Source: an uncultured delta proteobacterium (GTDB taxonomy: Bacteria > Myxococcota > Myxococcia > Myxococcales > Anaeromyxobacteraceae). Taken from it: 64,000 bases of DNA. Location: assembly GCA_963828255.1 (NCBI GenBank), contig CAWHDZ010000015.1, positions 64,001-128,000 on the forward strand, written 5' to 3'. How positions within the stretch are numbered: the first letter of the stretch is position 1; every line of letters begins with the position of its first letter. The notes under the pieces were generated by a model that was not told the DNA's origin, did not search any database, and saw only the letters and a program-made list of their open reading frames with translations. This document shows positions 1 to 64,000 of the stretch, in pieces. The position numbers and the translations under genes were made by a program.

Positions 1-2702
1 GCGCCTGCACCCACGGTCGTGCCGGGGGCCACGCCGGCACGTGTCCCGATCCTGCAGCGGCTCTCCAGGCGGACGGGACCGACGTGCAGATGCGGCCCCG
101 ACCACCTCGTCGCCTGGACGTAGGCCCCGGTCGAGATGGAGACGTCGTCCCCCATGGAGATCAGGTCCAGGGGACCGGAGAGGGAGGCGTCGTGCGCGCA
201 CTGGACGTTCCGCCCCACCGTCGCGCCGAGCCGCCGCAGCACGTAGGAGAGAAGGGGCGCGCTGCGGTACATCGTGCCCAGCGACTGGAGGACCGTGCGC
301 TCCATCCGGCCGATGCACCAGACCTTCAGGTGCATCCGGCTCCACTTGCGGTAGATGCCCGGGGCCACGCGGGTCCCGAGAAGGACCTTCCCGAGCAGGC
401 GCTTGAGCGCCAGGACCCAGAGCAGGGCGGCGAAGGGCGCGGCGAGCCCCACCATGTACAGGAAGGCCCCGAAGGCGAGGTACTCCTGAAGGTTGGCGGT
501 CGCGAAGAAGGCGCCGGCGTCGATGAGGCCCAAGGAGACGAAGGCGACCGCCAGCGCCGGCGCGTACAGGACCAGCGCGAAGAGGACTTGCAGCGCGGTG
601 AAGGCCCCCACGGACAGCACCGGGTCGCTCTCGGGGGCGATGCGGCTCTCGTCGGACCTCACGGGCGGTGACGAAGCCTCCGGCGCAGGCCGGGGAGCCC
701 GCGGGCGGCTGGCCACCTTCCTTGCCGTGTCGCAGTCCCCGAGGAGATCCCGGACCTGCACCGCCCATCCCGCGGCCTGGAGGCGCTGCGTCAGCCGCGC
801 CATGGTGATCGAGTCGCCGCCTGCCCGGGCGAAGCCGTCGTCCGGCCCCAGAGGACCCGGGAAGACGGCCCTGCAGATGGTCAGGGCCTCCTCGCACGCG
901 GGGGCCAGGCCGGCATCGGCGTCCCGCGGCCGGGCCGGACCGCCCTCCTGATCCGGCGCGCGTTCCGGGGATTCCGTGCCGGCGCCGGCCGCCTCCGATC
1001 CCGCCTCGCCCGGGGGACGAGGGAGTCTCGGGAGGCGCCTGCGGTCGATCTTCCCCGAGGCCGGCTGCAGGAAGAACCCCTCCACGAGGAAGATCCGGGT
1101 CGGGACCGACGGCGCGGGAAGCTGGCGGGCGAGGGTCGCCGTCACCTGCGCCGCCCACTGGGCTGGGGCCTGAGCGACCGCCGGGGCCCCTCTATCTCGA
1201 ATCGACGGCGCGACGACGAAGGCGACGAGCGCGTCGCCCTGGGCGTCGACGACGGCGGCCTCGATCTCGCCGAACTGCGTCTGGAGGACGTCCTCGACCG
1301 CCTGCGCCTCGACGCGGTGGCCGCGCACCTTGAGCTGCGCGTCGATCCGGCCGAGGAAGTGCACGCGCTGCGTCCGGATGTCGATCCGGCAGCGATCGCC
1401 GGTCCGGTAGAGGCGGCCGAACCGGGGGTGGGTGATGAACTTCTCGGCGGTCATCTCGGGGAGGTTGCGGTACCCCCGCGCGACGTGCACGCCGCCGACG
1501 CAGAGCTCCCCCACCTCCCCGTGGGGCAGCGGGCGGAGACCGCCGACCTCGAGGACGACGTAGGTGACGTTGGGAAAGGGGGAGCCGATGGTGACGGGCT
1601 CCCCCGGACGCAGGCTCTGACGGCTCGTGTCGGTGCTCGCCTCGGTGGGGCCGTAGGTGTTGATGATCTGCCGCCGTCCCCGGGTCCACGGCTCCACGAG
1701 CGCGCTGGGGAAGGCCTCACCGGCGGGCACGACGTAGCGGCACAGCGGATAGGGCAGGTCCAGCTCGGGCGCCTGCGTGAGGGTGGTGAGGAGAACCGGC
1801 GGGCAGAAGAGCACCGTGACCTCCGCCTGGCGGAGGATGGGGAGGAGGTCCGGGCCGGACCGGACCTCCTCCTTGGTGAGCAGGACCACGGCGCAGCCCG
1901 ACACCCAGGCGCCGTACATCTCGGAGATGCTGCCGTCGTAGCCGAGGGACGAGGTGAGCGAGCTCGCGTCGAGGCCGGGGAGGAGATCGAAGTAGTCGGC
2001 GTAGGTGAGGGCCAGGTTCACGTAACCCGCGTGTGGACACTCGACGCCCTTGGGCATCCCGGTGGTCCCGCTCGTGTAGAAGATCGTCGCGAGGCGCTGC
2101 GCGGGGTCGTCCAGCCACGGCGGCGGCTCTCGCCGGCGCGGCTTCTCCGGGAGCCTGAGGACGTCGAGCGTCGGCAGGCCGCGGAAGCCGTCATGGCCCC
2201 GCGTGAGGACGACCACCGGCCGCGCGTCGTCGATCATGTGGCGGATCAGGGCGTCCGGCAGGGTCGTGTCGAGGAACACCACGGTGCCGCCGGCCTTGAG
2301 GATGCCGAGGTGAGAGGCCACGATCTGCCAGTTGTCCTGCGACATCGCGACGGCCACGACCTGGTCCGGGCCCGTGAGGTAGGGAGAGACGGCGCCGGCG
2401 ATCGCCTCCGCGCGCGCGTCGAGCTCGGCGAAGGTGAGGGAATCTCCGGTGTGCGGGATCTGCAGGGCCGGGAGATCCGGGAACCGCCTGGCGGAGCGGC
2501 TGAAGATCTCCGTGAGCCACCGGGCCCCGGCCTGGTGCGGCGCGTTCACGAGGTGGCGATCGCCGAAGACCTCGGTCAGGCCGTACGGGCAGGTGTCCTC
2601 CGGCCCGCGCGGTGCCCGGGCCGCCCGGAGATACAGCCGCCACGCGACGAAGGTCAGACCGACGAGGACCGCGAAGGCGGCTGTCACGAGGATGGCTGGC
2701 AC
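1..2702 (-). CDS. Pls/PosA-family membrane-bound single-module NRPS (poly-amino-acid synthetase-like): A domain, T domain, TM helices, left-handed beta-helix domain; 3' end runs off the window
   Basis: Absent from the ORF track (no stop in window). Manual translation from GTG at 2702 is open to base 1. Seen: hydrophobic N-terminus (VPAILVTAAFAVLVGLTFVAWRLY), A3 IFYTSGTTGMPKGV, A5 INTYGPTEA, A7 YRTGD, A8 GRIDAQLKVRGHRVE, A10 SGKIDR, T motif GGDS (Ser codon ~810-812), two TM segments, then PGIYRKWS..LKVW..YVLRRLGATVGRNV..DLISMGDDVSI..VGPVRLESRCRIG, typical of the Pls C-terminal region. Start codon approximate. Confidence 0.88.
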   Translation of the reverse strand, partial: MPAILVTAAFAVLVGLTFVAWRLYLRAARAPRGPEDTCPYGLTEVFGDRHLVNAPHQAGARWLTEIFSRSARRFPDLPALQIPHTGDSLTFAELDARAEAIAGAVSPYLTGPDQVVAVAMSQDNWQIVASHLGILKAGGTVVFLDTTLPDALIRHMIDDARPVVVLTRGHDGFRGLPTLDVLRLPEKPRRREPPPWLDDPAQRLATIFYTSGTTGMPKGVECPHAGYVNLALTYADYFDLLPGLDASSLTSSLGYDGSISEMYGAWVSGCAVVLLTKEEVRSGPDLLPILRQAEVTVLFCPPVLLTTLTQAPELDLPYPLCRYVVPAGEAFPSALVEPWTRGRRQIINTYGPTEASTDTSRQSLRPGEPVTIGSPFPNVTYVVLEVGGLRPLPHGEVGELCVGGVHVARGYRNLPEMTAEKFITHPRFGRLYRTGDRCRIDIRTQRVHFLGRIDAQLKVRGHRVEAQAVEDVLQTQFGEIEAAVVDAQGDALVAFVVAPSIRDRGAPAVAQAPAQWAAQVTATLARQLPAPSVPTRIFLVEGFFLQPASGKIDRRRLPRLPRPPGEAGSEAAGAGTESPERAPDQEGGPARPRDADAGLAPACEEALTICRAVFPGPLGPDDGFARAGGDSITMARLTQRLQAAGWAVQVRDLLGDCDTARKVASRPRAPRPAPEASSPPVRSDESRIAPESDPVLSVGAFTALQVLFALVLYAPALAVAFVSLGLIDAGAFFATANLQEYLAFGAFLYMVGLAAPFAALLWVLALKRLLGKVLLGTRVAPGIYRKWSRMHLKVWCIGRMERTVLQSLGTMYRSAPLLSYVLRRLGATVGRNVQCAHDASLSGPLDLISMGDDVSISTGAYVQATRWSGPHLHVGPVRLESRCRIGTRAGVAPGTTVGAG

Positions 2703-2742
2703 GATCCCGCCCCGGCGGCAGAGCTTGCCCGGAGCCTCCCCT

Positions 2743-3792
2743 CTAGTCGAAGTACCGCTGAAGCGTTCCGGCCCGGCGGACGTCGAGGGTGACGCAGTGG
2801 GGCCCGCCGCCCAGCATCTTGGCGTGCCGCAGCTTCACTGGGACGACGTCGAGCCCCTCCTTCTCCAGGAGCTTCCGCAGGGCGGTCTGGTCCCGATCGA
2901 CCATGACCACGTCCGGGCTGACGCTGAAGAGGTTCATGTCGATCCAGTCGCTGCCGATGCTCTTCGACAGGTAGTCGGCGTCGAATCGGTTCGTGTTCTC
3001 CATGGGCGGGCTGTAGATGACCTTCCACTGCTTCAGGACCCCGGGCAGGGTGTCGTCGCTGACGCGGGCCGGATTGCACAGGATCAGGCCGGGGCGCAGG
3101 GCCACGAAGGTCGAGTCGATGTGGCTCCCGTAGTACACGTCCTCGAGGAAGTGGACCCGGAACTCATCGCCGAGGATCGCCTGCAGCCAGCGGCCTCCCA
3201 GCTCGTTGCCCGTGGAGCTGACGAGGTAGATCAGGTCACGGCCGAGACGCAGGACGTTCGCCGCGTCGAACGCGGGCTCGTCGTTCCGGGGAGTGGGCTT
3301 CGCCAGGTCGACGTCGAAGAGCGAGTCGAGGAGCATGGGCCGGGGGGCGCTGAACCAGCGCGCGCCCGACCTCAGGTACTCCATCAGCAGCGCGCGATAG
3401 CTGAAGGTCTCCTGGGCGCGGCTCCGGATGACGTTGGGGGTCTCGATGATCCGATCGCCGATCACCAGCAGGATGTCGCGGGGGCAGTAGTTGTAGTAAC
3501 CCTGGGCCTCCCAGTGGACGGTGGAGAAGCGGGCCTCGTGCGGCCAGGTCTCCGGGCGCCGGACGGCGACCCCCAGGCCTCGCAGGATGCTGACGAACTC
3601 GTCCAGGTCCTCCGCCGTCTCCTCGACGATCCGCTGCGGGAACGGGCCGCGCGGAATCTCGGCCAGCGAGCGGTCGGGAAACTCGGCCAGCTGCGTGCTC
3701 GGGTCCGGCGTGGGAAACCGCGCGCCCACCGGGTTGCCGACGATGACCTCCTCCAGCGGATCCCACTCGTTGCAGCTCCAGACCCGTGACAT
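2743..3792 (-). CDS. Amidinotransferase, StrB1/inosamine-phosphate amidinotransferase-like
   Basis: Starts MSRVWSCNEWDPLEEVIVG at ATG 3792 with a GAGGAGG RBS. Motifs YCPRD, FDAAN (Asp), SHIDST (His), GGGPHC (Cys nucleophile), TLDVRR. 349 aa. Confidence 0.92.
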   Translation of the reverse strand: MSRVWSCNEWDPLEEVIVGNPVGARFPTPDPSTQLAEFPDRSLAEIPRGPFPQRIVEETAEDLDEFVSILRGLGVAVRRPETWPHEARFSTVHWEAQGYYNYCPRDILLVIGDRIIETPNVIRSRAQETFSYRALLMEYLRSGARWFSAPRPMLLDSLFDVDLAKPTPRNDEPAFDAANVLRLGRDLIYLVSSTGNELGGRWLQAILGDEFRVHFLEDVYYGSHIDSTFVALRPGLILCNPARVSDDTLPGVLKQWKVIYSPPMENTNRFDADYLSKSIGSDWIDMNLFSVSPDVVMVDRDQTALRKLLEKEGLDVVPVKLRHAKMLGGGPHCVTLDVRRAGTLQRYFD

Positions 3793-3850
3793 CGGTTGCC
3801 GCGCCTCCTCGCCCGCGATCCCGGAAGCTCCCCGCTCCGGGCGGGCCACT

Positions 3851-4576
3851 CTAGCACGCGCGGCCGGGACCGAAGCGCCGCCCCGGGGCCGCCTCGGGAC
3901 CCAGCGTTCGCAGCTCGACGGACGCGCCGGCAACCCGGGCCGCCAGCGCGGCCACGTGGCCCGGGGCGCTCAGGTCGATCAGGGTCCAGTCCGACGGGAG
4001 GGTGCCTCCGTCGAGGGTCGCGAGGATCGCTGCCTCGCGGCCCAGCGAAACGGTCAGCTCGGCGAGCGGTGCCGAGATCCCGATCCCCAGCGCCTTCAGC
4101 ACGGCCTCCTTCCGGGTCCACCCCCGCAGGAACGCCCCGGACTTGTCCACCGCCTCCGCGAGCTCGCGCCGCTCGGGCTGGGAGAAGACCCGCTCCGAGA
4201 GGCCCTCCCAGTCCGGCACCGGGGCCTCGCGCTCGGCGTCGATGCCGACGTCGAAGCCGGTGGCGACGGCGATCAGGGCGCGCCCGTGCGTGTGCGAAAC
4301 GCTGAAGCGGACGGCGGCATCGGCTGCGTCGATCTCGGGTTTCCCCCTCGGCCCGTAGCGGAAGCGAAGGTCTTCGGGGCGGGTGGCGAGCCGCTCTCCG
4401 AGGACGAGGCGGAGCGCCGCGCGGCAGGCGATGAACCGGTCGCGGTGCACGTCGCGCAGGAAGGTGCTCGCACGGCCCCGCTCGTCCGGCGAGAGCAGCC
4501 GCGCCAGCCGCGGGACGCGCTCGCGGAGGGACTCGAGATCGAGCTGCCACACGGTGACGCTGCGGTCGTGGATCAT
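3851..4576 (-). CDS. Sfp-type 4'-phosphopantetheinyl transferase
   Basis: Motifs GKP, FSVSHT, VGIDAE, WTRKEAVLKALGIG. Confidence 0.93.
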   Translation of the reverse strand: MIHDRSVTVWQLDLESLRERVPRLARLLSPDERGRASTFLRDVHRDRFIACRAALRLVLGERLATRPEDLRFRYGPRGKPEIDAADAAVRFSVSHTHGRALIAVATGFDVGIDAEREAPVPDWEGLSERVFSQPERRELAEAVDKSGAFLRGWTRKEAVLKALGIGISAPLAELTVSLGREAAILATLDGGTLPSDWTLIDLSAPGHVAALAARVAGASVELRTLGPEAAPGRRFGPGRAC

Positions 4577-4589
4577 GCCGCTTCCGGCG

Positions 4590-5588
4590 CTAGGAATCGA
4601 GCGGGGCGAAGAAGTCCGGCACCGGGACCGCCTCTCCGGCAGCGAGGGCGCGGTCGTACAGCCACTTTCCCACCGCCACGTCCAGGACGCCGAGGCCGAA
4701 CGGGGAGAAGACGACGGCCTTTCCGTGGTCGACGGCGCAGCGCCCCTCCAGGACGTCCGCCAGCGTCCCGGCGACGAAGGACCGTGAGCCGACCTGCTTC
4801 TCGGCGAGGTGCACCGAGGTCTCCGCGCGCATCACGTGGTCGACGTCGTCGACCACGTTGCAGGCCTTCAGGATGAGCTCCGGCGCCAGGTCGCGCAGGG
4901 AGAGGTGGAGCACGACCGGGCGATGGGCCAGGAACTGCGGGTCATGGATGTGCGGCGCCGGGGCGACCGTCGTCAGGAGCACCAGGTCCGCGCCCCGCGA
5001 GGCCGACGCGAGATCCGGCATCACCTCGACGGGTGCCTGCCCGCCGCCCAGTCGGCTGGCGAAGCGCCTCGCCGCGAGGGGGTCGAGGTCGTAGGCCCGG
5101 ACGTTCCCGAGGGTCCAGCCGGTTCCGAGAAGGAAGCGGAGGACGTACCGCGCGATGAGCCCGGTGCCGACGACGGCGAGGGTCCGGGCGTGGCGCCCCC
5201 CGGGCACGAGGTGCTCGGCCGCGAGCGCCGCGGACGCCGCCGTTCGCGCAGCCGAGAGGATCGATCCCTCCAGGCAGGCGATGGGGTAGCCGCTCTCGTC
5301 GTCGTTGAGGATCAGGACGGCGGAGGCGCGGGCGAGCCCGCGGGAGACGTTGTCGGGGTAGCTCGAGATCCACTTCATGCCCGACACCCGCCAGGGCGCT
5401 CCGAGGTGGGCCGGCAAGCCGATGATGCGGGCGCTGGGCCTCGCCGGGAAGCGCAGGAACACGCTGTGAGGCATCGAGGTCAGGCCGTGCGCGTGGGCGA
5501 GGTACGCGCGCTTCACCACGTCGACGCAGCCCGGGAGGTCCTCGTCGAGGAGGCGCGCGATCGTCGGTCCGGTGACGACGTGGAACAT
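4590..5588 (-). CDS. sbnB: 2,3-diaminopropionate biosynthesis protein SbnB (ornithine cyclodeaminase family)
   Basis: True start MFHVVTG at ATG 5588 overlaps the sbnA stop (TGATG). Motifs PHSVFLRFP, RIIGLPA, KWISSYPDN, SAARTAA, GTGLIA, HLSLRD, FSPFGLGVLD. Confidence 0.9.
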   Translation of the reverse strand: MFHVVTGPTIARLLDEDLPGCVDVVKRAYLAHAHGLTSMPHSVFLRFPARPSARIIGLPAHLGAPWRVSGMKWISSYPDNVSRGLARASAVLILNDDESGYPIACLEGSILSAARTAASAALAAEHLVPGGRHARTLAVVGTGLIARYVLRFLLGTGWTLGNVRAYDLDPLAARRFASRLGGGQAPVEVMPDLASASRGADLVLLTTVAPAPHIHDPQFLAHRPVVLHLSLRDLAPELILKACNVVDDVDHVMRAETSVHLAEKQVGSRSFVAGTLADVLEGRCAVDHGKAVVFSPFGLGVLDVAVGKWLYDRALAAGEAVPVPDFFAPLDS

Positions 5589-6619
5589 CAGGGCCTGCTG
5601 ACCGCCACGCGCAGCCTCGGCGATTCGTCGGCCGCCCGCGAGCCGGCGCCGGAGGCCGGGGACTCCCCGGGGGCCGACCCGAGGCGATCGAAGACGTTGT
5701 GGAGGTACCCGGCGCCGCCGTCGCAGCAGAGGAAGAGCACGCGGGGTCGCACCCTCGTCGTCTCGCCGGCGAAGTACCTCCGGATCGCGGCGTAGCAGCT
5801 CCCCGACGACCCGCCCACGAACAGGCCGTGCCGCTCGAGCAGCTCGTGGCATGCACCGATCGTTTCGGCCTCCGGCACGATCACGACGTCGTCGATGAGC
5901 GCGTGCTGCAGCAGGGCAGGGCGGATGCTCGAGCCCAGCCCCGGGATCCGACGCGGCTTGGGCGGATGCCCGAAGATGACGGAGCCCTCCGAGTCCACCG
6001 CGACGATCTTCACGCGCGGGTCGTGCTCCTTCAGGCGCCTGGAGACGCCGGCGATCGTCCCGGCGGTGCTCACCGCGACGAAGACGTAGTCGACGGACGG
6101 AAGGGCCTCGACGATCTCGCCGGCCGTCAGGCGGTAGTGCGCATCGATCGCATCGGTGTTGCCGTACTGGTTCGGCCAGTAGGCGCCGGGGATCTCCGCC
6201 AGGAGGGCGCGGACCATCTGCAGGCGCGACTTGAGGTAGCCGCCCGCGTCGTCCGGCTCGCTGACCTTGACCACCCGGGCGCACTGGGCCCCCAGGGACG
6301 CCTCGAGGAGCGGTGACGTGTTCGGGTCGATGACCGGGATGAAGTCGAGGTCCAGCATGGCGGCGAAGAGGGCCAAGGCGCGGCCGAAGTTCCCGGACGA
6401 GGATTCGACGAGGGTCGTCCCCGGACCGATCTCCCCCCGCTCGATGGCTCGCTTGAGGATCCAGAGCGCCGGCCTGTCCTTCAGGCTGCCGAGCCCGTTC
6501 AGGAACTCGAGCTTGGCGAACAGGTCGAGGCGGTCGTCGGCGACTCGCACGACCGGTGTTGGCCGGAGCATCCGCTCCAGCATCGCGACCCGGTCGAGGA
6601 GGCGGCCCTTTCGGGTCAT
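5588..6619 (-). CDS. sbnA: 2,3-diaminopropionate biosynthesis protein SbnA (PLP-dependent, cysteine synthase fold)
   Basis: GSLKDR (PLP Lys), ESSSGNFG, GGYLKSRL, YWPNQY, AVSTAGT, RRIPGLG. Translationally coupled to sbnB. AGGAGGAG RBS. Confidence 0.9.
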   Translation of the reverse strand: MTRKGRLLDRVAMLERMLRPTPVVRVADDRLDLFAKLEFLNGLGSLKDRPALWILKRAIERGEIGPGTTLVESSSGNFGRALALFAAMLDLDFIPVIDPNTSPLLEASLGAQCARVVKVSEPDDAGGYLKSRLQMVRALLAEIPGAYWPNQYGNTDAIDAHYRLTAGEIVEALPSVDYVFVAVSTAGTIAGVSRRLKEHDPRVKIVAVDSEGSVIFGHPPKPRRIPGLGSSIRPALLQHALIDDVVIVPEAETIGACHELLERHGLFVGGSSGSCYAAIRRYFAGETTRVRPRVLFLCCDGGAGYLHNVFDRLGSAPGESPASGAGSRAADESPRLRVAVSRP

Positions 6620-6632
6620 TGCGAGACTCCTC

Positions 6633-6980
6633 CTACTGCGGCGCGGGAACCACGACGTAGTAGGGCCCGAAATCGCTCCCCTTCAACCAGTTCGGCCCGC
6701 AAACCTGGAAAGGCTCCCCCTTGACGGACACCGAGGTGCAGCCCGATGGGAGCTCGCTCAGCTGCGTGTTCATCGGGAGCTTGGTGGTCAAGGGGGCCGG
6801 AGGACGAGGGGGCGGCGGCGCGACGTAGACCGGCGGCGGAGCGTAGTAGACGGGCGGCGGCGCGTAGTAGACGGGGCGCGGGGCGTAGTAGACAGGGGCG
6901 CGGACGACGACCCACGCCGCGGTGGGGCGCGGCAGGGCCACGACCAGGGTGACGGCGAGGGCGAGGAGGCTGGCGCGCAT
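6633..6980 (-). CDS. Small exported proline/tyrosine-rich protein
   Basis: Signal peptide, repeated (P)VYYAPPP units, C-terminal two-Cys domain ending YVVVPAPQ. Confidence 0.75.
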   Translation of the reverse strand: MRASLLALAVTLVVALPRPTAAWVVVRAPVYYAPRPVYYAPPPVYYAPPPVYVAPPPPRPPAPLTTKLPMNTQLSELPSGCTSVSVKGEPFQVCGPNWLKGSDFGPYYVVVPAPQ

Positions 6981-6989
6981 GCGGGGCTC

Positions 6990-7790
6990 CTACCGGAAGG
7001 CGCTGCAAGCGTCGCGGAACTCGACCTGCGCGACGCCAGCGGGCCTTGGAAGGGCGAAGGTGGAGGCCGGCAGCTCCCGGTCCAGCTGCCAGTCGAAGTA
7101 CTCGGAGGAGAAGTGGGGGCTCCGCGGATGGTCCGTATAGACCACGGCCGCGCGGGCCGGCAGCGCCGTGGCCGGGTCGATCCAGAGCTCGAGCTGTAGC
7201 CCGGGGCTGACGACCAGGATGTGCTCGGTCTTCTTCCCGTCCACGGTGGACGGACCGAGGCCCGCGACCTGCGTGGCCCCCTTGGTGATGGCGGCGAACG
7301 GGTCCGCGACCAGGATCTCGTCCGACGGGAAGGACAGCCCTCCCTGCTCCGCCGCGGCGAAGATCATGGCGTCGAGGGTGGGCGGGGCGGCCGTGGTCCC
7401 CCACGCGCCGGCGCCGGGCGAGAAGGCGGTCATCGCCTTCCCGTCGTAGGCGAACCGGAACTCGGGCAGGTCTCCTCCCCGACTCACCGCCAGGCCATCG
7501 GGGCGCCGCACCGCCACGTGGGCGCCGTTGACGAAGGTGGCCAGCGCGCCTCCGGCCACCGGCAGCTCCAGTGCCACACGGGCCCGGAACGTGAACGTCC
7601 GGGCTCCCCGGAGCCGATCGCTCATCTTCTTCACCAGCGCCAGGGACGCCGGGTCGCGCTCCGGCGCCGGCTGGGCGGCCGGCGCTTCCGCGGTGGCCGC
7701 CGGCGGCGTGGGCGGGGACGGTGAGGGGGCCAGCGTCGCTTGCCCGCCCGCGGAGAGGAGTAGCGCGATGGCCCAGCTGGCGAAGCTCAT
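6990..7790 (-). CDS. DUF2092-like periplasmic protein (LolA-like fold)
   Basis: ATG 7790 with GGAGGG RBS and signal peptide. LVKKMSDRL..TFTF, VRRPDGL, FAYDGK, APPTLD, ELWI, F.DWQL..F.LP.P match the DUF2092 pattern as I recall it. Confidence 0.72.
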   Translation of the reverse strand: MSFASWAIALLLSAGGQATLAPSPSPPTPPAATAEAPAAQPAPERDPASLALVKKMSDRLRGARTFTFRARVALELPVAGGALATFVNGAHVAVRRPDGLAVSRGGDLPEFRFAYDGKAMTAFSPGAGAWGTTAAPPTLDAMIFAAAEQGGLSFPSDEILVADPFAAITKGATQVAGLGPSTVDGKKTEHILVVSPGLQLELWIDPATALPARAAVVYTDHPRSPHFSSEYFDWQLDRELPASTFALPRPAGVAQVEFRDACSAFR

Positions 7791-7949
7791 GTGGCCCTCC
7801 CTGGTGCCCGTGCGCAAGAATACAAGAGAGGCAATCTAGCACAGCCATGTGCGCTGGACGGGGAGACACGCCGGTGGCGTTGCCGGAGGAGGATGACTAT
7901 GATGCGGCCTCGGATTGGAAGCGAGTGGACTCCTGAGGAGGGTGACGTC

Positions 7950-8501
7950 ATGACCGGACTGAAGGCGGTTTCTGCCGTCCTGGTGGGATTGGGCATCTTC
8001 GTATCGATGACGGAGGTCGCCTCCGCGCAGCTGCGGGGCAAGCGCGGCCCACCCGCCGCCGCGGAGGCGCCGGCGCAGGCTCCCTCGCTCCCACCCGCGG
8101 TCAGCCAGGCCTTCCAGGCCCGCTTCCCGCAGGGCAAGATCACGGAATCCGAGTCGGAGGCCACGGACGGCGTCACCCTGTACTACGTTGACTTCACCGA
8201 GGGTTCCGCCGAGAAGACGGCCACCATCTCCGCCAGCGGCATCGTGATGGAGGTCGGGCAGCCGATCTCGTCGAGCAGCGTCCCCGCGGTGGTGATGAAC
8301 GCGATCAAGAAGGCAGCCGCCGGCGCGAAGATCGGAGAGATCATGCGCACCGAGATCACCCACGAGGCCGAGAACGGCGCCGTGACCAAGCTGCCGACGC
8401 CGGACACCGAGTACACCGCCGAGCTGACGAGCGGGAAGAAGTCGGGCGAAGTGACCGTCGGCTCGGACGGGACCGTGGTCGACCCGGTCAGCTGGGAGTA
8501 G
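7950..8501 (+). CDS. Exported PepSY-like (BLIP-like, DUF2874) repeat protein
   Basis: GAGGAGG RBS, ATG 7950, signal peptide, two repeats (LPPAVSQAFQARFP..YYVDF and VPAVVMNAIKK..YTAEL..EVTVGSDG). Confidence 0.7.
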   Translation: MTGLKAVSAVLVGLGIFVSMTEVASAQLRGKRGPPAAAEAPAQAPSLPPAVSQAFQARFPQGKITESESEATDGVTLYYVDFTEGSAEKTATISASGIVMEVGQPISSSSVPAVVMNAIKKAAAGAKIGEIMRTEITHEAENGAVTKLPTPDTEYTAELTSGKKSGEVTVGSDGTVVDPVSWE

Positions 8502-8584
8502 GCCCGGGGGCGACCCGGAGCTGACCAGCCTCTCGGTCGCCCAAATACGATACGTGAATGGAACGGCGTTCGACGCGGCGTGGG

Positions 8585-8820
8585 GCCGGGAGCTGACGAC
8601 GGTATCCAGCTCCACGATGGCGAGGGTCTCGGCCCATCGGCTCCAGGAACGGCGGAGCAGGGTCCAGAAGACCCGATCGGCGGGCCGGATGTCGGGGGTG
8701 CCTCCGCCCGGCCAGGGTGACGAGCTGTTGGCGGAGGGCCAGGTTCTCGAGGACGAGATCCTGGCGAGGGCGCATCCCCGAGAGGAGCGTCGGCAGCAGG
8801 GCTACGGGTAGGCGGACCAT
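8585..8820 (-). pseudogene. Frameshifted N-terminal remnant of an integrase-core-domain transposase
   Basis: RPRQDLVLENLALRQQLVTL, then in another frame RPADRVFWTLLRRSWSRWAETLAIVELDTV. This is the N-terminus of a widespread rve-type transposase family; the catalytic domain is missing. Confidence 0.75.
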
Positions 8821-8879
8821 CGAGGCGGGGAGAATCCCGGCCCTGGCAAGAATCGTCAATGGTTCCGGCGCGGCTGGAC

Positions 8880-9130
8880 ATGTGGCGAGCGAGAGGCGCG
8901 ACGGCTGATCGCGAGCGCCGCCGGGACGGTTTCACCTTTCTGGAGCGGGGTCCTCGACCACGCAAGCGGCAACGAACCCGGTGCTCGTGCGGCCCTCGCC
9001 GAGGTCACCCGGGAATGGGGCGCGACCAAGCCCAGGCGCGTGGCCGACATCCATGCTTTGCTTGGCGAGAAAGACCTGGCCTTTCAATGGCTCGATCGGG
9101 CACTGGAGCAGCGCGCGCTGGCGGTGTCGT
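8880..9130 (+). pseudogene. C-terminal TPR-like fragment of the type found on TolB-like/kinase/cyclase proteins
   Basis: Reads GVLDHASGNEPGARAALAEV..VADIHALLGEKDLAFQWLDRALEQR with no intact N-terminus. Confidence 0.5.
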
Positions 9131-9158
9131 TCAGCCGCCAGGGCAGCCCGGCCAGCGG

Positions 9159-9740
9159 GAGGTCAACGAGGCGATCATCGAGCAAGTGCGCAAGAGGCTG
9201 TCGGCAGAGGAGTTCCAGGCACTCCGGGGAGCCGCATCGTCCCAACCTGGGTGGATGGTGGAGGCTTTCCTGCGGCACGAGCGGGGCGCCCCCCGGATCG
9301 AGCTGGACGTGGACGCCGGGGAGCTCCGCGTCCACTACGAGACCGCGCTCCCGCCCGCGGCGGGGTATCTCGACCGTACCGTCCTCGTGGAGTTCGGGGG
9401 CCGCAACAGCCTCGAACCGAGCGAATCCAGGTCGATCGAGCCATACCTGGCCGCCCAGGTGCCTGGCCTGGAGTTCCCCGTAGCCAAGGTCGATGTCCTG
9501 CGCGGCGAGCGGACCTTCTGGGAGAAGGCCACGCTCATTCACGCCGAGTGTGGGCGCGGCGAGCTGAGGCCAGGCCGGGAGCGGATGTCCAGACACTGGT
9601 ACGATCTGGCCAGGCTCGCGGATCACGACATTGGCCGGCGAGCCGTCCCTGACCGAGCCCTGCCGGTATTCGACGAGATCATCGAACGACTGAGACGGCT
9701 GGAGAAGGAGATCAACGGCACCTCATCACGCGGCACCTGA
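9159..9740 (+). pseudogene. Deletion-fused remnant of a type IV TA pair: DUF6088/AbiEi-like antitoxin C-terminus joined to an internally deleted AbiEii nucleotidyltransferase
   Basis: NEAIIEQVRKRLSAEEFQAL..PGWM (antitoxin-like tail) joined in frame to GYLDRTVLVEFGGRN..EP..ERTFWEKATLIH..RMSRHWYDL..PVFDEIIERLRRLEKEIN. The toxin N-terminus and an internal segment are absent. Confidence 0.7.
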
Positions 9741-9822
9741 GCCGCCATCGGGCGAGTCGAGGACCCTGAGCTTCTTCTTTCCCTGGAGCGTTGCGACCCA
9801 CTATCACTGAGGGAACGAAGTC

Positions 9823-10119
9823 ATGACCAGGAAGAACCTCACCACCATTCACCCGGGAGAGTTCCTCGCCGAGGCGCTCGGGGAACTTGGACTCTCCCAG
9901 GCGGCGTTCGCGCGTGCCATCGGCGTATCCCCGATGCGGATCTCCCACGTGGTGAAGGGAACGCGACCGGTGACGGCGGAGCTCGCCCTTCTGTTCGGCC
10001 GGGCATTCGAGCAGTCTCCGCAGTACTGGCTGAATCTACAGGCCGACCACGATCTCAAGGTCGCCGGGACCAAGATCGGGCCACGTCTGCGCGCCATCCA
10101 CTCGGTCACCCACCCGTAG
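9823..10119 (+). CDS. higA: HigA-family antitoxin (HTH), orphan
   Basis: IHPGEFL..LSQAAFARAIGVSPMRISHVVKGTRPVTAELAL..F..SPQYWLNLQ. Confidence 0.9.
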   Translation: MTRKNLTTIHPGEFLAEALGELGLSQAAFARAIGVSPMRISHVVKGTRPVTAELALLFGRAFEQSPQYWLNLQADHDLKVAGTKIGPRLRAIHSVTHP

Positions 10120-10263
10120 GCCGCTGCGATGCCGCTCGAAGTGCCGCGACCCGGTCCGCCTTCTCCAGGAGTTCACGCGCGCCCGCCCGCCAGGACGAGC
10201 GGCGCGCGTGCCGTGTACGCGACCACCCCGGAAGCGAGCCGATGCCAGAGCCGGTGATCACCT

Positions 10264-11037
10264 TCACCTTCCGGGGAGCTCGTAGCCGTACCGTGCAAGC
10301 ACGCCCCGGGCCGCGTCTCCCAGCATGAACGCAGCCAGCTCCCGGGCCAGCGCGGGTTGCTTCGTCCCCTTGATGACGACGCCCGCCTGCTCGACCCTCG
10401 GGTACAGGTCGGACGGAACGAGCCACGTCCTTCCCTGCTCGGAGAGCGGCGGGATCTTGGCGAGGGAAAAGGGCAAGAACGCCGCCTGAGCGGCCTCGGA
10501 CTGCACGAACTGGGCAGCCTGGTTGACGTTCTGGCCCATCACGATGCGTTCCTTCACGGCGTTGAAGACCCCTGCCTTCTCCATGGCTGCCTTCGCTGCC
10601 CGCCCGTACGGAGCCACGTTCGGATTGGCGATGGCGATCCTCTGGACCGAGGGGTCGGCCAGTGCCGCGAGCCCCTTGCCGTCGAGGTCGAGCGTCGACC
10701 TCTTCGGGACCCAGACGACGAGGTTGCCGTAGGCGTAGGGGAACGCCTTGCCATCGGCGAGCCCCTGCTCGACCATCTTCGCCGGATACCCGGAGTCGGC
10801 GGAGAGGAAGAGATCGAACGGAGCGCCGTTGGCAATCTGGGCGAAGAACGTGCCCGAGGCCCCGAAGGTCGACTTCACCTCGACCCCCGGGTTCATCGCC
10901 TGGAAGAGCTTCGTGATCTCCTCGAAGGCGGGCTTCATGCTGGCAGCCGCGGCCACCGAGATGGACCGCGGTTCGGCGGCGCTCGCTGGTGCGGTGAGGG
11001 ACGCGGTCAGGAGCAGGGCGAGGGTGCGATGCAGCAT
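10264..11037 (-). CDS. modA: Molybdate ABC transporter substrate-binding protein
   Basis: Signal peptide, VAAAASM, FGASG, QIANGAPFDLFLSAD, IAIANP.VAPYGRAA, GQNVNQ. Confidence 0.92.
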   Translation of the reverse strand: MLHRTLALLLTASLTAPASAAEPRSISVAAAASMKPAFEEITKLFQAMNPGVEVKSTFGASGTFFAQIANGAPFDLFLSADSGYPAKMVEQGLADGKAFPYAYGNLVVWVPKRSTLDLDGKGLAALADPSVQRIAIANPNVAPYGRAAKAAMEKAGVFNAVKERIVMGQNVNQAAQFVQSEAAQAAFLPFSLAKIPPLSEQGRTWLVPSDLYPRVEQAGVVIKGTKQPALARELAAFMLGDAARGVLARYGYELPGR

Positions 11038-11053
11038 GTGACCTCGAAGGCGA

Positions 11054-11548
11054 CTACGACTTGCCGATGCTCGACAGCTGGCCCTGGAGCGCGAGCCTGT
11101 CCAGCTTCTCCAGCGGAAGGCTCAGGAAGAGCTCGATCCGGCGACGGAGGGCGGTGGCGGCCTCCCGGAAGGCGCGCCGCCTGTCATCGTCCGACCCCTC
11201 GACCGCGGCCGGGTCCGGCACGCCCCAGTGCGCGGTCATCGGATGCCCGATCCACACGGGGCAGGCCTCGTTCGCGGCGTTGTCGCAAACCGTGAAGATG
11301 AAGTCCATCTGAGGAGCGCCTGGCTTCGCGAACTCGTCCCAGCTCTTGCTGCGGAAGCCGTCCGCAGGGAGACCGGACCTTCGGAGCTCCTCCAGGGCGA
11401 AGGGGTTCACGACGCCCTTCGGCTGGCTCCCGGCAGAGAAGGCCCGGAAGCGCCCCTTGCCGAGGTGTTGCAAGATGCCCTCGGCGAGGACGCTTCTCGC
11501 CGTGTTGCCGGTGCAGAGGAAGAGGACGTTGTACACGCGCTCGCTCAC
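11054..11548 (-). CDS. arsC: Arsenate reductase, LMW-PTP/thioredoxin-coupled type
   Basis: GTG start overlaps the acr3 stop. [13 protein letters not shown]-loop, [19 protein letters not shown]. Confidence 0.9.
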
Positions 11549-12666
11549 ACGGGCCTCCGGTCGGACTTTGGCGCCGGGAAGTCCCCGACGCAGTTCTTGA
11601 CCCCGTCGATCCGGGCCTGCTCCAGCGGGAAGTACCTCTTCCGAAGCCACAGCGACACGTTCACGAGGCCGATGAGCACGGGGACCTCCACGAGCGGCCC
11701 GATGACTGCCGCGAAGGCGGCTCCGCTCGACATGCCGAAGGTGGCGACGGCCACCGCGATGGCCAGCTCGAAGTTGTTCGATGACGCCGTGAAGGAGAGG
11801 GTCGCCGTCTGCCCGTAGCTCGCTCCCACCTTCCGGCTCATGAAGAAGGACGCGAAGAACATGATGACGAAGTAGAGGAGCAGCGGGATGGCGATGCGCA
11901 CCACGTCGAGGGGGACCTGCACGATGGTCTCGCCCTTGAGCGAGAACATGAGGACGATGGTGAAGAGAAGCGCCACCAGCGTGATGGGCGAGATGCGGGG
12001 GATGAAGACGTTCCGGTACCAGTCCTCGCCCTTCCATCGGCGCAGGAGGATCCAGCTCGCGAAGCCCGCCAGGAACGGGATGCCCAGGTAGATGAAGACG
12101 CTGGTGGCGATCTCCCCGATGGTGATGTGCACGTCGGCCCCGGAGAGCCCCAGCCAGCGCGGCAGGACCGTGATGAAGACCCAGGCGTAGACCGAGAAGA
12201 AGAGCACCTGGAAGATCGAGTTGAAGGCCACGAGGCCGGCCGCGTACTGCCGGTCCCCGTCGGCCAGGTCGTTCCACACGATGACCATGGCGATGCAGCG
12301 CGCCAGCCCGATGAGGATGAGCCCCACCATGTACTCGGGCTTGTCGCGCAGGAAGATCACGGCCAGGGCGAACATCAGGATCGGGCCGACGAGCCAGTTC
12401 TGGACCAGCGACAGCGCCAGGACCTTTCCGTTCTTGAAGACCAGCGGAAGCTCGTCGTAGCGGACCTTGGCGAGCGGCGGGTACATCATGAGGACGAGGC
12501 CGATGGCGATGGGGATGGACGTGGTTCCCACGCTCAAGCGGCCCAGGGCCGGCACGACCCCTGGTACGAGGTAGCCGAGGGCGACGCCTGCGCCCATGGC
12601 GAGGAAGATCCAGAGCGTCAGGTAGCGATCGAGGAAGGAGAGGCGGCGGGCGACGGAGGCGGCCAT
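11545..12666 (-). CDS. acr3: ACR3-family arsenite efflux transporter
   Basis: [58 protein letters not shown]. Confidence 0.95.
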
Positions 12667-12669
12667 GGC

Positions 12670-13020
12670 TCAAAGGCTCCCGACGAGCGCCTTGAGGCGG
12701 CGAAGGGCTCGCGGCTCGACGCAGTAGCAGACGCGGGGGCCGTCGATCTGGCCTCGGATGAGACCGGCCTCCTTCAGGACCTTGAGGTGCTGGGAGACCG
12801 TGGATTGGGCCAGCGGAATCTCGTCCACGATGTCCCCGCAGATGCAGGCCTCGCGGCGGACGAGCAGCCGCATGATCTGGACCCGGGCCGGGTGGCCGAG
12901 GGCCTTGGTCAAGGTCGCGAGTTCCTGGTCCGCCTCCGTGCCTTCCACGGGCCGCACGTCGGGCACATCGCGACGGGCGTTTGCTGGAGCCGGGGGAGCA
13001 CATCGCATCGGGGTCGCCAT
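12670..13020 (-). CDS. arsR: ArsR/SmtB-family repressor
   Basis: [39 protein letters not shown]. Likely start is ATG 13020. Confidence 0.9.
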
Positions 13021-13022
13021 GG

Positions 13023-13151
13023 TTCGGATTTCTACGATGAACGAGCAAGGGGCGCAACCGGGCCAGGGCGAGTTCACGGAACTTTCACCGTTGAAGAGCG
13101 CGGCATCCTGGCGCATGCGCTTGGATTGCCAGTACATCGTATTGATGCGAT
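13023..13151. promoter_or_regulatory. Two related imperfect palindromes (putative ArsR operators) in the divergent promoter region
   Basis: CATCGTAGAAATCCGAA (minus strand, 13023-13039) before arsR and CATCGTATTGATGCGAT (plus strand, 13135-13151) before the thioredoxin gene. Shared ATCG-N8-CGAW. Confidence 0.55.
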
Positions 13152-13184
13152 AAGATAGCCATCCATCCGAAGGGGTCCAGGGTC

Positions 13185-13589
13185 ATGAGCAGGGGTTTCA
13201 GGTCGGCAGGGTTCGCGCTCGCATTGGTCGCGACGGTGGTGCTCCAAGGGTGTGACGTCACCCGTGCCGAAGGCCCGGTCGCGAGCTCGCCCAGGCCGGC
13301 CGCGACGCAGAGGATTCCCCGCCTGGTCGACCTGGGCGCGGGCAAGTGCATCCCGTGCAAGGCGATGGCGCCGATCCTGGATGGGTTGAAGACCGAGTAC
13401 GCCGGCCGGATGGACGTGCAGTTCATCGACGTCTGGAAGGACCCCGACGCCGGGAGGGCCTACGGGGTCAGCATCATCCCGACGCAGATCTTCTACGCGG
13501 CCGACGGGCGCGAGCTGGCCCGCCACCAGGGCTTCATGGACAAGGATGCGATCCTCGCCCAGTGGAAGGCCCTCGGAGTGAGCCTCTAG
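13185..13589 (+). CDS. Exported thioredoxin-family protein
   Basis: Signal or lipoprotein-like N-terminus, DLGAGKCIPCK, cis-Pro IPTQIF. Confidence 0.88.
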   Translation: MSRGFRSAGFALALVATVVLQGCDVTRAEGPVASSPRPAATQRIPRLVDLGAGKCIPCKAMAPILDGLKTEYAGRMDVQFIDVWKDPDAGRAYGVSIIPTQIFYAADGRELARHQGFMDKDAILAQWKALGVSL

Positions 13590-13599
13590 CGGGCGGACG

Positions 13600-14301
13600 A
13601 TGGGCGAGATCCTCACCGCCTTCGGGAACGCCTTCGCGGCGTCGGCGGCGCTCGCCCTTCCGGCTGCGTTCCTCTGGGGCGTTCTCTCGGTCGTCCTGAG
13701 CCCGTGCCACCTTTCGAGCATCCCCCTCGTGGTCGCTTACATGAACGGGGGCGCCGAGTTCCCCACCGGCCGCCGCGCCCTCGTCATCTCCACGAGCTTT
13801 GCGGTCGGAATCCTGGGCAGCATCGTGGTGATCGGGGTGGTCACCGCGGCGGCTGGGCGGATGGCAGGCGACGTCGGCCGCTGGGGTACGTATGCCCTGG
13901 CGGCGGTCTTCTTCGGGGTCGGCCTCAACCTGATCGGGGCGCTGCCCCTGCCGACGTGGACGACGCCCACCGCCGGGACGAATCGGCGCGGGCCGCGGGG
14001 AGCGCTCGTTCTCGGCCTGGTCTTCGGGGCCGCGCTCGGGCCGTGCACGTTTGCGTTCATGGCGCCGCTCCTCGGCCTCGCGTTCCGGTCGGGCGCGGAG
14101 CAGGCGGCCTACGGCGCACTCCTCGTGGCCGTCTACGGGCTCGGTCACGGTGCGGCCATCGTCGCCGCCGGCGTGTCGGCCCAGATCGTCCAGCGCTGGC
14201 TCGCCTGGAGGAACGGCCAGCGGGCCGCAAGGCTGGTGCGCGGAGCCGCGGGCCTGGCGGTCATCGCGGGCGGCGTCTACTTCCTCTACACGGCGACGTG
14301 A
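13600..14301 (+). CDS. CcdA/DsbD-family thiol-disulfide transporter
   Basis: Six TM segments, LSPCHL and GPCT Cys pair. Confidence 0.88.
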   Translation: MGEILTAFGNAFAASAALALPAAFLWGVLSVVLSPCHLSSIPLVVAYMNGGAEFPTGRRALVISTSFAVGILGSIVVIGVVTAAAGRMAGDVGRWGTYALAAVFFGVGLNLIGALPLPTWTTPTAGTNRRGPRGALVLGLVFGAALGPCTFAFMAPLLGLAFRSGAEQAAYGALLVAVYGLGHGAAIVAAGVSAQIVQRWLAWRNGQRAARLVRGAAGLAVIAGGVYFLYTAT

Positions 14302-14308
14302 GCGAACG

Positions 14309-15334
14309 ATGAGGACCCCCACGCTCTCCACGGCGGTTCTCCTCGGCGTCGGTCTCGCCGCCTGGACCGCCGCCTACATGGTCATCCACCCGCTTGCGGA
14401 GTGGCTGAGCTTCGGGGTGTTCGGACTGGCGCGCGGGTCGCACCTGGGGGAGGCGGTGGCCTTCTTCCTGTATGACACGCCCAAGGTCCTGCTGCTGCTC
14501 GTCCTCATCGTCTTCGTGGTCGGGATCATCCGGTCCTTCTTCACCGCGGAGCGCACCCGGGCCATCCTGGCGGGGAAGCGCGAGTCGGTCGGGAACGTCC
14601 TCGCGGCCCTGCTGGGCGTCGTCACGCCGTTCTGTTCCTGCTCCGCCGTACCCCTGTTCATCGGCTTCGTCGAGGTCGGTGTTCCCCTGGGCGTGACGCT
14701 CTCCTTCCTCATCTCGGCGCCGATGGTGAACGAGATCGCGCTCGTGCTGCTGTTTGGTCTCTTCGGGTGGAAGGTCGCGGCCCTCTACCTCGTCACAGGG
14801 CTCACCATCGCCATCGTCGCCGGCTTCATCCTCGGACGGATGAAGCTCGAGCGATACGTGGAGGGCTGGGTCTACGAGTCGATGAAGACCGAGGCGACCT
14901 TCGAGCGGGAGCACCTGGGGTTCACCGGACGGGTGCAGAAGGGGCTGGAGGCGGTCCGGGAGATCGTCGGCAAGGTCTGGCCGTGGGTCATCGCCGGGAT
15001 CGCCGTCGGCGCGGGCATCCACGGATACGTTCCGGAGGGATTGCTGGCGGGCTTCATGGGCAAGTCGGCCTGGTGGTCGGTGCCGGCGGCCGTACTCATC
15101 GGCGTCCCGATGTACTCCAACGCGGCGGGAATCATCCCGATCGTCGAGGCCCTCCTCGGCAAGGGCGCGGCCCTCGGCACGGTGCTCGCCTTCATGATGG
15201 CGGTCATCGGACTGTCGCTGCCCGAGATCATCATCCTCCGGAAGGTGCTGCGCCCGCAGCTCATCGGCGCGTTCGTGGGCGTGGTCGCGACCGGCATCCT
15301 GCTCGTCGGCTGGCTGTTCAACGCGGTGATCTAG
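14309..15334 (+). CDS. ArsP/DUF318-family permease
   Basis: ATG 14309; FFLYDTPK, TPFCSCSAVP, SAPMVNE, GVPMYSN, LSLPE. Confidence 0.88.
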   Translation: MRTPTLSTAVLLGVGLAAWTAAYMVIHPLAEWLSFGVFGLARGSHLGEAVAFFLYDTPKVLLLLVLIVFVVGIIRSFFTAERTRAILAGKRESVGNVLAALLGVVTPFCSCSAVPLFIGFVEVGVPLGVTLSFLISAPMVNEIALVLLFGLFGWKVAALYLVTGLTIAIVAGFILGRMKLERYVEGWVYESMKTEATFEREHLGFTGRVQKGLEAVREIVGKVWPWVIAGIAVGAGIHGYVPEGLLAGFMGKSAWWSVPAAVLIGVPMYSNAAGIIPIVEALLGKGAALGTVLAFMMAVIGLSLPEIIILRKVLRPQLIGAFVGVVATGILLVGWLFNAVI

Positions 15335-15348
15335 AAAGGTCGAAGGCG

Positions 15349-15582
15349 ATGAGGATCCAGGTGCTCGGGACCGGTTGCGCAAAGTGCAAGCAACTCACCG
15401 CCAATGCCGAGAAGGCGGTCGCGGAGCTTGGTCTCGGGGTGACCGTGGAGAAGGTCGAGGACATCCGCGAGATCATGAAGTTCAGCGTCATGACCACGCC
15501 CGCGCTGGTGGTGGACGGAAAGGTGAAGGCGACGGGCAAGGTCCTGACGCCGGAAGCGGTGAAGGAGCTTCTCCGCGGGTAG
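15349..15582 (+). CDS. Small redox-active disulfide protein (MTH895-like thioredoxin family)
   Basis: MRIQVLGTGCAKC..VMTTPALVVDG; 77 aa. Confidence 0.9.
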   Translation: MRIQVLGTGCAKCKQLTANAEKAVAELGLGVTVEKVEDIREIMKFSVMTTPALVVDGKVKATGKVLTPEAVKELLRG

Positions 15583-15596
15583 GGCTCCAGCTTCGC

Positions 15597-15630
15597 CCCC
15601 GCCTCCGGCCTCCCGGAGACGGGGTTCTTC
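15597..15630 (+). terminator. Probable intrinsic terminator between convergent operons
   Basis: CCCCGCCTCCGG-cctc-CCGGAGACGGGG stem followed by TTCTTC. Confidence 0.6.
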
Positions 15631-15644
15631 ATTGCGCCGATTCG

Positions 15645-17330
15645 CTACTTCGCGCCCTTCGTCGCCGCCGGGGCCGGCGCCGGATCGTTCATGGCGAGCG
15701 GCCCCTTCGCGACGAGCGACGTCGCCAGGATCTCGGCCTGCCGCGACAGGTCGATGGACTCGCCGAGGATCCGCGCGAGCTCCTGGGGGGCATGGAAGCC
15801 CATGGAGTTCTCCGCGGCCACGTAGTCGAGGCGCCACTGCGCCGCCCGCTGCAGGTTCTCGAGCTTCTGGAGCTGCGGGCTCTTCTCGACCGCCTCGCGC
15901 CAGGCGGCGAGCAGGTTCGCCTTCACCTCCCCCGCCATCATCTTCTCCTGCTCCTCCTTGGTCGCCTTCTGGTAGGCGGGCTGCGCCTGGAGCGTGGCCG
16001 TCGCCTTCGCGACCGCCGCGGGCCGGGCCTTCTCGTCGAAGGGCTTCCGCACCGCCACGATGGAGTCGATCATGGCCACCGCGGCGTTCCCGGCGCGGGT
16101 CATGAGCGCGAAGTGGCGGTCCTGGATGGCCGTGACGCGCGCCTTCAGCTCGTCGTCGCCGTACGGGTGGCAGCTGGCGCAGGCGCGGTTCGGGGAGAGC
16201 AGCGGGCTGCGGACCCAGTGCTCGGACACCTTCTGCGCTCCCTCCCGCTTGTAGGGCATGTGGCAGTCGGCGCAGGTCACGCCGCTGCGGGCGTGGATGC
16301 CGGTGCTCCAGACCTCGAACTCGGGGTGCTGGGCCTTCAGGAGCTCGAAGCCGGTCTCGGCGTGCGTCCAGTCCTTGAAGCGCTTCCCCTTTACCTCGGT
16401 GCCATCGTACAGCGCCTCCATCTGCTCCACCTTCAGCCCCTTCGCCCAGGGGAAGAAGATGGTCATGCCCTTGCCGCAGAAGTACTCCACGTGACACTGG
16501 CCGCAGGCGAAGGCCCGCTTCTCCTGCCGGGTGGCGTCCAGGTTCGGATCGTACGGCTTCGATTGGTCGCCCCGACGCCACCGCTCGATGGACGGGAACG
16601 CCACCGCATCGCCATCGGACGCGGCGAGCTTCTGGATGCCGGTGATGAAGCCCGGCCTCGTCGCGCGCAGTTCCATCGACTGTGGGTCGTGGCAGTCCAC
16701 GCAGGAGACCGGGTGGACCTTCCCGCCGCCCAGGTCCCCGAGCGCCTTGTGGGCGTCCCAGTAGCTCATCTCCGAGACCTTCACGAGGCCGGCCTGGACC
16801 TGCTCGGCCTTGCTGGCCTGCGGCGCGGCCTCCTGCCCGAGCTTGGCGTAGAGCGGCGTGATCGAGGCGTGGCAGTGGAGGCAGTTGCCCGACTGCTTGT
16901 TCTCGGCCGGGACGTTGCGCTTCGTCTTCTCCTGATCGAAGAGCATGAAGGCGTGGCCCCGCCGGTCGCGGAAGTCCACCGCGAAGAGGTACCCGGCGAA
17001 GATCCGCTTGAGCCAGGGATCCCGGTCGGCCTTCTGGGGGGCCGGCTGGCCCTCGCTGGCGCCGGCCGCGCCGCCGTACTTGGTGCTCGTGGGGTCGGCG
17101 GTCTTGAGGTACCCGTCGTATTCCCGGGGCCAGTTCTTCCCCCACTTGGCCGGGTCGGTGTCGGCCTCGGTCACCTCGACCACCTTCACGTACTGGTGAC
17201 GGGCCGCCTCCTTCCGCTCGGCGATGTTCACGAGCAGGGCGGCGGCGCCGACCGCGGCGAGGGCGAAGACGCCGATGACCAGGGCCACGAGGAGCCCGCG
17301 CTTCTTCTGGGGCTGGGGTTCTACGGACAT
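15645..17330 (-). CDS. nrfA: Pentaheme cytochrome c nitrite reductase NrfA, CxxCH active-site variant
   Basis: Five heme motifs (CLHCH, CVDCH, CGQCH, CADCH, CASCH), FAGY.F, RGH, CHVEY, diagnostic KAQHPEFE, AENSMGFHAP. Confidence 0.93.
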   Translation of the reverse strand: MSVEPQPQKKRGLLVALVIGVFALAAVGAAALLVNIAERKEAARHQYVKVVEVTEADTDPAKWGKNWPREYDGYLKTADPTSTKYGGAAGASEGQPAPQKADRDPWLKRIFAGYLFAVDFRDRRGHAFMLFDQEKTKRNVPAENKQSGNCLHCHASITPLYAKLGQEAAPQASKAEQVQAGLVKVSEMSYWDAHKALGDLGGGKVHPVSCVDCHDPQSMELRATRPGFITGIQKLAASDGDAVAFPSIERWRRGDQSKPYDPNLDATRQEKRAFACGQCHVEYFCGKGMTIFFPWAKGLKVEQMEALYDGTEVKGKRFKDWTHAETGFELLKAQHPEFEVWSTGIHARSGVTCADCHMPYKREGAQKVSEHWVRSPLLSPNRACASCHPYGDDELKARVTAIQDRHFALMTRAGNAAVAMIDSIVAVRKPFDEKARPAAVAKATATLQAQPAYQKATKEEQEKMMAGEVKANLLAAWREAVEKSPQLQKLENLQRAAQWRLDYVAAENSMGFHAPQELARILGESIDLSRQAEILATSLVAKGPLAMNDPAPAPAATKGAK

Positions 17331-17370
17331 GACGTTCTCCTTCTTTCGTGCGGTGCGGTTGGAGGCTCGA

Positions 17371-17826
17371 TCAGCGAAGGTGTCCGACGGAGGCGTGGCA
17401 GCGGACGCAGGAGATCCCGCCGTCGTGTGCGATGTCGTCGACCAGGTCGGCGTGGCAGCGACGGCAGTTCGCCTCCACCACCTCGCGGCTCTCGGGGCGC
17501 GCGCGGATGTTCTCGGGGTACCCGCCGACCGTGAATGCCATGGAGTGGTGGTAGCCGTTCAGCGCCTTGACCAGGTACTTGGAGACGGGGCCCGCCGGCG
17601 TGTGGCAGTCGTTGCAGGTGGCGATGAGGTGGTGGGGCGACGCCTGCCAGCCCTCGAGGTGGCCCGCCATCACGTGGCAGTTGGCGCACGTCGCGGGGTC
17701 GTTGCCGAGGTACGAGTCGCCCTTCGCGTAGCGGAAGGCGTAGCCTCCGATCCCGAGCGCGAGGCCGAACGTGGCGGCCAGGATCAGGGGGACGGAGAGT
17801 GGAGTCAGGCCACGGTTCGGCTTCAT
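17371..17826 (-). CDS. nrfH: Tetraheme quinol dehydrogenase NrfH (NapC/NirT family)
   Basis: N-terminal TM, SYL.NDP..CANCHVM, CNDCH, CRRCH, CVRCH..VGH. Confidence 0.92.
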   Translation of the reverse strand: MKPNRGLTPLSVPLILAATFGLALGIGGYAFRYAKGDSYLGNDPATCANCHVMAGHLEGWQASPHHLIATCNDCHTPAGPVSKYLVKALNGYHHSMAFTVGGYPENIRARPESREVVEANCRRCHADLVDDIAHDGGISCVRCHASVGHLR

Positions 17827-17902
17827 GGGTGTCCTCGGCGTTTCGACCAGTGTTTCACGCATCGAACGTGTGCGGAGCGGCCTCGTTGGGGCTTCGAGTG
17901 CC

Positions 17903-18571
17903 CTACGCCGTTCGGGTGAACGTGGTGACGAACTCGTCGGGGCCGGTCTCGACGGTCACCCCCCGTACCCCGAGGGCGGCGGCGCGCTCCAGTACCGGGC
18001 CGGGGACGTGCGGCGTGACGAGCTCGTAAGCCTCTCCGGCGCCGAGGGCCGCGAGGTCTCGGAGGACCTCCTCCACGGGGTGGATGCCCTGGGCCTTGAG
18101 CGGGCGGGCGTCGAGCCGCTTCACGAGGCGCTGCGCCCCGGGGAGCGCCTCGAGTTCCTTCACGCGCTGCCGGAGCGTCTTTTCCCGCTGGAAGCGCTCC
18201 GTCACGTCGCGGAAGACCGCCACCACGAAGGCGATGCGCCCTGCGTCGTCCGGGACGAGCTGGATGGAGAACTCCACCGAGAGTTGGCGACCGTCCTTGT
18301 GGAGCGCGGGCACCGCGAGGAGCCGTTCCGCCCCGTAGCGCGTGACTCCCGTCTCCATGACCTCGTTCCAGCCGCCCCAGTGCCTACCGCGAAGCCGCTC
18401 GGGGATGATGACGTCCATGGAGGAGCCCAGCACCTCGACCCCGGAGAAGCCGAAGGTCCGCTCGGAGGCCGCGTTCCAGTAAAGGATCTTGCCCGCGCGG
18501 TCGGATACGAGGACGGCGTCGGGAGATCCATCGAGGATGCGCTGGGGGAGCCCGAAGGGGAGCGCGTTCAT
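17903..18571 (-). CDS. PAS domain protein fused to a C-terminal DUF2249/TusA-like domain
   Basis: ATG 18571 overlaps the narK stop. PAS (PDAV..D..GKILYWN..E.TFG..IIPERLRGRHW..HKDG..RDVTER), a coiled linker, then LDARPL..G.HP..VL..L..GE.YELVTPH.P.P. Confidence 0.78.
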   Translation of the reverse strand: MNALPFGLPQRILDGSPDAVLVSDRAGKILYWNAASERTFGFSGVEVLGSSMDVIIPERLRGRHWGGWNEVMETGVTRYGAERLLAVPALHKDGRQLSVEFSIQLVPDDAGRIAFVVAVFRDVTERFQREKTLRQRVKELEALPGAQRLVKRLDARPLKAQGIHPVEEVLRDLAALGAGEAYELVTPHVPGPVLERAAALGVRGVTVETGPDEFVTTFTRTA

Positions 18572-19901
18572 GGTGTCCTCCGGGCGGTGGCCGGCCGGAG
18601 CCCCGGCTCCATCTCCTCGGCGATGAGTGGCGCCGCGTCCCTCGACATCCGCCGCACCACCACCTGCATCCAGACGAGGCAGGTCACCGAGAGGACGAAG
18701 AGGAAGGCGAACGTCGTGGTCGGCAGGTGGGTCGCCTGGGTCATGGCGCCGAAGAGGATGGGCATGACGAACCCGCCGAGGCCGCCGATGACGCCGACGA
18801 GGCCCCCCACCGAACCAACCTTGTCCGGGAAGTAGTGCGGGATGTGCTTGAACACGGCGGCCTTGCCGATTCCCATGGCGAGGCCAAGCATGAAGACGAC
18901 CACCGTGAAGAGGGTCGGGGTCATCCGGAGGGAAAGGTGCGGCGCGGCCCCAGCACCCACGTACTTGGCCGGCACGATGAAACCCAGATCCACGTCGGGA
19001 AACGAGAGCAGGAAGGTCGTCAACACGCAGATGGAGAGCACCCAGTACATGACGGTCCTGGCCCCGTAGCGATCGGAGAGCCAGCCGCCCGGGGCGCGGA
19101 TGATGCCCGACGGGAAGACGAAGATGGCGGCGAGCAGCGCCGCGTCCTTCAGCGGGAGGCCGAAGACGTCGATGTAGTACTTGGGCAGCCAGAGCGAGAG
19201 CGCCACGTAGCCGCCGAAGACCAGGAAGTAGTAGAGGCTGAACCGCCACACCCGCATGTGCTTGAGCGGGGAGAGGAGTTGCCTGATCGTCTCCTGCTTG
19301 TGATGGGAGTGGTCGGTGTAGGTGAACGTCCAGTAGATGGCGGCCGTGATCAGCACGGCGACGGCGTAGACGAAGGGAACGAAGCGCCAGCCGCCCGGGA
19401 TGACCCCAGGCCGCCAACCGGGACCACCAGCATCAGGGCGGGGGCGAAGAGCTTGGTGAGCGACGCGCCGGTGTTCCCGGCCCCGAAGATGCCGAGCGCC
19501 GTGCCCTGCAACCGCTGCGGGAACCAGGCCGAGGTGTACGCAATGCCCACCGCGAAGGTCGTCCCGGCCATGCCGATGAAGAGCCCGAGCACCAGGTACT
19601 GCCAGTACTGGGTGGCGAAGCAGAGGAGCAACAGTGGGATGGCGGTCGTCGCCAGGAGCGCGGTGAAGATGGGGCGGCCGCCGATCCAGTCGGTGGCCAT
19701 CCCGATGGGAAGGCGCAGGAGCGATCCTGTGAGGATGGGGAGCGCCACCAGAAGGGCGAACTCGGTCTCGCCGAGGGAGAGCTCCTTCCGGATGGCGATC
19801 CCGACGATGGCGAAGATCACCCACACGGCAAACATCACCGTGAACCCGAAGGTGTTCATGGTGAGGACGCTGTTGCGCTTCCACTTCTCCGACCGTTCCA
19901 T
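18568..19901 (-). CDS. narK: NarK-family nitrate/nitrite MFS transporter (NarK1-like) with a 1-nt frameshift at ~19404-19407
   Basis: N-half MERSEKW..PILTGSLLRLP..QGTALGIFGAGNTGAS in one frame; C-half GVIPGGWRFVP..FGGYVAL..RAPGGWLSD..GGLGGF in another. One extra base in the 4-G run joins them. Confidence 0.85.
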
Positions 19902-19915
19902 GGGCGTCGTTCCTG

Positions 19916-21292
19916 CTAGCAGGGCATCTCGGCGTTGCGTCGCGCGTAGACCCACCAGGTGATGAGGATGCAGCTCACGTAAACGACGATGAACCCCACG
20001 AAGGCGGCCGAGGGCGACCCGGTGGACTTCATCGAGACGCCGAAGGCCCGCGGGATGAAGAAGGCGCCGTAGGCCGCCACCGCCGAGCTGAACCCGATCA
20101 CCGCCGCCGACTCCTTGGCCGAGTCCTTCCTCGCCTGGGCGATGCCGGCCGGTCCCTGTCCCTCGGTGAGCCGCTCGTGGAACGTGAGGAACATGACCGG
20201 GATCATCCTGAACGTGGAACCGTTCCCGACGCCGGAGGTGAGGAAGAGGAGGAGGAACATGGCGAGGAAGCCGGGGAAGCTGCCCGCTCCCCCGTCGCGG
20301 GGGAGGAAGAAGAGGACACCGCCGGCGAAGGCCGCCATGGCGACGAAGTTCCAGAGGGTCACCCTCGCGCCTCCGAGCTTGTCGGAGAGCCAGCCGCCCA
20401 CGGGGCGCGCCAGCGCGCCCACCAGCGGCCCGAGGAAGGCGTACTTCACCGGATCCACGCCGGGGAAGAGGGCCTTGATGAGGAGCGGCAGCCCCGCCGA
20501 GAAGCCGATGAAGGAGCCGAAGGTCCCGACGTAGAGCCAGCACATGATCCAGTTGTGCTTGCGCCTGAAGATGATCGACTGCTCGCGGAAGGAGGCCTTG
20601 GCGGACGCGATGTCGTTCATCCCGAACCAGGCCGCCACCACGCAGGCCGCCACGAATGGCACCCAGACGAAGCCAGCGTTCTGGAGCCAGATCGAGGCTC
20701 CCCTTGCGGTGTGCTGGGGCGCGCCGCCGATCCCGCCGAAGACGCCGGCGGTGATGACGAGCGGGACCACGAACTGCATGGTGGAGACGCCCAGGTTGCC
20801 GAGCCCGGCGTTCAAGCCCAGCGCCGTGCCCTTCTGGTCCTTGGGGAAGAAGAAGCTGATGTTGGCCATGCTGGAGGCGAAGTTCCCGCCCCCGAAGCCG
20901 CAGAGGAGCGCCAGCACCAGCATGGTCGTGTAGGAGGTGGTGGGATCCTGGACCGCGAAACCGATGCCCACCGCGGGCAGCAGGAGCGACGCCGTGGAGA
21001 TTGCCGTCCACCTCCGCCCGCCGAAGATGGGGACCATGAACGAGTAGAAGATGCGCAGGGTGGCGCCGGAGAGACCGGGGAGGGCCGCCAGCCAGAAGAG
21101 CTGGTCGGTGGTGAACCTGAACCCCACCTCCGGAAGCCGCACCACCACCACGCTCCAGACCATCCAGACCGCGAAGGAGAGGAGCAGGGCCGGGATGGAG
21201 ATCCAGAGGTTCCTCTTGGCGACGGCGCGCCCCTCGGAGGTCCAGAACGCCTTGTCCTCGACGTCCCAGCGCTCGAGCACGCGCGAGCTCAT
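19916..21292 (-). CDS. narK: NarK-family nitrate/nitrite transporter (NarK2/NarU-like)
   Basis: WDVED..FW..A.RNLWISIP, nitrate signature GFGGGNFASSM.NISFFFP, GNGSTFRMIP. Confidence 0.93.
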   Translation of the reverse strand: MSSRVLERWDVEDKAFWTSEGRAVAKRNLWISIPALLLSFAVWMVWSVVVVRLPEVGFRFTTDQLFWLAALPGLSGATLRIFYSFMVPIFGGRRWTAISTASLLLPAVGIGFAVQDPTTSYTTMLVLALLCGFGGGNFASSMANISFFFPKDQKGTALGLNAGLGNLGVSTMQFVVPLVITAGVFGGIGGAPQHTARGASIWLQNAGFVWVPFVAACVVAAWFGMNDIASAKASFREQSIIFRRKHNWIMCWLYVGTFGSFIGFSAGLPLLIKALFPGVDPVKYAFLGPLVGALARPVGGWLSDKLGGARVTLWNFVAMAAFAGGVLFFLPRDGGAGSFPGFLAMFLLLFLTSGVGNGSTFRMIPVMFLTFHERLTEGQGPAGIAQARKDSAKESAAVIGFSSAVAAYGAFFIPRAFGVSMKSTGSPSAAFVGFIVVYVSCILITWWVYARRNAEMPC

Positions 21293-21969
21293 CGGGAGCC
21301 TCCGGGCGACGCCGGACGGGGGCGCCGCCAGATGACGACCTGGGGAATCCGCCACAGGTACTCGACAGGCGCGACGAAGATGTGGGCGAGCCGCGTGTAG
21401 GGGACGAGCGCAATGAGCACGAAGGCGTTGAGCGCGTGGATCTTCATGACCACGGGCAGGTTCACCATGAGGTCCACGCGGGGCGCGTGACGGACGAGCG
21501 AGCCGAGCCAGGGGGTGGCGACGTGGGGGAACCAGGCGTATCCCCAGCGCGCCGTCACCGCCGTGTAGACGCCGGTCACAACCTGCACGAGCAGAAGCGC
21601 CATCACCGCCCAGTCGAGCCAGGTGGTCTCCCCACGAAGCGTGAAGCGGCGGACGCCGAGGACCAGGAGACCCCAGAGCGCGGTGATCCCCAGGGCGAGC
21701 CCCGTCACCTCGATGGCGATGAGCCGACCGGGAGAGGAGAGGGCGGCCGTCACCAGCCCGGGGAGGAAGACCGCGGCCAGGTGGGCGAGCAGCACGAGGA
21801 GGATGGCGTAATGCCAGGAGACCGAGCCCCAGTACTGCAACCGGCTCTCGAGCATCTGGGATGAGGAACTGGTCACCGTGGAGCGCATCGTCCGGAAGCG
21901 ACGGAACGCGCCCACCACGGCCACCGCAATGGCGATGTACGGGAACACGCCGAACAGGAAGGCATCCAT
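21289..21969 (-). CDS. narI: Respiratory nitrate reductase gamma subunit (cytochrome b)
   Basis: MDAFLFGVFPY, SSSSQMLE, WHY.IL..L.H, KIH..P.TRL.H. Confidence 0.92.
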   Translation of the reverse strand: MDAFLFGVFPYIAIAVAVVGAFRRFRTMRSTVTSSSSQMLESRLQYWGSVSWHYAILLVLLAHLAAVFLPGLVTAALSSPGRLIAIEVTGLALGITALWGLLVLGVRRFTLRGETTWLDWAVMALLLVQVVTGVYTAVTARWGYAWFPHVATPWLGSLVRHAPRVDLMVNLPVVMKIHALNAFVLIALVPYTRLAHIFVAPVEYLWRIPQVVIWRRPRPASPGGSR

Positions 21970-22487
21970 CACGCCACCTCCTCGCGCAGGGCGGCCAGCA
22001 CCGAGCGGTAGACGTTGTCCGGGTCGAGCGGGGCTTCCAGCATCTTGTCGAGCGCGGGGACGAGACCGTCCCGGAGCAGGGCCTGCCGCGACGGACCGTC
22101 CGGGACGACCGACAGGTAGCGAAGGACGACCGCGACGTGGTCGGGAAGCTCTCCCCGGGGAGTGCCCCCCTCGAAACCGTCCTGTCGGTACACGTCGGCG
22201 AGCTTCGCCATGAAGAGGCCTCGCTTCGGCCCCTCGCCGCAGAGGTGGTGTCCGACGTATGGGGCGCAGGCGGGGTCGAGGTCGAAGGTGGAGGAGAAGA
22301 CCTCCTCCATCTCGTGGGGACGGGCGGCCTCGGCCCGGGTGACGAAGCGGTCGAGGTGCCTGGCCGAGCCGCGGTCGCCGACCAGCTCTCGGCACCGCCG
22401 CGCGGCCGGGGCGGGATCGCTCGCCGGGTAGGAGAGAAGAACGGCGAAGGCCTCGAGGAGCTGCTCCTGGCGTGCGGGATCGGTCAC
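21969..22487 (-). CDS. narJ: Nitrate reductase Mo-cofactor assembly chaperone
   Basis: LLSYP, STFDL, ELPDH, NVYR; lies between narH and narI. Confidence 0.88.
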   Translation of the reverse strand: MTDPARQEQLLEAFAVLLSYPASDPAPAARRCRELVGDRGSARHLDRFVTRAEAARPHEMEEVFSSTFDLDPACAPYVGHHLCGEGPKRGLFMAKLADVYRQDGFEGGTPRGELPDHVAVVLRYLSVVPDGPSRQALLRDGLVPALDKMLEAPLDPDNVYRSVLAALREEVA

Positions 22488-22490
22488 GGG

Positions 22491-23963
22491 TCACCTCCCC
22501 GGGGGCGGACGCAGGTAGGCGAAGCCGGCCGCGTTCTGCCGCTGCGGCTCGACGGTGGGGTCGGTGAATCCCTCGCGCATCATGGGAGGGATGACGATCC
22601 GCTCATCCATGCTGGCCAGCGAGGTGAGCCGGTAGATGTCGTTGGCGGCTTCGGCGGATAGGCCTGCCACCGACATGGCGTCGGTGACGAGGTGCGCGGC
22701 GAGGTCACCGACCTGCGTCGCGCGCCGGTGCAGCCTCACCGCCATGAGCTTCCGGTAGGCTGCCTTCACGACCTCCTCGTTCCCCGCGGAGAAGAGGCTG
22801 GCCAGGTACCTGAACGGGAGCCGGGCCTTCTCCAGCGAGGTGAAGAAGCTCGCCTCCCCCTCGGCGACGTCCTGCGCCATGGCGGGCAGGAGCGGCGGCA
22901 CGTAGAAGAGCATCGGGAGCGTGCGGTACTCGGGGTGCAGCGGCAGCGCGATCTCCCACTCCTTCACGAAGCGATAGACGGGCGACCGGCGGGCCGACTC
23001 GATCACCGCGTCGGGCACTCCGTTGGCTCGGGCCGCGGCCGCCACGGCCGGGTCGAACGGGTCGAGGATGAGCGAGCGCTGCGCGGCCACCAGCTCGGCG
23101 TCGGTCTTCCCGGCGACCTCCAGCAGCCTGTCGGCGTCGTAGAGCAGCACCCCCAGGTAGCGGATGCGCCCCACGCAGGTGTGGAAGCAGGCAGGCGCCT
23201 CGCCGGCCTCGAGCCGGGGGTAGCAGAGGATGCACTTCTCCGACTTCCCGGTGGACCAGTTGAAGTAGATCTTCTTGTACGGGCAAGCCGACACGCACAT
23301 GCGCCAGCCGCGGCAGCGGTCCTGGTTCACGAGGACGATGCCGTCCTCGCCCCGCTTGTAGATCGCCCCTGACGGGCAGGCGGCCACGCAGGCGGCGTTC
23401 AGGCAGTGGTTGCAGATGCGAGGCAGGTAGAAGAAGACCATCCGCTCGATGCCCTGCAACTCGGCCCGCTCCTCCTCGGAGAGGCCGGCCAGGTTCGGAT
23501 CCTGCGCCGCGTAAACCGGCGACCCGGAGAGATCGTCGTCCCAGTTCGGGCCGCTCCGGATCTCCATGGGCTTGCCGTCGATGAGGGAGATGGGCCGCGC
23601 GGTCGGCTGGTCGTTCCCCGCCGGGGCGTTGAAGAGGTTGCCGTAGTCGTACGTGAAGGGCTCGTAGTAGTCGTCGAGCACCGGGAGCAGCGGATTCGAG
23701 AAGATCCGCGCCAGGCTGGCCAGCCGGCCGCCCTGCCGGAGCTTCAGCCCGTCCCCGTCCCTCTTCCAGCCCCCCTTGTACTGCTCCTGGTCCTCCCAGG
23801 AACTCGGGTAGCCGGTGCCGGGCTTGGTCTCGACGTTGTTCCACCACGCGTATTCGAGACCGCGGCGGTCGGTCCACTGGTTCTTGCAGGCCACGCTGCA
23901 GGTGTGGCACCCGATGCACTTGTCGAGATGGAACACCGTCGAGATCTGCGAGCGCACGTTCAT
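22491..23963 (-). CDS. narH: Respiratory nitrate reductase beta subunit (Fe-S)
   Basis: LDKCIGCHTCSVACK, LPRICNHCLNAACVAACP, CRGWRMCVSACPYK, KCILCYPR. Confidence 0.96.
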   Translation of the reverse strand: MNVRSQISTVFHLDKCIGCHTCSVACKNQWTDRRGLEYAWWNNVETKPGTGYPSSWEDQEQYKGGWKRDGDGLKLRQGGRLASLARIFSNPLLPVLDDYYEPFTYDYGNLFNAPAGNDQPTARPISLIDGKPMEIRSGPNWDDDLSGSPVYAAQDPNLAGLSEEERAELQGIERMVFFYLPRICNHCLNAACVAACPSGAIYKRGEDGIVLVNQDRCRGWRMCVSACPYKKIYFNWSTGKSEKCILCYPRLEAGEAPACFHTCVGRIRYLGVLLYDADRLLEVAGKTDAELVAAQRSLILDPFDPAVAAAARANGVPDAVIESARRSPVYRFVKEWEIALPLHPEYRTLPMLFYVPPLLPAMAQDVAEGEASFFTSLEKARLPFRYLASLFSAGNEEVVKAAYRKLMAVRLHRRATQVGDLAAHLVTDAMSVAGLSAEAANDIYRLTSLASMDERIVIPPMMREGFTDPTVEPQRQNAAGFAYLRPPPGR

Positions 23964-23976
23964 GGCGTGTCCCCGG

Positions 23977-26900
23977 TCAGTACTGCGGCGATCCGTCGAG
24001 CTTGCGCACGCGGATGAAGGTGTCCCGGTTGTTCCCGGTGGGGCCCCAGTAGTTGAGGGCGAAGGTGAACTGGCCGTAGCCGCCCAGCATGAGCGTGGGC
24101 TTCAAGCGCACCCGCGTCAGGCTGTTGTGGCCGCCGGCCCGCTTGCCGCCTCGCTCCGGACTCTTCGGGACGCCGATGGTCCGCTCCGGCGCGTGGTAGA
24201 GCAGGCACAAGCCCGTGGGGATTCGCGCCGAGACCACGCAGCGCACCACCACCACACCGTGGTCGTTGAAGGCCTCGACCCAGTCGTTGTCCTGCAGACC
24301 GATGCTGGCCGCGTCCTTGTCGTTCATCCAGAGCGGATGGGTGCCGCGGGAGAGCGACAGCATGCGGAGGTTGTCTCCGAAGGTGGAGTGGATGCCCCAC
24401 TTCCCGTGCGGGGTGAGGTAGTTGAGCTGCAGGCTCTGGCGGCCGTCCCCGGAGGCCTCCAGGTCGCGGACGATGTCCGCCCCCGGCTTCGGCTTGTAGG
24501 TGGGGAGCGCCTCCCCGAAGGCGATGAAACCCGGGTGGTCGAGGTAGAAGTGCTGGCGACCGGTGAGCGTCCGCCAGGGCACGAGCCGCTCCACGTTGAG
24601 GCAGTAGGCCGAGTAGGTTCGGCCGTTGCCGGTGATGCCGGTCCAGCAGGGGCTGTCGAGGAGCCGGCGCGGCTGGCGGGCCAGGTCCTGGAAGGTAGTC
24701 CGGACGTTGCGGCTTCCGGCCACGAGGTCCGTGAGCGGCATCCCGACCTTCTTCTCCTCGGCGGCGAAGGCGCGGAAGGCCGATTCGCCGTTGGTCTCCG
24801 GAGCGAGGTGCAGGATGACGTTTGCGGCGTCCTTCGCGTTCGCGATGGACGGATAGCGCACGCCGCCCCACTCCTCTCGCGGACGGTCGCGCACGAGCTC
24901 GTCGTAGAGATCGTCCACCGGCCAGGTGATGCCGTGGGCGCCGATGCCCTGTGTGCGCACCACCGGTCCGAAGGAGATGAACTTCCTGTGGAGGTTGACG
25001 TAGTCCCGGTCGACGTACGACAGGCCGGGCATGGTCTTCCCCGGAACCGGCTCGCACTCCCCGTCCGCCCAGTCGAGCAGCTCCCGCTGGGCCATCTCCG
25101 CTGGGGTGTCGTGCTGGAGGGGGCGGGTCACGATCTCGCGCACTGGTTCGGGCAGGTGCGTCCTGGCGAGCTCGCTCACCTTCTCGGCGATGGCCTTGAA
25201 GATGTCCCAGTCGCTCCTCGACTCCCAGCAGGGCGGGACCGCCGCCTGGAGGGGGTGGATGAACGAGTGCATGTCGGTGGAGTTGAGGTCGTCCTTCTCG
25301 TACCAGGTGGCCGCGGGCAGGATGACGTCGGAGTAGAGCGCGGTCGTGTCCATCCGGAAGTTGAGGTCGACGACCAGGTCGAGCTTCCCCTTCGGCGCAG
25401 GGTCCCGCCAGGCGACGTCCTCGACCTCCCCCTTGGCGGTCTCGGGCGCCACGGCGTTCGAGTGGGTGCCCAGATAGTGGCGCAGGAAGTACTCGTGCCC
25501 CTTGGCGGACGACATGAGGGCGTTGCCTCGCCAGATGAACCAGAGGCGCGGCCAGTTCTCCGGCGCGTCCGGGTCCTCCACCGAGAACTTGAGCTTCCTC
25601 GCCTTCAGCTGGTCGACCACCCAGGCGCTCACCTCGGCGTCGGACTTCGCTCCGGCCGCCTTCGCCTCCTTCACCACCGCGACGGGAGTGCGGTCGAACT
25701 GGGGGAAGAAGGGGAGCCAGCCGAGCCGGACGGCACGGGCCTGGTGATCCATGGTGTGGCGGGTGGCGAACGCGCTCGGGATGGGAAGCGGGTTGAGCTT
25801 CTCGTCCTCGCTGGCCCGCTCGTAGCGCCACTGGTCGGAGTGGACGTAGTGGAAGCTGGGCGCGTTCTGGAGCCGCGGGGGCCCTGCCCAGTCGAGCGCG
25901 AAGGCCAGCGCCGACCAGGGGGCCACCGGAGCGAGCTTCTCCTGCCCCACGTAGTGGTTGAGCCCGCCGCCGTTCTTGCCGATGCAGCCGCAGAGGACGA
26001 GGCCGGCGATGGCGGCGCGGTAGGCGTGATCGCCGTGGTACCACTGGTTCACGCCGGCGCCGATGATGACCGAGCACTTGCCGCCGGTCTTGTCGGCGGT
26101 GGTGGCCCATTCCCGGGCGAAGCGGATCACCTCGGCCGCGGAGACGCCGGTGAAGCGCTCCTGCCAGGCGGGGGTATAGGCGGCGTCGGCGTCGTCGTAG
26201 GCCGACGGGTAGTCGCCGGCGAGACCACGGGAGACCCCGTACTGGGCGAAGAGCAGGTCGTAGACGGTCGCCACCTGCACCGGGCCGCCCAGCGTCTCCA
26301 CGGTGCGCACCGGGACGCCGCGAAGGGCCACCTTCCCCGAGGCATACTCGTCGAAGGACACCTGGGCGACGGCGTCGGTCGATCCCAGGAAGGAGGTCTG
26401 GGCGTCGATCTCCAGGCCGTCGACGCCATCCTTCATCTCGAGGTTCCACTGCCCTTTCTCGTGCTGCCAGCGGAACCCCAGCGTTCCGCGGGGCATGCGG
26501 GGGGCTCTGGCCGTTCCGTCCCAGACCAGGAACTTGAAATCCCCGTTCTCGGCATCCTTGGTGCGGGCGAGCTGGCTGGCGCGCAGCATGCGGCCGGGGC
26601 GCAGCGCCCCGGCGTGCTCCTCCAGCTCCACCAGGAACGGGGCGTCGCTGTATCGGCGCACGTAGTCGAGGAAGTAGGGGGTCTGCTTCTCGTGGTGGAA
26701 CTCCTTCAGGATGACGTGGTCCACGGCCAGCCAGAAGGCGGCATCCTGGCCGGCGTGGATGGGGATCCACTGATCGGCATACTTGGACGTCATGCTGAAG
26801 TCGGGGCTGAGCACCACCAGCTTTGCGCCGTCGTGGCGGGCCTCGGCCGCGAAGTGGACGTCGGGGGTGCGGGTCATTCCGAGATTTGCGCCCATCGAGA

Positions 26901-27600
26901 CGATGAACTTGGAGTGATACCAGTCGGCGCTCTCGGCCACGTCGGTCTGCTCTCCCCAGACCTCGGGCGAGGCATTGGGCAGGTCGCAGTACCAGTCGTA
27001 GAAGGAGAGATTGACGCCCCCGAGGAGCTGGAGGAAGCGGGAGCCGGCGGCGAAGCTCAGCATCGACATGGCCGGGATGGGGCTGAAGCCGATGATCCGG
27101 TCGGAGCCGTGCTGCTTCACGGTGTGGATGGTGGAGGCAGCGGTGAGCTCCAGGACCTCCTCCCAGGAACTGCGCCGCAGCCCGCCCTTGCCTCGGGCCT
27201 CCTGGTAGCTCTGGCGCTTCACCGGGTCGTTCACGATGGAAGCCCAGGCGGCCACCGGATTGGCGTGGACCTTGCGGGCCTCCCGCCAGAGGTCCATGAG
27301 CACGCCGCGCAGGTAGGGGTACTTCACCCGCAGCGGGCTGTAGAGGTACCAGGAGGCGGAGATGCCCCGCTGGCATCCGCGCGGCTCGTAGGCGGGCACG
27401 TCGGCCGAGATGCGGGGGTAGTCGGTGGCCTGGGTCTCGAGCGCGACCACGCCGTTCTTCACGTGGATGTTCCAGGAGCAGCCGCCTGTGCAGTTCACGC
27501 CGTGCGTGCTCCGCACCACCTTGTCGTGCTGGAAGCGGTTTCGGTAGATCTCCTCCCAGCGCCGCTCGTCGGGGTCGAAGATGTCCTTCACCCAACTCAT
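23977..27600 (-). CDS. narG: Respiratory nitrate reductase alpha subunit (cytoplasm-facing, no Tat signal)
   Basis: ATG 27600; [40 protein letters not shown]. 1207 aa. Confidence 0.96.
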
Positions 27601-28103
27601 CGTGAGCCTCCAGCGTGCGAGGGGTAGGCGCGGTCGATCAGGCGGGCCCTTGAGCGGGCCTTGCGGCGGCGACCGTTCAGGGCGAGGCCAATGAAGAGCA
27701 GGAGTGCGATGAAGGTTCCCCAGGCCTCGAAGTGCCACGCGTCGCGGGGCGGTCCCTGCTTCGCCGCCGGGATGAGGTACGCGACCAGGTCGGCCCGCTC
27801 GGCCGGGGTGAGGGGGCGTCCGTCGTAGACGGGCGTCATGGACGGGAAGGGGAGGGCCTCCAGCAGGCCGTCGAGCGCCACCGGGTCCATGGTGGCGAGG
27901 CCGGTCGAGAGCTCGGGGCCGAGCGAGGCGGTGAAGGCCATCCCCTCGCCCCCCAGGGCGTGGCAGGCGCCGCAGGGGGCGCCGCCCCCCTGGAACGCGC
28001 GGGAGCCGGTGAAGAGGGCTCGGCCCGCGTCGGCGGATGGTTCGGCGGCGCCGGCGGTGCCGGCCACGAGGAGCGACAACAGGGAAACCCGGACTGCACG
28101 CAT
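27597..28103 (-). CDS. Membrane-anchored monoheme cytochrome c (NarC-like)
   Basis: Signal peptide, CGACH, GPEL, distal Met (FPSM), C-terminal TM. Stop overlaps the narG start. Confidence 0.8.
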
Positions 28104-28122
28104 GGTGACCTCCTCGCCTGGG

Positions 28123-28695
28123 CTAGGACGGCGCGTGGCGCGCCACGAGCTCCCGGCCGAGGTCCTTCAGGGAGTCGTGTCCCGCGGCGACCTGCTTCGC
28201 CTCGAAAGCGGCGCAATCCCGATCGACCCCGGCGAGCGCCTCCTCGTGGAGGCGCTGGCGGGCCATGGGATAGAGGATCTGGTCCTCCTTGCGGATGTGG
28301 CCGCGAAGGAGGTCGGCGTAACCGCGCGCGCCGGCGATGGCGGCGGCCCGGTCCTGGTCGGTCCAGGGGGTCGCCTGCTCGGCGTGCTGGGCCATGACGG
28401 CGACGAAGGCCCGGCCGGCCTCGTGGTCCATGAGCATCACCGCGATGGGGCCGCCGTCGCTGGGGAAGCCGGCCGCCACCATGGCCTTGAAGAGGATGTC
28501 CTCCTCCTTGCCGTGGTGGCGGGCGTCGGCGAACTCCCGGATGAAGCGCACGAAGCGGGAGAGCTCTGCCCTCTCGTCCCCGCCCCGGGAGGCTCCCCCG
28601 GTGAAGGCGTCGAGCGCGTCGAGGGCGCGGAGGATGAGCTGGTGCTCCTGCATGAGCAGCTCGATGGCGTCCATGGCGGGGGCCTCGAGGGTCAC
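28123..28695 (-). CDS. Hemerythrin (HHE) domain protein
   Basis: LMQEHQLI, HHGKEEDILF, MLMDH, HIRKEDQILYP. GTG start overlaps the upstream stop (alternative ATG 28674). Confidence 0.88.
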   Translation of the reverse strand: MTLEAPAMDAIELLMQEHQLILRALDALDAFTGGASRGGDERAELSRFVRFIREFADARHHGKEEDILFKAMVAAGFPSDGGPIAVMLMDHEAGRAFVAVMAQHAEQATPWTDQDRAAAIAGARGYADLLRGHIRKEDQILYPMARQRLHEEALAGVDRDCAAFEAKQVAAGHDSLKDLGRELVARHAPS

Positions 28696-29969
28696 GACTT
28701 CTTCCCCTTGGGCGCCGCCTTCTTCTCGGCGTGGGCGGCGGCGCGCATCTCCTTGTCGAGCGCGCGGATCTCGGAGAGGTCGCGCTTCATCTCGCTCCAG
28801 CCGTACCAGAGGGAGTAGTCCGGGTTGTTGTGGAAGGCGCCCTGGAAGGTGCGCATCCGGTGCTCGAGGAACATGACGAAGAGCTTCTGCTCGACCACCG
28901 TGCCGGCGTCGTGGAAGGTGAGGAGGTCGGGGAAGGCGTAGGCCGCGTCCTTGGGCTTGGGCACGATGCCGTCCTGGTAGAGCCCGGCCACGATGCGGAT
29001 GGCCTGGGCCATGAGGTGATCGGCCTCGCGCACCATGTCGTCGCTGCGGGCCATCTCGCTCTTCGCGAAGGCGGGGGAGTGGCACTGCGTGCAGGTCGCG
29101 ATCATCTTCTCGCGCTCCTTGTCGAAGGCCTCCTTGGTCAGGCGCGCCACGTCGGCCGCCTTCACCACGTCGAGGCGTCCGGTGGGCTGCCCCTTGGGGT
29201 CGAGCACCTGGAGCCCCTGGAGGATGGTGACCTGGTCGGCCTTCCACGTCGGGTCCTCGGAGAGGGGGAGGCGGACGGCGAGGAAGCCCCAGGCGGTGCG
29301 GACCTCGTGGTTTCCGCCCTGCATGTGGCAGTCCTGGCAGGTCGGGGCGGCGGCGGAGGGAGGCAGGATGCCGAGCTGCTTCAGGCCGTGGCGGACGCCG
29401 TGCTTCGAGCCCGAGTACATCTCCCACTGCGGGTGGTCGAAGCCCATGTGGCAGGTCTGGCAGGCCTGCGGCTGCTGGGCCTCCTTCTTCGAGAAGGTGT
29501 GGCGGGTGTGGCAGGCGTCGCAGGAGGCGTTGCCGTGGCCGCCGGTGGCCTTCACCAGGTCACGGGTCTCGGCCTCGGTCTTGAGGCCCAGCTTGTGGCA
29601 GCCGCCGCAGCCCTTCAACCCTTCCATGGCCGCCATGGGCTGCTGGTGGAAGGTGGGCATGGCCTTCACGGCGGCCCAGGCGGCGGCGTGCTTGCCCTTC
29701 TTGAACTGGTCGACCTGGGTGGAGTGGCACTGGTTGCAGGTGTCGGGGGTGGGAAGCTTCGCCAGGCTGGCGTCGGTGTCGGTGCTGTGGGCGCTGCCGT
29801 GGCAGGTGGCGCAGCCGACCTCGACCTGCGAATGGCGGGAGAGCTTCCAGTCGGCGACGACGCCGGGGGAGCGCTTCTCGTGGCAGGCCACGCATGCGTC
29901 GGAGGGCGCCGGGGCCGGCTGGGCCGGGGGTGCCGCGAGGAGGAGAGCCGCCATCAGGGATGCGATCAT
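28692..29969 (-). CDS. Periplasmic octaheme cytochrome c of the hydroxylamine oxidoreductase (HAO) family
   Basis: ATG 29969, signal peptide, eight CxxCH (CVACH, CATCH, CNQCH, CGGCH, CDACH, CQTCH, CQDCH, CTQCH), HAO hallmark CHTRH.FS..EA..P.AC..CHMG.DHPQWE.Y..SKHG. Confidence 0.88.
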   Translation of the reverse strand: MIASLMAALLLAAPPAQPAPAPSDACVACHEKRSPGVVADWKLSRHSQVEVGCATCHGSAHSTDTDASLAKLPTPDTCNQCHSTQVDQFKKGKHAAAWAAVKAMPTFHQQPMAAMEGLKGCGGCHKLGLKTEAETRDLVKATGGHGNASCDACHTRHTFSKKEAQQPQACQTCHMGFDHPQWEMYSGSKHGVRHGLKQLGILPPSAAAPTCQDCHMQGGNHEVRTAWGFLAVRLPLSEDPTWKADQVTILQGLQVLDPKGQPTGRLDVVKAADVARLTKEAFDKEREKMIATCTQCHSPAFAKSEMARSDDMVREADHLMAQAIRIVAGLYQDGIVPKPKDAAYAFPDLLTFHDAGTVVEQKLFVMFLEHRMRTFQGAFHNNPDYSLWYGWSEMKRDLSEIRALDKEMRAAAHAEKKAAPKGKKS

Positions 29970-29999
29970 CTCGAGAGGATCCTTGGGTTGGAGTGATAG

Positions 30000-30015
30000 T
30001 GGACATCTATATCCA
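30000..30015. promoter_or_regulatory. Imperfect palindrome, candidate Rrf2 operator
   Basis: TGGACAT-CT-ATATCCA (one mismatch) in the AT-richer spacer between the divergent HAO-like and Rrf2 genes; a further GTGTCCA half-site ends at ~30033. Confidence 0.55.
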
Positions 30016-30062
30016 TAATGGCGTTTGTGTCCAGCGTGATCTTCCGGACGTGATGGGCTAGG

Positions 30063-30479
30063 ATGGGGGCCGTGAACTTCTCCGCCTCCACCACCCACGC
30101 CCTCCGCGCCATGGCCTGGCTGGCCGCCCACGCCGAGAAGGAAGCCGTCCTGGGGCGCGACATGGCACGGAAGCTCAAGATCCCGCCCGATTACCTCTCC
30201 AAGGTGCTCGCCACGCTGGCGCGCAGCGGGGTCCTCACCGCCGCACGCGGCGCCAAGGGCGGCTACCGGCTGGCCCGGGCCGCGGAGCGCATCAAGCTGG
30301 TCGAGGTGGTCACACCCTTCGAGGGGAAGCGGGCCCGGTCGGGCTGCCTGCTCCGCCCCGACAGGCCCTGCCGCGACTCCGGCGCCTGCTCGGCCCATAC
30401 CTCCTGGGGCGGCGTGAACGAGGCGTACCGGGATTTCCTCGAGAAGACCACCGTCGCCGACATCCGCGACGCATCGTAG
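30063..30479 (+). CDS. Rrf2-family transcriptional regulator with three Cys (Fe-S type)
   Basis: HALRAM, YLSKVL..L, RGAKGGYRLAR, CLL..C..CSAH..W. Confidence 0.92.
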   Translation: MGAVNFSASTTHALRAMAWLAAHAEKEAVLGRDMARKLKIPPDYLSKVLATLARSGVLTAARGAKGGYRLARAAERIKLVEVVTPFEGKRARSGCLLRPDRPCRDSGACSAHTSWGGVNEAYRDFLEKTTVADIRDAS

Positions 30480-30493
30480 AGGGGGATGGACGA

Positions 30494-30856
30494 ATGGGAC
30501 TTCCGATCGCCAGCGCCGAGACCAATCTTCCCGCCTCGCAGGCCCTGCGTTTCGAGGACTTGATCGCCTACGCGCAGCACGGGATCGCCAGCCGGGTCCT
30601 CGCCAAGACTGGCGGTGGCAACGTGACCATCTTCGCCTTCGAGAAGGGGCAGGGACTCACCGAGCACACCTCGCCCTTCGACGCACTGGTCTTCATCCTC
30701 GAAGGCTCGATGACGCTCACCATCGGCGGCGAGCCGGTGAAGGCGCCGGCGGGCGGGGTGACCCGCATGCCCGCGGGGGTGCCGCACGCGCTCGAGGCCG
30801 ACGAGCGCACCCGGATGCTGCTCGTCATGCTGCGAGAGCCGAAGGCGCCGGCCTAG
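30494..30856 (+). CDS. Cupin domain protein
   Basis: FAFEKGQGLTEHTSP, EG, MPAGVPHAL. Confidence 0.88.
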   Translation: MGLPIASAETNLPASQALRFEDLIAYAQHGIASRVLAKTGGGNVTIFAFEKGQGLTEHTSPFDALVFILEGSMTLTIGGEPVKAPAGGVTRMPAGVPHALEADERTRMLLVMLREPKAPA

Positions 30857-30882
30857 GTATCCCGGTGTGCGTGGCCCTCGCC

Positions 30883-30914
30883 GGCCCAAACGGGGTGGCC
30901 CAAACGGGGTGGCC
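30883..30914 (+). repeat. Tandem 14-bp direct repeat
   Basis: GGCCCAAACGGGGT twice, followed by GGCC. Confidence 0.8.
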
Positions 30915-30976
30915 GCACTTGACGGGTACCGGGAAGTTCGTGGAGGCGGGTACCCTCGGACGACGGGGGTGAACCG

Positions 30977-32668
30977 TTGACCAAGATCTCCAGCGAGGGC
31001 CATGTCCTGGCGCGCAAGCACCGCGTCGACCAGGCTCGCCTGCACCTCCTCGAGCGCGCGGTCACGGCCACCTTGAAGGAGCTCCTGACCGCCACCCTCG
31101 ACCTGGCCGAGGATCTCACGGGAAGCCGGATCGGATTTTTTCACTTCGTCGAGGAGGACCAGAACGCGCTCTGGCTCCAGGCCTGGTCCACCAACACCGT
31201 GGCCAGGATGTGCACCGCGGAGGGGGCAGGGTCCCACTATCCGCTCGACCAGGCCGGGGTGTGGGCCGACTGCGTCCGGACGGGCGCGCCGGTCGTCCAC
31301 AACGACTATCCTTCCGCCCCGGGGAAGAAGGGGCTGCCGTCCGGGCACGCGCAGGTCCTCCGCGAGCTCACCGTGCCGGTGGTGCGGGCCGGCCGGATCT
31401 GCGCCGTTCTCGGCGTGGGGAACAAGCCCTCCGACTACGACGAGGCCGACGTCGCCGACGTCTCCGCCCTCGCAGACCTGGCCTGGGACATCGCCGCGCG
31501 CGTCCGGGCCGAGGAGGCGCTGCGCATCCAGGAGAAGCGGCTCGACCTGGCCGCCAGCTCGGGGAAGCTGGGGCTCTGGGACCTGGACCTGACGACCCAG
31601 GTGGCCTGGCGCACGCTCCAGCACGACCGGCTCTTCGGCTACGACGAGTTGCGGCCGTCGTGGGGGCCGGAGGATGCCCTCCGGCACATCGTCCCGGAGG
31701 ATCGGCCCGTCTTCGAGAAGGCGTTCGAGGAGGCGCTGGCCACCGGGACCTTCCACTACGAGCTCCGGATCGACCCGGCGACGGGCCCCCGGCGCTGGAT
31801 CGAGGCCAACGGGGAGGTCTTCAGGGACGAGTCCGGGGTGCCGGTCCGGATGGCGGGCACGGTGGCCGACGTCACCGCGCGACGGCGGGCCGAGGAGGAG
31901 GTGCGCACCCTGCAACGCGAGCTGGCCGTCGCCTCGCGGATCGTGGCGATGGGAACCCTGGCCGCCGGGGTGGCGCACGAGATCAACAATCCACTCTCGG
32001 CGGTGCTGGCCGACCAGGAACTGGCCCTCTCCAGCGTCCAGGATCTCCTGGAACGGGTCGGTGGCGAGGAGCCGCTCGACCGCCCGGCCGAGGCCCAGCG
32101 CATCGAGGGCGTCGTCGAGGCGCTCGGGGATGCAGTCGAGGGGGCCCGCCGCATCGGCCGGGTGGTGAGGGAACTCACCATCTTCGCGCGGCCGAGCCAG
32201 GAGAAGAAGCGCGAGCGGCTGGCGGAGATCGTCGCCAAGGCGATGAACTGGGTCCCATCCACCGTCCACAAGGTGGCCCGGGTCCACGTGGAGGACGGCG
32301 GCGCACCCGACGTCATGGCTTCCTTCGGCCAGATCGAGCAGGTCGTGGTGAACCTGGTCACGAACGCCTCCAAGGCGTGCAAGCCGAGGACGCCGGGCAC
32401 CATCATCGTCCGGTTCGGCCCCGGTGGTCCCGGGATGGCCCGGCTCGACGTCATCGACCAAGGGACGGGGATCGAGCCGGCGATCCTGGGGCGGCTCTTC
32501 GACCCCTTCTTCACGACCGCCGAGGTCGGGAAGGGAATGGGACTGGGTCTCGCGGTCTGCAACTCCATCGTGACGTCCCACGGGGGAACGCTGACGGTCG
32601 AGAGCGAGCTGGGGCGGGGCTCGACCTTCCGCATCGAGCTGCCCGTCGCCAGGGGCACCGGGGGGTGA
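30977..32668 (+). CDS. Cytoplasmic GAF-PAS histidine kinase (possibly N-terminally truncated)
   Basis: GAF (AGVWADCVR..HNDY..GVGNK..Y), PAS_3, H-box GVAHEINNPL, N-box NLVTNA, DQGTGI, FDPFFTT, GMGLGL. Weak TTG start; no cognate response regulator nearby. Confidence 0.88.
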   Translation: MTKISSEGHVLARKHRVDQARLHLLERAVTATLKELLTATLDLAEDLTGSRIGFFHFVEEDQNALWLQAWSTNTVARMCTAEGAGSHYPLDQAGVWADCVRTGAPVVHNDYPSAPGKKGLPSGHAQVLRELTVPVVRAGRICAVLGVGNKPSDYDEADVADVSALADLAWDIAARVRAEEALRIQEKRLDLAASSGKLGLWDLDLTTQVAWRTLQHDRLFGYDELRPSWGPEDALRHIVPEDRPVFEKAFEEALATGTFHYELRIDPATGPRRWIEANGEVFRDESGVPVRMAGTVADVTARRRAEEEVRTLQRELAVASRIVAMGTLAAGVAHEINNPLSAVLADQELALSSVQDLLERVGGEEPLDRPAEAQRIEGVVEALGDAVEGARRIGRVVRELTIFARPSQEKKRERLAEIVAKAMNWVPSTVHKVARVHVEDGGAPDVMASFGQIEQVVVNLVTNASKACKPRTPGTIIVRFGPGGPGMARLDVIDQGTGIEPAILGRLFDPFFTTAEVGKGMGLGLAVCNSIVTSHGGTLTVESELGRGSTFRIELPVARGTGG

Positions 32669-32720
32669 GCTTCACGGGTTCCGCGTTGCCTTCCGGCGCT
32701 GGCGAGGGTAACTCTCCGGA

Positions 32721-34001
32721 ATGACCGACGAAGTCCACCTCGACTCCAACGTTCCCGGGAACCCCGCCTACCACTTCACCATCGTCCCCGCCGGCACGCC
32801 CGGCCGGGTGGGGTGGGCGCAGCGCGCGCCGCTCGTGCCCGGGGCCGGCCTGGCCACCAGGTGCGTCCACGCCGGCGTCCAGCCCGACCCGGCCTACGGG
32901 GCGGTCATGCCGCCCATCTACCAGAGCTCGACCTTCGCCTTCCGCGACGTCTGCGTGAACGCCGGGTACGACTACACGAGGAGCGGAAACCCCACCCGGG
33001 CCGCGCTGGAGGAGGCCATCGCCGTCCTCGAGGGGGGCATGGGCGCCACCTGCACCAGCACCGGCATGAGCGCGGTGATCGTGGCCCTCAACCTGCTCCC
33101 CACCGGCAGCCACCTGCTCTGCACGGTGGACTGCTACGGCGGGACCTTCCGGGCCCTCGAGCACGCCAGGACGGCCTACGGGCTTCAAGTCACCTACCTC
33201 GACCTGGCCGACCTGCGCGCCGTCGCCGCCGCCTTCCGCCCCAACACCCGGATGGTCTGGATCGAGACCCCGTCCAATCCGTTGCTCCGGCTCACCGACA
33301 TCCGCGCGGTGGCGGCGATCGCCAGGGCTGGCGGTGCGCTCACCGTGGTGGACAACACCTTCCTCTCCCCCGTCCAGCAGCGCCCCTTCGGCCTGGGCGC
33401 CGACCTGGTGGTCCACTCAACCACCAAGTACCTGAACGGCCACAGCGACGTGGTGGGTGGCGCGGTGGTCTCGGCCCCCGGGCAGCTCGCCCTCCTCCAG
33501 CGCATCCAGAGCATGAACAACCTGCTGGGGACGTCGCAGAGCCCCCACGACGCCTTCCTGGTGCTCCGCGGCCTGAAGACGCTGCTCTTGCGGATGAAGG
33601 CCCACGAGGCCGGCGCGCAGGTCGTGGCGCGCTGGCTTGCCGCCCACCCGGCGGTTGCGAAGGTGCACTACCCGGGGCTGACCTCCCACCCCCAGCACGA
33701 GCTCGCGAAGGCGCAGCAGGACGGCTTCGGAGGCATGCTGAGCTTCGAGCTCCACGACGGCCGCCGGGACCGCGTCGACCACGTGCTCCGCGCGCTGCGC
33801 TGGTTCACCCTGGCCGAGAGCCTGGGCGGGGTGGAGAGCCTGGTGGCCCATCCGGCCTCGATGACCCACGCGTCGATGACCCCGGAAGCCCGGCTGCGTG
33901 CCGGGATCACCGACGGCGTCATCCGGCTCTCCATCGGCATCGAGGACCCCAGGGACCTCGTCGCCGATCTGGACCAGGCGCTCTCCACCCTGCCGGCCTG
34001 A
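32721..34001 (+). CDS. Cys/Met metabolism PLP enzyme (cystathionine gamma-synthase/lyase)
   Basis: YDYTRSGNPTR, IETPSNP, VDNTF, HSTTKYLNGHSD, LAESLGGVESL. Confidence 0.92.
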   Translation: MTDEVHLDSNVPGNPAYHFTIVPAGTPGRVGWAQRAPLVPGAGLATRCVHAGVQPDPAYGAVMPPIYQSSTFAFRDVCVNAGYDYTRSGNPTRAALEEAIAVLEGGMGATCTSTGMSAVIVALNLLPTGSHLLCTVDCYGGTFRALEHARTAYGLQVTYLDLADLRAVAAAFRPNTRMVWIETPSNPLLRLTDIRAVAAIARAGGALTVVDNTFLSPVQQRPFGLGADLVVHSTTKYLNGHSDVVGGAVVSAPGQLALLQRIQSMNNLLGTSQSPHDAFLVLRGLKTLLLRMKAHEAGAQVVARWLAAHPAVAKVHYPGLTSHPQHELAKAQQDGFGGMLSFELHDGRRDRVDHVLRALRWFTLAESLGGVESLVAHPASMTHASMTPEARLRAGITDGVIRLSIGIEDPRDLVADLDQALSTLPA

Positions 34002-34012
34002 TCGGAGACACC

Positions 34013-35020
34013 TTGCGCGAGGCCTTCACCTTCGACGACGTCCTGCTCGTCCCTGCCTACAACCACTACGAGTCACGGCAGCACGTGGAGCTGTCGGTCA
34101 CCGACCGCTCCGGGAAGCTCTCGCTGCAGCTCCCGGTGATGACCGCCAACATGGACACCATCACCGGGTCGGCCATGGCGAACTTCATCGGCGGGAAGGG
34201 CGGCATCGGCGTCCTCCACCGGATGATGTCGATCGACCGGAACGTGGCCGAGTTCCGGCGGTGCCGCAATACCGTCTTCGTGTCGGTGGGCTGCGCCGAC
34301 GAGGAACTGGAGCGCGCCGAGGCCCTGCGGGACGCCGGGGCCACCCACTTCGTCGTGGACGTTGCCCACGGCCACGCCCGCTACGTGGGGAAGACCCTGA
34401 AGAACCTCCGGCAGCTCCTTCCGGACGCCTGCCTCATGGCGGGCAACGTGGCCACCTACGCCGGAGCCGACTACCTGGCCTCCGTGGGGGCCGACATCGT
34501 GAAGGTGGGCATCGGCCCGGGGAGCGTCTGCACGACGCGCATCAAGACCGGCCACGGGGTTCCCCAGCTCACCGCCATCCAGGATTGCGCACGCTGCGAC
34601 CGCTCCATCGTGGCCGACGGCGGCATCCGCCACCCCGGCGACATCGTGAAGGCCCTGGCCTTCGGCGCCGACTTCGTGATGATCGGCGGGATGCTGGCCG
34701 GGACGCGCCCCACCCCCGGCAAGAAGGTGAAGGACCGCAAGGGCGGGTGGGTGAAGGCCTACCGCGGAATGGCCAGCCGCGAGGTGGCCGACGAGCACCA
34801 CGGCGGGATCGCCGAGTGGAAGACCGCGGAGGGGGTCTCGGTCACCGTGCCGTACCGGGACGACGAGGAGGCCATCGTCGCCGACCTGGTGGGCGGCCTG
34901 CGGTCCGGCCTCACCTACGCCGGGAGCCGCACCATCCGCGAGCTGCAGCGGAAGCTCAACTACGTGGTCATCACGCCGAGCGGGTGGCAGGAGGGGACGC
35001 CTCATAAGGCGTCGCGGTAG
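34013..35020 (+). CDS. IMP dehydrogenase/GMP reductase family protein lacking CBS domains
   Basis: TTG 34013 after a GGAG RBS; TFDDVLLVP, ANMDT, DVAHGH, VGIGPGSVCTTR, ADGGI, YRGMAS, AEGV. Confidence 0.88.
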   Translation: MREAFTFDDVLLVPAYNHYESRQHVELSVTDRSGKLSLQLPVMTANMDTITGSAMANFIGGKGGIGVLHRMMSIDRNVAEFRRCRNTVFVSVGCADEELERAEALRDAGATHFVVDVAHGHARYVGKTLKNLRQLLPDACLMAGNVATYAGADYLASVGADIVKVGIGPGSVCTTRIKTGHGVPQLTAIQDCARCDRSIVADGGIRHPGDIVKALAFGADFVMIGGMLAGTRPTPGKKVKDRKGGWVKAYRGMASREVADEHHGGIAEWKTAEGVSVTVPYRDDEEAIVADLVGGLRSGLTYAGSRTIRELQRKLNYVVITPSGWQEGTPHKASR

Positions 35021-38000
35021 CCGCGCGGGCCTTCTTTCCGTGGTCCCGGGCGATGAGCAGGTAGATCGACGGCACGAAGAAGATGGTGAAGGCGGTGCCG
35101 ACGGCCATGCCGGCCACCAGCACGAGGCCGATGCTGTTTCGGGCCGCGGCGCCCGGGCCGGAGACGAATGTGAGCGGAAGGTGGCCGAAGATGGTGGCGG
35201 CGCTCGTCATGAGGATGGGGCGGAGCCGGACCACCGAGGCGTTCTTCACCGCCTCGATCTTGGACTGCCCCTCGCGCTGCAGCTCGTTGGCGAACTGCAC
35301 GATGAGGATTCCGTTCTTGGCGACGAGCCCCACCAGGGTGACGAGCCCGACCTGCGAGTAGACGTTGAGCGTGGTCGTCCACCCGTCGGTCCAGAAGCGC
35401 ATGTTGGGGTTTGGCATCTTGAGGAAGGTGAGCGCCAGCGAGCCGAACATGGCGAGCGGCACGGACCCCATGAGGATGACGAAGGGGTCCCGGAAGCTGT
35501 TGAACTGAGCGGCCAGGATCAGGAAGATGAGCAGGATGGAGAGCAGGAAGGCCGGTCCGAACTTGTTGCCTTCCACGCGCAGCTGCCGCGACTCACCGGT
35601 GTAGTCCACCACGTAGCCCTTGGGCAGGATGCCCGCGGCCGCGTCCTCCAGGAACCGGAGCGACTCGTCGAGGGGGCGAATGGCCACGCCGGAGATCTTC
35701 ACCGCGTTGAGCTGCTGGAAGCGGTTGAGCGACCGCGGCGCCACCGAGTTCTTGATGGTCGCGATGGAAGACAGCGCCACGAGCTGGCCGTCCGGCCCGG
35801 TGACGTAGATGTCCTTGAGCTGCTCGGGGTTGAGCCGGTCGGCACGGGACACCTGCGGGATCACCTTGTAGCTGCGCCCGTCCACGCTGAAGCGGTTCAC
35901 GAAGTTGCCGCCAATGGCCGCCGAGAGGTCCTGGCCGACGGTCTGGAGGTTCAGTCCCAGCTGGGCGACCTTCTCGCGGTCGAAGACCACCTCCGACTCG
36001 GGCTGGTCCACCTTCACGTCGATGAGGGGTGGGAAGGCGAACATGCCGCTCTTCGCCGCCTTCTCTTGCAGTTGCCGGGCGAGGCCGAGGATCTCCTCTG
36101 TGTCGGCGGTGGAGGCGATGACGAACTCGACCGGGAAGTTCCCTCCGCCCGGCAGGGCGGGGGAAGGATCGGGAAGGTCTGGATGCCCGGGATGGCCGAC
36201 ACCTTCTGCTGGACCTCGCCGAGGATCTCGCCGGCGCTCCGCTTTCGCTCCTTCCAGGGCTTGAGCCCGTCGCCCCAGAACCCTCCGGAGGGGAACGTGA
36301 TCTGGAAGGTGAACTGCGTCTCCGGGATGCCCATCAGCACCCGGTTCACCTCGCGGGTGGACTGGGCCACCTGGTCGAGGGTGGAGTTGGCGGGCGTGTT
36401 CACGATGCCGAAGATGACCCCCTGGTCCTCCACCGGCGCCAGCTCGCGGGGCGACTGGAAGAACATGGCGGCCGCGAGCAGCGAGACCACCACCCAGGAG
36501 GCGTAGATGATGCCGCGGGCCTGGAACGACGCCTCCAGGTGACGGGCGTAGGTGTTCTTGATCCGCTCGAAGGTGCGGTTGATGAGGCCGGAGAGCCCCT
36601 CGTTCTCGTGGCTGGCCGTGAGGAGACGGGCCGACATCATGGGGGAGAGGGTGAGGGCCACGACCCCCGAGATGAAGACCGCGCCGGCCAGGGTGAGGGC
36701 GAACTCGCGGAAGAGGGAGCCGGTGAGGCCGCCCTGGAAGGCGATGGGAGCGTAGACGGCCGCCAGCGTGATGGTCATGGAGATGATGGGGCCGATGAGC
36801 TCTCGGGCCCCCACCAGCGCGGCGTCGAAGGGCTTCTTCCCCTCGCGCACGTGCCGTTCCACGTTCTCCACCACCACGATGGCGTCGTCCACGACGAGCC
36901 CCACCGAGAGCACGACCGCGAGCAGGGTGAGCAGGTTGATGGTGAAGCCGAAGAGCTGCATGAGGAAGACTGCGCCGATGAGCGACACCGGGATGGCCAC
37001 CACCGGCACCAGCACCGACCGCAGCGAGCCCAGGAAGAGGAAGATCACCACCACAACGATGAGGATGGTCTCGAGCAGGGTCTGGACCACCTCGTCGATG
37101 GCGTTCTGGATGTAGGCGGTGCCGTCGTAGGCGATGGTGGCCTTGATCTGCTCGGGGATCTCCCGCTGGATCTCCACCATCTCGGTGCGGACCCGCTTGA
37201 TCACGTCGAGGGAGTTGGCGTTGGGCAGGGCCCAGATGCCCACGAAGACCGCGGTGTCGCCGCTGAAGTTCACCATCACGTCGTAGTCCTCGGCGCCGAG
37301 CACCACGTCGCCCACGTCGCCGAGCCGGACCACCGACCCGTCCTTCTCCCGGATCACGAGCTGCTGGAACTCCTTCACCGAGCGCAGGTCGGTGTTGGCG
37401 GTGAGGTTCACCTGGACGAGCGAGCCCTTGGTCTGGCCCAGCGCCGACAGGTAGTTGTTGGCGGCGAGCGCCTGGCGCACCTGGGCCGGGCTCACGTTGA
37501 GGGCGGCCATCTTGTCGGGCTTCAACCAGATGCGCATGGCGAAGGTGCGGGCGCCCAGGATGTCGGCGCGCTGCACGCCCTCCACCGCGGAGAGGCGGGG
37601 TTGCACCACCCGGACCAGGTAGTCGGTGATCTCGTTCTGCTTCAGGAACTGGGAGGAGAAGCTCAGGTAGGCCGAGGCGAACTGGCTGTCGGACGACTCG
37701 ATGTTGATGACCGGGATCTCGGCCGAGGGCGGGAGGTCGCCGCGGACCTGGTTCACCTTGGAGGCGATCTCGGAGAGGGCTCGGTTGGCGTCGTAGTTGA
37801 GGCGCAGGCGGGCCCGGATGATCGAAACGTTCTGCTTGCTCTCCGACTCGATGTAGTCGATGCCGTCGGCGGCGGCGATGGCCCGCTCGAGCGGCGTGGT
37901 GATGAAGCCGCGGACGAGGGCGGCGTTCGCACCCACGTAGACCGTGGTGATGGTGACCGCGGCGTTCTCGCTGCGGGGGTACTGGCGGACGTTCAGGCTG

Positions 38001-38089
38001 CGGATGGCCTGGACGCCGGCGATCACGATGATCAGATTGACGACGATCGCGATGACCGGACGGCGGATGAAGAGGTCGGTGAACTTCAT
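34971..38089 (-). CDS. RND (AcrB/MexW-like) efflux permease with a 1-nt frameshift at ~36159-36163
   Basis: MKFTDLFIRRP, GLVVDDAIVVVEN, then in a second frame ALPGGGNFPVEF..AKNGILIV..RLRPILMT. One extra base in the 5-base run restores ILPPALPGGG. Confidence 0.88.
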
Positions 38090-38110
38090 GGCGGGTGCCC
38101 TCGGGCCGGT

Positions 38111-39247
38111 CTAGTTGTCTGCCGGCTTGGGGTCGGCCTGGATGTCGGGAGCCAGGTCGTTGCGCACCATGACCGCGGCCCCGCCGCGCAGCTTGAAGGC
38201 GCCGCTCGAGACCACCGTCTCGCCTGCCTTCAAGCCCGTCTCGACCGCCACCAGGTCGCCGCGCCGCTCGCCCAGCCGGACGAAGCGCTGCTGGGCCACG
38301 AGCTGGTCCTTGCCGTCGGGCCCCTTCTTCTGCTCGAGCACGAAGACCGAGTCGCCGTAGGGGGCGTAGATGGCCGCCGTGGCCGGGATGAGCAGCACCG
38401 GGACGAGCTCGGGAGAGAGCACCTCGACGTTGGTGAACATGCCGGGGCGCAGCCGTCCGTCGTCGTTGGGAACCGTGGCCCGCACCTTCACGTTGCGGGT
38501 GGCCACGTCCACCTCGGTGTTGATGGTGCTCACCTTCCCGTTCCAGGTGGCGCCCGGGAAGGTGTCGGTGTGGACGTGGACCGGCTGGCCGACCTTGAGC
38601 CGCGCCAGGGCCTGCTGGGGGAGCGAGAACTCCACGTAGATGGGGGTCACCGACTGGAGCGAGGCCACCGGAGCGCCGGCGCCGAGGACCTGCCCCAGCT
38701 CGACCTGCCGGATGGCGATGCGGCCATCGAAGGGGGCTCGGATCGACTTCTTGTCGATGCTGGCCTTGATGGTATTCACCGCCGCCTGGGCCTGCTTGTA
38801 GCGGGCCTCGGCAGCGTCGAGGTCGGCGGGGGTGTTTGCCTGGCCCTTGCGAACCTCGACGGCCCGTTCGTAGTTGAGCCGGGCCAGGTTCTCGTCGGCC
38901 TTCGCCGCCGCGAGCTGCGCCTCCTCGGTGGAGGTGTCGAGCCGTACCAGGACCGCGCCCTTGCGAACGAAGGTGCCGGAGTCGAACGAGACCTCCCGGA
39001 TGGCCCCCGGGAGCTCGGAGCCCACCGTGACGCCGCGGAAGGCCACCAGGGTCCCGCTGGCCGCCTGGAGGGGCTGCCACTTCGCCGACTCGACCTGGGC
39101 CGAGGTCACCGCCTCGGGGGGAGGGACGAAGGACTTCCCGGCGCTGATCATCGAGCCGATCTGGAGCGCCTTCACGCCGACCAGCGCGGCCACCACCGCC
39201 ACGAGGAGGAAGGCGACGCCAATCCAGAGCTTGGTCCTGGTTTTCAT
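38111..39247 (-). CDS. RND efflux periplasmic adaptor (MFP)
   Basis: N-terminal TM, V.KG.VLVRLD, IRAPFDG, LRPGMF, GLKAGETVV. Confidence 0.93.
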   Translation of the reverse strand: MKTRTKLWIGVAFLLVAVVAALVGVKALQIGSMISAGKSFVPPPEAVTSAQVESAKWQPLQAASGTLVAFRGVTVGSELPGAIREVSFDSGTFVRKGAVLVRLDTSTEEAQLAAAKADENLARLNYERAVEVRKGQANTPADLDAAEARYKQAQAAVNTIKASIDKKSIRAPFDGRIAIRQVELGQVLGAGAPVASLQSVTPIYVEFSLPQQALARLKVGQPVHVHTDTFPGATWNGKVSTINTEVDVATRNVKVRATVPNDDGRLRPGMFTNVEVLSPELVPVLLIPATAAIYAPYGDSVFVLEQKKGPDGKDQLVAQQRFVRLGERRGDLVAVETGLKAGETVVSSGAFKLRGGAAVMVRNDLAPDIQADPKPADN

Positions 39248-39369
39248 GACCGTCCCCTTTAGCGTTTGACGCCCTGCGCCGCAGCGAAAAGGGGGGGGTG
39301 GCGAGGCGGGCCGGAAACTTCAAGCGATCGCTTACGCGGCGCCACTCCCCCGGAGCGCCCGGGCTGGAT

Positions 39370-41055
39370 TCACCTCGCCAGCTCGGCCTCCGCCCAGGCG
39401 CGGTCATCGGGGCTCTTCGCCACGCGCCGCAGCTTCTCCAGATACGTGCGCGCCTCCGCCTTGCGCCCGGTGGCCCCCAGGTAGACCGACAGGTTGAGGA
39501 GTGCGTCGGCGTCGTCCGGGGCCAGGGCGACGGCCTGGCGCAGCTCGACCTCGGCGCCGCGCGGGTCGCCGGCCAGGTAGAGCACCACGCCGAGCTGGAC
39601 GCGGGCCGCCACCGAGCGCGGGTCGAGCTCGACGCCGCGACGGAAGACGACGGCCGCCTCGGCGAAGCGGCGCTGCTTGGTGAGGGCCGCACCCCAGTTG
39701 AAGACCGGACGGTAGTGGCCCGGCGACTTCGCGGCGGCATCGCTCCAGAGCGCCACCTCGTCCCTCCAGGCCGGATTGCGGTTCCAGGTGACGATGCCGA
39801 GGACAGAGGCAAGGATGGCGCCGGCGACGGCGGTGTCGCGGGCGACGTGGCGGGCGTCGAGCCGCAGGAAGAGAAGGGCGAGGAGCGTCGCCGCCGCGGG
39901 GAGAAGCCCCGCCGACGGGAGGTAGACCCGGTGCTCGTTCATCACGTCGGCGATGGGGATGACGCTCGACTCCACGGACAGGGTGACGAAGAACCAGGCG
40001 ATCCCCAGCCCCACCAGCCGGACCGACGGGTCGAGGGCCGGCCTTCCGCCCCGGGGGCGGCAGCGCCAGAAGAGCCACGCCGCAAGGGCCCCGAGCGCGC
40101 CCAGGAGGAGGACGGAACCGGCCACGTCGAGCGTCCGCCAGGAGCGCCGGATGGCCACCAGGTGGTCCACCGTCTGGCCGTACGGCAGGACGAGCAGCCG
40201 GAGGTAGGACACCACCACCACCGCCTGGGTGCGCAGGTAGTCGAGCCGCCCGGCCGGCGCGATGACGCGGGTGGAGGCGTCCGCCGAGGCCAGCATCCCG
40301 GAGGGGGAGGCGCTCAGGTCCACGAGGGAGAGGGGGATGAGGAGCGCGATCGCCGCCGCCGGCAGGATGGGAAGCCAGCGCCTCCGGCCGCCGGTGAAGA
40401 GGGCCCACTCCACCAGCGCGAGCGAGATCGGGAGGGTGAAGGAGATCTCCTTCGTGCGCGTGGCGAGCAGGGAGGCGAGGAGCATTCCGGCGTAGGCGAG
40501 CCATCGCCCGGGCTTCCCCTCGCGAAGGCGCCAGACCAGGTAGAGGACCGTCGCCCCCAGGTAGAAGAGGGTGGCGAGCGAGGTGATGCGCTGGACCACG
40601 TAGCTCACCGCCTGGGTGGCGAGCGGGTGGGCGACGAAGAGGGCCGCGGCCGCGAAGGCGACCGCCGGGGCCGAGGGCGCGAGCGCCGAATCGCGCATCC
40701 GCGGGGTCCGGAAGGCAAGGACGACGAGGGCCTGGACGAGCAGCGCGTTGCAGAGGTGGATGGCCAGGTTGACGACGTGCCAGCCGAACGGCTCGTAGCC
40801 GCCCAGGGCGTGGTTCAGCGCGAAGGTGAGGTAGGCCACGAATCGGTTCGGGAGCACCCGGTGGATGGACGAACCGAGGAAGGCGCCGAGGTCCCGGATG
40901 GCCCCGTTCTCGACCAGCTGCTCCAGGTCGTCGAAGACGAACTGGCCGTGAAGGGAGTTCGAGTAGGCGAGGATCCCGAGCGCGACCACGGCCAGCGAGG
41001 GCAGCGCCGCGAGCGCGGCAGCCGCTGGGGAACGGGCCTTCCGGGGGCGCGACAT
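39370..41055 (-). CDS. TMTC-like GT-C membrane glycosyltransferase with C-terminal TPRs
   Basis: FVFDD acidic pair after TM1, HP..TQAV.Y..QR, TKE, EHR.YLPS, RN..W..E.ALW.DA, then TPR repeats. Confidence 0.8.
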   Translation of the reverse strand: MSRPRKARSPAAAALAALPSLAVVALGILAYSNSLHGQFVFDDLEQLVENGAIRDLGAFLGSSIHRVLPNRFVAYLTFALNHALGGYEPFGWHVVNLAIHLCNALLVQALVVLAFRTPRMRDSALAPSAPAVAFAAAALFVAHPLATQAVSYVVQRITSLATLFYLGATVLYLVWRLREGKPGRWLAYAGMLLASLLATRTKEISFTLPISLALVEWALFTGGRRRWLPILPAAAIALLIPLSLVDLSASPSGMLASADASTRVIAPAGRLDYLRTQAVVVVSYLRLLVLPYGQTVDHLVAIRRSWRTLDVAGSVLLLGALGALAAWLFWRCRPRGGRPALDPSVRLVGLGIAWFFVTLSVESSVIPIADVMNEHRVYLPSAGLLPAAATLLALLFLRLDARHVARDTAVAGAILASVLGIVTWNRNPAWRDEVALWSDAAAKSPGHYRPVFNWGAALTKQRRFAEAAVVFRRGVELDPRSVAARVQLGVVLYLAGDPRGAEVELRQAVALAPDDADALLNLSVYLGATGRKAEARTYLEKLRRVAKSPDDRAWAEAELAR

Positions 41056-41196
41056 GGGCGCCGAAGATACCAGATCGTCCGGGCTATCCCAGGCGGCCGA
41101 CGTGCAGGCGACGGCGCGAAGCCTTGCCGACCCAGGGGTCGCAGCGCGGACCCCCGCAAGAGGGAAGCGATCCCGCTTCGGGTATCATGCGCCGCA

Positions 41197-42183
41197 ATGA
41201 AGGTGGTCCTCGTCAACGTCCACGGGACGATCCCGGCCCTGCGCTACGGGGGCGTCGAGCGGGTCATGTGGTGGCTGGGGAAGGAGCTCTCCACCCGGGG
41301 TCACGAGGTCACCTACCTCGTCCGCGGTGGATCCTGCCCCTTCGCCCGCGTGATCCGGCACGACCCGCGCCTTCCGCTCGAGCCGCAGATCCCCTCCGAC
41401 GCCGACGTGGTCCACGTCCAGCACGTGCTCCCGGACGGGGAGTCGATCGCCCGCCCGCGGCTCATCACGCTGCACGGGCCGGGTTCGCGGGAGGTGGAGC
41501 TGGACCGGGACACCGTGTTCGTCTCCCGGGACCACGCGGCCCGCTTCGGGTCCACGCGCTTCGTCCACAACGGGATCGACTGGGACGGGTACGGACCGCC
41601 GTCGCTCGACGCCCCCCGCTCGTGGGTGCACTTCCTGGGGGACGGGGCCTGGAAGGTGAAGAACCTCCGGGGCGCCATCCGCGTGGCGGGGCTGGCCGGC
41701 GAGGAGCTCCGGGTGGCGGGCGGGTTCCGGCTCAACTTCCGGATGGGGTTTCGCCTCACCTTGTCACCGAGAGTGAAATTTCACGGCTGGGTGGGGGAGG
41801 AGGAGAAGCGGCGCATCCTCTCCGGCTCGAAGGGCCTTCTCTTCCCGGTCCGCTGGCGGGAGCCCTTCGGCCTTGCCATCGTGGAGAGCCTCTACTTCGG
41901 CTGCCCCGTCTTCGGGACGCCCTACGGGTCGCTGCCCGAGCTGGTCCCTCCCGGCGTGGGGTTCCTCTCGGCCGACGCCGGAGAGCTGGCCGAGGCCGTC
42001 CGCGGCGCGGCGCGCTTCGACCGGAGACTGTGCCACGAGCACGCCGTGTCGGGCTTCGGGGTGGGGAGCATGACCGACCGGTACCTGGAGGCCTACGAGC
42101 GGGTGCGATCGGGGGAGCACCTGCACGCCGCGCCCCCGCGGCGGACCCAGCCGCCGGACCAGGGGCTCCTGCCCTTCGGATGA
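41197..42183 (+). CDS. GT4-family glycosyltransferase
   Basis: ATG 41197; YGGVERV, GHEVT, HNGID, WREPFGLAIVESL..G.PV. Confidence 0.9.
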   Translation: MKVVLVNVHGTIPALRYGGVERVMWWLGKELSTRGHEVTYLVRGGSCPFARVIRHDPRLPLEPQIPSDADVVHVQHVLPDGESIARPRLITLHGPGSREVELDRDTVFVSRDHAARFGSTRFVHNGIDWDGYGPPSLDAPRSWVHFLGDGAWKVKNLRGAIRVAGLAGEELRVAGGFRLNFRMGFRLTLSPRVKFHGWVGEEEKRRILSGSKGLLFPVRWREPFGLAIVESLYFGCPVFGTPYGSLPELVPPGVGFLSADAGELAEAVRGAARFDRRLCHEHAVSGFGVGSMTDRYLEAYERVRSGEHLHAAPPRRTQPPDQGLLPFG

Positions 42184-42207
42184 GGGCGGCCGAAGGCCGG
42201 TCGCGCC

Positions 42208-43497
42208 CTACAGCATGGCCCGGCGCATGTCGCGCAGGAGCTCGGCCAGGTAGGCGGTGAAGCGGGCCCCGGCGACGCCGTCGATGACACGGTGGTCGTA
42301 GGAAAGGGAGAGCGGGAGCATCTTGCGGGGGGCGAATCGCTCGCCGTCCCAGATCGGACGCGTGGCGACGCGCGACGCTCCCAGGATGGCGACCTCGGGC
42401 GCGTTCACGATGGGTGTGAAAGCGGTCCCTCCGACGCCCCCCAGGCTGGAGATGGAGAAGCTGCCGCCCTGGATGTCGGTGGCGGCGAGCTTGCCGTCGC
42501 GCGCCCGGGCCGAGAGCTCCCCCAGCTCCCGGGCGATGTCCAGCACCCCCTTGCGGTCGGCGTCGCGGAGCACCGGGACGACCAGGCCGTTCGGGGTGTC
42601 GGCGGCGAACCCGACGTGGAAGTAGCGCTTCAGGACCAGGCTGTCGCCGTCCAGGGAGGAGTTGAAGTCGGGGAAGCGCCTCAGGGCGGCCACGCTGGCC
42701 TTCACCAGGAAGGCGAGCAGCGTGACCTTGGGCCCCTTGTCACCCAGCTCGGCGTTGAGCTTCACCCGGAAGTCCTCGAGGTCGGTCACGTCGGCCTCGT
42801 CGAACTGGGTGACGTGCGGGATCATCACCCAGTTGCGGGCCAGGTTGGCGCCGGCGATCTTGCGGATCCGGGAGAGGGGCCGGGTCTCCACCGGTCCGAA
42901 GCGGGCGAAGTCCACCCTGGGCCAGGGGAGCAGGTCGAGCCCCACGCCGCCCGGCACCTGACCGGCCAGCGCCTGCTTGACGAACTTCTGCACGTCCTCC
43001 TGGAGGACCCGGCCGCGCGGACCGCTGCCGGTGACCCGGGACAGGTCCACGCCCAGTTCCCTGGCGACCTTCCGGACCGCGGGCGAGGCGTGGGCCTGGA
43101 CGGACGGAGCTGGTCCGGAAGCGGCCACGGACGCGGGAACGGAGACCGGCACGGGTGCCGCCGCGGGTGCAGCGGCCGGCGGCGCAGCGGCAGCAGGCGC
43201 AGCGGGGGCAGTGGGTGCTGCGGGGGCAGCCGCCGGGGTCGCCGGGACGACCGACTCGCCCGCGGTCTCGAGCAGGACCACCAGCGACCCCTCGCCCACC
43301 CGGTCGCCGACCTTCACCCGGACCTCGCGCACCGTCCCGGCGAACGGGGAGGGTACGTCCATCGTCGCCTTGTCCGACTCCAGCGTGACGAGCGACGCGT
43401 CGGCCGCGACCGCCTCGCCGGGCTTCACCAGCACCTCGATGACCCCGACGTCCTTGAAGCCGCCGATGTTCGGGACCCGCACCTCGAGCACGCTCAT
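42208..43497 (-). CDS. aceF: Pyruvate dehydrogenase E2 dihydrolipoyl acetyltransferase
   Basis: One lipoyl domain (LESDKA), Ala/Pro linker, E3-binding ASPAVRK..GSGPRGR, YDHRVIDG. Confidence 0.95.
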   Translation of the reverse strand: MSVLEVRVPNIGGFKDVGVIEVLVKPGEAVAADASLVTLESDKATMDVPSPFAGTVREVRVKVGDRVGEGSLVVLLETAGESVVPATPAAAPAAPTAPAAPAAAAPPAAAPAAAPVPVSVPASVAASGPAPSVQAHASPAVRKVARELGVDLSRVTGSGPRGRVLQEDVQKFVKQALAGQVPGGVGLDLLPWPRVDFARFGPVETRPLSRIRKIAGANLARNWVMIPHVTQFDEADVTDLEDFRVKLNAELGDKGPKVTLLAFLVKASVAALRRFPDFNSSLDGDSLVLKRYFHVGFAADTPNGLVVPVLRDADRKGVLDIARELGELSARARDGKLAATDIQGGSFSISSLGGVGGTAFTPIVNAPEVAILGASRVATRPIWDGERFAPRKMLPLSLSYDHRVIDGVAGARFTAYLAELLRDMRRAML

Positions 43498-43499
43498 GA

Positions 43500-46154
43500 T
43501 CACACCGTCCAGGGTGCGGGGCGGGAGCCGTCGATGCCGTACTTGCGCACGGCCTCGGCGGCGCGGGCCGCGGGGATGACCCCGTCGTCGGCGAGCGCCT
43601 TCAAGGCCGCGACCGCGACGTGGAAGCGGTCCACCTCGAAGAAGCTGCGCAGCTTCTCGCGGGTGTCGGAGCGGCCGAAGCCGTCGGTGCCGAGCACCAG
43701 GTAGCGCCGGGGGACGAAGGCCCGGATCTGATCCGCGTACGACCGGACGTAGTCGGTCGCGGCGATGACCGGCCCCTTCGTGGCGGAGAGCCTCTGCTCC
43801 ACGAACGACAGGCGTTGCTTCGCCTCGGGGTGAAGGAGGTTCTCCCGGGCCGCGGCGTTCCCCTCGCGGGCGAGCTCGGTGAAGCTGGGGGCGCTCCAGA
43901 GGTCGGACTCGACGCCCCAGTCGGCGCGCAGGAGTTCCGCCGCCGCCGCGACCTCGTGGAAGATGGCTCCCGAGCCGAGGAGCTGGACCCGCGGCGCGCC
44001 GGGTGCGTCGCCTCCCTTGCGGAAGAGGTAGAGCCCGCGGCGGATCCCGTCCTCGACCCCTTCCGGCATGGCCGGCTGCCGGTGGTTCTCGTTGAGGAGC
44101 GTCAGGTAGTAGTAGACGTCCTCCTGGGCCTCGTGCATGCGCCGCAGGCCGTCCTGGATGATCACCGCCACCTCGTAGCCGAAGGCCGGGTCGTAGGAGA
44201 CCGCGTTGGGGATGGTGGCCGAGATGACGTGGGAGTGGCCGTCCTGGTGCTGGAGACCCTCGCCGTTCAGCGTGGTGCGCCCCGACGTGCCGCCGAGCAG
44301 GAACCCGCGCGAGCGCATGTCGCCGGCGGCCCAGGCCAGGTCGCCGACCCGCTGGAAGCCGAACATCGAGTAGAAGATGTAGAAGGGGATCATCGGCACG
44401 CCGTGCACCGAGTAGGAGGTGGCCGCGGCGATCCAGTCGGCCATGGCGCCGGCCTCGTTGATCCCCTCCTGCAGGATCTGCCCCTTCTTGTCCTCCTTGT
44501 AGAAGGAGAGCTGGTCGGCGTCCTGGGGCGTGTAGAGCTGCCCGACGTGGCTCCAGATGCCGAGCTGCCGGAACATGCCCTCCATGCCGAAGGTGCGCGA
44601 CTCGTCGGCGACGATGGGCACGACGTGCGGGGCGACGGTCTTGTCCCGCAGCAGGATCTGTAGAAATTGCACGAAGGCCATGGTGGTGGAGATCTCGCGG
44701 TCGCCGCTGCCCGTGAGCAGCCGGGCGAAGGTGGCGAGCGGGGGGATGGGAAGCACCGTCGAACCGCCGCTGCGGCGGGGCCGGTCGCCGCCCAGATCGG
44801 TGCGGCGGGTCTTCATGTACTCGAGCTCCCGCGAGCCCTCCTCGAACTTCACGTACGGCACCTCCTCGAGCCGGTCGTCCGGCACCGGGATCTGGAAGCG
44901 GTCGCGGAAGCGGCGGATGGCCTCCACCGACATCTTCTTCTGCTGGTGGGTGATGTTCTGGGCCTCGCCCGACTCGCCCATGCCGTAGCCCTTCACGGTC
45001 TTGGCGAGGATCAGGGTGGGCTCGCCCTGGTGCTGCATGGCGGCCTGGTAGGCGGCGAAGACCTTGAACGGGTCGTGGCCGCCGCGGTTCAGGTTCCAGA
45101 TGTCCTCGTCGGAGTAGTCGGCCACCATGGCCCTGAGCTCCGGCGTGTTGAAGAAGTGCTCCCGGACGTAGGTCCCGTTCTTGGCCTTGTAGGTCTGGTA
45201 GTCGCCGTCCACGGCCTCCATCATGCGGCGCTGCAGGGCGCCGGTCCTGTCGCGGGCCAGCAGGGGATCCCAGTGGCGCCCCCAGACCACCTTGATGACG
45301 TTCCAGCCGGCGCCCCGGAACTCGCTCTCCAGCTCCTGGATGATCTTCCCGTTGCCGCGCACCGGCCCGTCGAGCCGCTGGAGGTTGGCGTTCACCACGA
45401 AGACCAGGTTGTCGAGCTTCTCGCGCCCGGCCATGCCGATGGCGCCCATGGACTCCGGCTCGTCCATCTCGCCGTCGCCGGTGAGCGCCCAGACCTTCCG
45501 CCCCTGGGTCTTCGCCATGCCGCGGTCGTCCAGGTACTTCATGAAGCGGGCCTGGTAGATGGCCATGAGCGGCCCGAGCCCCATCGACACGGTGGGGAAG
45601 TTCCAGAACTTCGGCATGAGCCAGGGGTGCGGGTAGGAGGAGATCCCCCGGCCGTCCACCTCCTGGCGGAAGCGGTCGAGTTGCCCCTCGCTGAGCAGCC
45701 CGAGCAGGAAGGCGCGTGCGTAGATTCCCGGCGCCGAGTGGCCCTGGATGAAGACCAGGTCGCCCCCCTGCTCCTTGGTGGCCGCGCGCCAGAAGTGGTT
45801 GTAGCCGATGTCGTAGAGCATCGCCGCCGAGGCGAAGCTGGCGATGTGGCCGCCCACGTTGGTGTCCTTGTTGGCCCGGATCACCATGGCCATGGCGTTC
45901 CACCGGATGAAGTGGCGGATGCGCTGCTCGAGCTCGAAGTCGCCCGGGAGCGGAGGCTGCCGCTCCACCGGGATGGTGTTCACGTAGGCGGTGTTGGCCG
46001 AGAAGGGGAGGTAGGCGCCGGAGCGGCGGGCGCGGTCGATGAGCTTCTCGATGAGCCAGTGGGCGCGGTCCGGCCCTTCCCGGGCGATGACGCCCTCGAG
46101 GGCGTCGATCCATTCACCGGTTTCCTGTGGGTCCACGTCGGGTGGGCGGTCCAT
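43500..46154 (-). CDS. aceE: Pyruvate dehydrogenase E1, homodimeric type
   Basis: DPQET.EW, GGHIASF, FPTVSMGLGP, GDGEMDEPES, NLQRLDGPVRGN, GEGLQHQDG. Confidence 0.96.
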   Translation of the reverse strand: MDRPPDVDPQETGEWIDALEGVIAREGPDRAHWLIEKLIDRARRSGAYLPFSANTAYVNTIPVERQPPLPGDFELEQRIRHFIRWNAMAMVIRANKDTNVGGHIASFASAAMLYDIGYNHFWRAATKEQGGDLVFIQGHSAPGIYARAFLLGLLSEGQLDRFRQEVDGRGISSYPHPWLMPKFWNFPTVSMGLGPLMAIYQARFMKYLDDRGMAKTQGRKVWALTGDGEMDEPESMGAIGMAGREKLDNLVFVVNANLQRLDGPVRGNGKIIQELESEFRGAGWNVIKVVWGRHWDPLLARDRTGALQRRMMEAVDGDYQTYKAKNGTYVREHFFNTPELRAMVADYSDEDIWNLNRGGHDPFKVFAAYQAAMQHQGEPTLILAKTVKGYGMGESGEAQNITHQQKKMSVEAIRRFRDRFQIPVPDDRLEEVPYVKFEEGSRELEYMKTRRTDLGGDRPRRSGGSTVLPIPPLATFARLLTGSGDREISTTMAFVQFLQILLRDKTVAPHVVPIVADESRTFGMEGMFRQLGIWSHVGQLYTPQDADQLSFYKEDKKGQILQEGINEAGAMADWIAAATSYSVHGVPMIPFYIFYSMFGFQRVGDLAWAAGDMRSRGFLLGGTSGRTTLNGEGLQHQDGHSHVISATIPNAVSYDPAFGYEVAVIIQDGLRRMHEAQEDVYYYLTLLNENHRQPAMPEGVEDGIRRGLYLFRKGGDAPGAPRVQLLGSGAIFHEVAAAAELLRADWGVESDLWSAPSFTELAREGNAAARENLLHPEAKQRLSFVEQRLSATKGPVIAATDYVRSYADQIRAFVPRRYLVLGTDGFGRSDTREKLRSFFEVDRFHVAVAALKALADDGVIPAARAAEAVRKYGIDGSRPAPWTV

Positions 46155-46259
46155 CGATGCTCCTCGGCCGGGTTTCCCATGAGGTTAACTGGGAATCCGG
46201 CCGGGAGCATGGAACAGCGGGGCGATATCACATGAGGACCAAGGTGCCAGGGCGTGCGG

Positions 46260-47681
46260 TCACCCGCCGGCGAGCTTCAACCCCGCGTCGAGCCGGGCGA
46301 GCGACTCCTCCCGTCCGAGGAGCAGGATCACGTCGTAGATCCCCGGCGACGCCGTGCCGCCGGTGAGCGCCACCCGGACCGGCTGGGCCACCTTCCCGAG
46401 CCCGAGCGACCGCGCCGCGGCCACGTCGTGGAAGAGCTTCTCGAGCCCTGCAGCGTCGAGCGCCGCGCTGGCCGCGACGCCGTCGCGGATGGCCTGGAGG
46501 ATCGGCGCCGCGTCGGTCCCGAGGAACTTCTCCCGGGCCTTCGGGTCCATCTCCACCGGGGAGAAGTAGCAGCGGGACTGGGAGACCAGGTCCACGAGCG
46601 TCTTGGCCCGCTCCTGGTAGGCCCTGGCGATGGCCGGGAGGCGCGGGTCGCCTTCCACCTCGAGCCCCGCCGCGCGGTAGTAGGGCAGCGCACGCCGGGC
46701 CAGCTCCGCCGGCGCCAGCGACTTCACCCACGTCTGGTTCACCCAGACCATCTTCTCCGGGTTGAAGACGCTGGCCGTGTCCCCCACGTGGTCGAAGCCG
46801 AAGTGCTTCACCAGTTCACCCATGGTGAATATTTCCTGGTCGCCATGGGACCAGCCGAGGCGCACCAGGTAGTTCACCACCGCCTCGGGCAGGAACCCCA
46901 TGTCGCGGTAGGCGGTCACGCTGGTGGCGCCGTGGCGCTTGGAGAGGCGGGTCTTGTCGGCACCCAGGATCATGGGCAGGTGGGCGAAGGCCGGGACCGG
47001 GTAGCCGAGGGCCTCGTAGAGGAGCACCTGGACCGCGGTGTTGTTCACGTGGTCGTCGCCCCGGGCCACCAGGTTGATCTCCATGGTGACGTCGTCGACC
47101 ACCGCGCCGAAGTTGTAGAGCGGGACGCCGTCGGCCCGGACGATGACCTCGTCCTGCAGGGTCGAGCCGGGGCGGGTGATGGCCCCCTTCACGAGATCGG
47201 TGAAGGTCAGCTCGAGCAGCTTGGGGAGGCGAAATCGGATGACGTGGCGGCGCGACGGATCGTAGGCGAGGTCGCGGCAGGTACCCGGGTAGATGAACTG
47301 CCGCTTCTCGGCCTTGGCCAGCTCGCGCTGGGCGTCCAGGTCCTCCTTGGAGCAGTAGCAGGCGTAGGCCTTGCCGGCCTTCACGAGCTTCTCGGCGTAC
47401 TCCTCGTAGAGGCCGAGCCGCTGCATCTGGAAGTACGGGCCGAAGGGGCCGCCCACGTCGGGCCCCTCGTCCCAGTCGAGGCCCAGCCAGCGCATCCCGT
47501 CGAGGATGGCGCGCACCGCCTCCTCGGTGGAGCGCTCCCGGTCGGTGTCCTCGATGCGCAGGATGAACTTGCCGCCGGTGTGGCGGGCCCAGAGCCAGTT
47601 GAGGAGCGCCGCGCGGGCCCCCCCGATGTGGAGGTAGCCGGTGGGGGACGGGGCGAAGCGGACACGGACCGGAGCGCTCAT
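46260..47681 (-). CDS. gltX: Glutamate--tRNA ligase
   Basis: RFAPSPTGYLHIGG, LRIEDTD, RGDDH, LSKRHG. Confidence 0.96.
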   Translation of the reverse strand: MSAPVRVRFAPSPTGYLHIGGARAALLNWLWARHTGGKFILRIEDTDRERSTEEAVRAILDGMRWLGLDWDEGPDVGGPFGPYFQMQRLGLYEEYAEKLVKAGKAYACYCSKEDLDAQRELAKAEKRQFIYPGTCRDLAYDPSRRHVIRFRLPKLLELTFTDLVKGAITRPGSTLQDEVIVRADGVPLYNFGAVVDDVTMEINLVARGDDHVNNTAVQVLLYEALGYPVPAFAHLPMILGADKTRLSKRHGATSVTAYRDMGFLPEAVVNYLVRLGWSHGDQEIFTMGELVKHFGFDHVGDTASVFNPEKMVWVNQTWVKSLAPAELARRALPYYRAAGLEVEGDPRLPAIARAYQERAKTLVDLVSQSRCYFSPVEMDPKAREKFLGTDAAPILQAIRDGVAASAALDAAGLEKLFHDVAAARSLGLGKVAQPVRVALTGGTASPGIYDVILLLGREESLARLDAGLKLAGG

Positions 47682-47714
47682 GGGCGCGGAAACTAGCACA
47701 ACCGGGAGGCGCCA

Positions 47715-48542
47715 TCAGGACAGGACGACGCCGGCGTACCCCACCACGCTGCGATCGTCGCCGGTCACCTCCCCGGAGTTCGCGTAGCGCACCAACTCCG
47801 CCTTCCGGGCTCCCTGCGCCACCGCCGCCACGACCATGATGGTGGCCGGCACGAAGCCGCACATGGAGATGTCCTCCCGGGAGACCACCTCGTGGAGCCC
47901 GCGCGCGTCGAGCGCCAGGATCCGGTCGAGCGCCAGCCGGTCCTTGGCGCGCGCCACCGCCGCCGGGAGGTAGTGGCTCATGTCGCTCGAGGCGACCACG
48001 AGCGCCTCGTGGCGCGCCGCCACCCGGGCCAGCCCCTCCCCGATCTCCTCGCACCGGGAGTACGACAGGCCGGACACGCAGACCGCTGCGATGGCGACGT
48101 CGGGACGCCGGACCTGGAGGAAGGGGAGCTGGACCTCGAGCGCGTGCTCGAGCCGGTGCGCCTCGCGGTCGGGGGTGGCGAGCCCGGCCTCGACGATCTC
48201 CCGGGTCATCCCCTCGTCCACCGCGACCGGGCCGAGCGGGGTCGCCCACGCCCCGCCGGGCCAGGCGGCGACGCGCTGCCCCCGCCCGGTGTGGTTCGGG
48301 CAGAGGACGATCACCCGCCGCGGGACGGCCACGCGCGCGAAGGTCGCCCCCGCCACCGCTCCCGAGTAGACGTACCCCGCGTGCGGGGAGAGGACGCCGA
48401 GGGCGACGCGGGGAACGACTGCGGAGCCCTCCCCGGAGGGCCCGGCCAGCAGGGAAGCCACCTCCCCGGCCAGCTCCCCGGGGCCGGACGGATAGAAACG
48501 GCCCGCGACCGCGGGTTCGCGCTCCCTCGCCACGTCGGGCAT
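47715..48542 (-). CDS. MEMO1-family protein (AmmeMemoRadiSam protein B)
   Basis: PAVAGRFYP, PHAGYVYSG, PNH, EHALEVQLPFLQ, ASSDMSHY, SMCG, VVGYAG. Confidence 0.9.
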   Translation of the reverse strand: MPDVAREREPAVAGRFYPSGPGELAGEVASLLAGPSGEGSAVVPRVALGVLSPHAGYVYSGAVAGATFARVAVPRRVIVLCPNHTGRGQRVAAWPGGAWATPLGPVAVDEGMTREIVEAGLATPDREAHRLEHALEVQLPFLQVRRPDVAIAAVCVSGLSYSRCEEIGEGLARVAARHEALVVASSDMSHYLPAAVARAKDRLALDRILALDARGLHEVVSREDISMCGFVPATIMVVAAVAQGARKAELVRYANSGEVTGDDRSVVGYAGVVLS

Positions 48543-49278
48543 GATGCCGAGGATAGCACCGGCCACGCACACCGGGGGACCTCCCCCGACGACCCGGGAG
48601 CTCCTCCTCTCCTGGGGCCTGGTGGTGGGCGGGATCGGGGCCGCGTCGGCCCTCGCCGGGGTCGAGCCGACCGGACTCCTCCGGGGCAACCTGGCCGGGT
48701 TGGCCGCGCTCCTCTTCATCCTGGTGCCGGACCGGATCCTGCGAGCCCGGGGGGAGGGGTGGGAGGGGTATGGGCTGCCCTGGTGGGGAGCTGGCGACCC
48801 CCGCACCTGGAGGGCCTGGGGGCGCGCCGCCGCCGCTGGCCTGGCGGTGTCGCTGGTCGTCCTCCCCCTCTTCGCGGTGCTGCTCCTGGGGGGCGCCCGC
48901 CTGGCGGGGATCCCCGCCGCGTTCGAGCCGCGCCTGCCGCCAGGATTCGCGCTCGCCGTCGCCGTCCAGTTCCTGGTGGTCGCGCTCCCGGAGGAGCTCT
49001 TCTACCGGGGATTCATGCAGACCTCCTGGGGCCGGAAGGGTCCCTCCCGCCTCGTCCTGGGAGCGGAGATCGGCCCCGGCTTCCTGGCGACCCAGGCCCT
49101 CTTCGCGGCCGGCCACCTGGTGACGCTCCAGCCCTGGCGGCTCGCCACATTCTTCCCCGGGCTCCTCTTCGGCTGGCTCCGGGCCCGCACCGGCGGGGTC
49201 GTCGCGCCGGCGGTGGCCCACGCCCTCTCCAACCTGCTCGTCCTGTTCCTCGAGGCGAGCCTGGCGGCCCACCGATGA
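48541..49278 (+). CDS. CPBP-family glutamic intramembrane protease (myxosortase-like); start uncertain
   Basis: ALPEELFYRG, LFAAGH, FFPGLLFGWLR.RTG, HALSN. Confidence 0.85.
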   Translation: MMPRIAPATHTGGPPPTTRELLLSWGLVVGGIGAASALAGVEPTGLLRGNLAGLAALLFILVPDRILRARGEGWEGYGLPWWGAGDPRTWRAWGRAAAAGLAVSLVVLPLFAVLLLGGARLAGIPAAFEPRLPPGFALAVAVQFLVVALPEELFYRGFMQTSWGRKGPSRLVLGAEIGPGFLATQALFAAGHLVTLQPWRLATFFPGLLFGWLRARTGGVVAPAVAHALSNLLVLFLEASLAAHR

Positions 49279-49292
49279 TTAGGTTCAGATCC

Positions 49293-50342
49293 ATGCCTCC
49301 CACGATCCGCGCGATGCTCGAGGAGCAGGAGGCGGCGAGCCTGCACCCCCGGGCCGCGCTCTCCCGGAACACCCGCGGCCGCGACCGCGAGGACCCGGAG
49401 GACGACATGCGCCCCGCCTTCCAGCGGGACCGGGACCGCGTCCTCCACTCCAAGTCCTTCCGGAGGCTCATGGGCAAGACCCAGGTCTTCCTTGCGCCGC
49501 GCGGGGATCACTACCGCAACCGGCTCACCCACACGCTGGAGGTCGCGCAGGTGGGGCGCTCCATCGCCCGGGCGCTGCGGCTGAACGAGATGCTGGTCGA
49601 GGCCATGGTGATGGGGCACGACCTCGGGCACACCCCCTTCGGCCACGCCGGGGAGCGGGTGTTGAACCAGGTGATGCCCCACGGCTTCCACCACGTGCAG
49701 CAGTCCGTGCGGGTGGTCGAGGTGCTGGAGAAGGATGGGGACGGGCTGAACCTCACGATCGAGGTCCGAGACGGCATCCTGCGCCACTCCAAGGGGCGCG
49801 GGAACGTCCTCATGGCCGGCGGCGGGGCCAAGGCCCTGACGCTCGAGGCCGAGATCGTCCGCCTGGCGGACATCGTTGCCTACGTGAACCACGACCTCGA
49901 CGACGCCGTGCGGGGTGGGCTCCTGCGGGAGGAGGAGGTCCCCCGCGCGATCGCCTCCGTGCTCGGCGACCGCCACTCGGTGCGCCTGCACACCCTCATC
50001 GGCGACGTGATCCGCTCGTCGGACCTCGACGGGGGAGGGCACATCGCCATGTCGGGAGAGGTGCACGGCGCACTCCTCGCCCTGCGCGAGTTCCTCTACG
50101 CCCGCGTCTACGAGAACCCGGTGGTCCAGGACGAGTTCAAGAAGGCCCAGCGCATCCTCGAGGACCTGCACCGCTGGTGCCTGGAGGACGCCGAGCGGCT
50201 CCGGACCCGCTTCGGGGTGGCTCCGCGGCCGGGCGAGGACCTGCCCCGGGCGGTCGCCGACTTCCTCTCCGGAATGACCGATCGCTTCGCCATGGAGACC
50301 TGGGAGAAGGTCTTCGTGCCGCGCCCCTGGGCGATCGTTTGA
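49293..50342 (+). CDS. dgt: dGTP triphosphohydrolase (HD family)
   Basis: FQRDRDR.LHS.SFRRL..KTQVF, RLTHTLEV, HDLGHTPFGH.GE, AY.NHD, SGMTDR. Alternative start 49275. Confidence 0.93.
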   Translation: MPPTIRAMLEEQEAASLHPRAALSRNTRGRDREDPEDDMRPAFQRDRDRVLHSKSFRRLMGKTQVFLAPRGDHYRNRLTHTLEVAQVGRSIARALRLNEMLVEAMVMGHDLGHTPFGHAGERVLNQVMPHGFHHVQQSVRVVEVLEKDGDGLNLTIEVRDGILRHSKGRGNVLMAGGGAKALTLEAEIVRLADIVAYVNHDLDDAVRGGLLREEEVPRAIASVLGDRHSVRLHTLIGDVIRSSDLDGGGHIAMSGEVHGALLALREFLYARVYENPVVQDEFKKAQRILEDLHRWCLEDAERLRTRFGVAPRPGEDLPRAVADFLSGMTDRFAMETWEKVFVPRPWAIV

Positions 50343-50368
50343 CAGCCCGCGCGGGGCGCGCCTACGAT
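50339..50368 (+). promoter_or_regulatory. Sigma70-type promoter upstream of the Hsp70 gene
   Basis: TTGACA-N18-TACGAT ending 26 nt before the ATG. Confidence 0.6.
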
Positions 50369-50394
50369 CCCCACACCCCATTGACGGAAGGTCC

Positions 50395-51996
<1,602 letters not shown>

Positions 51997-52015
51997 GGGG
52001 AGCCTCCACACCGCG

Positions 52016-52567
52016 ATGGACGTTTCCTTCCGGATCGAGGTCGAGACGCTGGCCGAGGCGCTCGACCAGCTCGACTACTTCGCCGTCCTGAAGCTCGCCG
52101 CCACGGCGACGCCGGCGGAGATCCGCGCCGCCTACCACCGCGAGTCGAGGGTCTACCACCCCGACCGCTACGCCGCCGTGGACGACGAGCCGTTCCGCGA
52201 TCGGGTCGGGCGCATCTACCGGCGCATCAACGAGGCCTACACGGTGCTGCGCGACGACGCGCGCCGGAAGAAGTACGCCGGCGATCTGGCCGGTCCGGAG
52301 CGGGCTCGCAAGCTCCGCTTCTCGGAGGACGACGAGGCGGCCGTGAAGGAGGCCCAGAAGAAGCGGGCCGTCGAGCAGCTCGGGCAGACCCCCAACGGAC
52401 GGAAGTTCTACTCGGCCGCGCTGGCCGACGCGCAGGCCGGACGCTGGGAGGGCGTGGAGCGGAACTTGAGGATGGCGCTCGCCTACGAGCCGGCCAACGA
52501 GCGCTTCAAGGAGTTGCTCGTCCAGGCGGAGAAGAACCGTCCCAAGCAGGACTTCCGGATCAAGTAG
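52016..52567 (+). CDS. J-domain protein with a TPR-like C-terminus
   Basis: DYFAVL..EIRAAY..YHPD..INEAYTVLRD..R..Y. Confidence 0.9.
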   Translation: MDVSFRIEVETLAEALDQLDYFAVLKLAATATPAEIRAAYHRESRVYHPDRYAAVDDEPFRDRVGRIYRRINEAYTVLRDDARRKKYAGDLAGPERARKLRFSEDDEAAVKEAQKKRAVEQLGQTPNGRKFYSAALADAQAGRWEGVERNLRMALAYEPANERFKELLVQAEKNRPKQDFRIK

Positions 52568-52574
52568 GGGCACG

Positions 52575-53288
52575 GTGCTCCTCGACGCCGTCCTGCTGCT
52601 CCTCCTCGCCGCGGCGTCGGTCCTCGGCGCGCTCGCGGGCCTCCTGCGCCCCCTCTTCCTCTTCGCCGGTGCCGCGCTCGGCTGGCTGGCGGCGCGCCAC
52701 CTCGCGGGGCCGGTCGGGAAATTGCTCGCCTCCCTGGTGCCCGTCTCCGCGTCGCGGGAGGTGGCGGCGGTCCTCCTCTTCGTCCTGATGACGGCGGTGG
52801 CCGCCTTCGTCGGACGGAAGCTCTCCCGCAACCGGGACGGGGAGGGGCGCCCCGTGGACAGGGCCGCCGGGGCGCTGCTCGCGGGGCTCGCGGCGGCCGC
52901 GTCGGCGTGGGTGGGACTCGCCGTGGCAGAGGCGGTGGCCCCTTCCCTGCCGGACCGCTGGCAGTCCGCCCTCGGGAAGAGCGACCTGGCCGCCCTGGTG
53001 CGGGAGAACGACCTCCTGGGAGAGTGGCGGCACCGCGCCGAGGCGGGGCTCGCGGCGCTCCTCGAGGCGGCCGACGGACCAGGCGGGGTGGCGCGTCTCT
53101 CCGGCGACCCCGATCTCCGGGCGCTGCTCGCCGACCCGCGGGTCCGGGCGCTGGTGGACGACGCCCGGGCGGCCGGCCGCGCCGACGTGGCGCGGTCCCC
53201 GGAGGCCCTGCGCCTGCTCTCCGACCCCAGCTTCCGGCAGAGGCTCGAGGCGGCGCAGGAGCGGCTCGACCGGGGCGTGACGCGCTGA
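52575..53288 (+). CDS. CvpA-family membrane protein
   Basis: Four TM segments, N-terminal LD..G..G pattern, DRAAG.L.G motif. Confidence 0.7.
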   Translation: MLLDAVLLLLLAAASVLGALAGLLRPLFLFAGAALGWLAARHLAGPVGKLLASLVPVSASREVAAVLLFVLMTAVAAFVGRKLSRNRDGEGRPVDRAAGALLAGLAAAASAWVGLAVAEAVAPSLPDRWQSALGKSDLAALVRENDLLGEWRHRAEAGLAALLEAADGPGGVARLSGDPDLRALLADPRVRALVDDARAAGRADVARSPEALRLLSDPSFRQRLEAAQERLDRGVTR

Positions 53289-53753
53289 GCAGGTTCGCCT
53301 TCGGCCCGGCATGCCGGGGTAGCGCCGGCGTGGGGGACGCCCCTCTCCGCGGCGCTTGTCCTCGAGGCGAGGGCGCCGCTGACCGCGCAGCGCCGGGTCA
53401 CGCCGTGGCCCGAGCACCGCCATTTCCGGCGCCCTCTCCGGAGGCGCCGCTCCGAGTGGCGCCCCCGCCGGCTGGCGGATGCGGGCCCGAAGGCGACTTG
53501 CGCGCACGCTTCGGGGAAAGGTGCGGGCGGTCGCGGGGGCCTCGTCGGTGACCCTCCCTTGCGCCAGGCGGCCGGGGTGGCCCCGGCGCGGGGCGCATCT
53601 GCGCGGGCGCCGAACCGATCCCACTCGAAGGACGCGGTTCGAAGGCGCCGTTCACCCGGATGAACTCGGCCCGCGCAGCCGGCGCCCCCCAGCGACGCGG
53701 GCCACCGCCCGGTCGCCGGCATCACGAGAGAATCGCCGGCGCTCGCCCACGCA
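53289..53753. repeat. Two consecutive long imperfect inverted repeats filling a convergent intergenic region
   Basis: Arms 53289-53312 / 53479-53501 with nested pairings inside; arms 53567-53613 / 53666-53717 with two apical hairpins. Confidence 0.7.
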
Positions 53754-53760
53754 GACCGGA

Positions 53761-54909
53761 CTACCGTCCCTTGCGCGTCGCCTTTCCCACGTCCCGCATC
53801 GCTCCCGAGCCGGGGTGGCGCTTCTCGTGGGCCTTCTCGAGGTTCCGGTAGAGCCCGTCGAGCCGGTCGAAGAGCCGACGCTTCTTGCGGGGCTTCCGGG
53901 TGGAGAGCGCGTAGGCGAAGACGATGGGGGCCGAGATGGTCGAGTCGGAGTAGACCACCACGTGGTTCTTCAGCATGTCGGCCTGCACCTTGCCCCAGCT
54001 GATGGCCTCGCTGGGGGTGGCGCCGGAGAGCCCGCCCCACTGCGGGGAGTCGGTGGAGATCTGCAGCACGAACTCGTGACCGCCCCGGTTCAGGTCGAGG
54101 ATCTGCCAGAGGGTTGGCTGGGTCTGGAGGTAGAAGTTCTTCGGCGAGCCGCCCCCCAGGATCACCACCCCGTTCACGTCGGCGTCGTAGACGATGGCCG
54201 TGGACTCGAGGACGTCCAGGTCGGGGTCGATGGTGGTCTGCCCGCCCCGCAGCTTCATGGCGGCCACGTTCATCCCGATCGAGGAGTCGCCCGGGGAGCT
54301 CGTGAAGATGGGGACCCCGTGCTTGGCGGCGGTGGCCACCCAGGAGCGCTGGGGCTGGGGTGCGTGCCGGAGGATGAGCTGCCCCAGGTAGTCGTGGAGC
54401 CGCGGAGTGGAGATGCGCCCGCGCAGCTCGGGCGGAGCCTTCTCGAGCGCCTCGCGCACGAAGGCGTCGGTGTCGAGCAGGGAGTCCTCGGTGATGAAGA
54501 CGTCGTAGATGCGCTCGATGCCGGCCCGGTAGAGCTCCCGGTCGTCCACCTGGAAGTGACCCTGGACCACCGGCAGCTCGAGCGCGAAGTGGAAGTCGTG
54601 GTAGAGGTTCGCGCCGGTCGAGACGATGAGGTCCACGAACCCGGCCTCGATCATGGCCTGGATGGCGCCGCCCATGCCCGCCGGCGCCATGGCGCCGGTC
54701 ACGGTGAGGGCGATGGTGGCGTTGGCGTCGATCATCCGGCCGAAGAGGTCGCACCCCTCGGCCAGCCGCCCGCCGTTGAAGGCGCCGGCCCGGCGGTAGA
54801 CGTCGACCAGGTCCACGACCGACATCCCCTTTCGGAGCCGCATCGGCTCGACGGGGGGGCGTGAGAGGTAGCGCTTCCTGAGCTGCTTCGGCGTCGGCTT
54901 CGTCGGCAT
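53761..54909 (-). CDS. Deoxyhypusine synthase-family protein (bacterial homospermidine-synthase-like)
   Basis: AFNGGRL, TGAM, STGANLYHD, RIYDV, PGDSSIG, LGGGSPKNF, GGLSGATPSEAISWGK. Confidence 0.92.
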   Translation of the reverse strand: MPTKPTPKQLRKRYLSRPPVEPMRLRKGMSVVDLVDVYRRAGAFNGGRLAEGCDLFGRMIDANATIALTVTGAMAPAGMGGAIQAMIEAGFVDLIVSTGANLYHDFHFALELPVVQGHFQVDDRELYRAGIERIYDVFITEDSLLDTDAFVREALEKAPPELRGRISTPRLHDYLGQLILRHAPQPQRSWVATAAKHGVPIFTSSPGDSSIGMNVAAMKLRGGQTTIDPDLDVLESTAIVYDADVNGVVILGGGSPKNFYLQTQPTLWQILDLNRGGHEFVLQISTDSPQWGGLSGATPSEAISWGKVQADMLKNHVVVYSDSTISAPIVFAYALSTRKPRKKRRLFDRLDGLYRNLEKAHEKRHPGSGAMRDVGKATRKGR

Positions 54910-54992
54910 GGCGGGCGCGGATCCTGTCCGAGCGACCGCCCGCCGTCAACGAATCCTGGGGTACCAGCTCAAGCTACCGGAGTTCCTGGTGT

Positions 54993-55469
54993 TCAAGGAT
55001 TGGTTGCGGTGGCCGGGACGGTCGGAAGGTTGACCGGGACGGCCTCGACCCGCACCGGTCGGTCGGCGAGGGAGGAGAGCGAGGTGCGCCGGAAGACGTC
55101 GAGCATCCGCTCCTGCCCCTCGCGCCAGACCGCCGACATGTTGCAGATGGGCTGGCGGCCGCAGGCGTCGTCGTCGTCGAGGCAGACGTTGATGGCGATG
55201 GGCCCCTCGGCGGCCTGGATGATCTCGAGCACGCTGATGGTCTCGGCCGGCCGTGCCAGCTTGTAGCCGCCGTGCGGTCCGCGGGTGGAGCGTACGATTC
55301 CCTGATCGACCAGTGTCTTCAGGATCTTGGCGAGAAAGTCCTCGGGGACGTCCATCTGCCGGCCGATCTCACGAAAGGGTACGACCGTTCCCTCGGGGAT
55401 GGTGGCCAGGTGGATCATCGCCCGGATGGCGTAATCGATCTTTCTCGAGATGCGGAGCACATGCTGCAT
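54993..55469 (-). CDS. Rrf2-family regulator with three Cys (IscR-like)
   Basis: DYAIRAM, FLAKIL, RGPHGGYKLAR, EGP..NVC..AC..IC. Confidence 0.92.
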   Translation of the reverse strand: MQHVLRISRKIDYAIRAMIHLATIPEGTVVPFREIGRQMDVPEDFLAKILKTLVDQGIVRSTRGPHGGYKLARPAETISVLEIIQAAEGPIAINVCLDDDDACGRQPICNMSAVWREGQERMLDVFRRTSLSSLADRPVRVEAVPVNLPTVPATATNP

Positions 55470-55516
55470 CGGGACTCCCTGGCACCCCGGGGTACGGGGG
55501 GTTAAATGAGGCCGGC

Positions 55517-56368
55517 GTGACGAACGGCTCGGTACAGGACGGTATCATCGACATCATCGACCTGCACACTCATTCTACCGCGTCCGATGGACAGTACGCC
55601 CCGGCCGAGGTCGCGGCAAGGGTGGCGAAGGCGGGGACCGTGGCCTGGGCGCTCACGGATCACGATACCGTGGCAGGGCTCCTCCCCGCCGCCGCGGCGG
55701 CCAAGCTCCTGGATCTCCGATTCATTCCCGGGATCGAGCTCTCCGCCCTCCTCGACGAGCGGGAGGTCCACGTGCTCGGCCACTTCATCGACCCGGTCCA
55801 TCCGGAACTGTGCCGCTTCGAGGACAAGCTGGCCGACCACCGGCGCGGCCGGGTCCGGAAGATCGTCCGGCTCCTGGCGGAGAACGGCGTCTCGGTGACC
55901 GAGGAGGCCATCGTCGCCTGCAGCGGGGGCAAGACCATCGGCCGGCCCCACGTGGCCCGGGCCATGGTCGAGGCGGGGGCCGTGCTCACGGTCCGGGAGG
56001 CCTTCGATCGATTTCTGGGGGACGGGCGTCCCTGCTACGTGGGGCGGTTCCGGCTCACGGCTGAGGATGCGGTGGCGATGATCCGGCGGGCCGGGGGGGT
56101 GGCGACGCTGGCCCACCCAGGGCCGTCGAAGGTGCAGGCGCTGGAGCTCTTGCGCATGCGCGCCATGGGCTTCGACGGGGTCGAGGCCGAGCACCCCGAG
56201 CACCACCCCGAACAGGCGGCCCGGTACCGTGAGGTGGCGGGGACGGTGGACCTGATCTGCACCGCGGGCACCGACTTCCACGGGGAACTGGTCTCCCCGG
56301 ACCGCTTCCTGGGGACGTCCCGCATGCCGGCGGCAGCGCTCGACCGGCTCGAGGCGCGGCGCCCGTAG
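55517..56368 (+). CDS. PHP-domain phosphoesterase (YciV/TrpH-like)
   Basis: DLHTHSTASDG, ALTDHDT, GIELS, HVLG, GRPH.A, LAHP, GTDFHG. GTG start inferred. Confidence 0.9.
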   Translation: MTNGSVQDGIIDIIDLHTHSTASDGQYAPAEVAARVAKAGTVAWALTDHDTVAGLLPAAAAAKLLDLRFIPGIELSALLDEREVHVLGHFIDPVHPELCRFEDKLADHRRGRVRKIVRLLAENGVSVTEEAIVACSGGKTIGRPHVARAMVEAGAVLTVREAFDRFLGDGRPCYVGRFRLTAEDAVAMIRRAGGVATLAHPGPSKVQALELLRMRAMGFDGVEAEHPEHHPEQAARYREVAGTVDLICTAGTDFHGELVSPDRFLGTSRMPAAALDRLEARRP

Positions 56369-56388
56369 CAGCGGGGCGCCGCCCTGTT

Positions 56389-57924
56389 TCACCCGCGGTA
56401 GAACTGCCCCAGCGACAGCCGGGTCCAGTCCATGATGGGCGTGACCCAGATGCCGAAGAGCACCGTGGCCGTGGCGAACCCGGCCAGCAGGAACTTGTAC
56501 GAGGTCGGGTAGGTGACCGGGGTCTCCGTGAGCGGAGCCTCGAAGAACATCGCCCGCAGGATCCGCGCGTAGTAGTAGAGCGCCACCGCGGTGTTGAGCG
56601 CGGCGATGATGGCGAGCGTCGCGTACCAGCCTCCGGTCGGGCCCGAGACCCGGTCCAGCACGGCCACGAAGAGCCAGTACTTGCCCGTGAAGCCGATGGA
56701 GGGCGGCAGGCCGGTGAGCGCGAAGAGGAAGATGGCCATCGAGACCGCCGCCAGCGGGGCGCGGTGCCCCAGTCCGCGGAACTCGAAGATGGTGGGGGAG
56801 CCGGTGAAGCGCTCGACCACGATGACGGCCAGGAAGGCCCCCAGGTTCATGATCAGGTAGGCGAGCATGTAGACCATGACCGCCTGGGTGCCCACGAACG
56901 AGTTGGCGGCCAGCCCCATGAGCCCGTAGCCGGCGTGGGCGATGGAGGAGTAGGCCAAGAGCCTCTTGAGATTCGTCTGCGGGAGCGCCGTGAAGTTGCC
57001 GAGCGTCATGGTGACGGCTGAGAGCACGCCCACCACCGCCGGCCAGGGGATGTTTCCGACCGCATCCGACAGCCCCATCATCGAGCCGCGGGTGTCGAGC
57101 GCGCCCCAGAGCAGGCGGGCCGCCAGGGCGAAGCCGGCCGCCTTGGGTCCGGTGGATAGGAAGGCCGTGAACGGGGTGGGAGCGCCCTCGTAGACGTCGG
57201 GCGCCCACATGTGCCAGGGCACCGCGGCGATCTTGTAGCCCACGCCCGAGGAGACCAGCACCACGCCCAGGATGAGCCCGAGCCGGTGTGGAAGGGTGGT
57301 GGGGACCTGCGCGATGGCCGACGCGAAGCGGGTGATGTCGGTGGTGCCGAGCATCCCGTACAGGTAGCTCATGCCGAAGATCATGGCCCCGGAGGCCACG
57401 CCCCCGAAGATGACGTACTTCAGCGCCGCCTCGGCGGCCTTGCGGTCGCCCTTGGAGTAGCCGGCCAGCGCGTAGCTCACCATCGAGACCAGCTCGATGG
57501 CCATGTAGATCATCAATAAATCCGTGGCGCTGGCCATGAGGAAGAGGCCCAGCACGATGGTGACGAGCAGCGCGTAGAAGGGGCCGATGCGGGAGGGTGG
57601 ATAGGCCCGGGAAGGCCCGGCGATGAGCACGGTGAGCGCGCCGCCGGCCAGGAAGATCCACTTGAAGAAGTTCGCGAAGGCGTCGTTCGCGATCATCCCG
57701 TTGAAGAGCGACTGGGGCGTGCCGGGCTGGACGGCGAGCAGGAGCGCCGCCAGGCCGAAGACGGCCAGGGTGGCGGCCGAGAGCAGTCGGGCCCGCGACT
57801 CGCTCCTGCGCCAGGCCAGGTCGAGGAGGAAGAGCGAGAGCGCGCCGAACGTGAGCACCAGCTCGGGGCGGAACCACCCCGTGCTGCGCACGTTCTCGGC
57901 GACGAGGAATGGCTGGATGTCCAT
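56389..57924 (-). CDS. nuoN: NADH-quinone oxidoreductase subunit N
   Basis: EAALKY, YKIAAVPWHMWAPDVYEGAP, KRLLAYSSIAH. Confidence 0.95.
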   Translation of the reverse strand: MDIQPFLVAENVRSTGWFRPELVLTFGALSLFLLDLAWRRSESRARLLSAATLAVFGLAALLLAVQPGTPQSLFNGMIANDAFANFFKWIFLAGGALTVLIAGPSRAYPPSRIGPFYALLVTIVLGLFLMASATDLLMIYMAIELVSMVSYALAGYSKGDRKAAEAALKYVIFGGVASGAMIFGMSYLYGMLGTTDITRFASAIAQVPTTLPHRLGLILGVVLVSSGVGYKIAAVPWHMWAPDVYEGAPTPFTAFLSTGPKAAGFALAARLLWGALDTRGSMMGLSDAVGNIPWPAVVGVLSAVTMTLGNFTALPQTNLKRLLAYSSIAHAGYGLMGLAANSFVGTQAVMVYMLAYLIMNLGAFLAVIVVERFTGSPTIFEFRGLGHRAPLAAVSMAIFLFALTGLPPSIGFTGKYWLFVAVLDRVSGPTGGWYATLAIIAALNTAVALYYYARILRAMFFEAPLTETPVTYPTSYKFLLAGFATATVLFGIWVTPIMDWTRLSLGQFYRG

Positions 57925-57942
57925 CGGGCGGTCTCCGCGGCG

Positions 57943-59631
57943 CTACACCGGGCGCAGGTTCTGGATGAGCAGCTGGAGCGCCGGGTTGATCGCGTGCAGG
58001 ATGAACTGCGGGTAGAACCCGAGGAAGATCATGATGGCCGCCAGCGGATAGAGCATGATCCGCTCCCGCCAGTTCACGTCGGGGAAGCCGGCGTAGGCGG
58101 TGTTGAGCTTGCCCAGGAACACCCGCTGCATGGCCCACAGGTAGTAGGCGGCGGTGATGATGACGGCGGTGGCCGAGATGACCGTGAAGGTCAGGTAGAC
58201 CGGGAAGCTGCCCGCCAGCACCATGAACTCGGGGATGAAGCCGGCCAGGCCGGGCAGCCCGAGCGAGGCGAAGAAGGCCAGGCCGGTGAGCCCGCTGTAC
58301 TCGGGCAGCTCCTTGGCCAGGCCGCCGAAGCGCTCCATGTCGCGGTGGTGGGCGCGGTCGTAGATCACGCCCACGAGGAGGAAGAGCGCCGGGCTGATGA
58401 TGCCGTGGGTGAACATGTTGTACACCGCGCCGGAGATGGCCATGGGGGTCATGGCGGCCATGCCGAGCAGGGTGAACCCCATGTGCGAGACCGAGGAGTA
58501 GGCCACCATCTTCTTGAAGTCGCGCTGGGCCAGGGCCACGTAGGCCGCGTAGATGATGTTGATGACGCCGAAGACCGCGATGGCGTTGGCGGCCCACTCG
58601 GTGGCGTCGGGGAGGAGCGGGTAGTTGAAGCGCAGGATGCCGTACGGCCCCATCTTCAGGAGGATCCCGGCCAGGATGACCGAGATGGGGGTGGGGGCCT
58701 CGACGTGCGCGTCGGGCAACCAGGTGTGGAAGGGGAACATCGGGATCTTGATGGCGAACCCGATGAAGAAGGCCACGAAGACGATCTTGCTGAAGGCGAA
58801 GCCCAGGATGGGGAGCGCGGTGGCGAACTGCCCGGCCCGGCCCTGCGCGGCCAGCTCGAGCAGGTTGAACGTGTGGCGGGCCGAGAGCGTCCCGTCGGCC
58901 ATCACCGCCGGCAGGCTCCGGTAGTAGACGGCGATGATGGCGAGCAGCATGAGGACGGAGCCCGCCAGGGTGTAGAGGAAGAACTTGATGGCCGCGTACT
59001 CGCGGCGCGGGCCGCCCCACACGCCGATGAGGAAGTACATCGGGAGGAGCATGACCTCCCAGAAGACGTAGAAGAGGAACATGTCGAGGGCGACGAAGGT
59101 GCCCATCATGCCGGTCATGAGGAGCAGCAGCAGGATCATGTAGCCAGGCACCATGCGCACCGTGAAGTGCTTGGGGTGGTGCTCGTCGTCGCCGTGGCCG
59201 TGGTCGTCCTCGTCCATCCCGGCCATGTGGATGGCCTTCGCGCCGCCCTGCCACCAGGGCATGGAGGCGATGGCCGCCACGAAGGAGATGATGCCGGTGA
59301 GGAGCACCATCGAGATGGAGAGCCCGTCCACGCCGACGAACCACTCGACGTTGAAGGGGCGGATCCAGATGGCCCGGTTCACCATCTGCACGCCGGTGGC
59401 CTTGCCCTGGACGAGGAGCCCCTGGGCCCGGGGATCGAACCAGTGCCAGGCCAGGACGGACGCCACCAGCATGAGGAAGCTGGCGGCCAAGGTGACCACG
59501 CGCGATGCCTGGTCGAGGAACCTCTTCGGGAGGCCGAGGAAATGCCTCACGACCATCAGCGCCAGGATGACGGCGGAGCCGATGACCGGGAGGAATGTGG
59601 CCCAAACCAGCACGTTGTCGGGGCGGATCAT
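57943..59631 (-). CDS. nuoM: NADH-quinone oxidoreductase subunit M
   Basis: GVDGLS, FWEVMLLPM, PFHTWLPDAH.EAP, AYSSVSHMG. Confidence 0.95.
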   Translation of the reverse strand: MIRPDNVLVWATFLPVIGSAVILALMVVRHFLGLPKRFLDQASRVVTLAASFLMLVASVLAWHWFDPRAQGLLVQGKATGVQMVNRAIWIRPFNVEWFVGVDGLSISMVLLTGIISFVAAIASMPWWQGGAKAIHMAGMDEDDHGHGDDEHHPKHFTVRMVPGYMILLLLLMTGMMGTFVALDMFLFYVFWEVMLLPMYFLIGVWGGPRREYAAIKFFLYTLAGSVLMLLAIIAVYYRSLPAVMADGTLSARHTFNLLELAAQGRAGQFATALPILGFAFSKIVFVAFFIGFAIKIPMFPFHTWLPDAHVEAPTPISVILAGILLKMGPYGILRFNYPLLPDATEWAANAIAVFGVINIIYAAYVALAQRDFKKMVAYSSVSHMGFTLLGMAAMTPMAISGAVYNMFTHGIISPALFLLVGVIYDRAHHRDMERFGGLAKELPEYSGLTGLAFFASLGLPGLAGFIPEFMVLAGSFPVYLTFTVISATAVIITAAYYLWAMQRVFLGKLNTAYAGFPDVNWRERIMLYPLAAIMIFLGFYPQFILHAINPALQLLIQNLRPV

Positions 59632-59643
59632 GAAGCCGATCTC

Positions 59644-62085
59644 CTAGCGGAAGAGGAAGTTGAGAAGGACGACGAGCAGCGACCCGAAGGCCGCGCCGTA
59701 GAGGTAGGTCTGGATGCGGCCGGTCTGGATCTGGCGGAGCACGCGCCCACCCTCGCGGGTGAGGCCGCCCACGCCGTTGACCGCGCCGTCGACGACGTAC
59801 TTGTCGATGGCGTCGTCGATGGCGGCGAAGACGCGCGCCAGCCAGCCGGCGAAGTTCACCAGCCAGTCGATGACGTGCTGGTCGAACCAGGACAGGAAGG
59901 CGGCCAGGAAGAGCGAGGGGCGGATCACCAGCGCGTGGTAGGCCTCGTCCACGTAGTACTTGTTGTAGACCACCGTCCAGAAGCCGAGGAAGCGGTGCTT
60001 GAGGTCGTGGGGCACCCGGCTCTCGCCGTCCTTGAAGAGCTTCATGGCGAAGAACCAGCCGATGGTGGCCGCGGCGACGCCCATGCCCTGGAAGGCCCAC
60101 TCGGTGGCGTGGCCGAAGTGCAGGAACGTCACCTCGGCGGGCAGCGCCGGAGCCAGCCAGTGCTCCAGGATGGGCGCGTGCCCGGTCCAGAGGAGCGGGA
60201 TGCCCAGGAAGGAGGCGGCGACCGCGCCGAAGGCCAGCGTGGCGAGCACCCAGGTGATGGAGCGGGGGGACTCGTGCGGAGGGCCTCCGTGGTGGCCGTG
60301 GTCGTCGTGCGCCGGGGCCGCGTGGACCGCGTGCGCCGTGGCCGGAGGGGCGTGGCCGTGGGCGGCGTGGTCGTCGTGGCCGTGGGCGGCAGCGGGGGCG
60401 TGGTGGGCCGCGGGAGCGGGGTGCGGCGCCGCGTGGGCCGAGTGCGGGTCCTCGCCGTGCTCCTCGTCGTGACCCGCTCCGCCCCGGTAGTGGCCGGTGA
60501 AGGTCATGTAGTAGCTGCGGAACATGTAGAAGCTGGTCCCGGTGGCGGCCAGGATGCCGATCACGAAGATGGCGGGCCCGAGCCAGGGGGCGGGCGTCCC
60601 GAAGAGTTCCATCCCACGCTGGGTGAAGGCCTTCCAGAGGATCTCGTCCTTGGAGAAGAAGCCGCTGGCCCAGGGGAATCCGGCGATGGCCCAGGTGGCG
60701 ATGAGGTAGGTCCAGGCGGTGACCGGCATGAGCTTCTTCAGCCCGCCCATCTTCCTCATGTCCTGCTCGTGGTGGCAGCCCAGGATCACCGAGCCCGACG
60801 CGAGGAAGAGCGTGGCCTTGAAGAAGGCGTGGGTGAGCAGGTGGTAGGAGCCGGCCCAGTAGGCGCCCACGCCCACCCCGACGAACATGAAGCCGAGCTG
60901 GGAGACGGTGGAGTAGGCCAGCACCTTCTTGATGTCGTACTGGAAGAAGCCGATGGTGGCGGCGAAGAAGGCGGTGAGGATGCCGACGGTGGCCACCCAG
61001 CCCATGGCGGTGGGGGACATCGCGTAGATGTAGGAGAGGCGGGCCACCATGTAGACGCCGGCCGTCACCATGGTGGCGGCGTGGATGAGGGCCGAGACCG
61101 GCGTGGGACCGGCCATGGCGTCGGGCAGCCAGACGTAGAGGGGAAGCTGGGCGCTCTTGCCCATGGCGCCCACGAACATCAGCATGCCCACCAGGGTGAG
61201 CAGCGCCACGCCCCAGAGCTTCTGGTTGCGCAGGTGCTCGCCGACCCCGGTGGCCTCGATGACCACCTGATCGCGCAGCTCGCGGAAGTTGAGGGTGGGG
61301 CCGATCTTGACGGCGTGCCCGTCGACGACCACGGCGCGCGGCCCGGTGGACTCGAAGGGGTTCTGGGCGGCCGGGTCGGCCTTGTAGCCGATCTCCGGCA
61401 CGTAGGTGACCGAGCGGGCATCCGCGCGCGGCTCCCAGATGCCGCCCAGCGACCAGAAGAGCAGGAAGAGGCCGAGGATGAACCCGAAGTCGCCGAAGCG
61501 GTTCACCACGAAGGCCTTCATGCCGGCCTGGGCCTTCTCGATGTCGGTGTACCAGAAGCTGATGAGCAGGTAGGAGGCGAGCCCGACGCCTTCCCAGCCG
61601 AAGAACATCACGGCGAAGTTGTCGCCCATGACGAGCAGCAGCATGGCGAAGACGAAGAGGTTCAGGTAGGCGAAGAACCGCCAGTAGGATGGCTCGTCGG
61701 CCATGTAGCCGACCGAGAAGACGTGGATGAGCGTCCCGATGAAGGTGATGATGAGCACCATCATCATCGAGAGCGGATCGAGGGCGAAGGCCAGGTCGAA
61801 CTGCATCTGCCCGGCGGTGAGCATGTTCCAGAGGGTGTTCTGGAGGAACCGCTCGTTGCCGGGGAGCGCGACCATCTGCGCGAAGGCCCGCAGCGCCGTG
61901 AGGAACGACAGCGTCATCATCCCGATGGCGATGGCGTGGTTCCACCTCTTGCCCAGGTTCCGCTGGATGCGGGTGCCCAGCAGGGAGTTGATGACGGCGC
62001 CGATGGCCGGGAAGAGCGGGATGAGCCAGAGGTAGCCCGCCGCGTGGACCACCGTGGGTCCGAGGTGTTGGGTGGCGTGGTTCAT
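59644..62085 (-). CDS. nuoL: NADH-quinone oxidoreductase subunit L
   Basis: GWEGVG, NRFGD, KSAQLPLYVWLPDAMAGPTPVSALIHAATMV, GFFSKDEI. Confidence 0.95.
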   Translation of the reverse strand: MNHATQHLGPTVVHAAGYLWLIPLFPAIGAVINSLLGTRIQRNLGKRWNHAIAIGMMTLSFLTALRAFAQMVALPGNERFLQNTLWNMLTAGQMQFDLAFALDPLSMMMVLIITFIGTLIHVFSVGYMADEPSYWRFFAYLNLFVFAMLLLVMGDNFAVMFFGWEGVGLASYLLISFWYTDIEKAQAGMKAFVVNRFGDFGFILGLFLLFWSLGGIWEPRADARSVTYVPEIGYKADPAAQNPFESTGPRAVVVDGHAVKIGPTLNFRELRDQVVIEATGVGEHLRNQKLWGVALLTLVGMLMFVGAMGKSAQLPLYVWLPDAMAGPTPVSALIHAATMVTAGVYMVARLSYIYAMSPTAMGWVATVGILTAFFAATIGFFQYDIKKVLAYSTVSQLGFMFVGVGVGAYWAGSYHLLTHAFFKATLFLASGSVILGCHHEQDMRKMGGLKKLMPVTAWTYLIATWAIAGFPWASGFFSKDEILWKAFTQRGMELFGTPAPWLGPAIFVIGILAATGTSFYMFRSYYMTFTGHYRGGAGHDEEHGEDPHSAHAAPHPAPAAHHAPAAAHGHDDHAAHGHAPPATAHAVHAAPAHDDHGHHGGPPHESPRSITWVLATLAFGAVAASFLGIPLLWTGHAPILEHWLAPALPAEVTFLHFGHATEWAFQGMGVAAATIGWFFAMKLFKDGESRVPHDLKHRFLGFWTVVYNKYYVDEAYHALVIRPSLFLAAFLSWFDQHVIDWLVNFAGWLARVFAAIDDAIDKYVVDGAVNGVGGLTREGGRVLRQIQTGRIQTYLYGAAFGSLLVVLLNFLFR

Positions 62086-62086
62086 C

Positions 62087-62395
62087 TCACTCTCGCATCA
62101 GGTCCGCGGCGCGGACGTCGATGGTCTTGAAGGTGTGGAAGATGCTGAGGACGATGGCCAGGCCGACCGCGGCCTCGGCGGCAGCGAGCACGATGATGAA
62201 GAGGGCGAAGGTCTGGCCGGCCAGCCCGCCCACGATGAACTTGTTGAAGGCGACCAGGTTGATGTTGGCGGCGTTCAGCATCAGCTCGACGCCCATCAGG
62301 ACCGCCACCGCGTTGCGCCGGGTGAGGACCGTGAAGAGGCCGAGCGCGAAGAGGATCGCGGCGACCGCCAGGTAGTGGGAGAGGGTCGGGATCAT
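62087..62395 (-). CDS. nuoK: NADH-quinone oxidoreductase subunit K
   Basis: RRN..LMGVELMLNA, AAAEAAVGLA. Confidence 0.95.
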   Translation of the reverse strand: MIPTLSHYLAVAAILFALGLFTVLTRRNAVAVLMGVELMLNAANINLVAFNKFIVGGLAGQTFALFIIVLAAAEAAVGLAIVLSIFHTFKTIDVRAADLMRE

Positions 62396-62407
62396 GGCGG
62401 CTCCGGC

Positions 62408-63037
62408 CTAGTCGGCCCGGATCTCCTTGCGGGCGATGATGATGGCGCCGATCAGGGTTGCCAGCAGGATGAGGGAGGCGAGCTCGAACGGGAGCAGCCA
62501 CTGCTGGAGAAGCGCGTGGCCGATCGGGGCGGTGGTGGGGGCGCCGCCGGTGGCGCGCACCGCCCAGGGGACGTCGAAGGCCACCACGAGGAGGAGCCCG
62601 AGCATCGCCGCGCAGAGGATGGCGGCGCCGGCCCAGCCCATGGTCGAGTTGGAGATGTTCACCTCTCCGATGCGGTTGGTCAGCATGACCGCGAAGAGGA
62701 TGAGGACCAGCACCCCGCCGATGTAGATGAAGACCTGGGCGACGGCGACGAAGTCGGCGGAGAGGAAGACGTAGAGGCCGGCCGCACCGAGCAGCGAGGC
62801 GAGCAGCCCGAGCGCCGAGTAGAGGATGTTCCGCGAGAAGGCCACCGCGGCGGCGCCGGCCACCGTGAGCCCCGCGACGGCGTAGAAGATCCCGTCGGCC
62901 AGCGTGAAGGTCCCGTGCAGCGGGCGGGTGGCGCCGGCCGCCATCGCGGGGGAGAGGAGGGCGGAGAGCACCCCGACGGCGCCGACGACGGCGGCGCTTC
63001 CGAGGGTCCAGGCGACGAGCTTCGTCTTGGTTCGCAT
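62408..63037 (-). CDS. nuoJ: NADH-quinone oxidoreductase subunit J
   Basis: ADFVA..Q..IY.GG..VL.LF.VML, LLPFE.AS..LL. Confidence 0.93.
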   Translation of the reverse strand: MRTKTKLVAWTLGSAAVVGAVGVLSALLSPAMAAGATRPLHGTFTLADGIFYAVAGLTVAGAAAVAFSRNILYSALGLLASLLGAAGLYVFLSADFVAVAQVFIYIGGVLVLILFAVMLTNRIGEVNISNSTMGWAGAAILCAAMLGLLLVVAFDVPWAVRATGGAPTTAPIGHALLQQWLLPFELASLILLATLIGAIIIARKEIRAD

Positions 63038-63050
63038 GCGTTGCTCTCGG

Positions 63051-63761
63051 TCAGGGCTTGGGGGCGTCGGGCTTCGCCGCGGCAGGAGCGGCAGGCGAAG
63101 CAGGAGCGGCAGGAGCGGCAGGAGCCGCGGCAGCCGCAGGCTTGGCGGCCGGGGCCGGCTTGGGCGGCGGCGGGGGCGGCGCCTTCAGGGGCTCGGGCGG
63201 CAGGTAGGTCAGCGCCGGCGCGTCCCAGCGGCGTCGGGCGACGAGGGCCTGGACCAGCGAGCCGAGCGGCGCGCGGGGAATGTACGGCGCCCCCTTGACG
63301 ACCTTGTAGACCGGGAAGGGCTTGATGGGATCGGCCCAGCGGAAGACCAGGTTGCGCACCGAGCGCTGGGTGGCCTCGAACTCGCGGGTGTGCTGGATGG
63401 AGCCGGTCGGGCAGGGCTCGACGCACAGGCCGCAGAACATGCACTTGGCCTCGTCGATGTCGAACTGGGTGACCACCCGCTGCTTGGGGTTCGAGGGGTC
63501 CTTCTCGAGCTCGATGGAGATGCAGCTGATGGGGCAGGCGCGCTCGCAGGCCTGGCAGCCGGTGCAGATGTCGACATCCACCTCGAGGAAGCCGCGGTAG
63601 CGGGCCGGCAGCACGTCCTGGACGGGAAGCTCGAGCCGGTCGGGGTACTGCACGGTGATGGGGCGGCGAAGGACCTGGGAAAGCGTCACCGACATGCCGT
63701 GCCAGAACGACGTCACGGTGTCGCGGATGTTTCCGACGTATTCGCTGGCGGTGGTGAGCAT
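63051..63761 (-). CDS. nuoI: NADH-quinone oxidoreductase subunit I with a Pro/Ala-rich tail
   Basis: TVQYP, RYRG, CTGCQACERACP, CMFCGLCVEPCP. Confidence 0.94.
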   Translation of the reverse strand: MLTTASEYVGNIRDTVTSFWHGMSVTLSQVLRRPITVQYPDRLELPVQDVLPARYRGFLEVDVDICTGCQACERACPISCISIELEKDPSNPKQRVVTQFDIDEAKCMFCGLCVEPCPTGSIQHTREFEATQRSVRNLVFRWADPIKPFPVYKVVKGAPYIPRAPLGSLVQALVARRRWDAPALTYLPPEPLKAPPPPPPKPAPAAKPAAAAAPAAPAAPASPAAPAAAKPDAPKP

Positions 63762-63773
63762 GGGCGGCGGTTC

Positions 63774-64000
63774 CTACCAGTTCGAGAGGTCGACGCGCTC
63801 GTGCGCGATGAGGGAGACGTTCTTCCGGGTCTGCACGAGGAAGCGCCAGGTCACCCAGAGCGTGGCCGCCAGGACGGCGAGCGCGGTGATGCGCTCGACC
63901 ACCGGGGCCCAGGTCGCGACCATCTGCCAGAGCAGCGTGAAGAGCATGGCCGCGAAGCCGGCCGGGACCAGGTACTTCCAGCAGAGCGTCATCATCTGAT
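63774..64000 (-). CDS. nuoH: NADH-quinone oxidoreductase subunit H, C-terminal part (5' end outside window)
   Basis: QMMTLCWKYLVP motif; position directly upstream of nuoI. Confidence 0.85.
   Translation of the reverse strand, partial: QMMTLCWKYLVPAGFAAMLFTLLWQMVATWAPVVERITALAVLAATLWVTWRFLVQTRKNVSLIAHERVDLSNW

Follow-up and report, generated by a model that had tools for sequence, protein, structure and literature searches.

A remodelled synthetase of the Pls type and a dedicated amidinotransferase form a gene cluster that is conserved across phyla and is not a one-off of a single genome. One copy lies in the stretch of DNA from an uncultured bacterium that we analysed (64,000 nt in total, hereafter "the window"); its host was originally predicted to be an Anaeromyxobacter-like bacterium, and we find it to be Anaeromyxobacteraceae-like. 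As a tentative reading, possible rather than probable, we suggest that this copy makes a short guanidinium-bearing polyamide from L-2,3-diaminopropionate (Dap). The product would be a polyarginine-like, positively charged polymer derived from diaminopropionate and not described so far. A literature search indeed revealed no description of the cluster, as the original prediction had supposed. The literature that we consulted names fewer than ten homopoly(amino acid)s from bacteria, among them no Pls-made one with a tailoring group or a guanidinium. TAN-1057 contains an amidino-Dap-derived ring, and no biosynthetic paper on it was found among the matches listed.

The operon and its accessory genes

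All five genes reported in the original prediction are real and intact according to the window sequence and its ORFs, and they are indeed co-oriented and closely spaced, on the minus strand. The acyltransferase and peptidase genes, both outside the window, were absent from that prediction. The features are:

6633..6980, minus strand: Pro/Tyr-rich secreted protein, 115 aa, 13 nt upstream of sbnA
5588..6619, minus strand: SbnA-family PLP enzyme, 343 aa (TIGR03945, 376.8 bits, cut-off 349.95)
4590..5588, minus strand: SbnB-family dehydrogenase, 332 aa (TIGR03944, 389.8 bits, cut-off 326.9)
3851..4576, minus strand: Sfp/HetI-type phosphopantetheinyl transferase (PPTase), 241 aa (PF01648, E-value 6e-17; NF042922 below its cut-off)
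2743..3792, minus strand: amidinotransferase, 349 aa (start codon ATG at 3792; PDB 1bwd, StrB1, E-value 6.6e-106)
1..2702, minus strand: Pls-like synthetase, first 900 of 1439 aa (full gene C15:66702-62383)
C15:62386-61556, left of the window: TraX/Acyl_transf_3 (TraX/AT3) membrane acyltransferase gene, 276 aa, overlapping the synthetase stop
C15:61528-59504, left of the window: M13 peptidase gene, 27 nt past the TraX/AT3 gene

The predicted TGATG overlap is present at the sbnA/sbnB junction, and the intergenic gaps after sbnB are 13, 58 and 40 nt. The synthetase gene extends 1617 bases to the left of the window edge and ends at C15:62383, where its stop overlaps the TraX/AT3 start (ATGA). Six genes, spanning about 9 kb, make up the whole putative pathway, which can be expressed directly. 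The gene of the 115-aa protein is likely to be co-transcribed with sbnA; it is outside the conserved cluster, which it adjoins elsewhere only in a near-identical locus (L092). The GC content (71.6% vs. 71.4%) gives no sign of recent transfer; at the locus we found neither informative repeats or attachment sites nor, at the TraX end, a site resembling a promoter, and the only Rfam elements are two tRNAs.

The TraX/AT3 protein matches both PF01757 (44.1 bits, cut-off 31) and PF05857 (26.9 bits, cut-off 25), and its Atlas neighbours are TraX clusters; a PDB sequence search with the TraX profile gave no match. It possesses the N-terminal Asp...His motif, and D15, K18 and H29, which we take to be catalytic, are invariant in 16 aligned rows. 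A TraX-synthetase fusion is found in 12 of 120 homologues among the matches listed. Of 18 fully flanked groups, 11 have TraX, 13 a peptidase and 14 a protein of the AT3 clan near the cluster; TraX (51 loci) and DUF418 (6 loci) never occur together. The cluster also allows TraX-like and DUF418 proteins to be studied experimentally in a setting other than conjugation.

An isolated subfamily of Pls-type synthetases

The synthetase is composed of an N-terminal membrane anchor (aa 1–25), an A domain (about 65–560), a T domain (Ser631) and a C-terminal domain, which in the predicted model and by hydropathy comprises three repeats of two membrane helices followed by a left-handed beta-helix. Profile searches of the complete gene revealed neither a C nor a TE domain. 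Thus, the A-T-TM-beta-helix architecture without a condensation domain, originally described for the visible part, holds for the whole gene, and the left flank encodes the anticipated Pls-like C-terminus with three beta-helices and their membrane-helix pairs; a truncated or non-Pls C-terminus is ruled out by the complete 1439-aa gene and the model. The latter (pLDDT 89, pTM 0.89) replaced an earlier one built on a shallow alignment, in which repeats 2–3 were poor (pLDDT 64.6). Foldseek matches of the polymerase-domain model are LbH acyltransferases, and it shares its fold with O- and N-acyltransferases; sequence searches of the PDB and of plasmids with the synthetase C-terminus gave no match.

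With TIGR02353 the synthetase scores 176.1 bits, below the cut-off of 423.1, yet nearly all of the model is covered (22–695). With a profile of the subfamily itself, its full-length members score 601–1184 bits and the top full-length outsider 185, and in the A-domain tree the subfamily is a 100/100 clade: it is an isolated subfamily of Pls. Comparison of the polymerase domain with canonical Pls gave 43 positions in common and 30 canonical ones changed. E1085, N1136, Q1354, H1356, E1359 and K1402, each invariant in 38 canonical Pls rows, are retained, while canonical R1187, R1215, R1287, R1361, D1339 and D1360 are lost, which fits a changed acceptor. In the Pls motif Q-x-H-x-F-E-D-R, Q, H and E are kept and D-R is replaced by N-M. 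The subfamily provides naturally occurring substitutions near the conserved His and Glu of a domain without a solved structure.

The A-domain code, DGSFVATTDK, has no exact counterpart among the three diamino-acid binding modes that have been published. Position 9 is Asp in all 111 homologues, and in SulM Asp9 binds the Dap side chain (PMC12042044). Glu at position 3, stated to be conserved in all cationic homopoly(amino acid) (CHPA) synthetases (PMC10522769; PMC12042044), occurs in none of 110 readable homologues, which have Ser or Pro instead. Positions 2 and 3 are Gly and Ser here, as opposed to Phe and Glu in PDAP synthetases, and a small residue at position 2 accompanies longer substrates (PMC10522769). 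Among Pls enzymes, the group whose A domains are most similar (42–48% identity) has a DSECYGGVT-type code, and its tested member activates Arg (PMC10522769). Hence the original assignment to the Pls type stands as regards domain order and fold, while the TIGR02353 cut-off is missed and Glu3 is absent; since both of these marks fail, plain polymerisation of Dap through the side-chain amine cannot be assumed.

A dedicated amidinotransferase and the spread of the cluster

The amidinotransferase has a StrB1-like fold, and its catalytic Asp, His and Cys align with those of StrB1, AGAT and SxtG (triad positions from PMC3684758); Pfam and NCBIfam searches gave no match. Its flap reads Y-G-S-H, and Y/F-G-S-H is found in 113 of 120 homologues. 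Amidinotransferases of the cluster form a tight clade (74–82% identity inside, nearest outsiders 57–65%), and across clusters of other phyla the identity is 66–82%. The closest outside homologue (64.5%) adjoins a PGM1-type peptide ligase, a family that uses alpha-guanidino acids.

The predicted co-occurrence of amidinotransferase and synthetase proved to be tight in both directions. An amidinotransferase match accompanies the synthetase in all 37 loci whose upstream sequence reaches 2.5 kb or more (one match is a remnant), and after dereplication each of the 26 groups with sufficient flank has a full gene. Conversely, among nine genomes that were found independently and have an amidinotransferase homologue of at least 74% identity, eight hold the synthetase; near homologues at 57% identity or less, it was found within 1.5 kb in none of 52 loci. 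A streptidine-type pathway was rejected, as there are no aminocyclitol genes among the recurring neighbour families of 102 loci.

Relatives of the cluster were found in uncultured bacteria of five other phyla, Acidobacteriota and Alphaproteobacteria accounting for most of them. Conservation across phyla puts the arrangement well outside what chance would give, and chance clustering is rejected. The supposed myxobacterial character of the system did not survive: the cluster occurs in one of 401 Myxococcota genomes searched, the best amidinotransferase in the other 400 is 49% identical, and the synthetase has no match at an E-value of 1e-50 in 13 genomes of the same genus. Some loci are decaying, with amidinotransferase remnants (L095 and L096) or frameshifts (L021 and L023). 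In contigs from RNA libraries, relatives are represented by short fragments alone, in three runs on sediment that belong to two studies; transcription is not demonstrated by these.

SbnA and SbnB make Dap. In most clusters sbnAB immediately precedes the amidinotransferase gene. The window's SbnA is only 40% identical to that of the main cluster type. The original proposal of Dap supply by these enzymes is borne out for most clusters but not for all: sbnB adjoins 16 of 22 dereplicated groups and is missing near the other six. The SbnBs of the clusters fall into four deep lineages, as opposed to the shallow amidinotransferases, which suggests repeated re-supply of Dap; an AU test on 13 selected SbnBs of clusters, with 8 outgroups from myxobacteria, did not reject a single clade (p 0.241). 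The PPTases of other clusters come from two other lineages.

Candidate pathway, alternatives and known systems

In the pathway that we favour, SbnA and SbnB, assigned to their families by profile, would provide L-Dap, and the amidinotransferase would amidinate free Dap, with Arg as donor and the beta-amine as the likeliest site, giving 2-amino-3-guanidinopropionate. The A domain would activate this compound, an alpha-amino acid larger than Dap, using Asp9 and not the canonical Glu3, as its code suggests, and load it onto the T domain, which the PPTase would have primed. The three-beta-helix domain might then pass the residue repeatedly to a free acceptor amine; as amidination blocks the side chain, the chain would grow through the alpha-amine and resemble polyarginine. 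This is the weakest step: we found no precedent in the literature consulted for alpha-linkage by a Pls fold, all characterised Pls-type enzymes linking through the side-chain amine. By analogy, the TraX/AT3 protein may act on the product at the membrane, by acylation or capping, and the peptidase encoded nearby may trim or detoxify it. Taken with all its details, i.e. a new class of natural polymer, a guanidino-alanine chain joined through alpha-amines by a rewired Pls fold below the Pls-model cut-off and capped by a partly fused AT3 acyltransferase, with horizontal spread among uncultured bacteria of soils and sediments that belong to at least six phyla, the scenario is doubtful. A guanidinylated Pls product, if confirmed, would be a counterpart of polyarginine made in nature and would attract interest as a cell-penetrating or antimicrobial polymer, and the Pls polymerase domain would be able to change its linkage chemistry or acceptor.

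A guanidinylated polyamide would also result if the synthetase made beta-linked poly-Dap by normal isopeptide logic, with amidino groups placed on alpha-amines of free Dap before loading or of the growing chain. The PGM1-type ligase beside the 64.5% outside homologue, from a family that uses alpha-guanidino acids, agrees with such a product. It would also keep the sole linkage known for the Pls family (PMC10522769), plain Dap is what Asp9 binds in SulM (PMC12042044), and the Y-G-S-H flap resembles Phe245/Ser247 of CyrA, whose acceptor is an alpha-amine, that of glycine (PMC3684758). We nevertheless consider it unlikely, because Gly and Ser in place of the Phe and Glu of PDAP synthetases suggest a pocket roomy for bare Dap, and extensive remodelling of the polymerase domain would be needless. 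Alternatively, the synthetase could be no polymerase at all and put one amidino-Dap on a lipid, polyol or glycan of the membrane or envelope, together with TraX/AT3, to modify surface charge. The O-/N-acyltransferase fold, the extra membrane anchor, the AT3-clan protein near 14 of 18 groups, the loss of the usual chain-extending amine once the side chain is blocked and the ability of Pls itself to esterify alcohols (PMC9606270) are all consistent with this. Genes of lipid or glycan synthesis, however, are not recurrent among the neighbours of 102 loci, and the recurrent peptidases (S41, 28 loci) recall the polymer-degrading Pld of polylysine producers (PMC8506220), so that single transfer appears quite unlikely.

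The least probable of these readings, and an improbable one, is that the amidino group goes to something other than Dap, or not to Dap alone, with the core pair acting on a common amine or making a small N-acylated guanidino compound and SbnAB being optional. In its favour, the same A-domain code occurs with and without sbnAB (L021 and L020), one locus (L093) has intact core genes, 93–94% identical to those of the window, beside a mere remnant of sbnB, and no SbnA or SbnB over the cut-off was detected in four genomes with both core genes. Those four genomes, however, are incomplete assemblies, and the placement of sbnAB just ahead of the amidinotransferase gene, seen in most clusters and in four distinct lineages, speaks for Dap. 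Dab was rejected as an alternative acceptor in the absence of sbnAB: the same four genomes have no Dab aminotransferase over the cut-off, and neither EctB nor Dat reached it in 5 of 5 genomes.

Among known systems, the closest are Pls (epsilon-poly-Lys, a preservative) and PosA (delta-poly-Orn), of the TIGR02353 family, which like the synthetase here have one A-T module and neither C nor TE domains, three membrane-helix pairs (six helices) and three left-handed beta-helices (PMC10522769), and the Q-x-H-x-F-E core with other invariant residues. They differ in that here there is an extra N-terminal anchor, an obligate amidinotransferase, no Glu3 and a TIGR02353 score below the cut-off; PosA is moreover a single-gene operon, in contrast to the multi-gene one here. 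Streptomyces albulus PD-1 makes poly-Dap by a pathway (PDAPs, NjxA/NjxB; PMC4668381) that shares the SbnA/SbnB-type supply and a Pls-type synthetase; that pathway is not known to include an amidinotransferase, which is present here, and, unlike there, the Dap-supply genes here share an operon with the synthetase. A Bdellovibrionales homologue of Pls (code DSECYGGVTK) activates a guanidino amino acid, Arg, and not diamino acids (PMC10522769), but it keeps Glu3 and the FEDR motif, both absent here. StrB1, AmtA, CyrA, SxtG and GvgD have the same fold and catalytic triad as our amidinotransferase and amidinate free precursors; compared with the StrB1 group, the enzyme here belongs to its own tight clade and has no aminocyclitol genes nearby. 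Although made from Asp and Arg by another enzyme class, with no carrier domain and no amidinotransferase, cyanophycin (multi-L-arginyl-poly-L-aspartate) is a natural bacterial polymer with guanidinium side chains (PMC9606270), as we propose for the product of this cluster.

The operon and its surroundings

All five genes of the original prediction are co-oriented on the minus strand, and the synthetase, for which a truncated C-terminus had been considered a ground for rejection, is intact. The window spans C15:64001-128000 of its genome, and one member of the ribosomal protein L14 cluster at 90% identity is named Anaeromyxobacteraceae, in agreement with the original suggestion of a myxobacterium-like host.

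Features of the operon and its flanks
6619-5588, minus strand: sbnA, above the curated profile cut-off
5588-4590, minus strand: sbnB, above the curated profile cut-off
4576-3851, minus strand: PPTase
3792-2743, minus strand: amidinotransferase; top solved relative StrB1 (E 6.6e-106)
from 2702, minus strand: synthetase, running unbroken past the window edge to 1439 aa
overlapping the synthetase stop by ATGA: TraX/Acyl_transf_3 gene, 276 aa
after the TraX/Acyl_transf_3 gene: secreted M13 peptidase
window 8859-10119 and L307 2645-2871: cluster flanks; one has an AbiEii fragment together with an HTH antitoxin-like gene, the other has tRNA-Gln and tRNA-Glu

The Asp-His-Cys triad of the amidinotransferase aligns with that of StrB1, its nearest solved relative, and each core gene (synthetase and amidinotransferase) is single-copy in the host genome. 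The island-like bracketing by the tRNA pair and the AbiEii and HTH remnants suggests horizontal acquisition of the cluster, although its GC content equals that of the genome. Ordinary genes occupy positions 10264-27738 of the window: they encode a molybdate-binding protein, arsenic resistance and cytochrome c552 nitrite reductase, and include an operon for respiratory nitrate reductase. Positions 53761-54909 hold a gene resembling deoxyhypusine synthase.

By analogy, the TraX protein and the peptidase may both have roles in the product pathway; the AT3 histidine of TraX/AT3 proteins is presumably catalytic. Polylysine producers possess degrading enzymes for self-protection (PMC8506220).

Distribution, gene linkage and Dap supply

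Of 8000 candidates scored in a search with the synthetase C-terminus, 820 proteins reached E 1e-30; identities of the 120 matches listed range from 63 to 100%, and a TraX domain is fused to 12 of them. Among the 80 genome loci listed, 12 belong to the subfamily (Acidobacteriota, Alpha- and Gammaproteobacteria, Desulfobacterota and Verrucomicrobiota); the 80 metagenome loci listed were added to these, giving 92. An amidinotransferase match was present in 37/37 of these loci with at least 2.5 kb upstream (in one case only a remnant), SbnA in 15/25 and SbnB in 16/25 of those with at least 5 kb upstream, and TraX in 38/51 and PPTase in 32/51 of those with at least 2 kb downstream. We also clustered 98 loci at 90% identity, which gave 47 groups, each represented by its best-flanked locus. 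Co-occurrence held for the amidinotransferase (full-length in 26/26 groups) and in part for SbnB (16/22). The 18 groups flanked on both sides contain PPTase (15), TraX (11), DUF418 (3) and peptidases (13: S41 in 11, DUF4344 in 2 and M13 in 1, one group having two).

TraX (51 loci) and the AT3-clan protein DUF418 (6 loci) never occur together. DUF418 adjoins the synthetase in L021 (14147-15358), L093 (2945-4207), L094, L170, L272 and L280 (4986-6257), in L093 at the place of the lost sbnA/sbnB; it may stand in for the acyltransferase or act as a transporter. An S41/Tricorn-C1 peptidase without signal peptide is found in L012 (8935-9957) and 27 more loci, in varying position and orientation; other loci have DUF4344 metallopeptidases or M13, and the host genome lacks an S41 of the L012 type. 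A secreted protein of ~130 aa with no Pfam match lies near the cluster in 12/102 loci (L161, 14378-14767, and 11 others). In L113, L129, L130, L131 and L144 the amidinotransferase and TraX form an inverted, divergent unit upstream of the synthetase, and in three of these loci a short piece of the previous amidinotransferase gene is left behind.

In the reverse search, covering ~1200 genomes, eleven other genomes had an amidinotransferase homologue of at least 74% identity. Two of these were search centres; the synthetase is present in 8 of the remaining 9, and in the ninth the amidinotransferase gene lies at a contig end, next to sbnB. No synthetase was found within 1.5 kb of amidinotransferases of at most 57% identity (0/52 loci), and among 401 Myxococcota genomes only the host has this amidinotransferase clade. 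Outside the clade, the nearest amidinotransferase (64.5%; L308, 3696-13041, Robbsia andropogonis plasmid NZ_CP139167.1) neighbours a Dab aminotransferase, a PGM1-related peptide ligase and an aldehyde dehydrogenase, amid transposases.

Between the window and the main cluster type, identity is ~79% for the amidinotransferase, ~70% for the synthetase, ~48% for SbnB and ~40% for SbnA. The SbnBs of the clusters split into four deep lineages, suggesting repeated recruitment of Dap-supply genes; their monophyly was not rejected by the AU test (p 0.241). Four incomplete genomes carrying both core genes have neither SbnA and SbnB above cut-off nor Dab aminotransferases, and in L093 intact core genes adjoin an sbnB remnant and the DUF418 gene; both observations speak against strict dependence on Dap supply.

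In a largely open-access full-text collection, no article was found that links an amidinotransferase with a Pls-type enzyme or with SbnA/B, nor any earlier guanidinylated-Pls pathway, in keeping with the original prediction. The cluster is real and widespread, and apparently undescribed as a biosynthetic system; the product hypothesis below is specific and testable.

Proposed substrate and product

The code of the window synthetase, read by motif position, is D-G-S-F-V-A-T-T-D-K. Of 121 proteins surveyed (the window protein being present twice), 111 had an A-domain match, with codes DGSFVATTD (90), DGPFVAT(S/C)D (18) or other (3). Asp occupies position 9 in 111/111 and Glu position 3 in 0/110 readable codes; PMC10522769 states Glu3 to be conserved across all CHPA synthetases, and describes a residue at position 2 that is smaller for longer substrates, going from Phe (Dap/Dab) via Met to Ala. 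In SulM the Dap beta-amine is bound by Asp8 together with Asp9, and Asp9 alone is in none of the three binding modes defined in PMC12042044. As judged from the code residues, an alpha-amino acid is indicated by the conserved Asp1, while Gly2, Ser3, Phe4 and Asp9 are suggestive of a spacious pocket that would take a short, positively charged side chain bigger than Dap. Codes of the DSECYGGVT type mark the closest canonical group, whose single tested member activated Arg and not diamino acids (PMC10522769). A large uncharacterised Pls group (P0341, P0333, P0335 and ~17 more representatives) has the code DSE-x-YGGVT, matching that Arg-activating Bdellovibrionales enzyme.

We consider it highly probable that the product contains amidinated Dap, and probable that it is an oligomer or polymer. 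A committed version, in which free Dap would be amidinated at its beta-amine, guanidino-alanine activated by the A domain, and the residue transferred repeatedly via the alpha-amine, is the leading reading, put forward tentatively as somewhat less likely than not. A beta-linked Dap chain bearing alpha-guanidino groups would equally contain amidinated Dap and is unlikely. In Pls, the residue carried on the T domain passes to a free acceptor (PMC8949500), and the enzyme can also esterify alcohols (PMC9606270), so that acceptor choice bears on these rivals; a one-off transfer of the residue to an envelope acceptor, in place of repeated transfer, is slightly less likely still. An amidino acceptor other than Dap is the most improbable of the three; the incomplete genomes with core genes and no SbnA/SbnB speak for it, and the presence of SbnB beside most dereplicated groups speaks against it.

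The synthetase and known Pls enzymes

The synthetase begins with a hydrophobic anchor and basic residues. Its A domain comes next, then the T domain with Ser631, and six hydrophobic helices in three pairs complete the order. It scores 176 bits against TIGR02353, below the cut-off of 423. With a profile of the subfamily, searched against 1.84 billion representatives, full-length members score 601-1184 bits and the top full-length outsider 185. In an A-domain tree of 39 rows that is midpoint-rooted only, the subfamily, with ten rows, groups together at 100/100 support on a long stem. The nearest outside A domain on this tree, P0322 (1979 aa) from the dinoflagellate parasite Amoebophrya, has the code DSDFYGGID, likewise with Asp at position 9, and a beta-helix C-terminus.

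Comparison of the polymerase domain in 37 subfamily and 38 canonical rows gave 43 common positions, among them E1085, N1136, Q1354, H1356, E1359 and K1402, a set which we infer to include the catalytic residues; 30 canonical positions are altered in the subfamily, including R1187, R1215, R1287, D1339, D1360 and R1361. Two myxococcotal proteins (L174, L175) have another divergent three-repeat Pls-like domain, which in one of them follows, in the same protein, an oxidase-like region and a carrier domain that take the place of the A domain.

The window enzyme is thus not a typical Pls member: its working is probably Pls-like, but it lacks two marks of membership. The assignment as a Pls-type synthetase stands as regards architecture and falls short as regards the TIGR02353 score and Glu at code position 3. 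The predicted model (79-row alignment; pLDDT 89, pTM 0.89) consists of three repeats of two long helices and a beta-helix, and its Foldseek matches are hexapeptide O- and N-acetyltransferases. As described in PMC10522769, the modelled architecture of PosA is the same as that predicted here.
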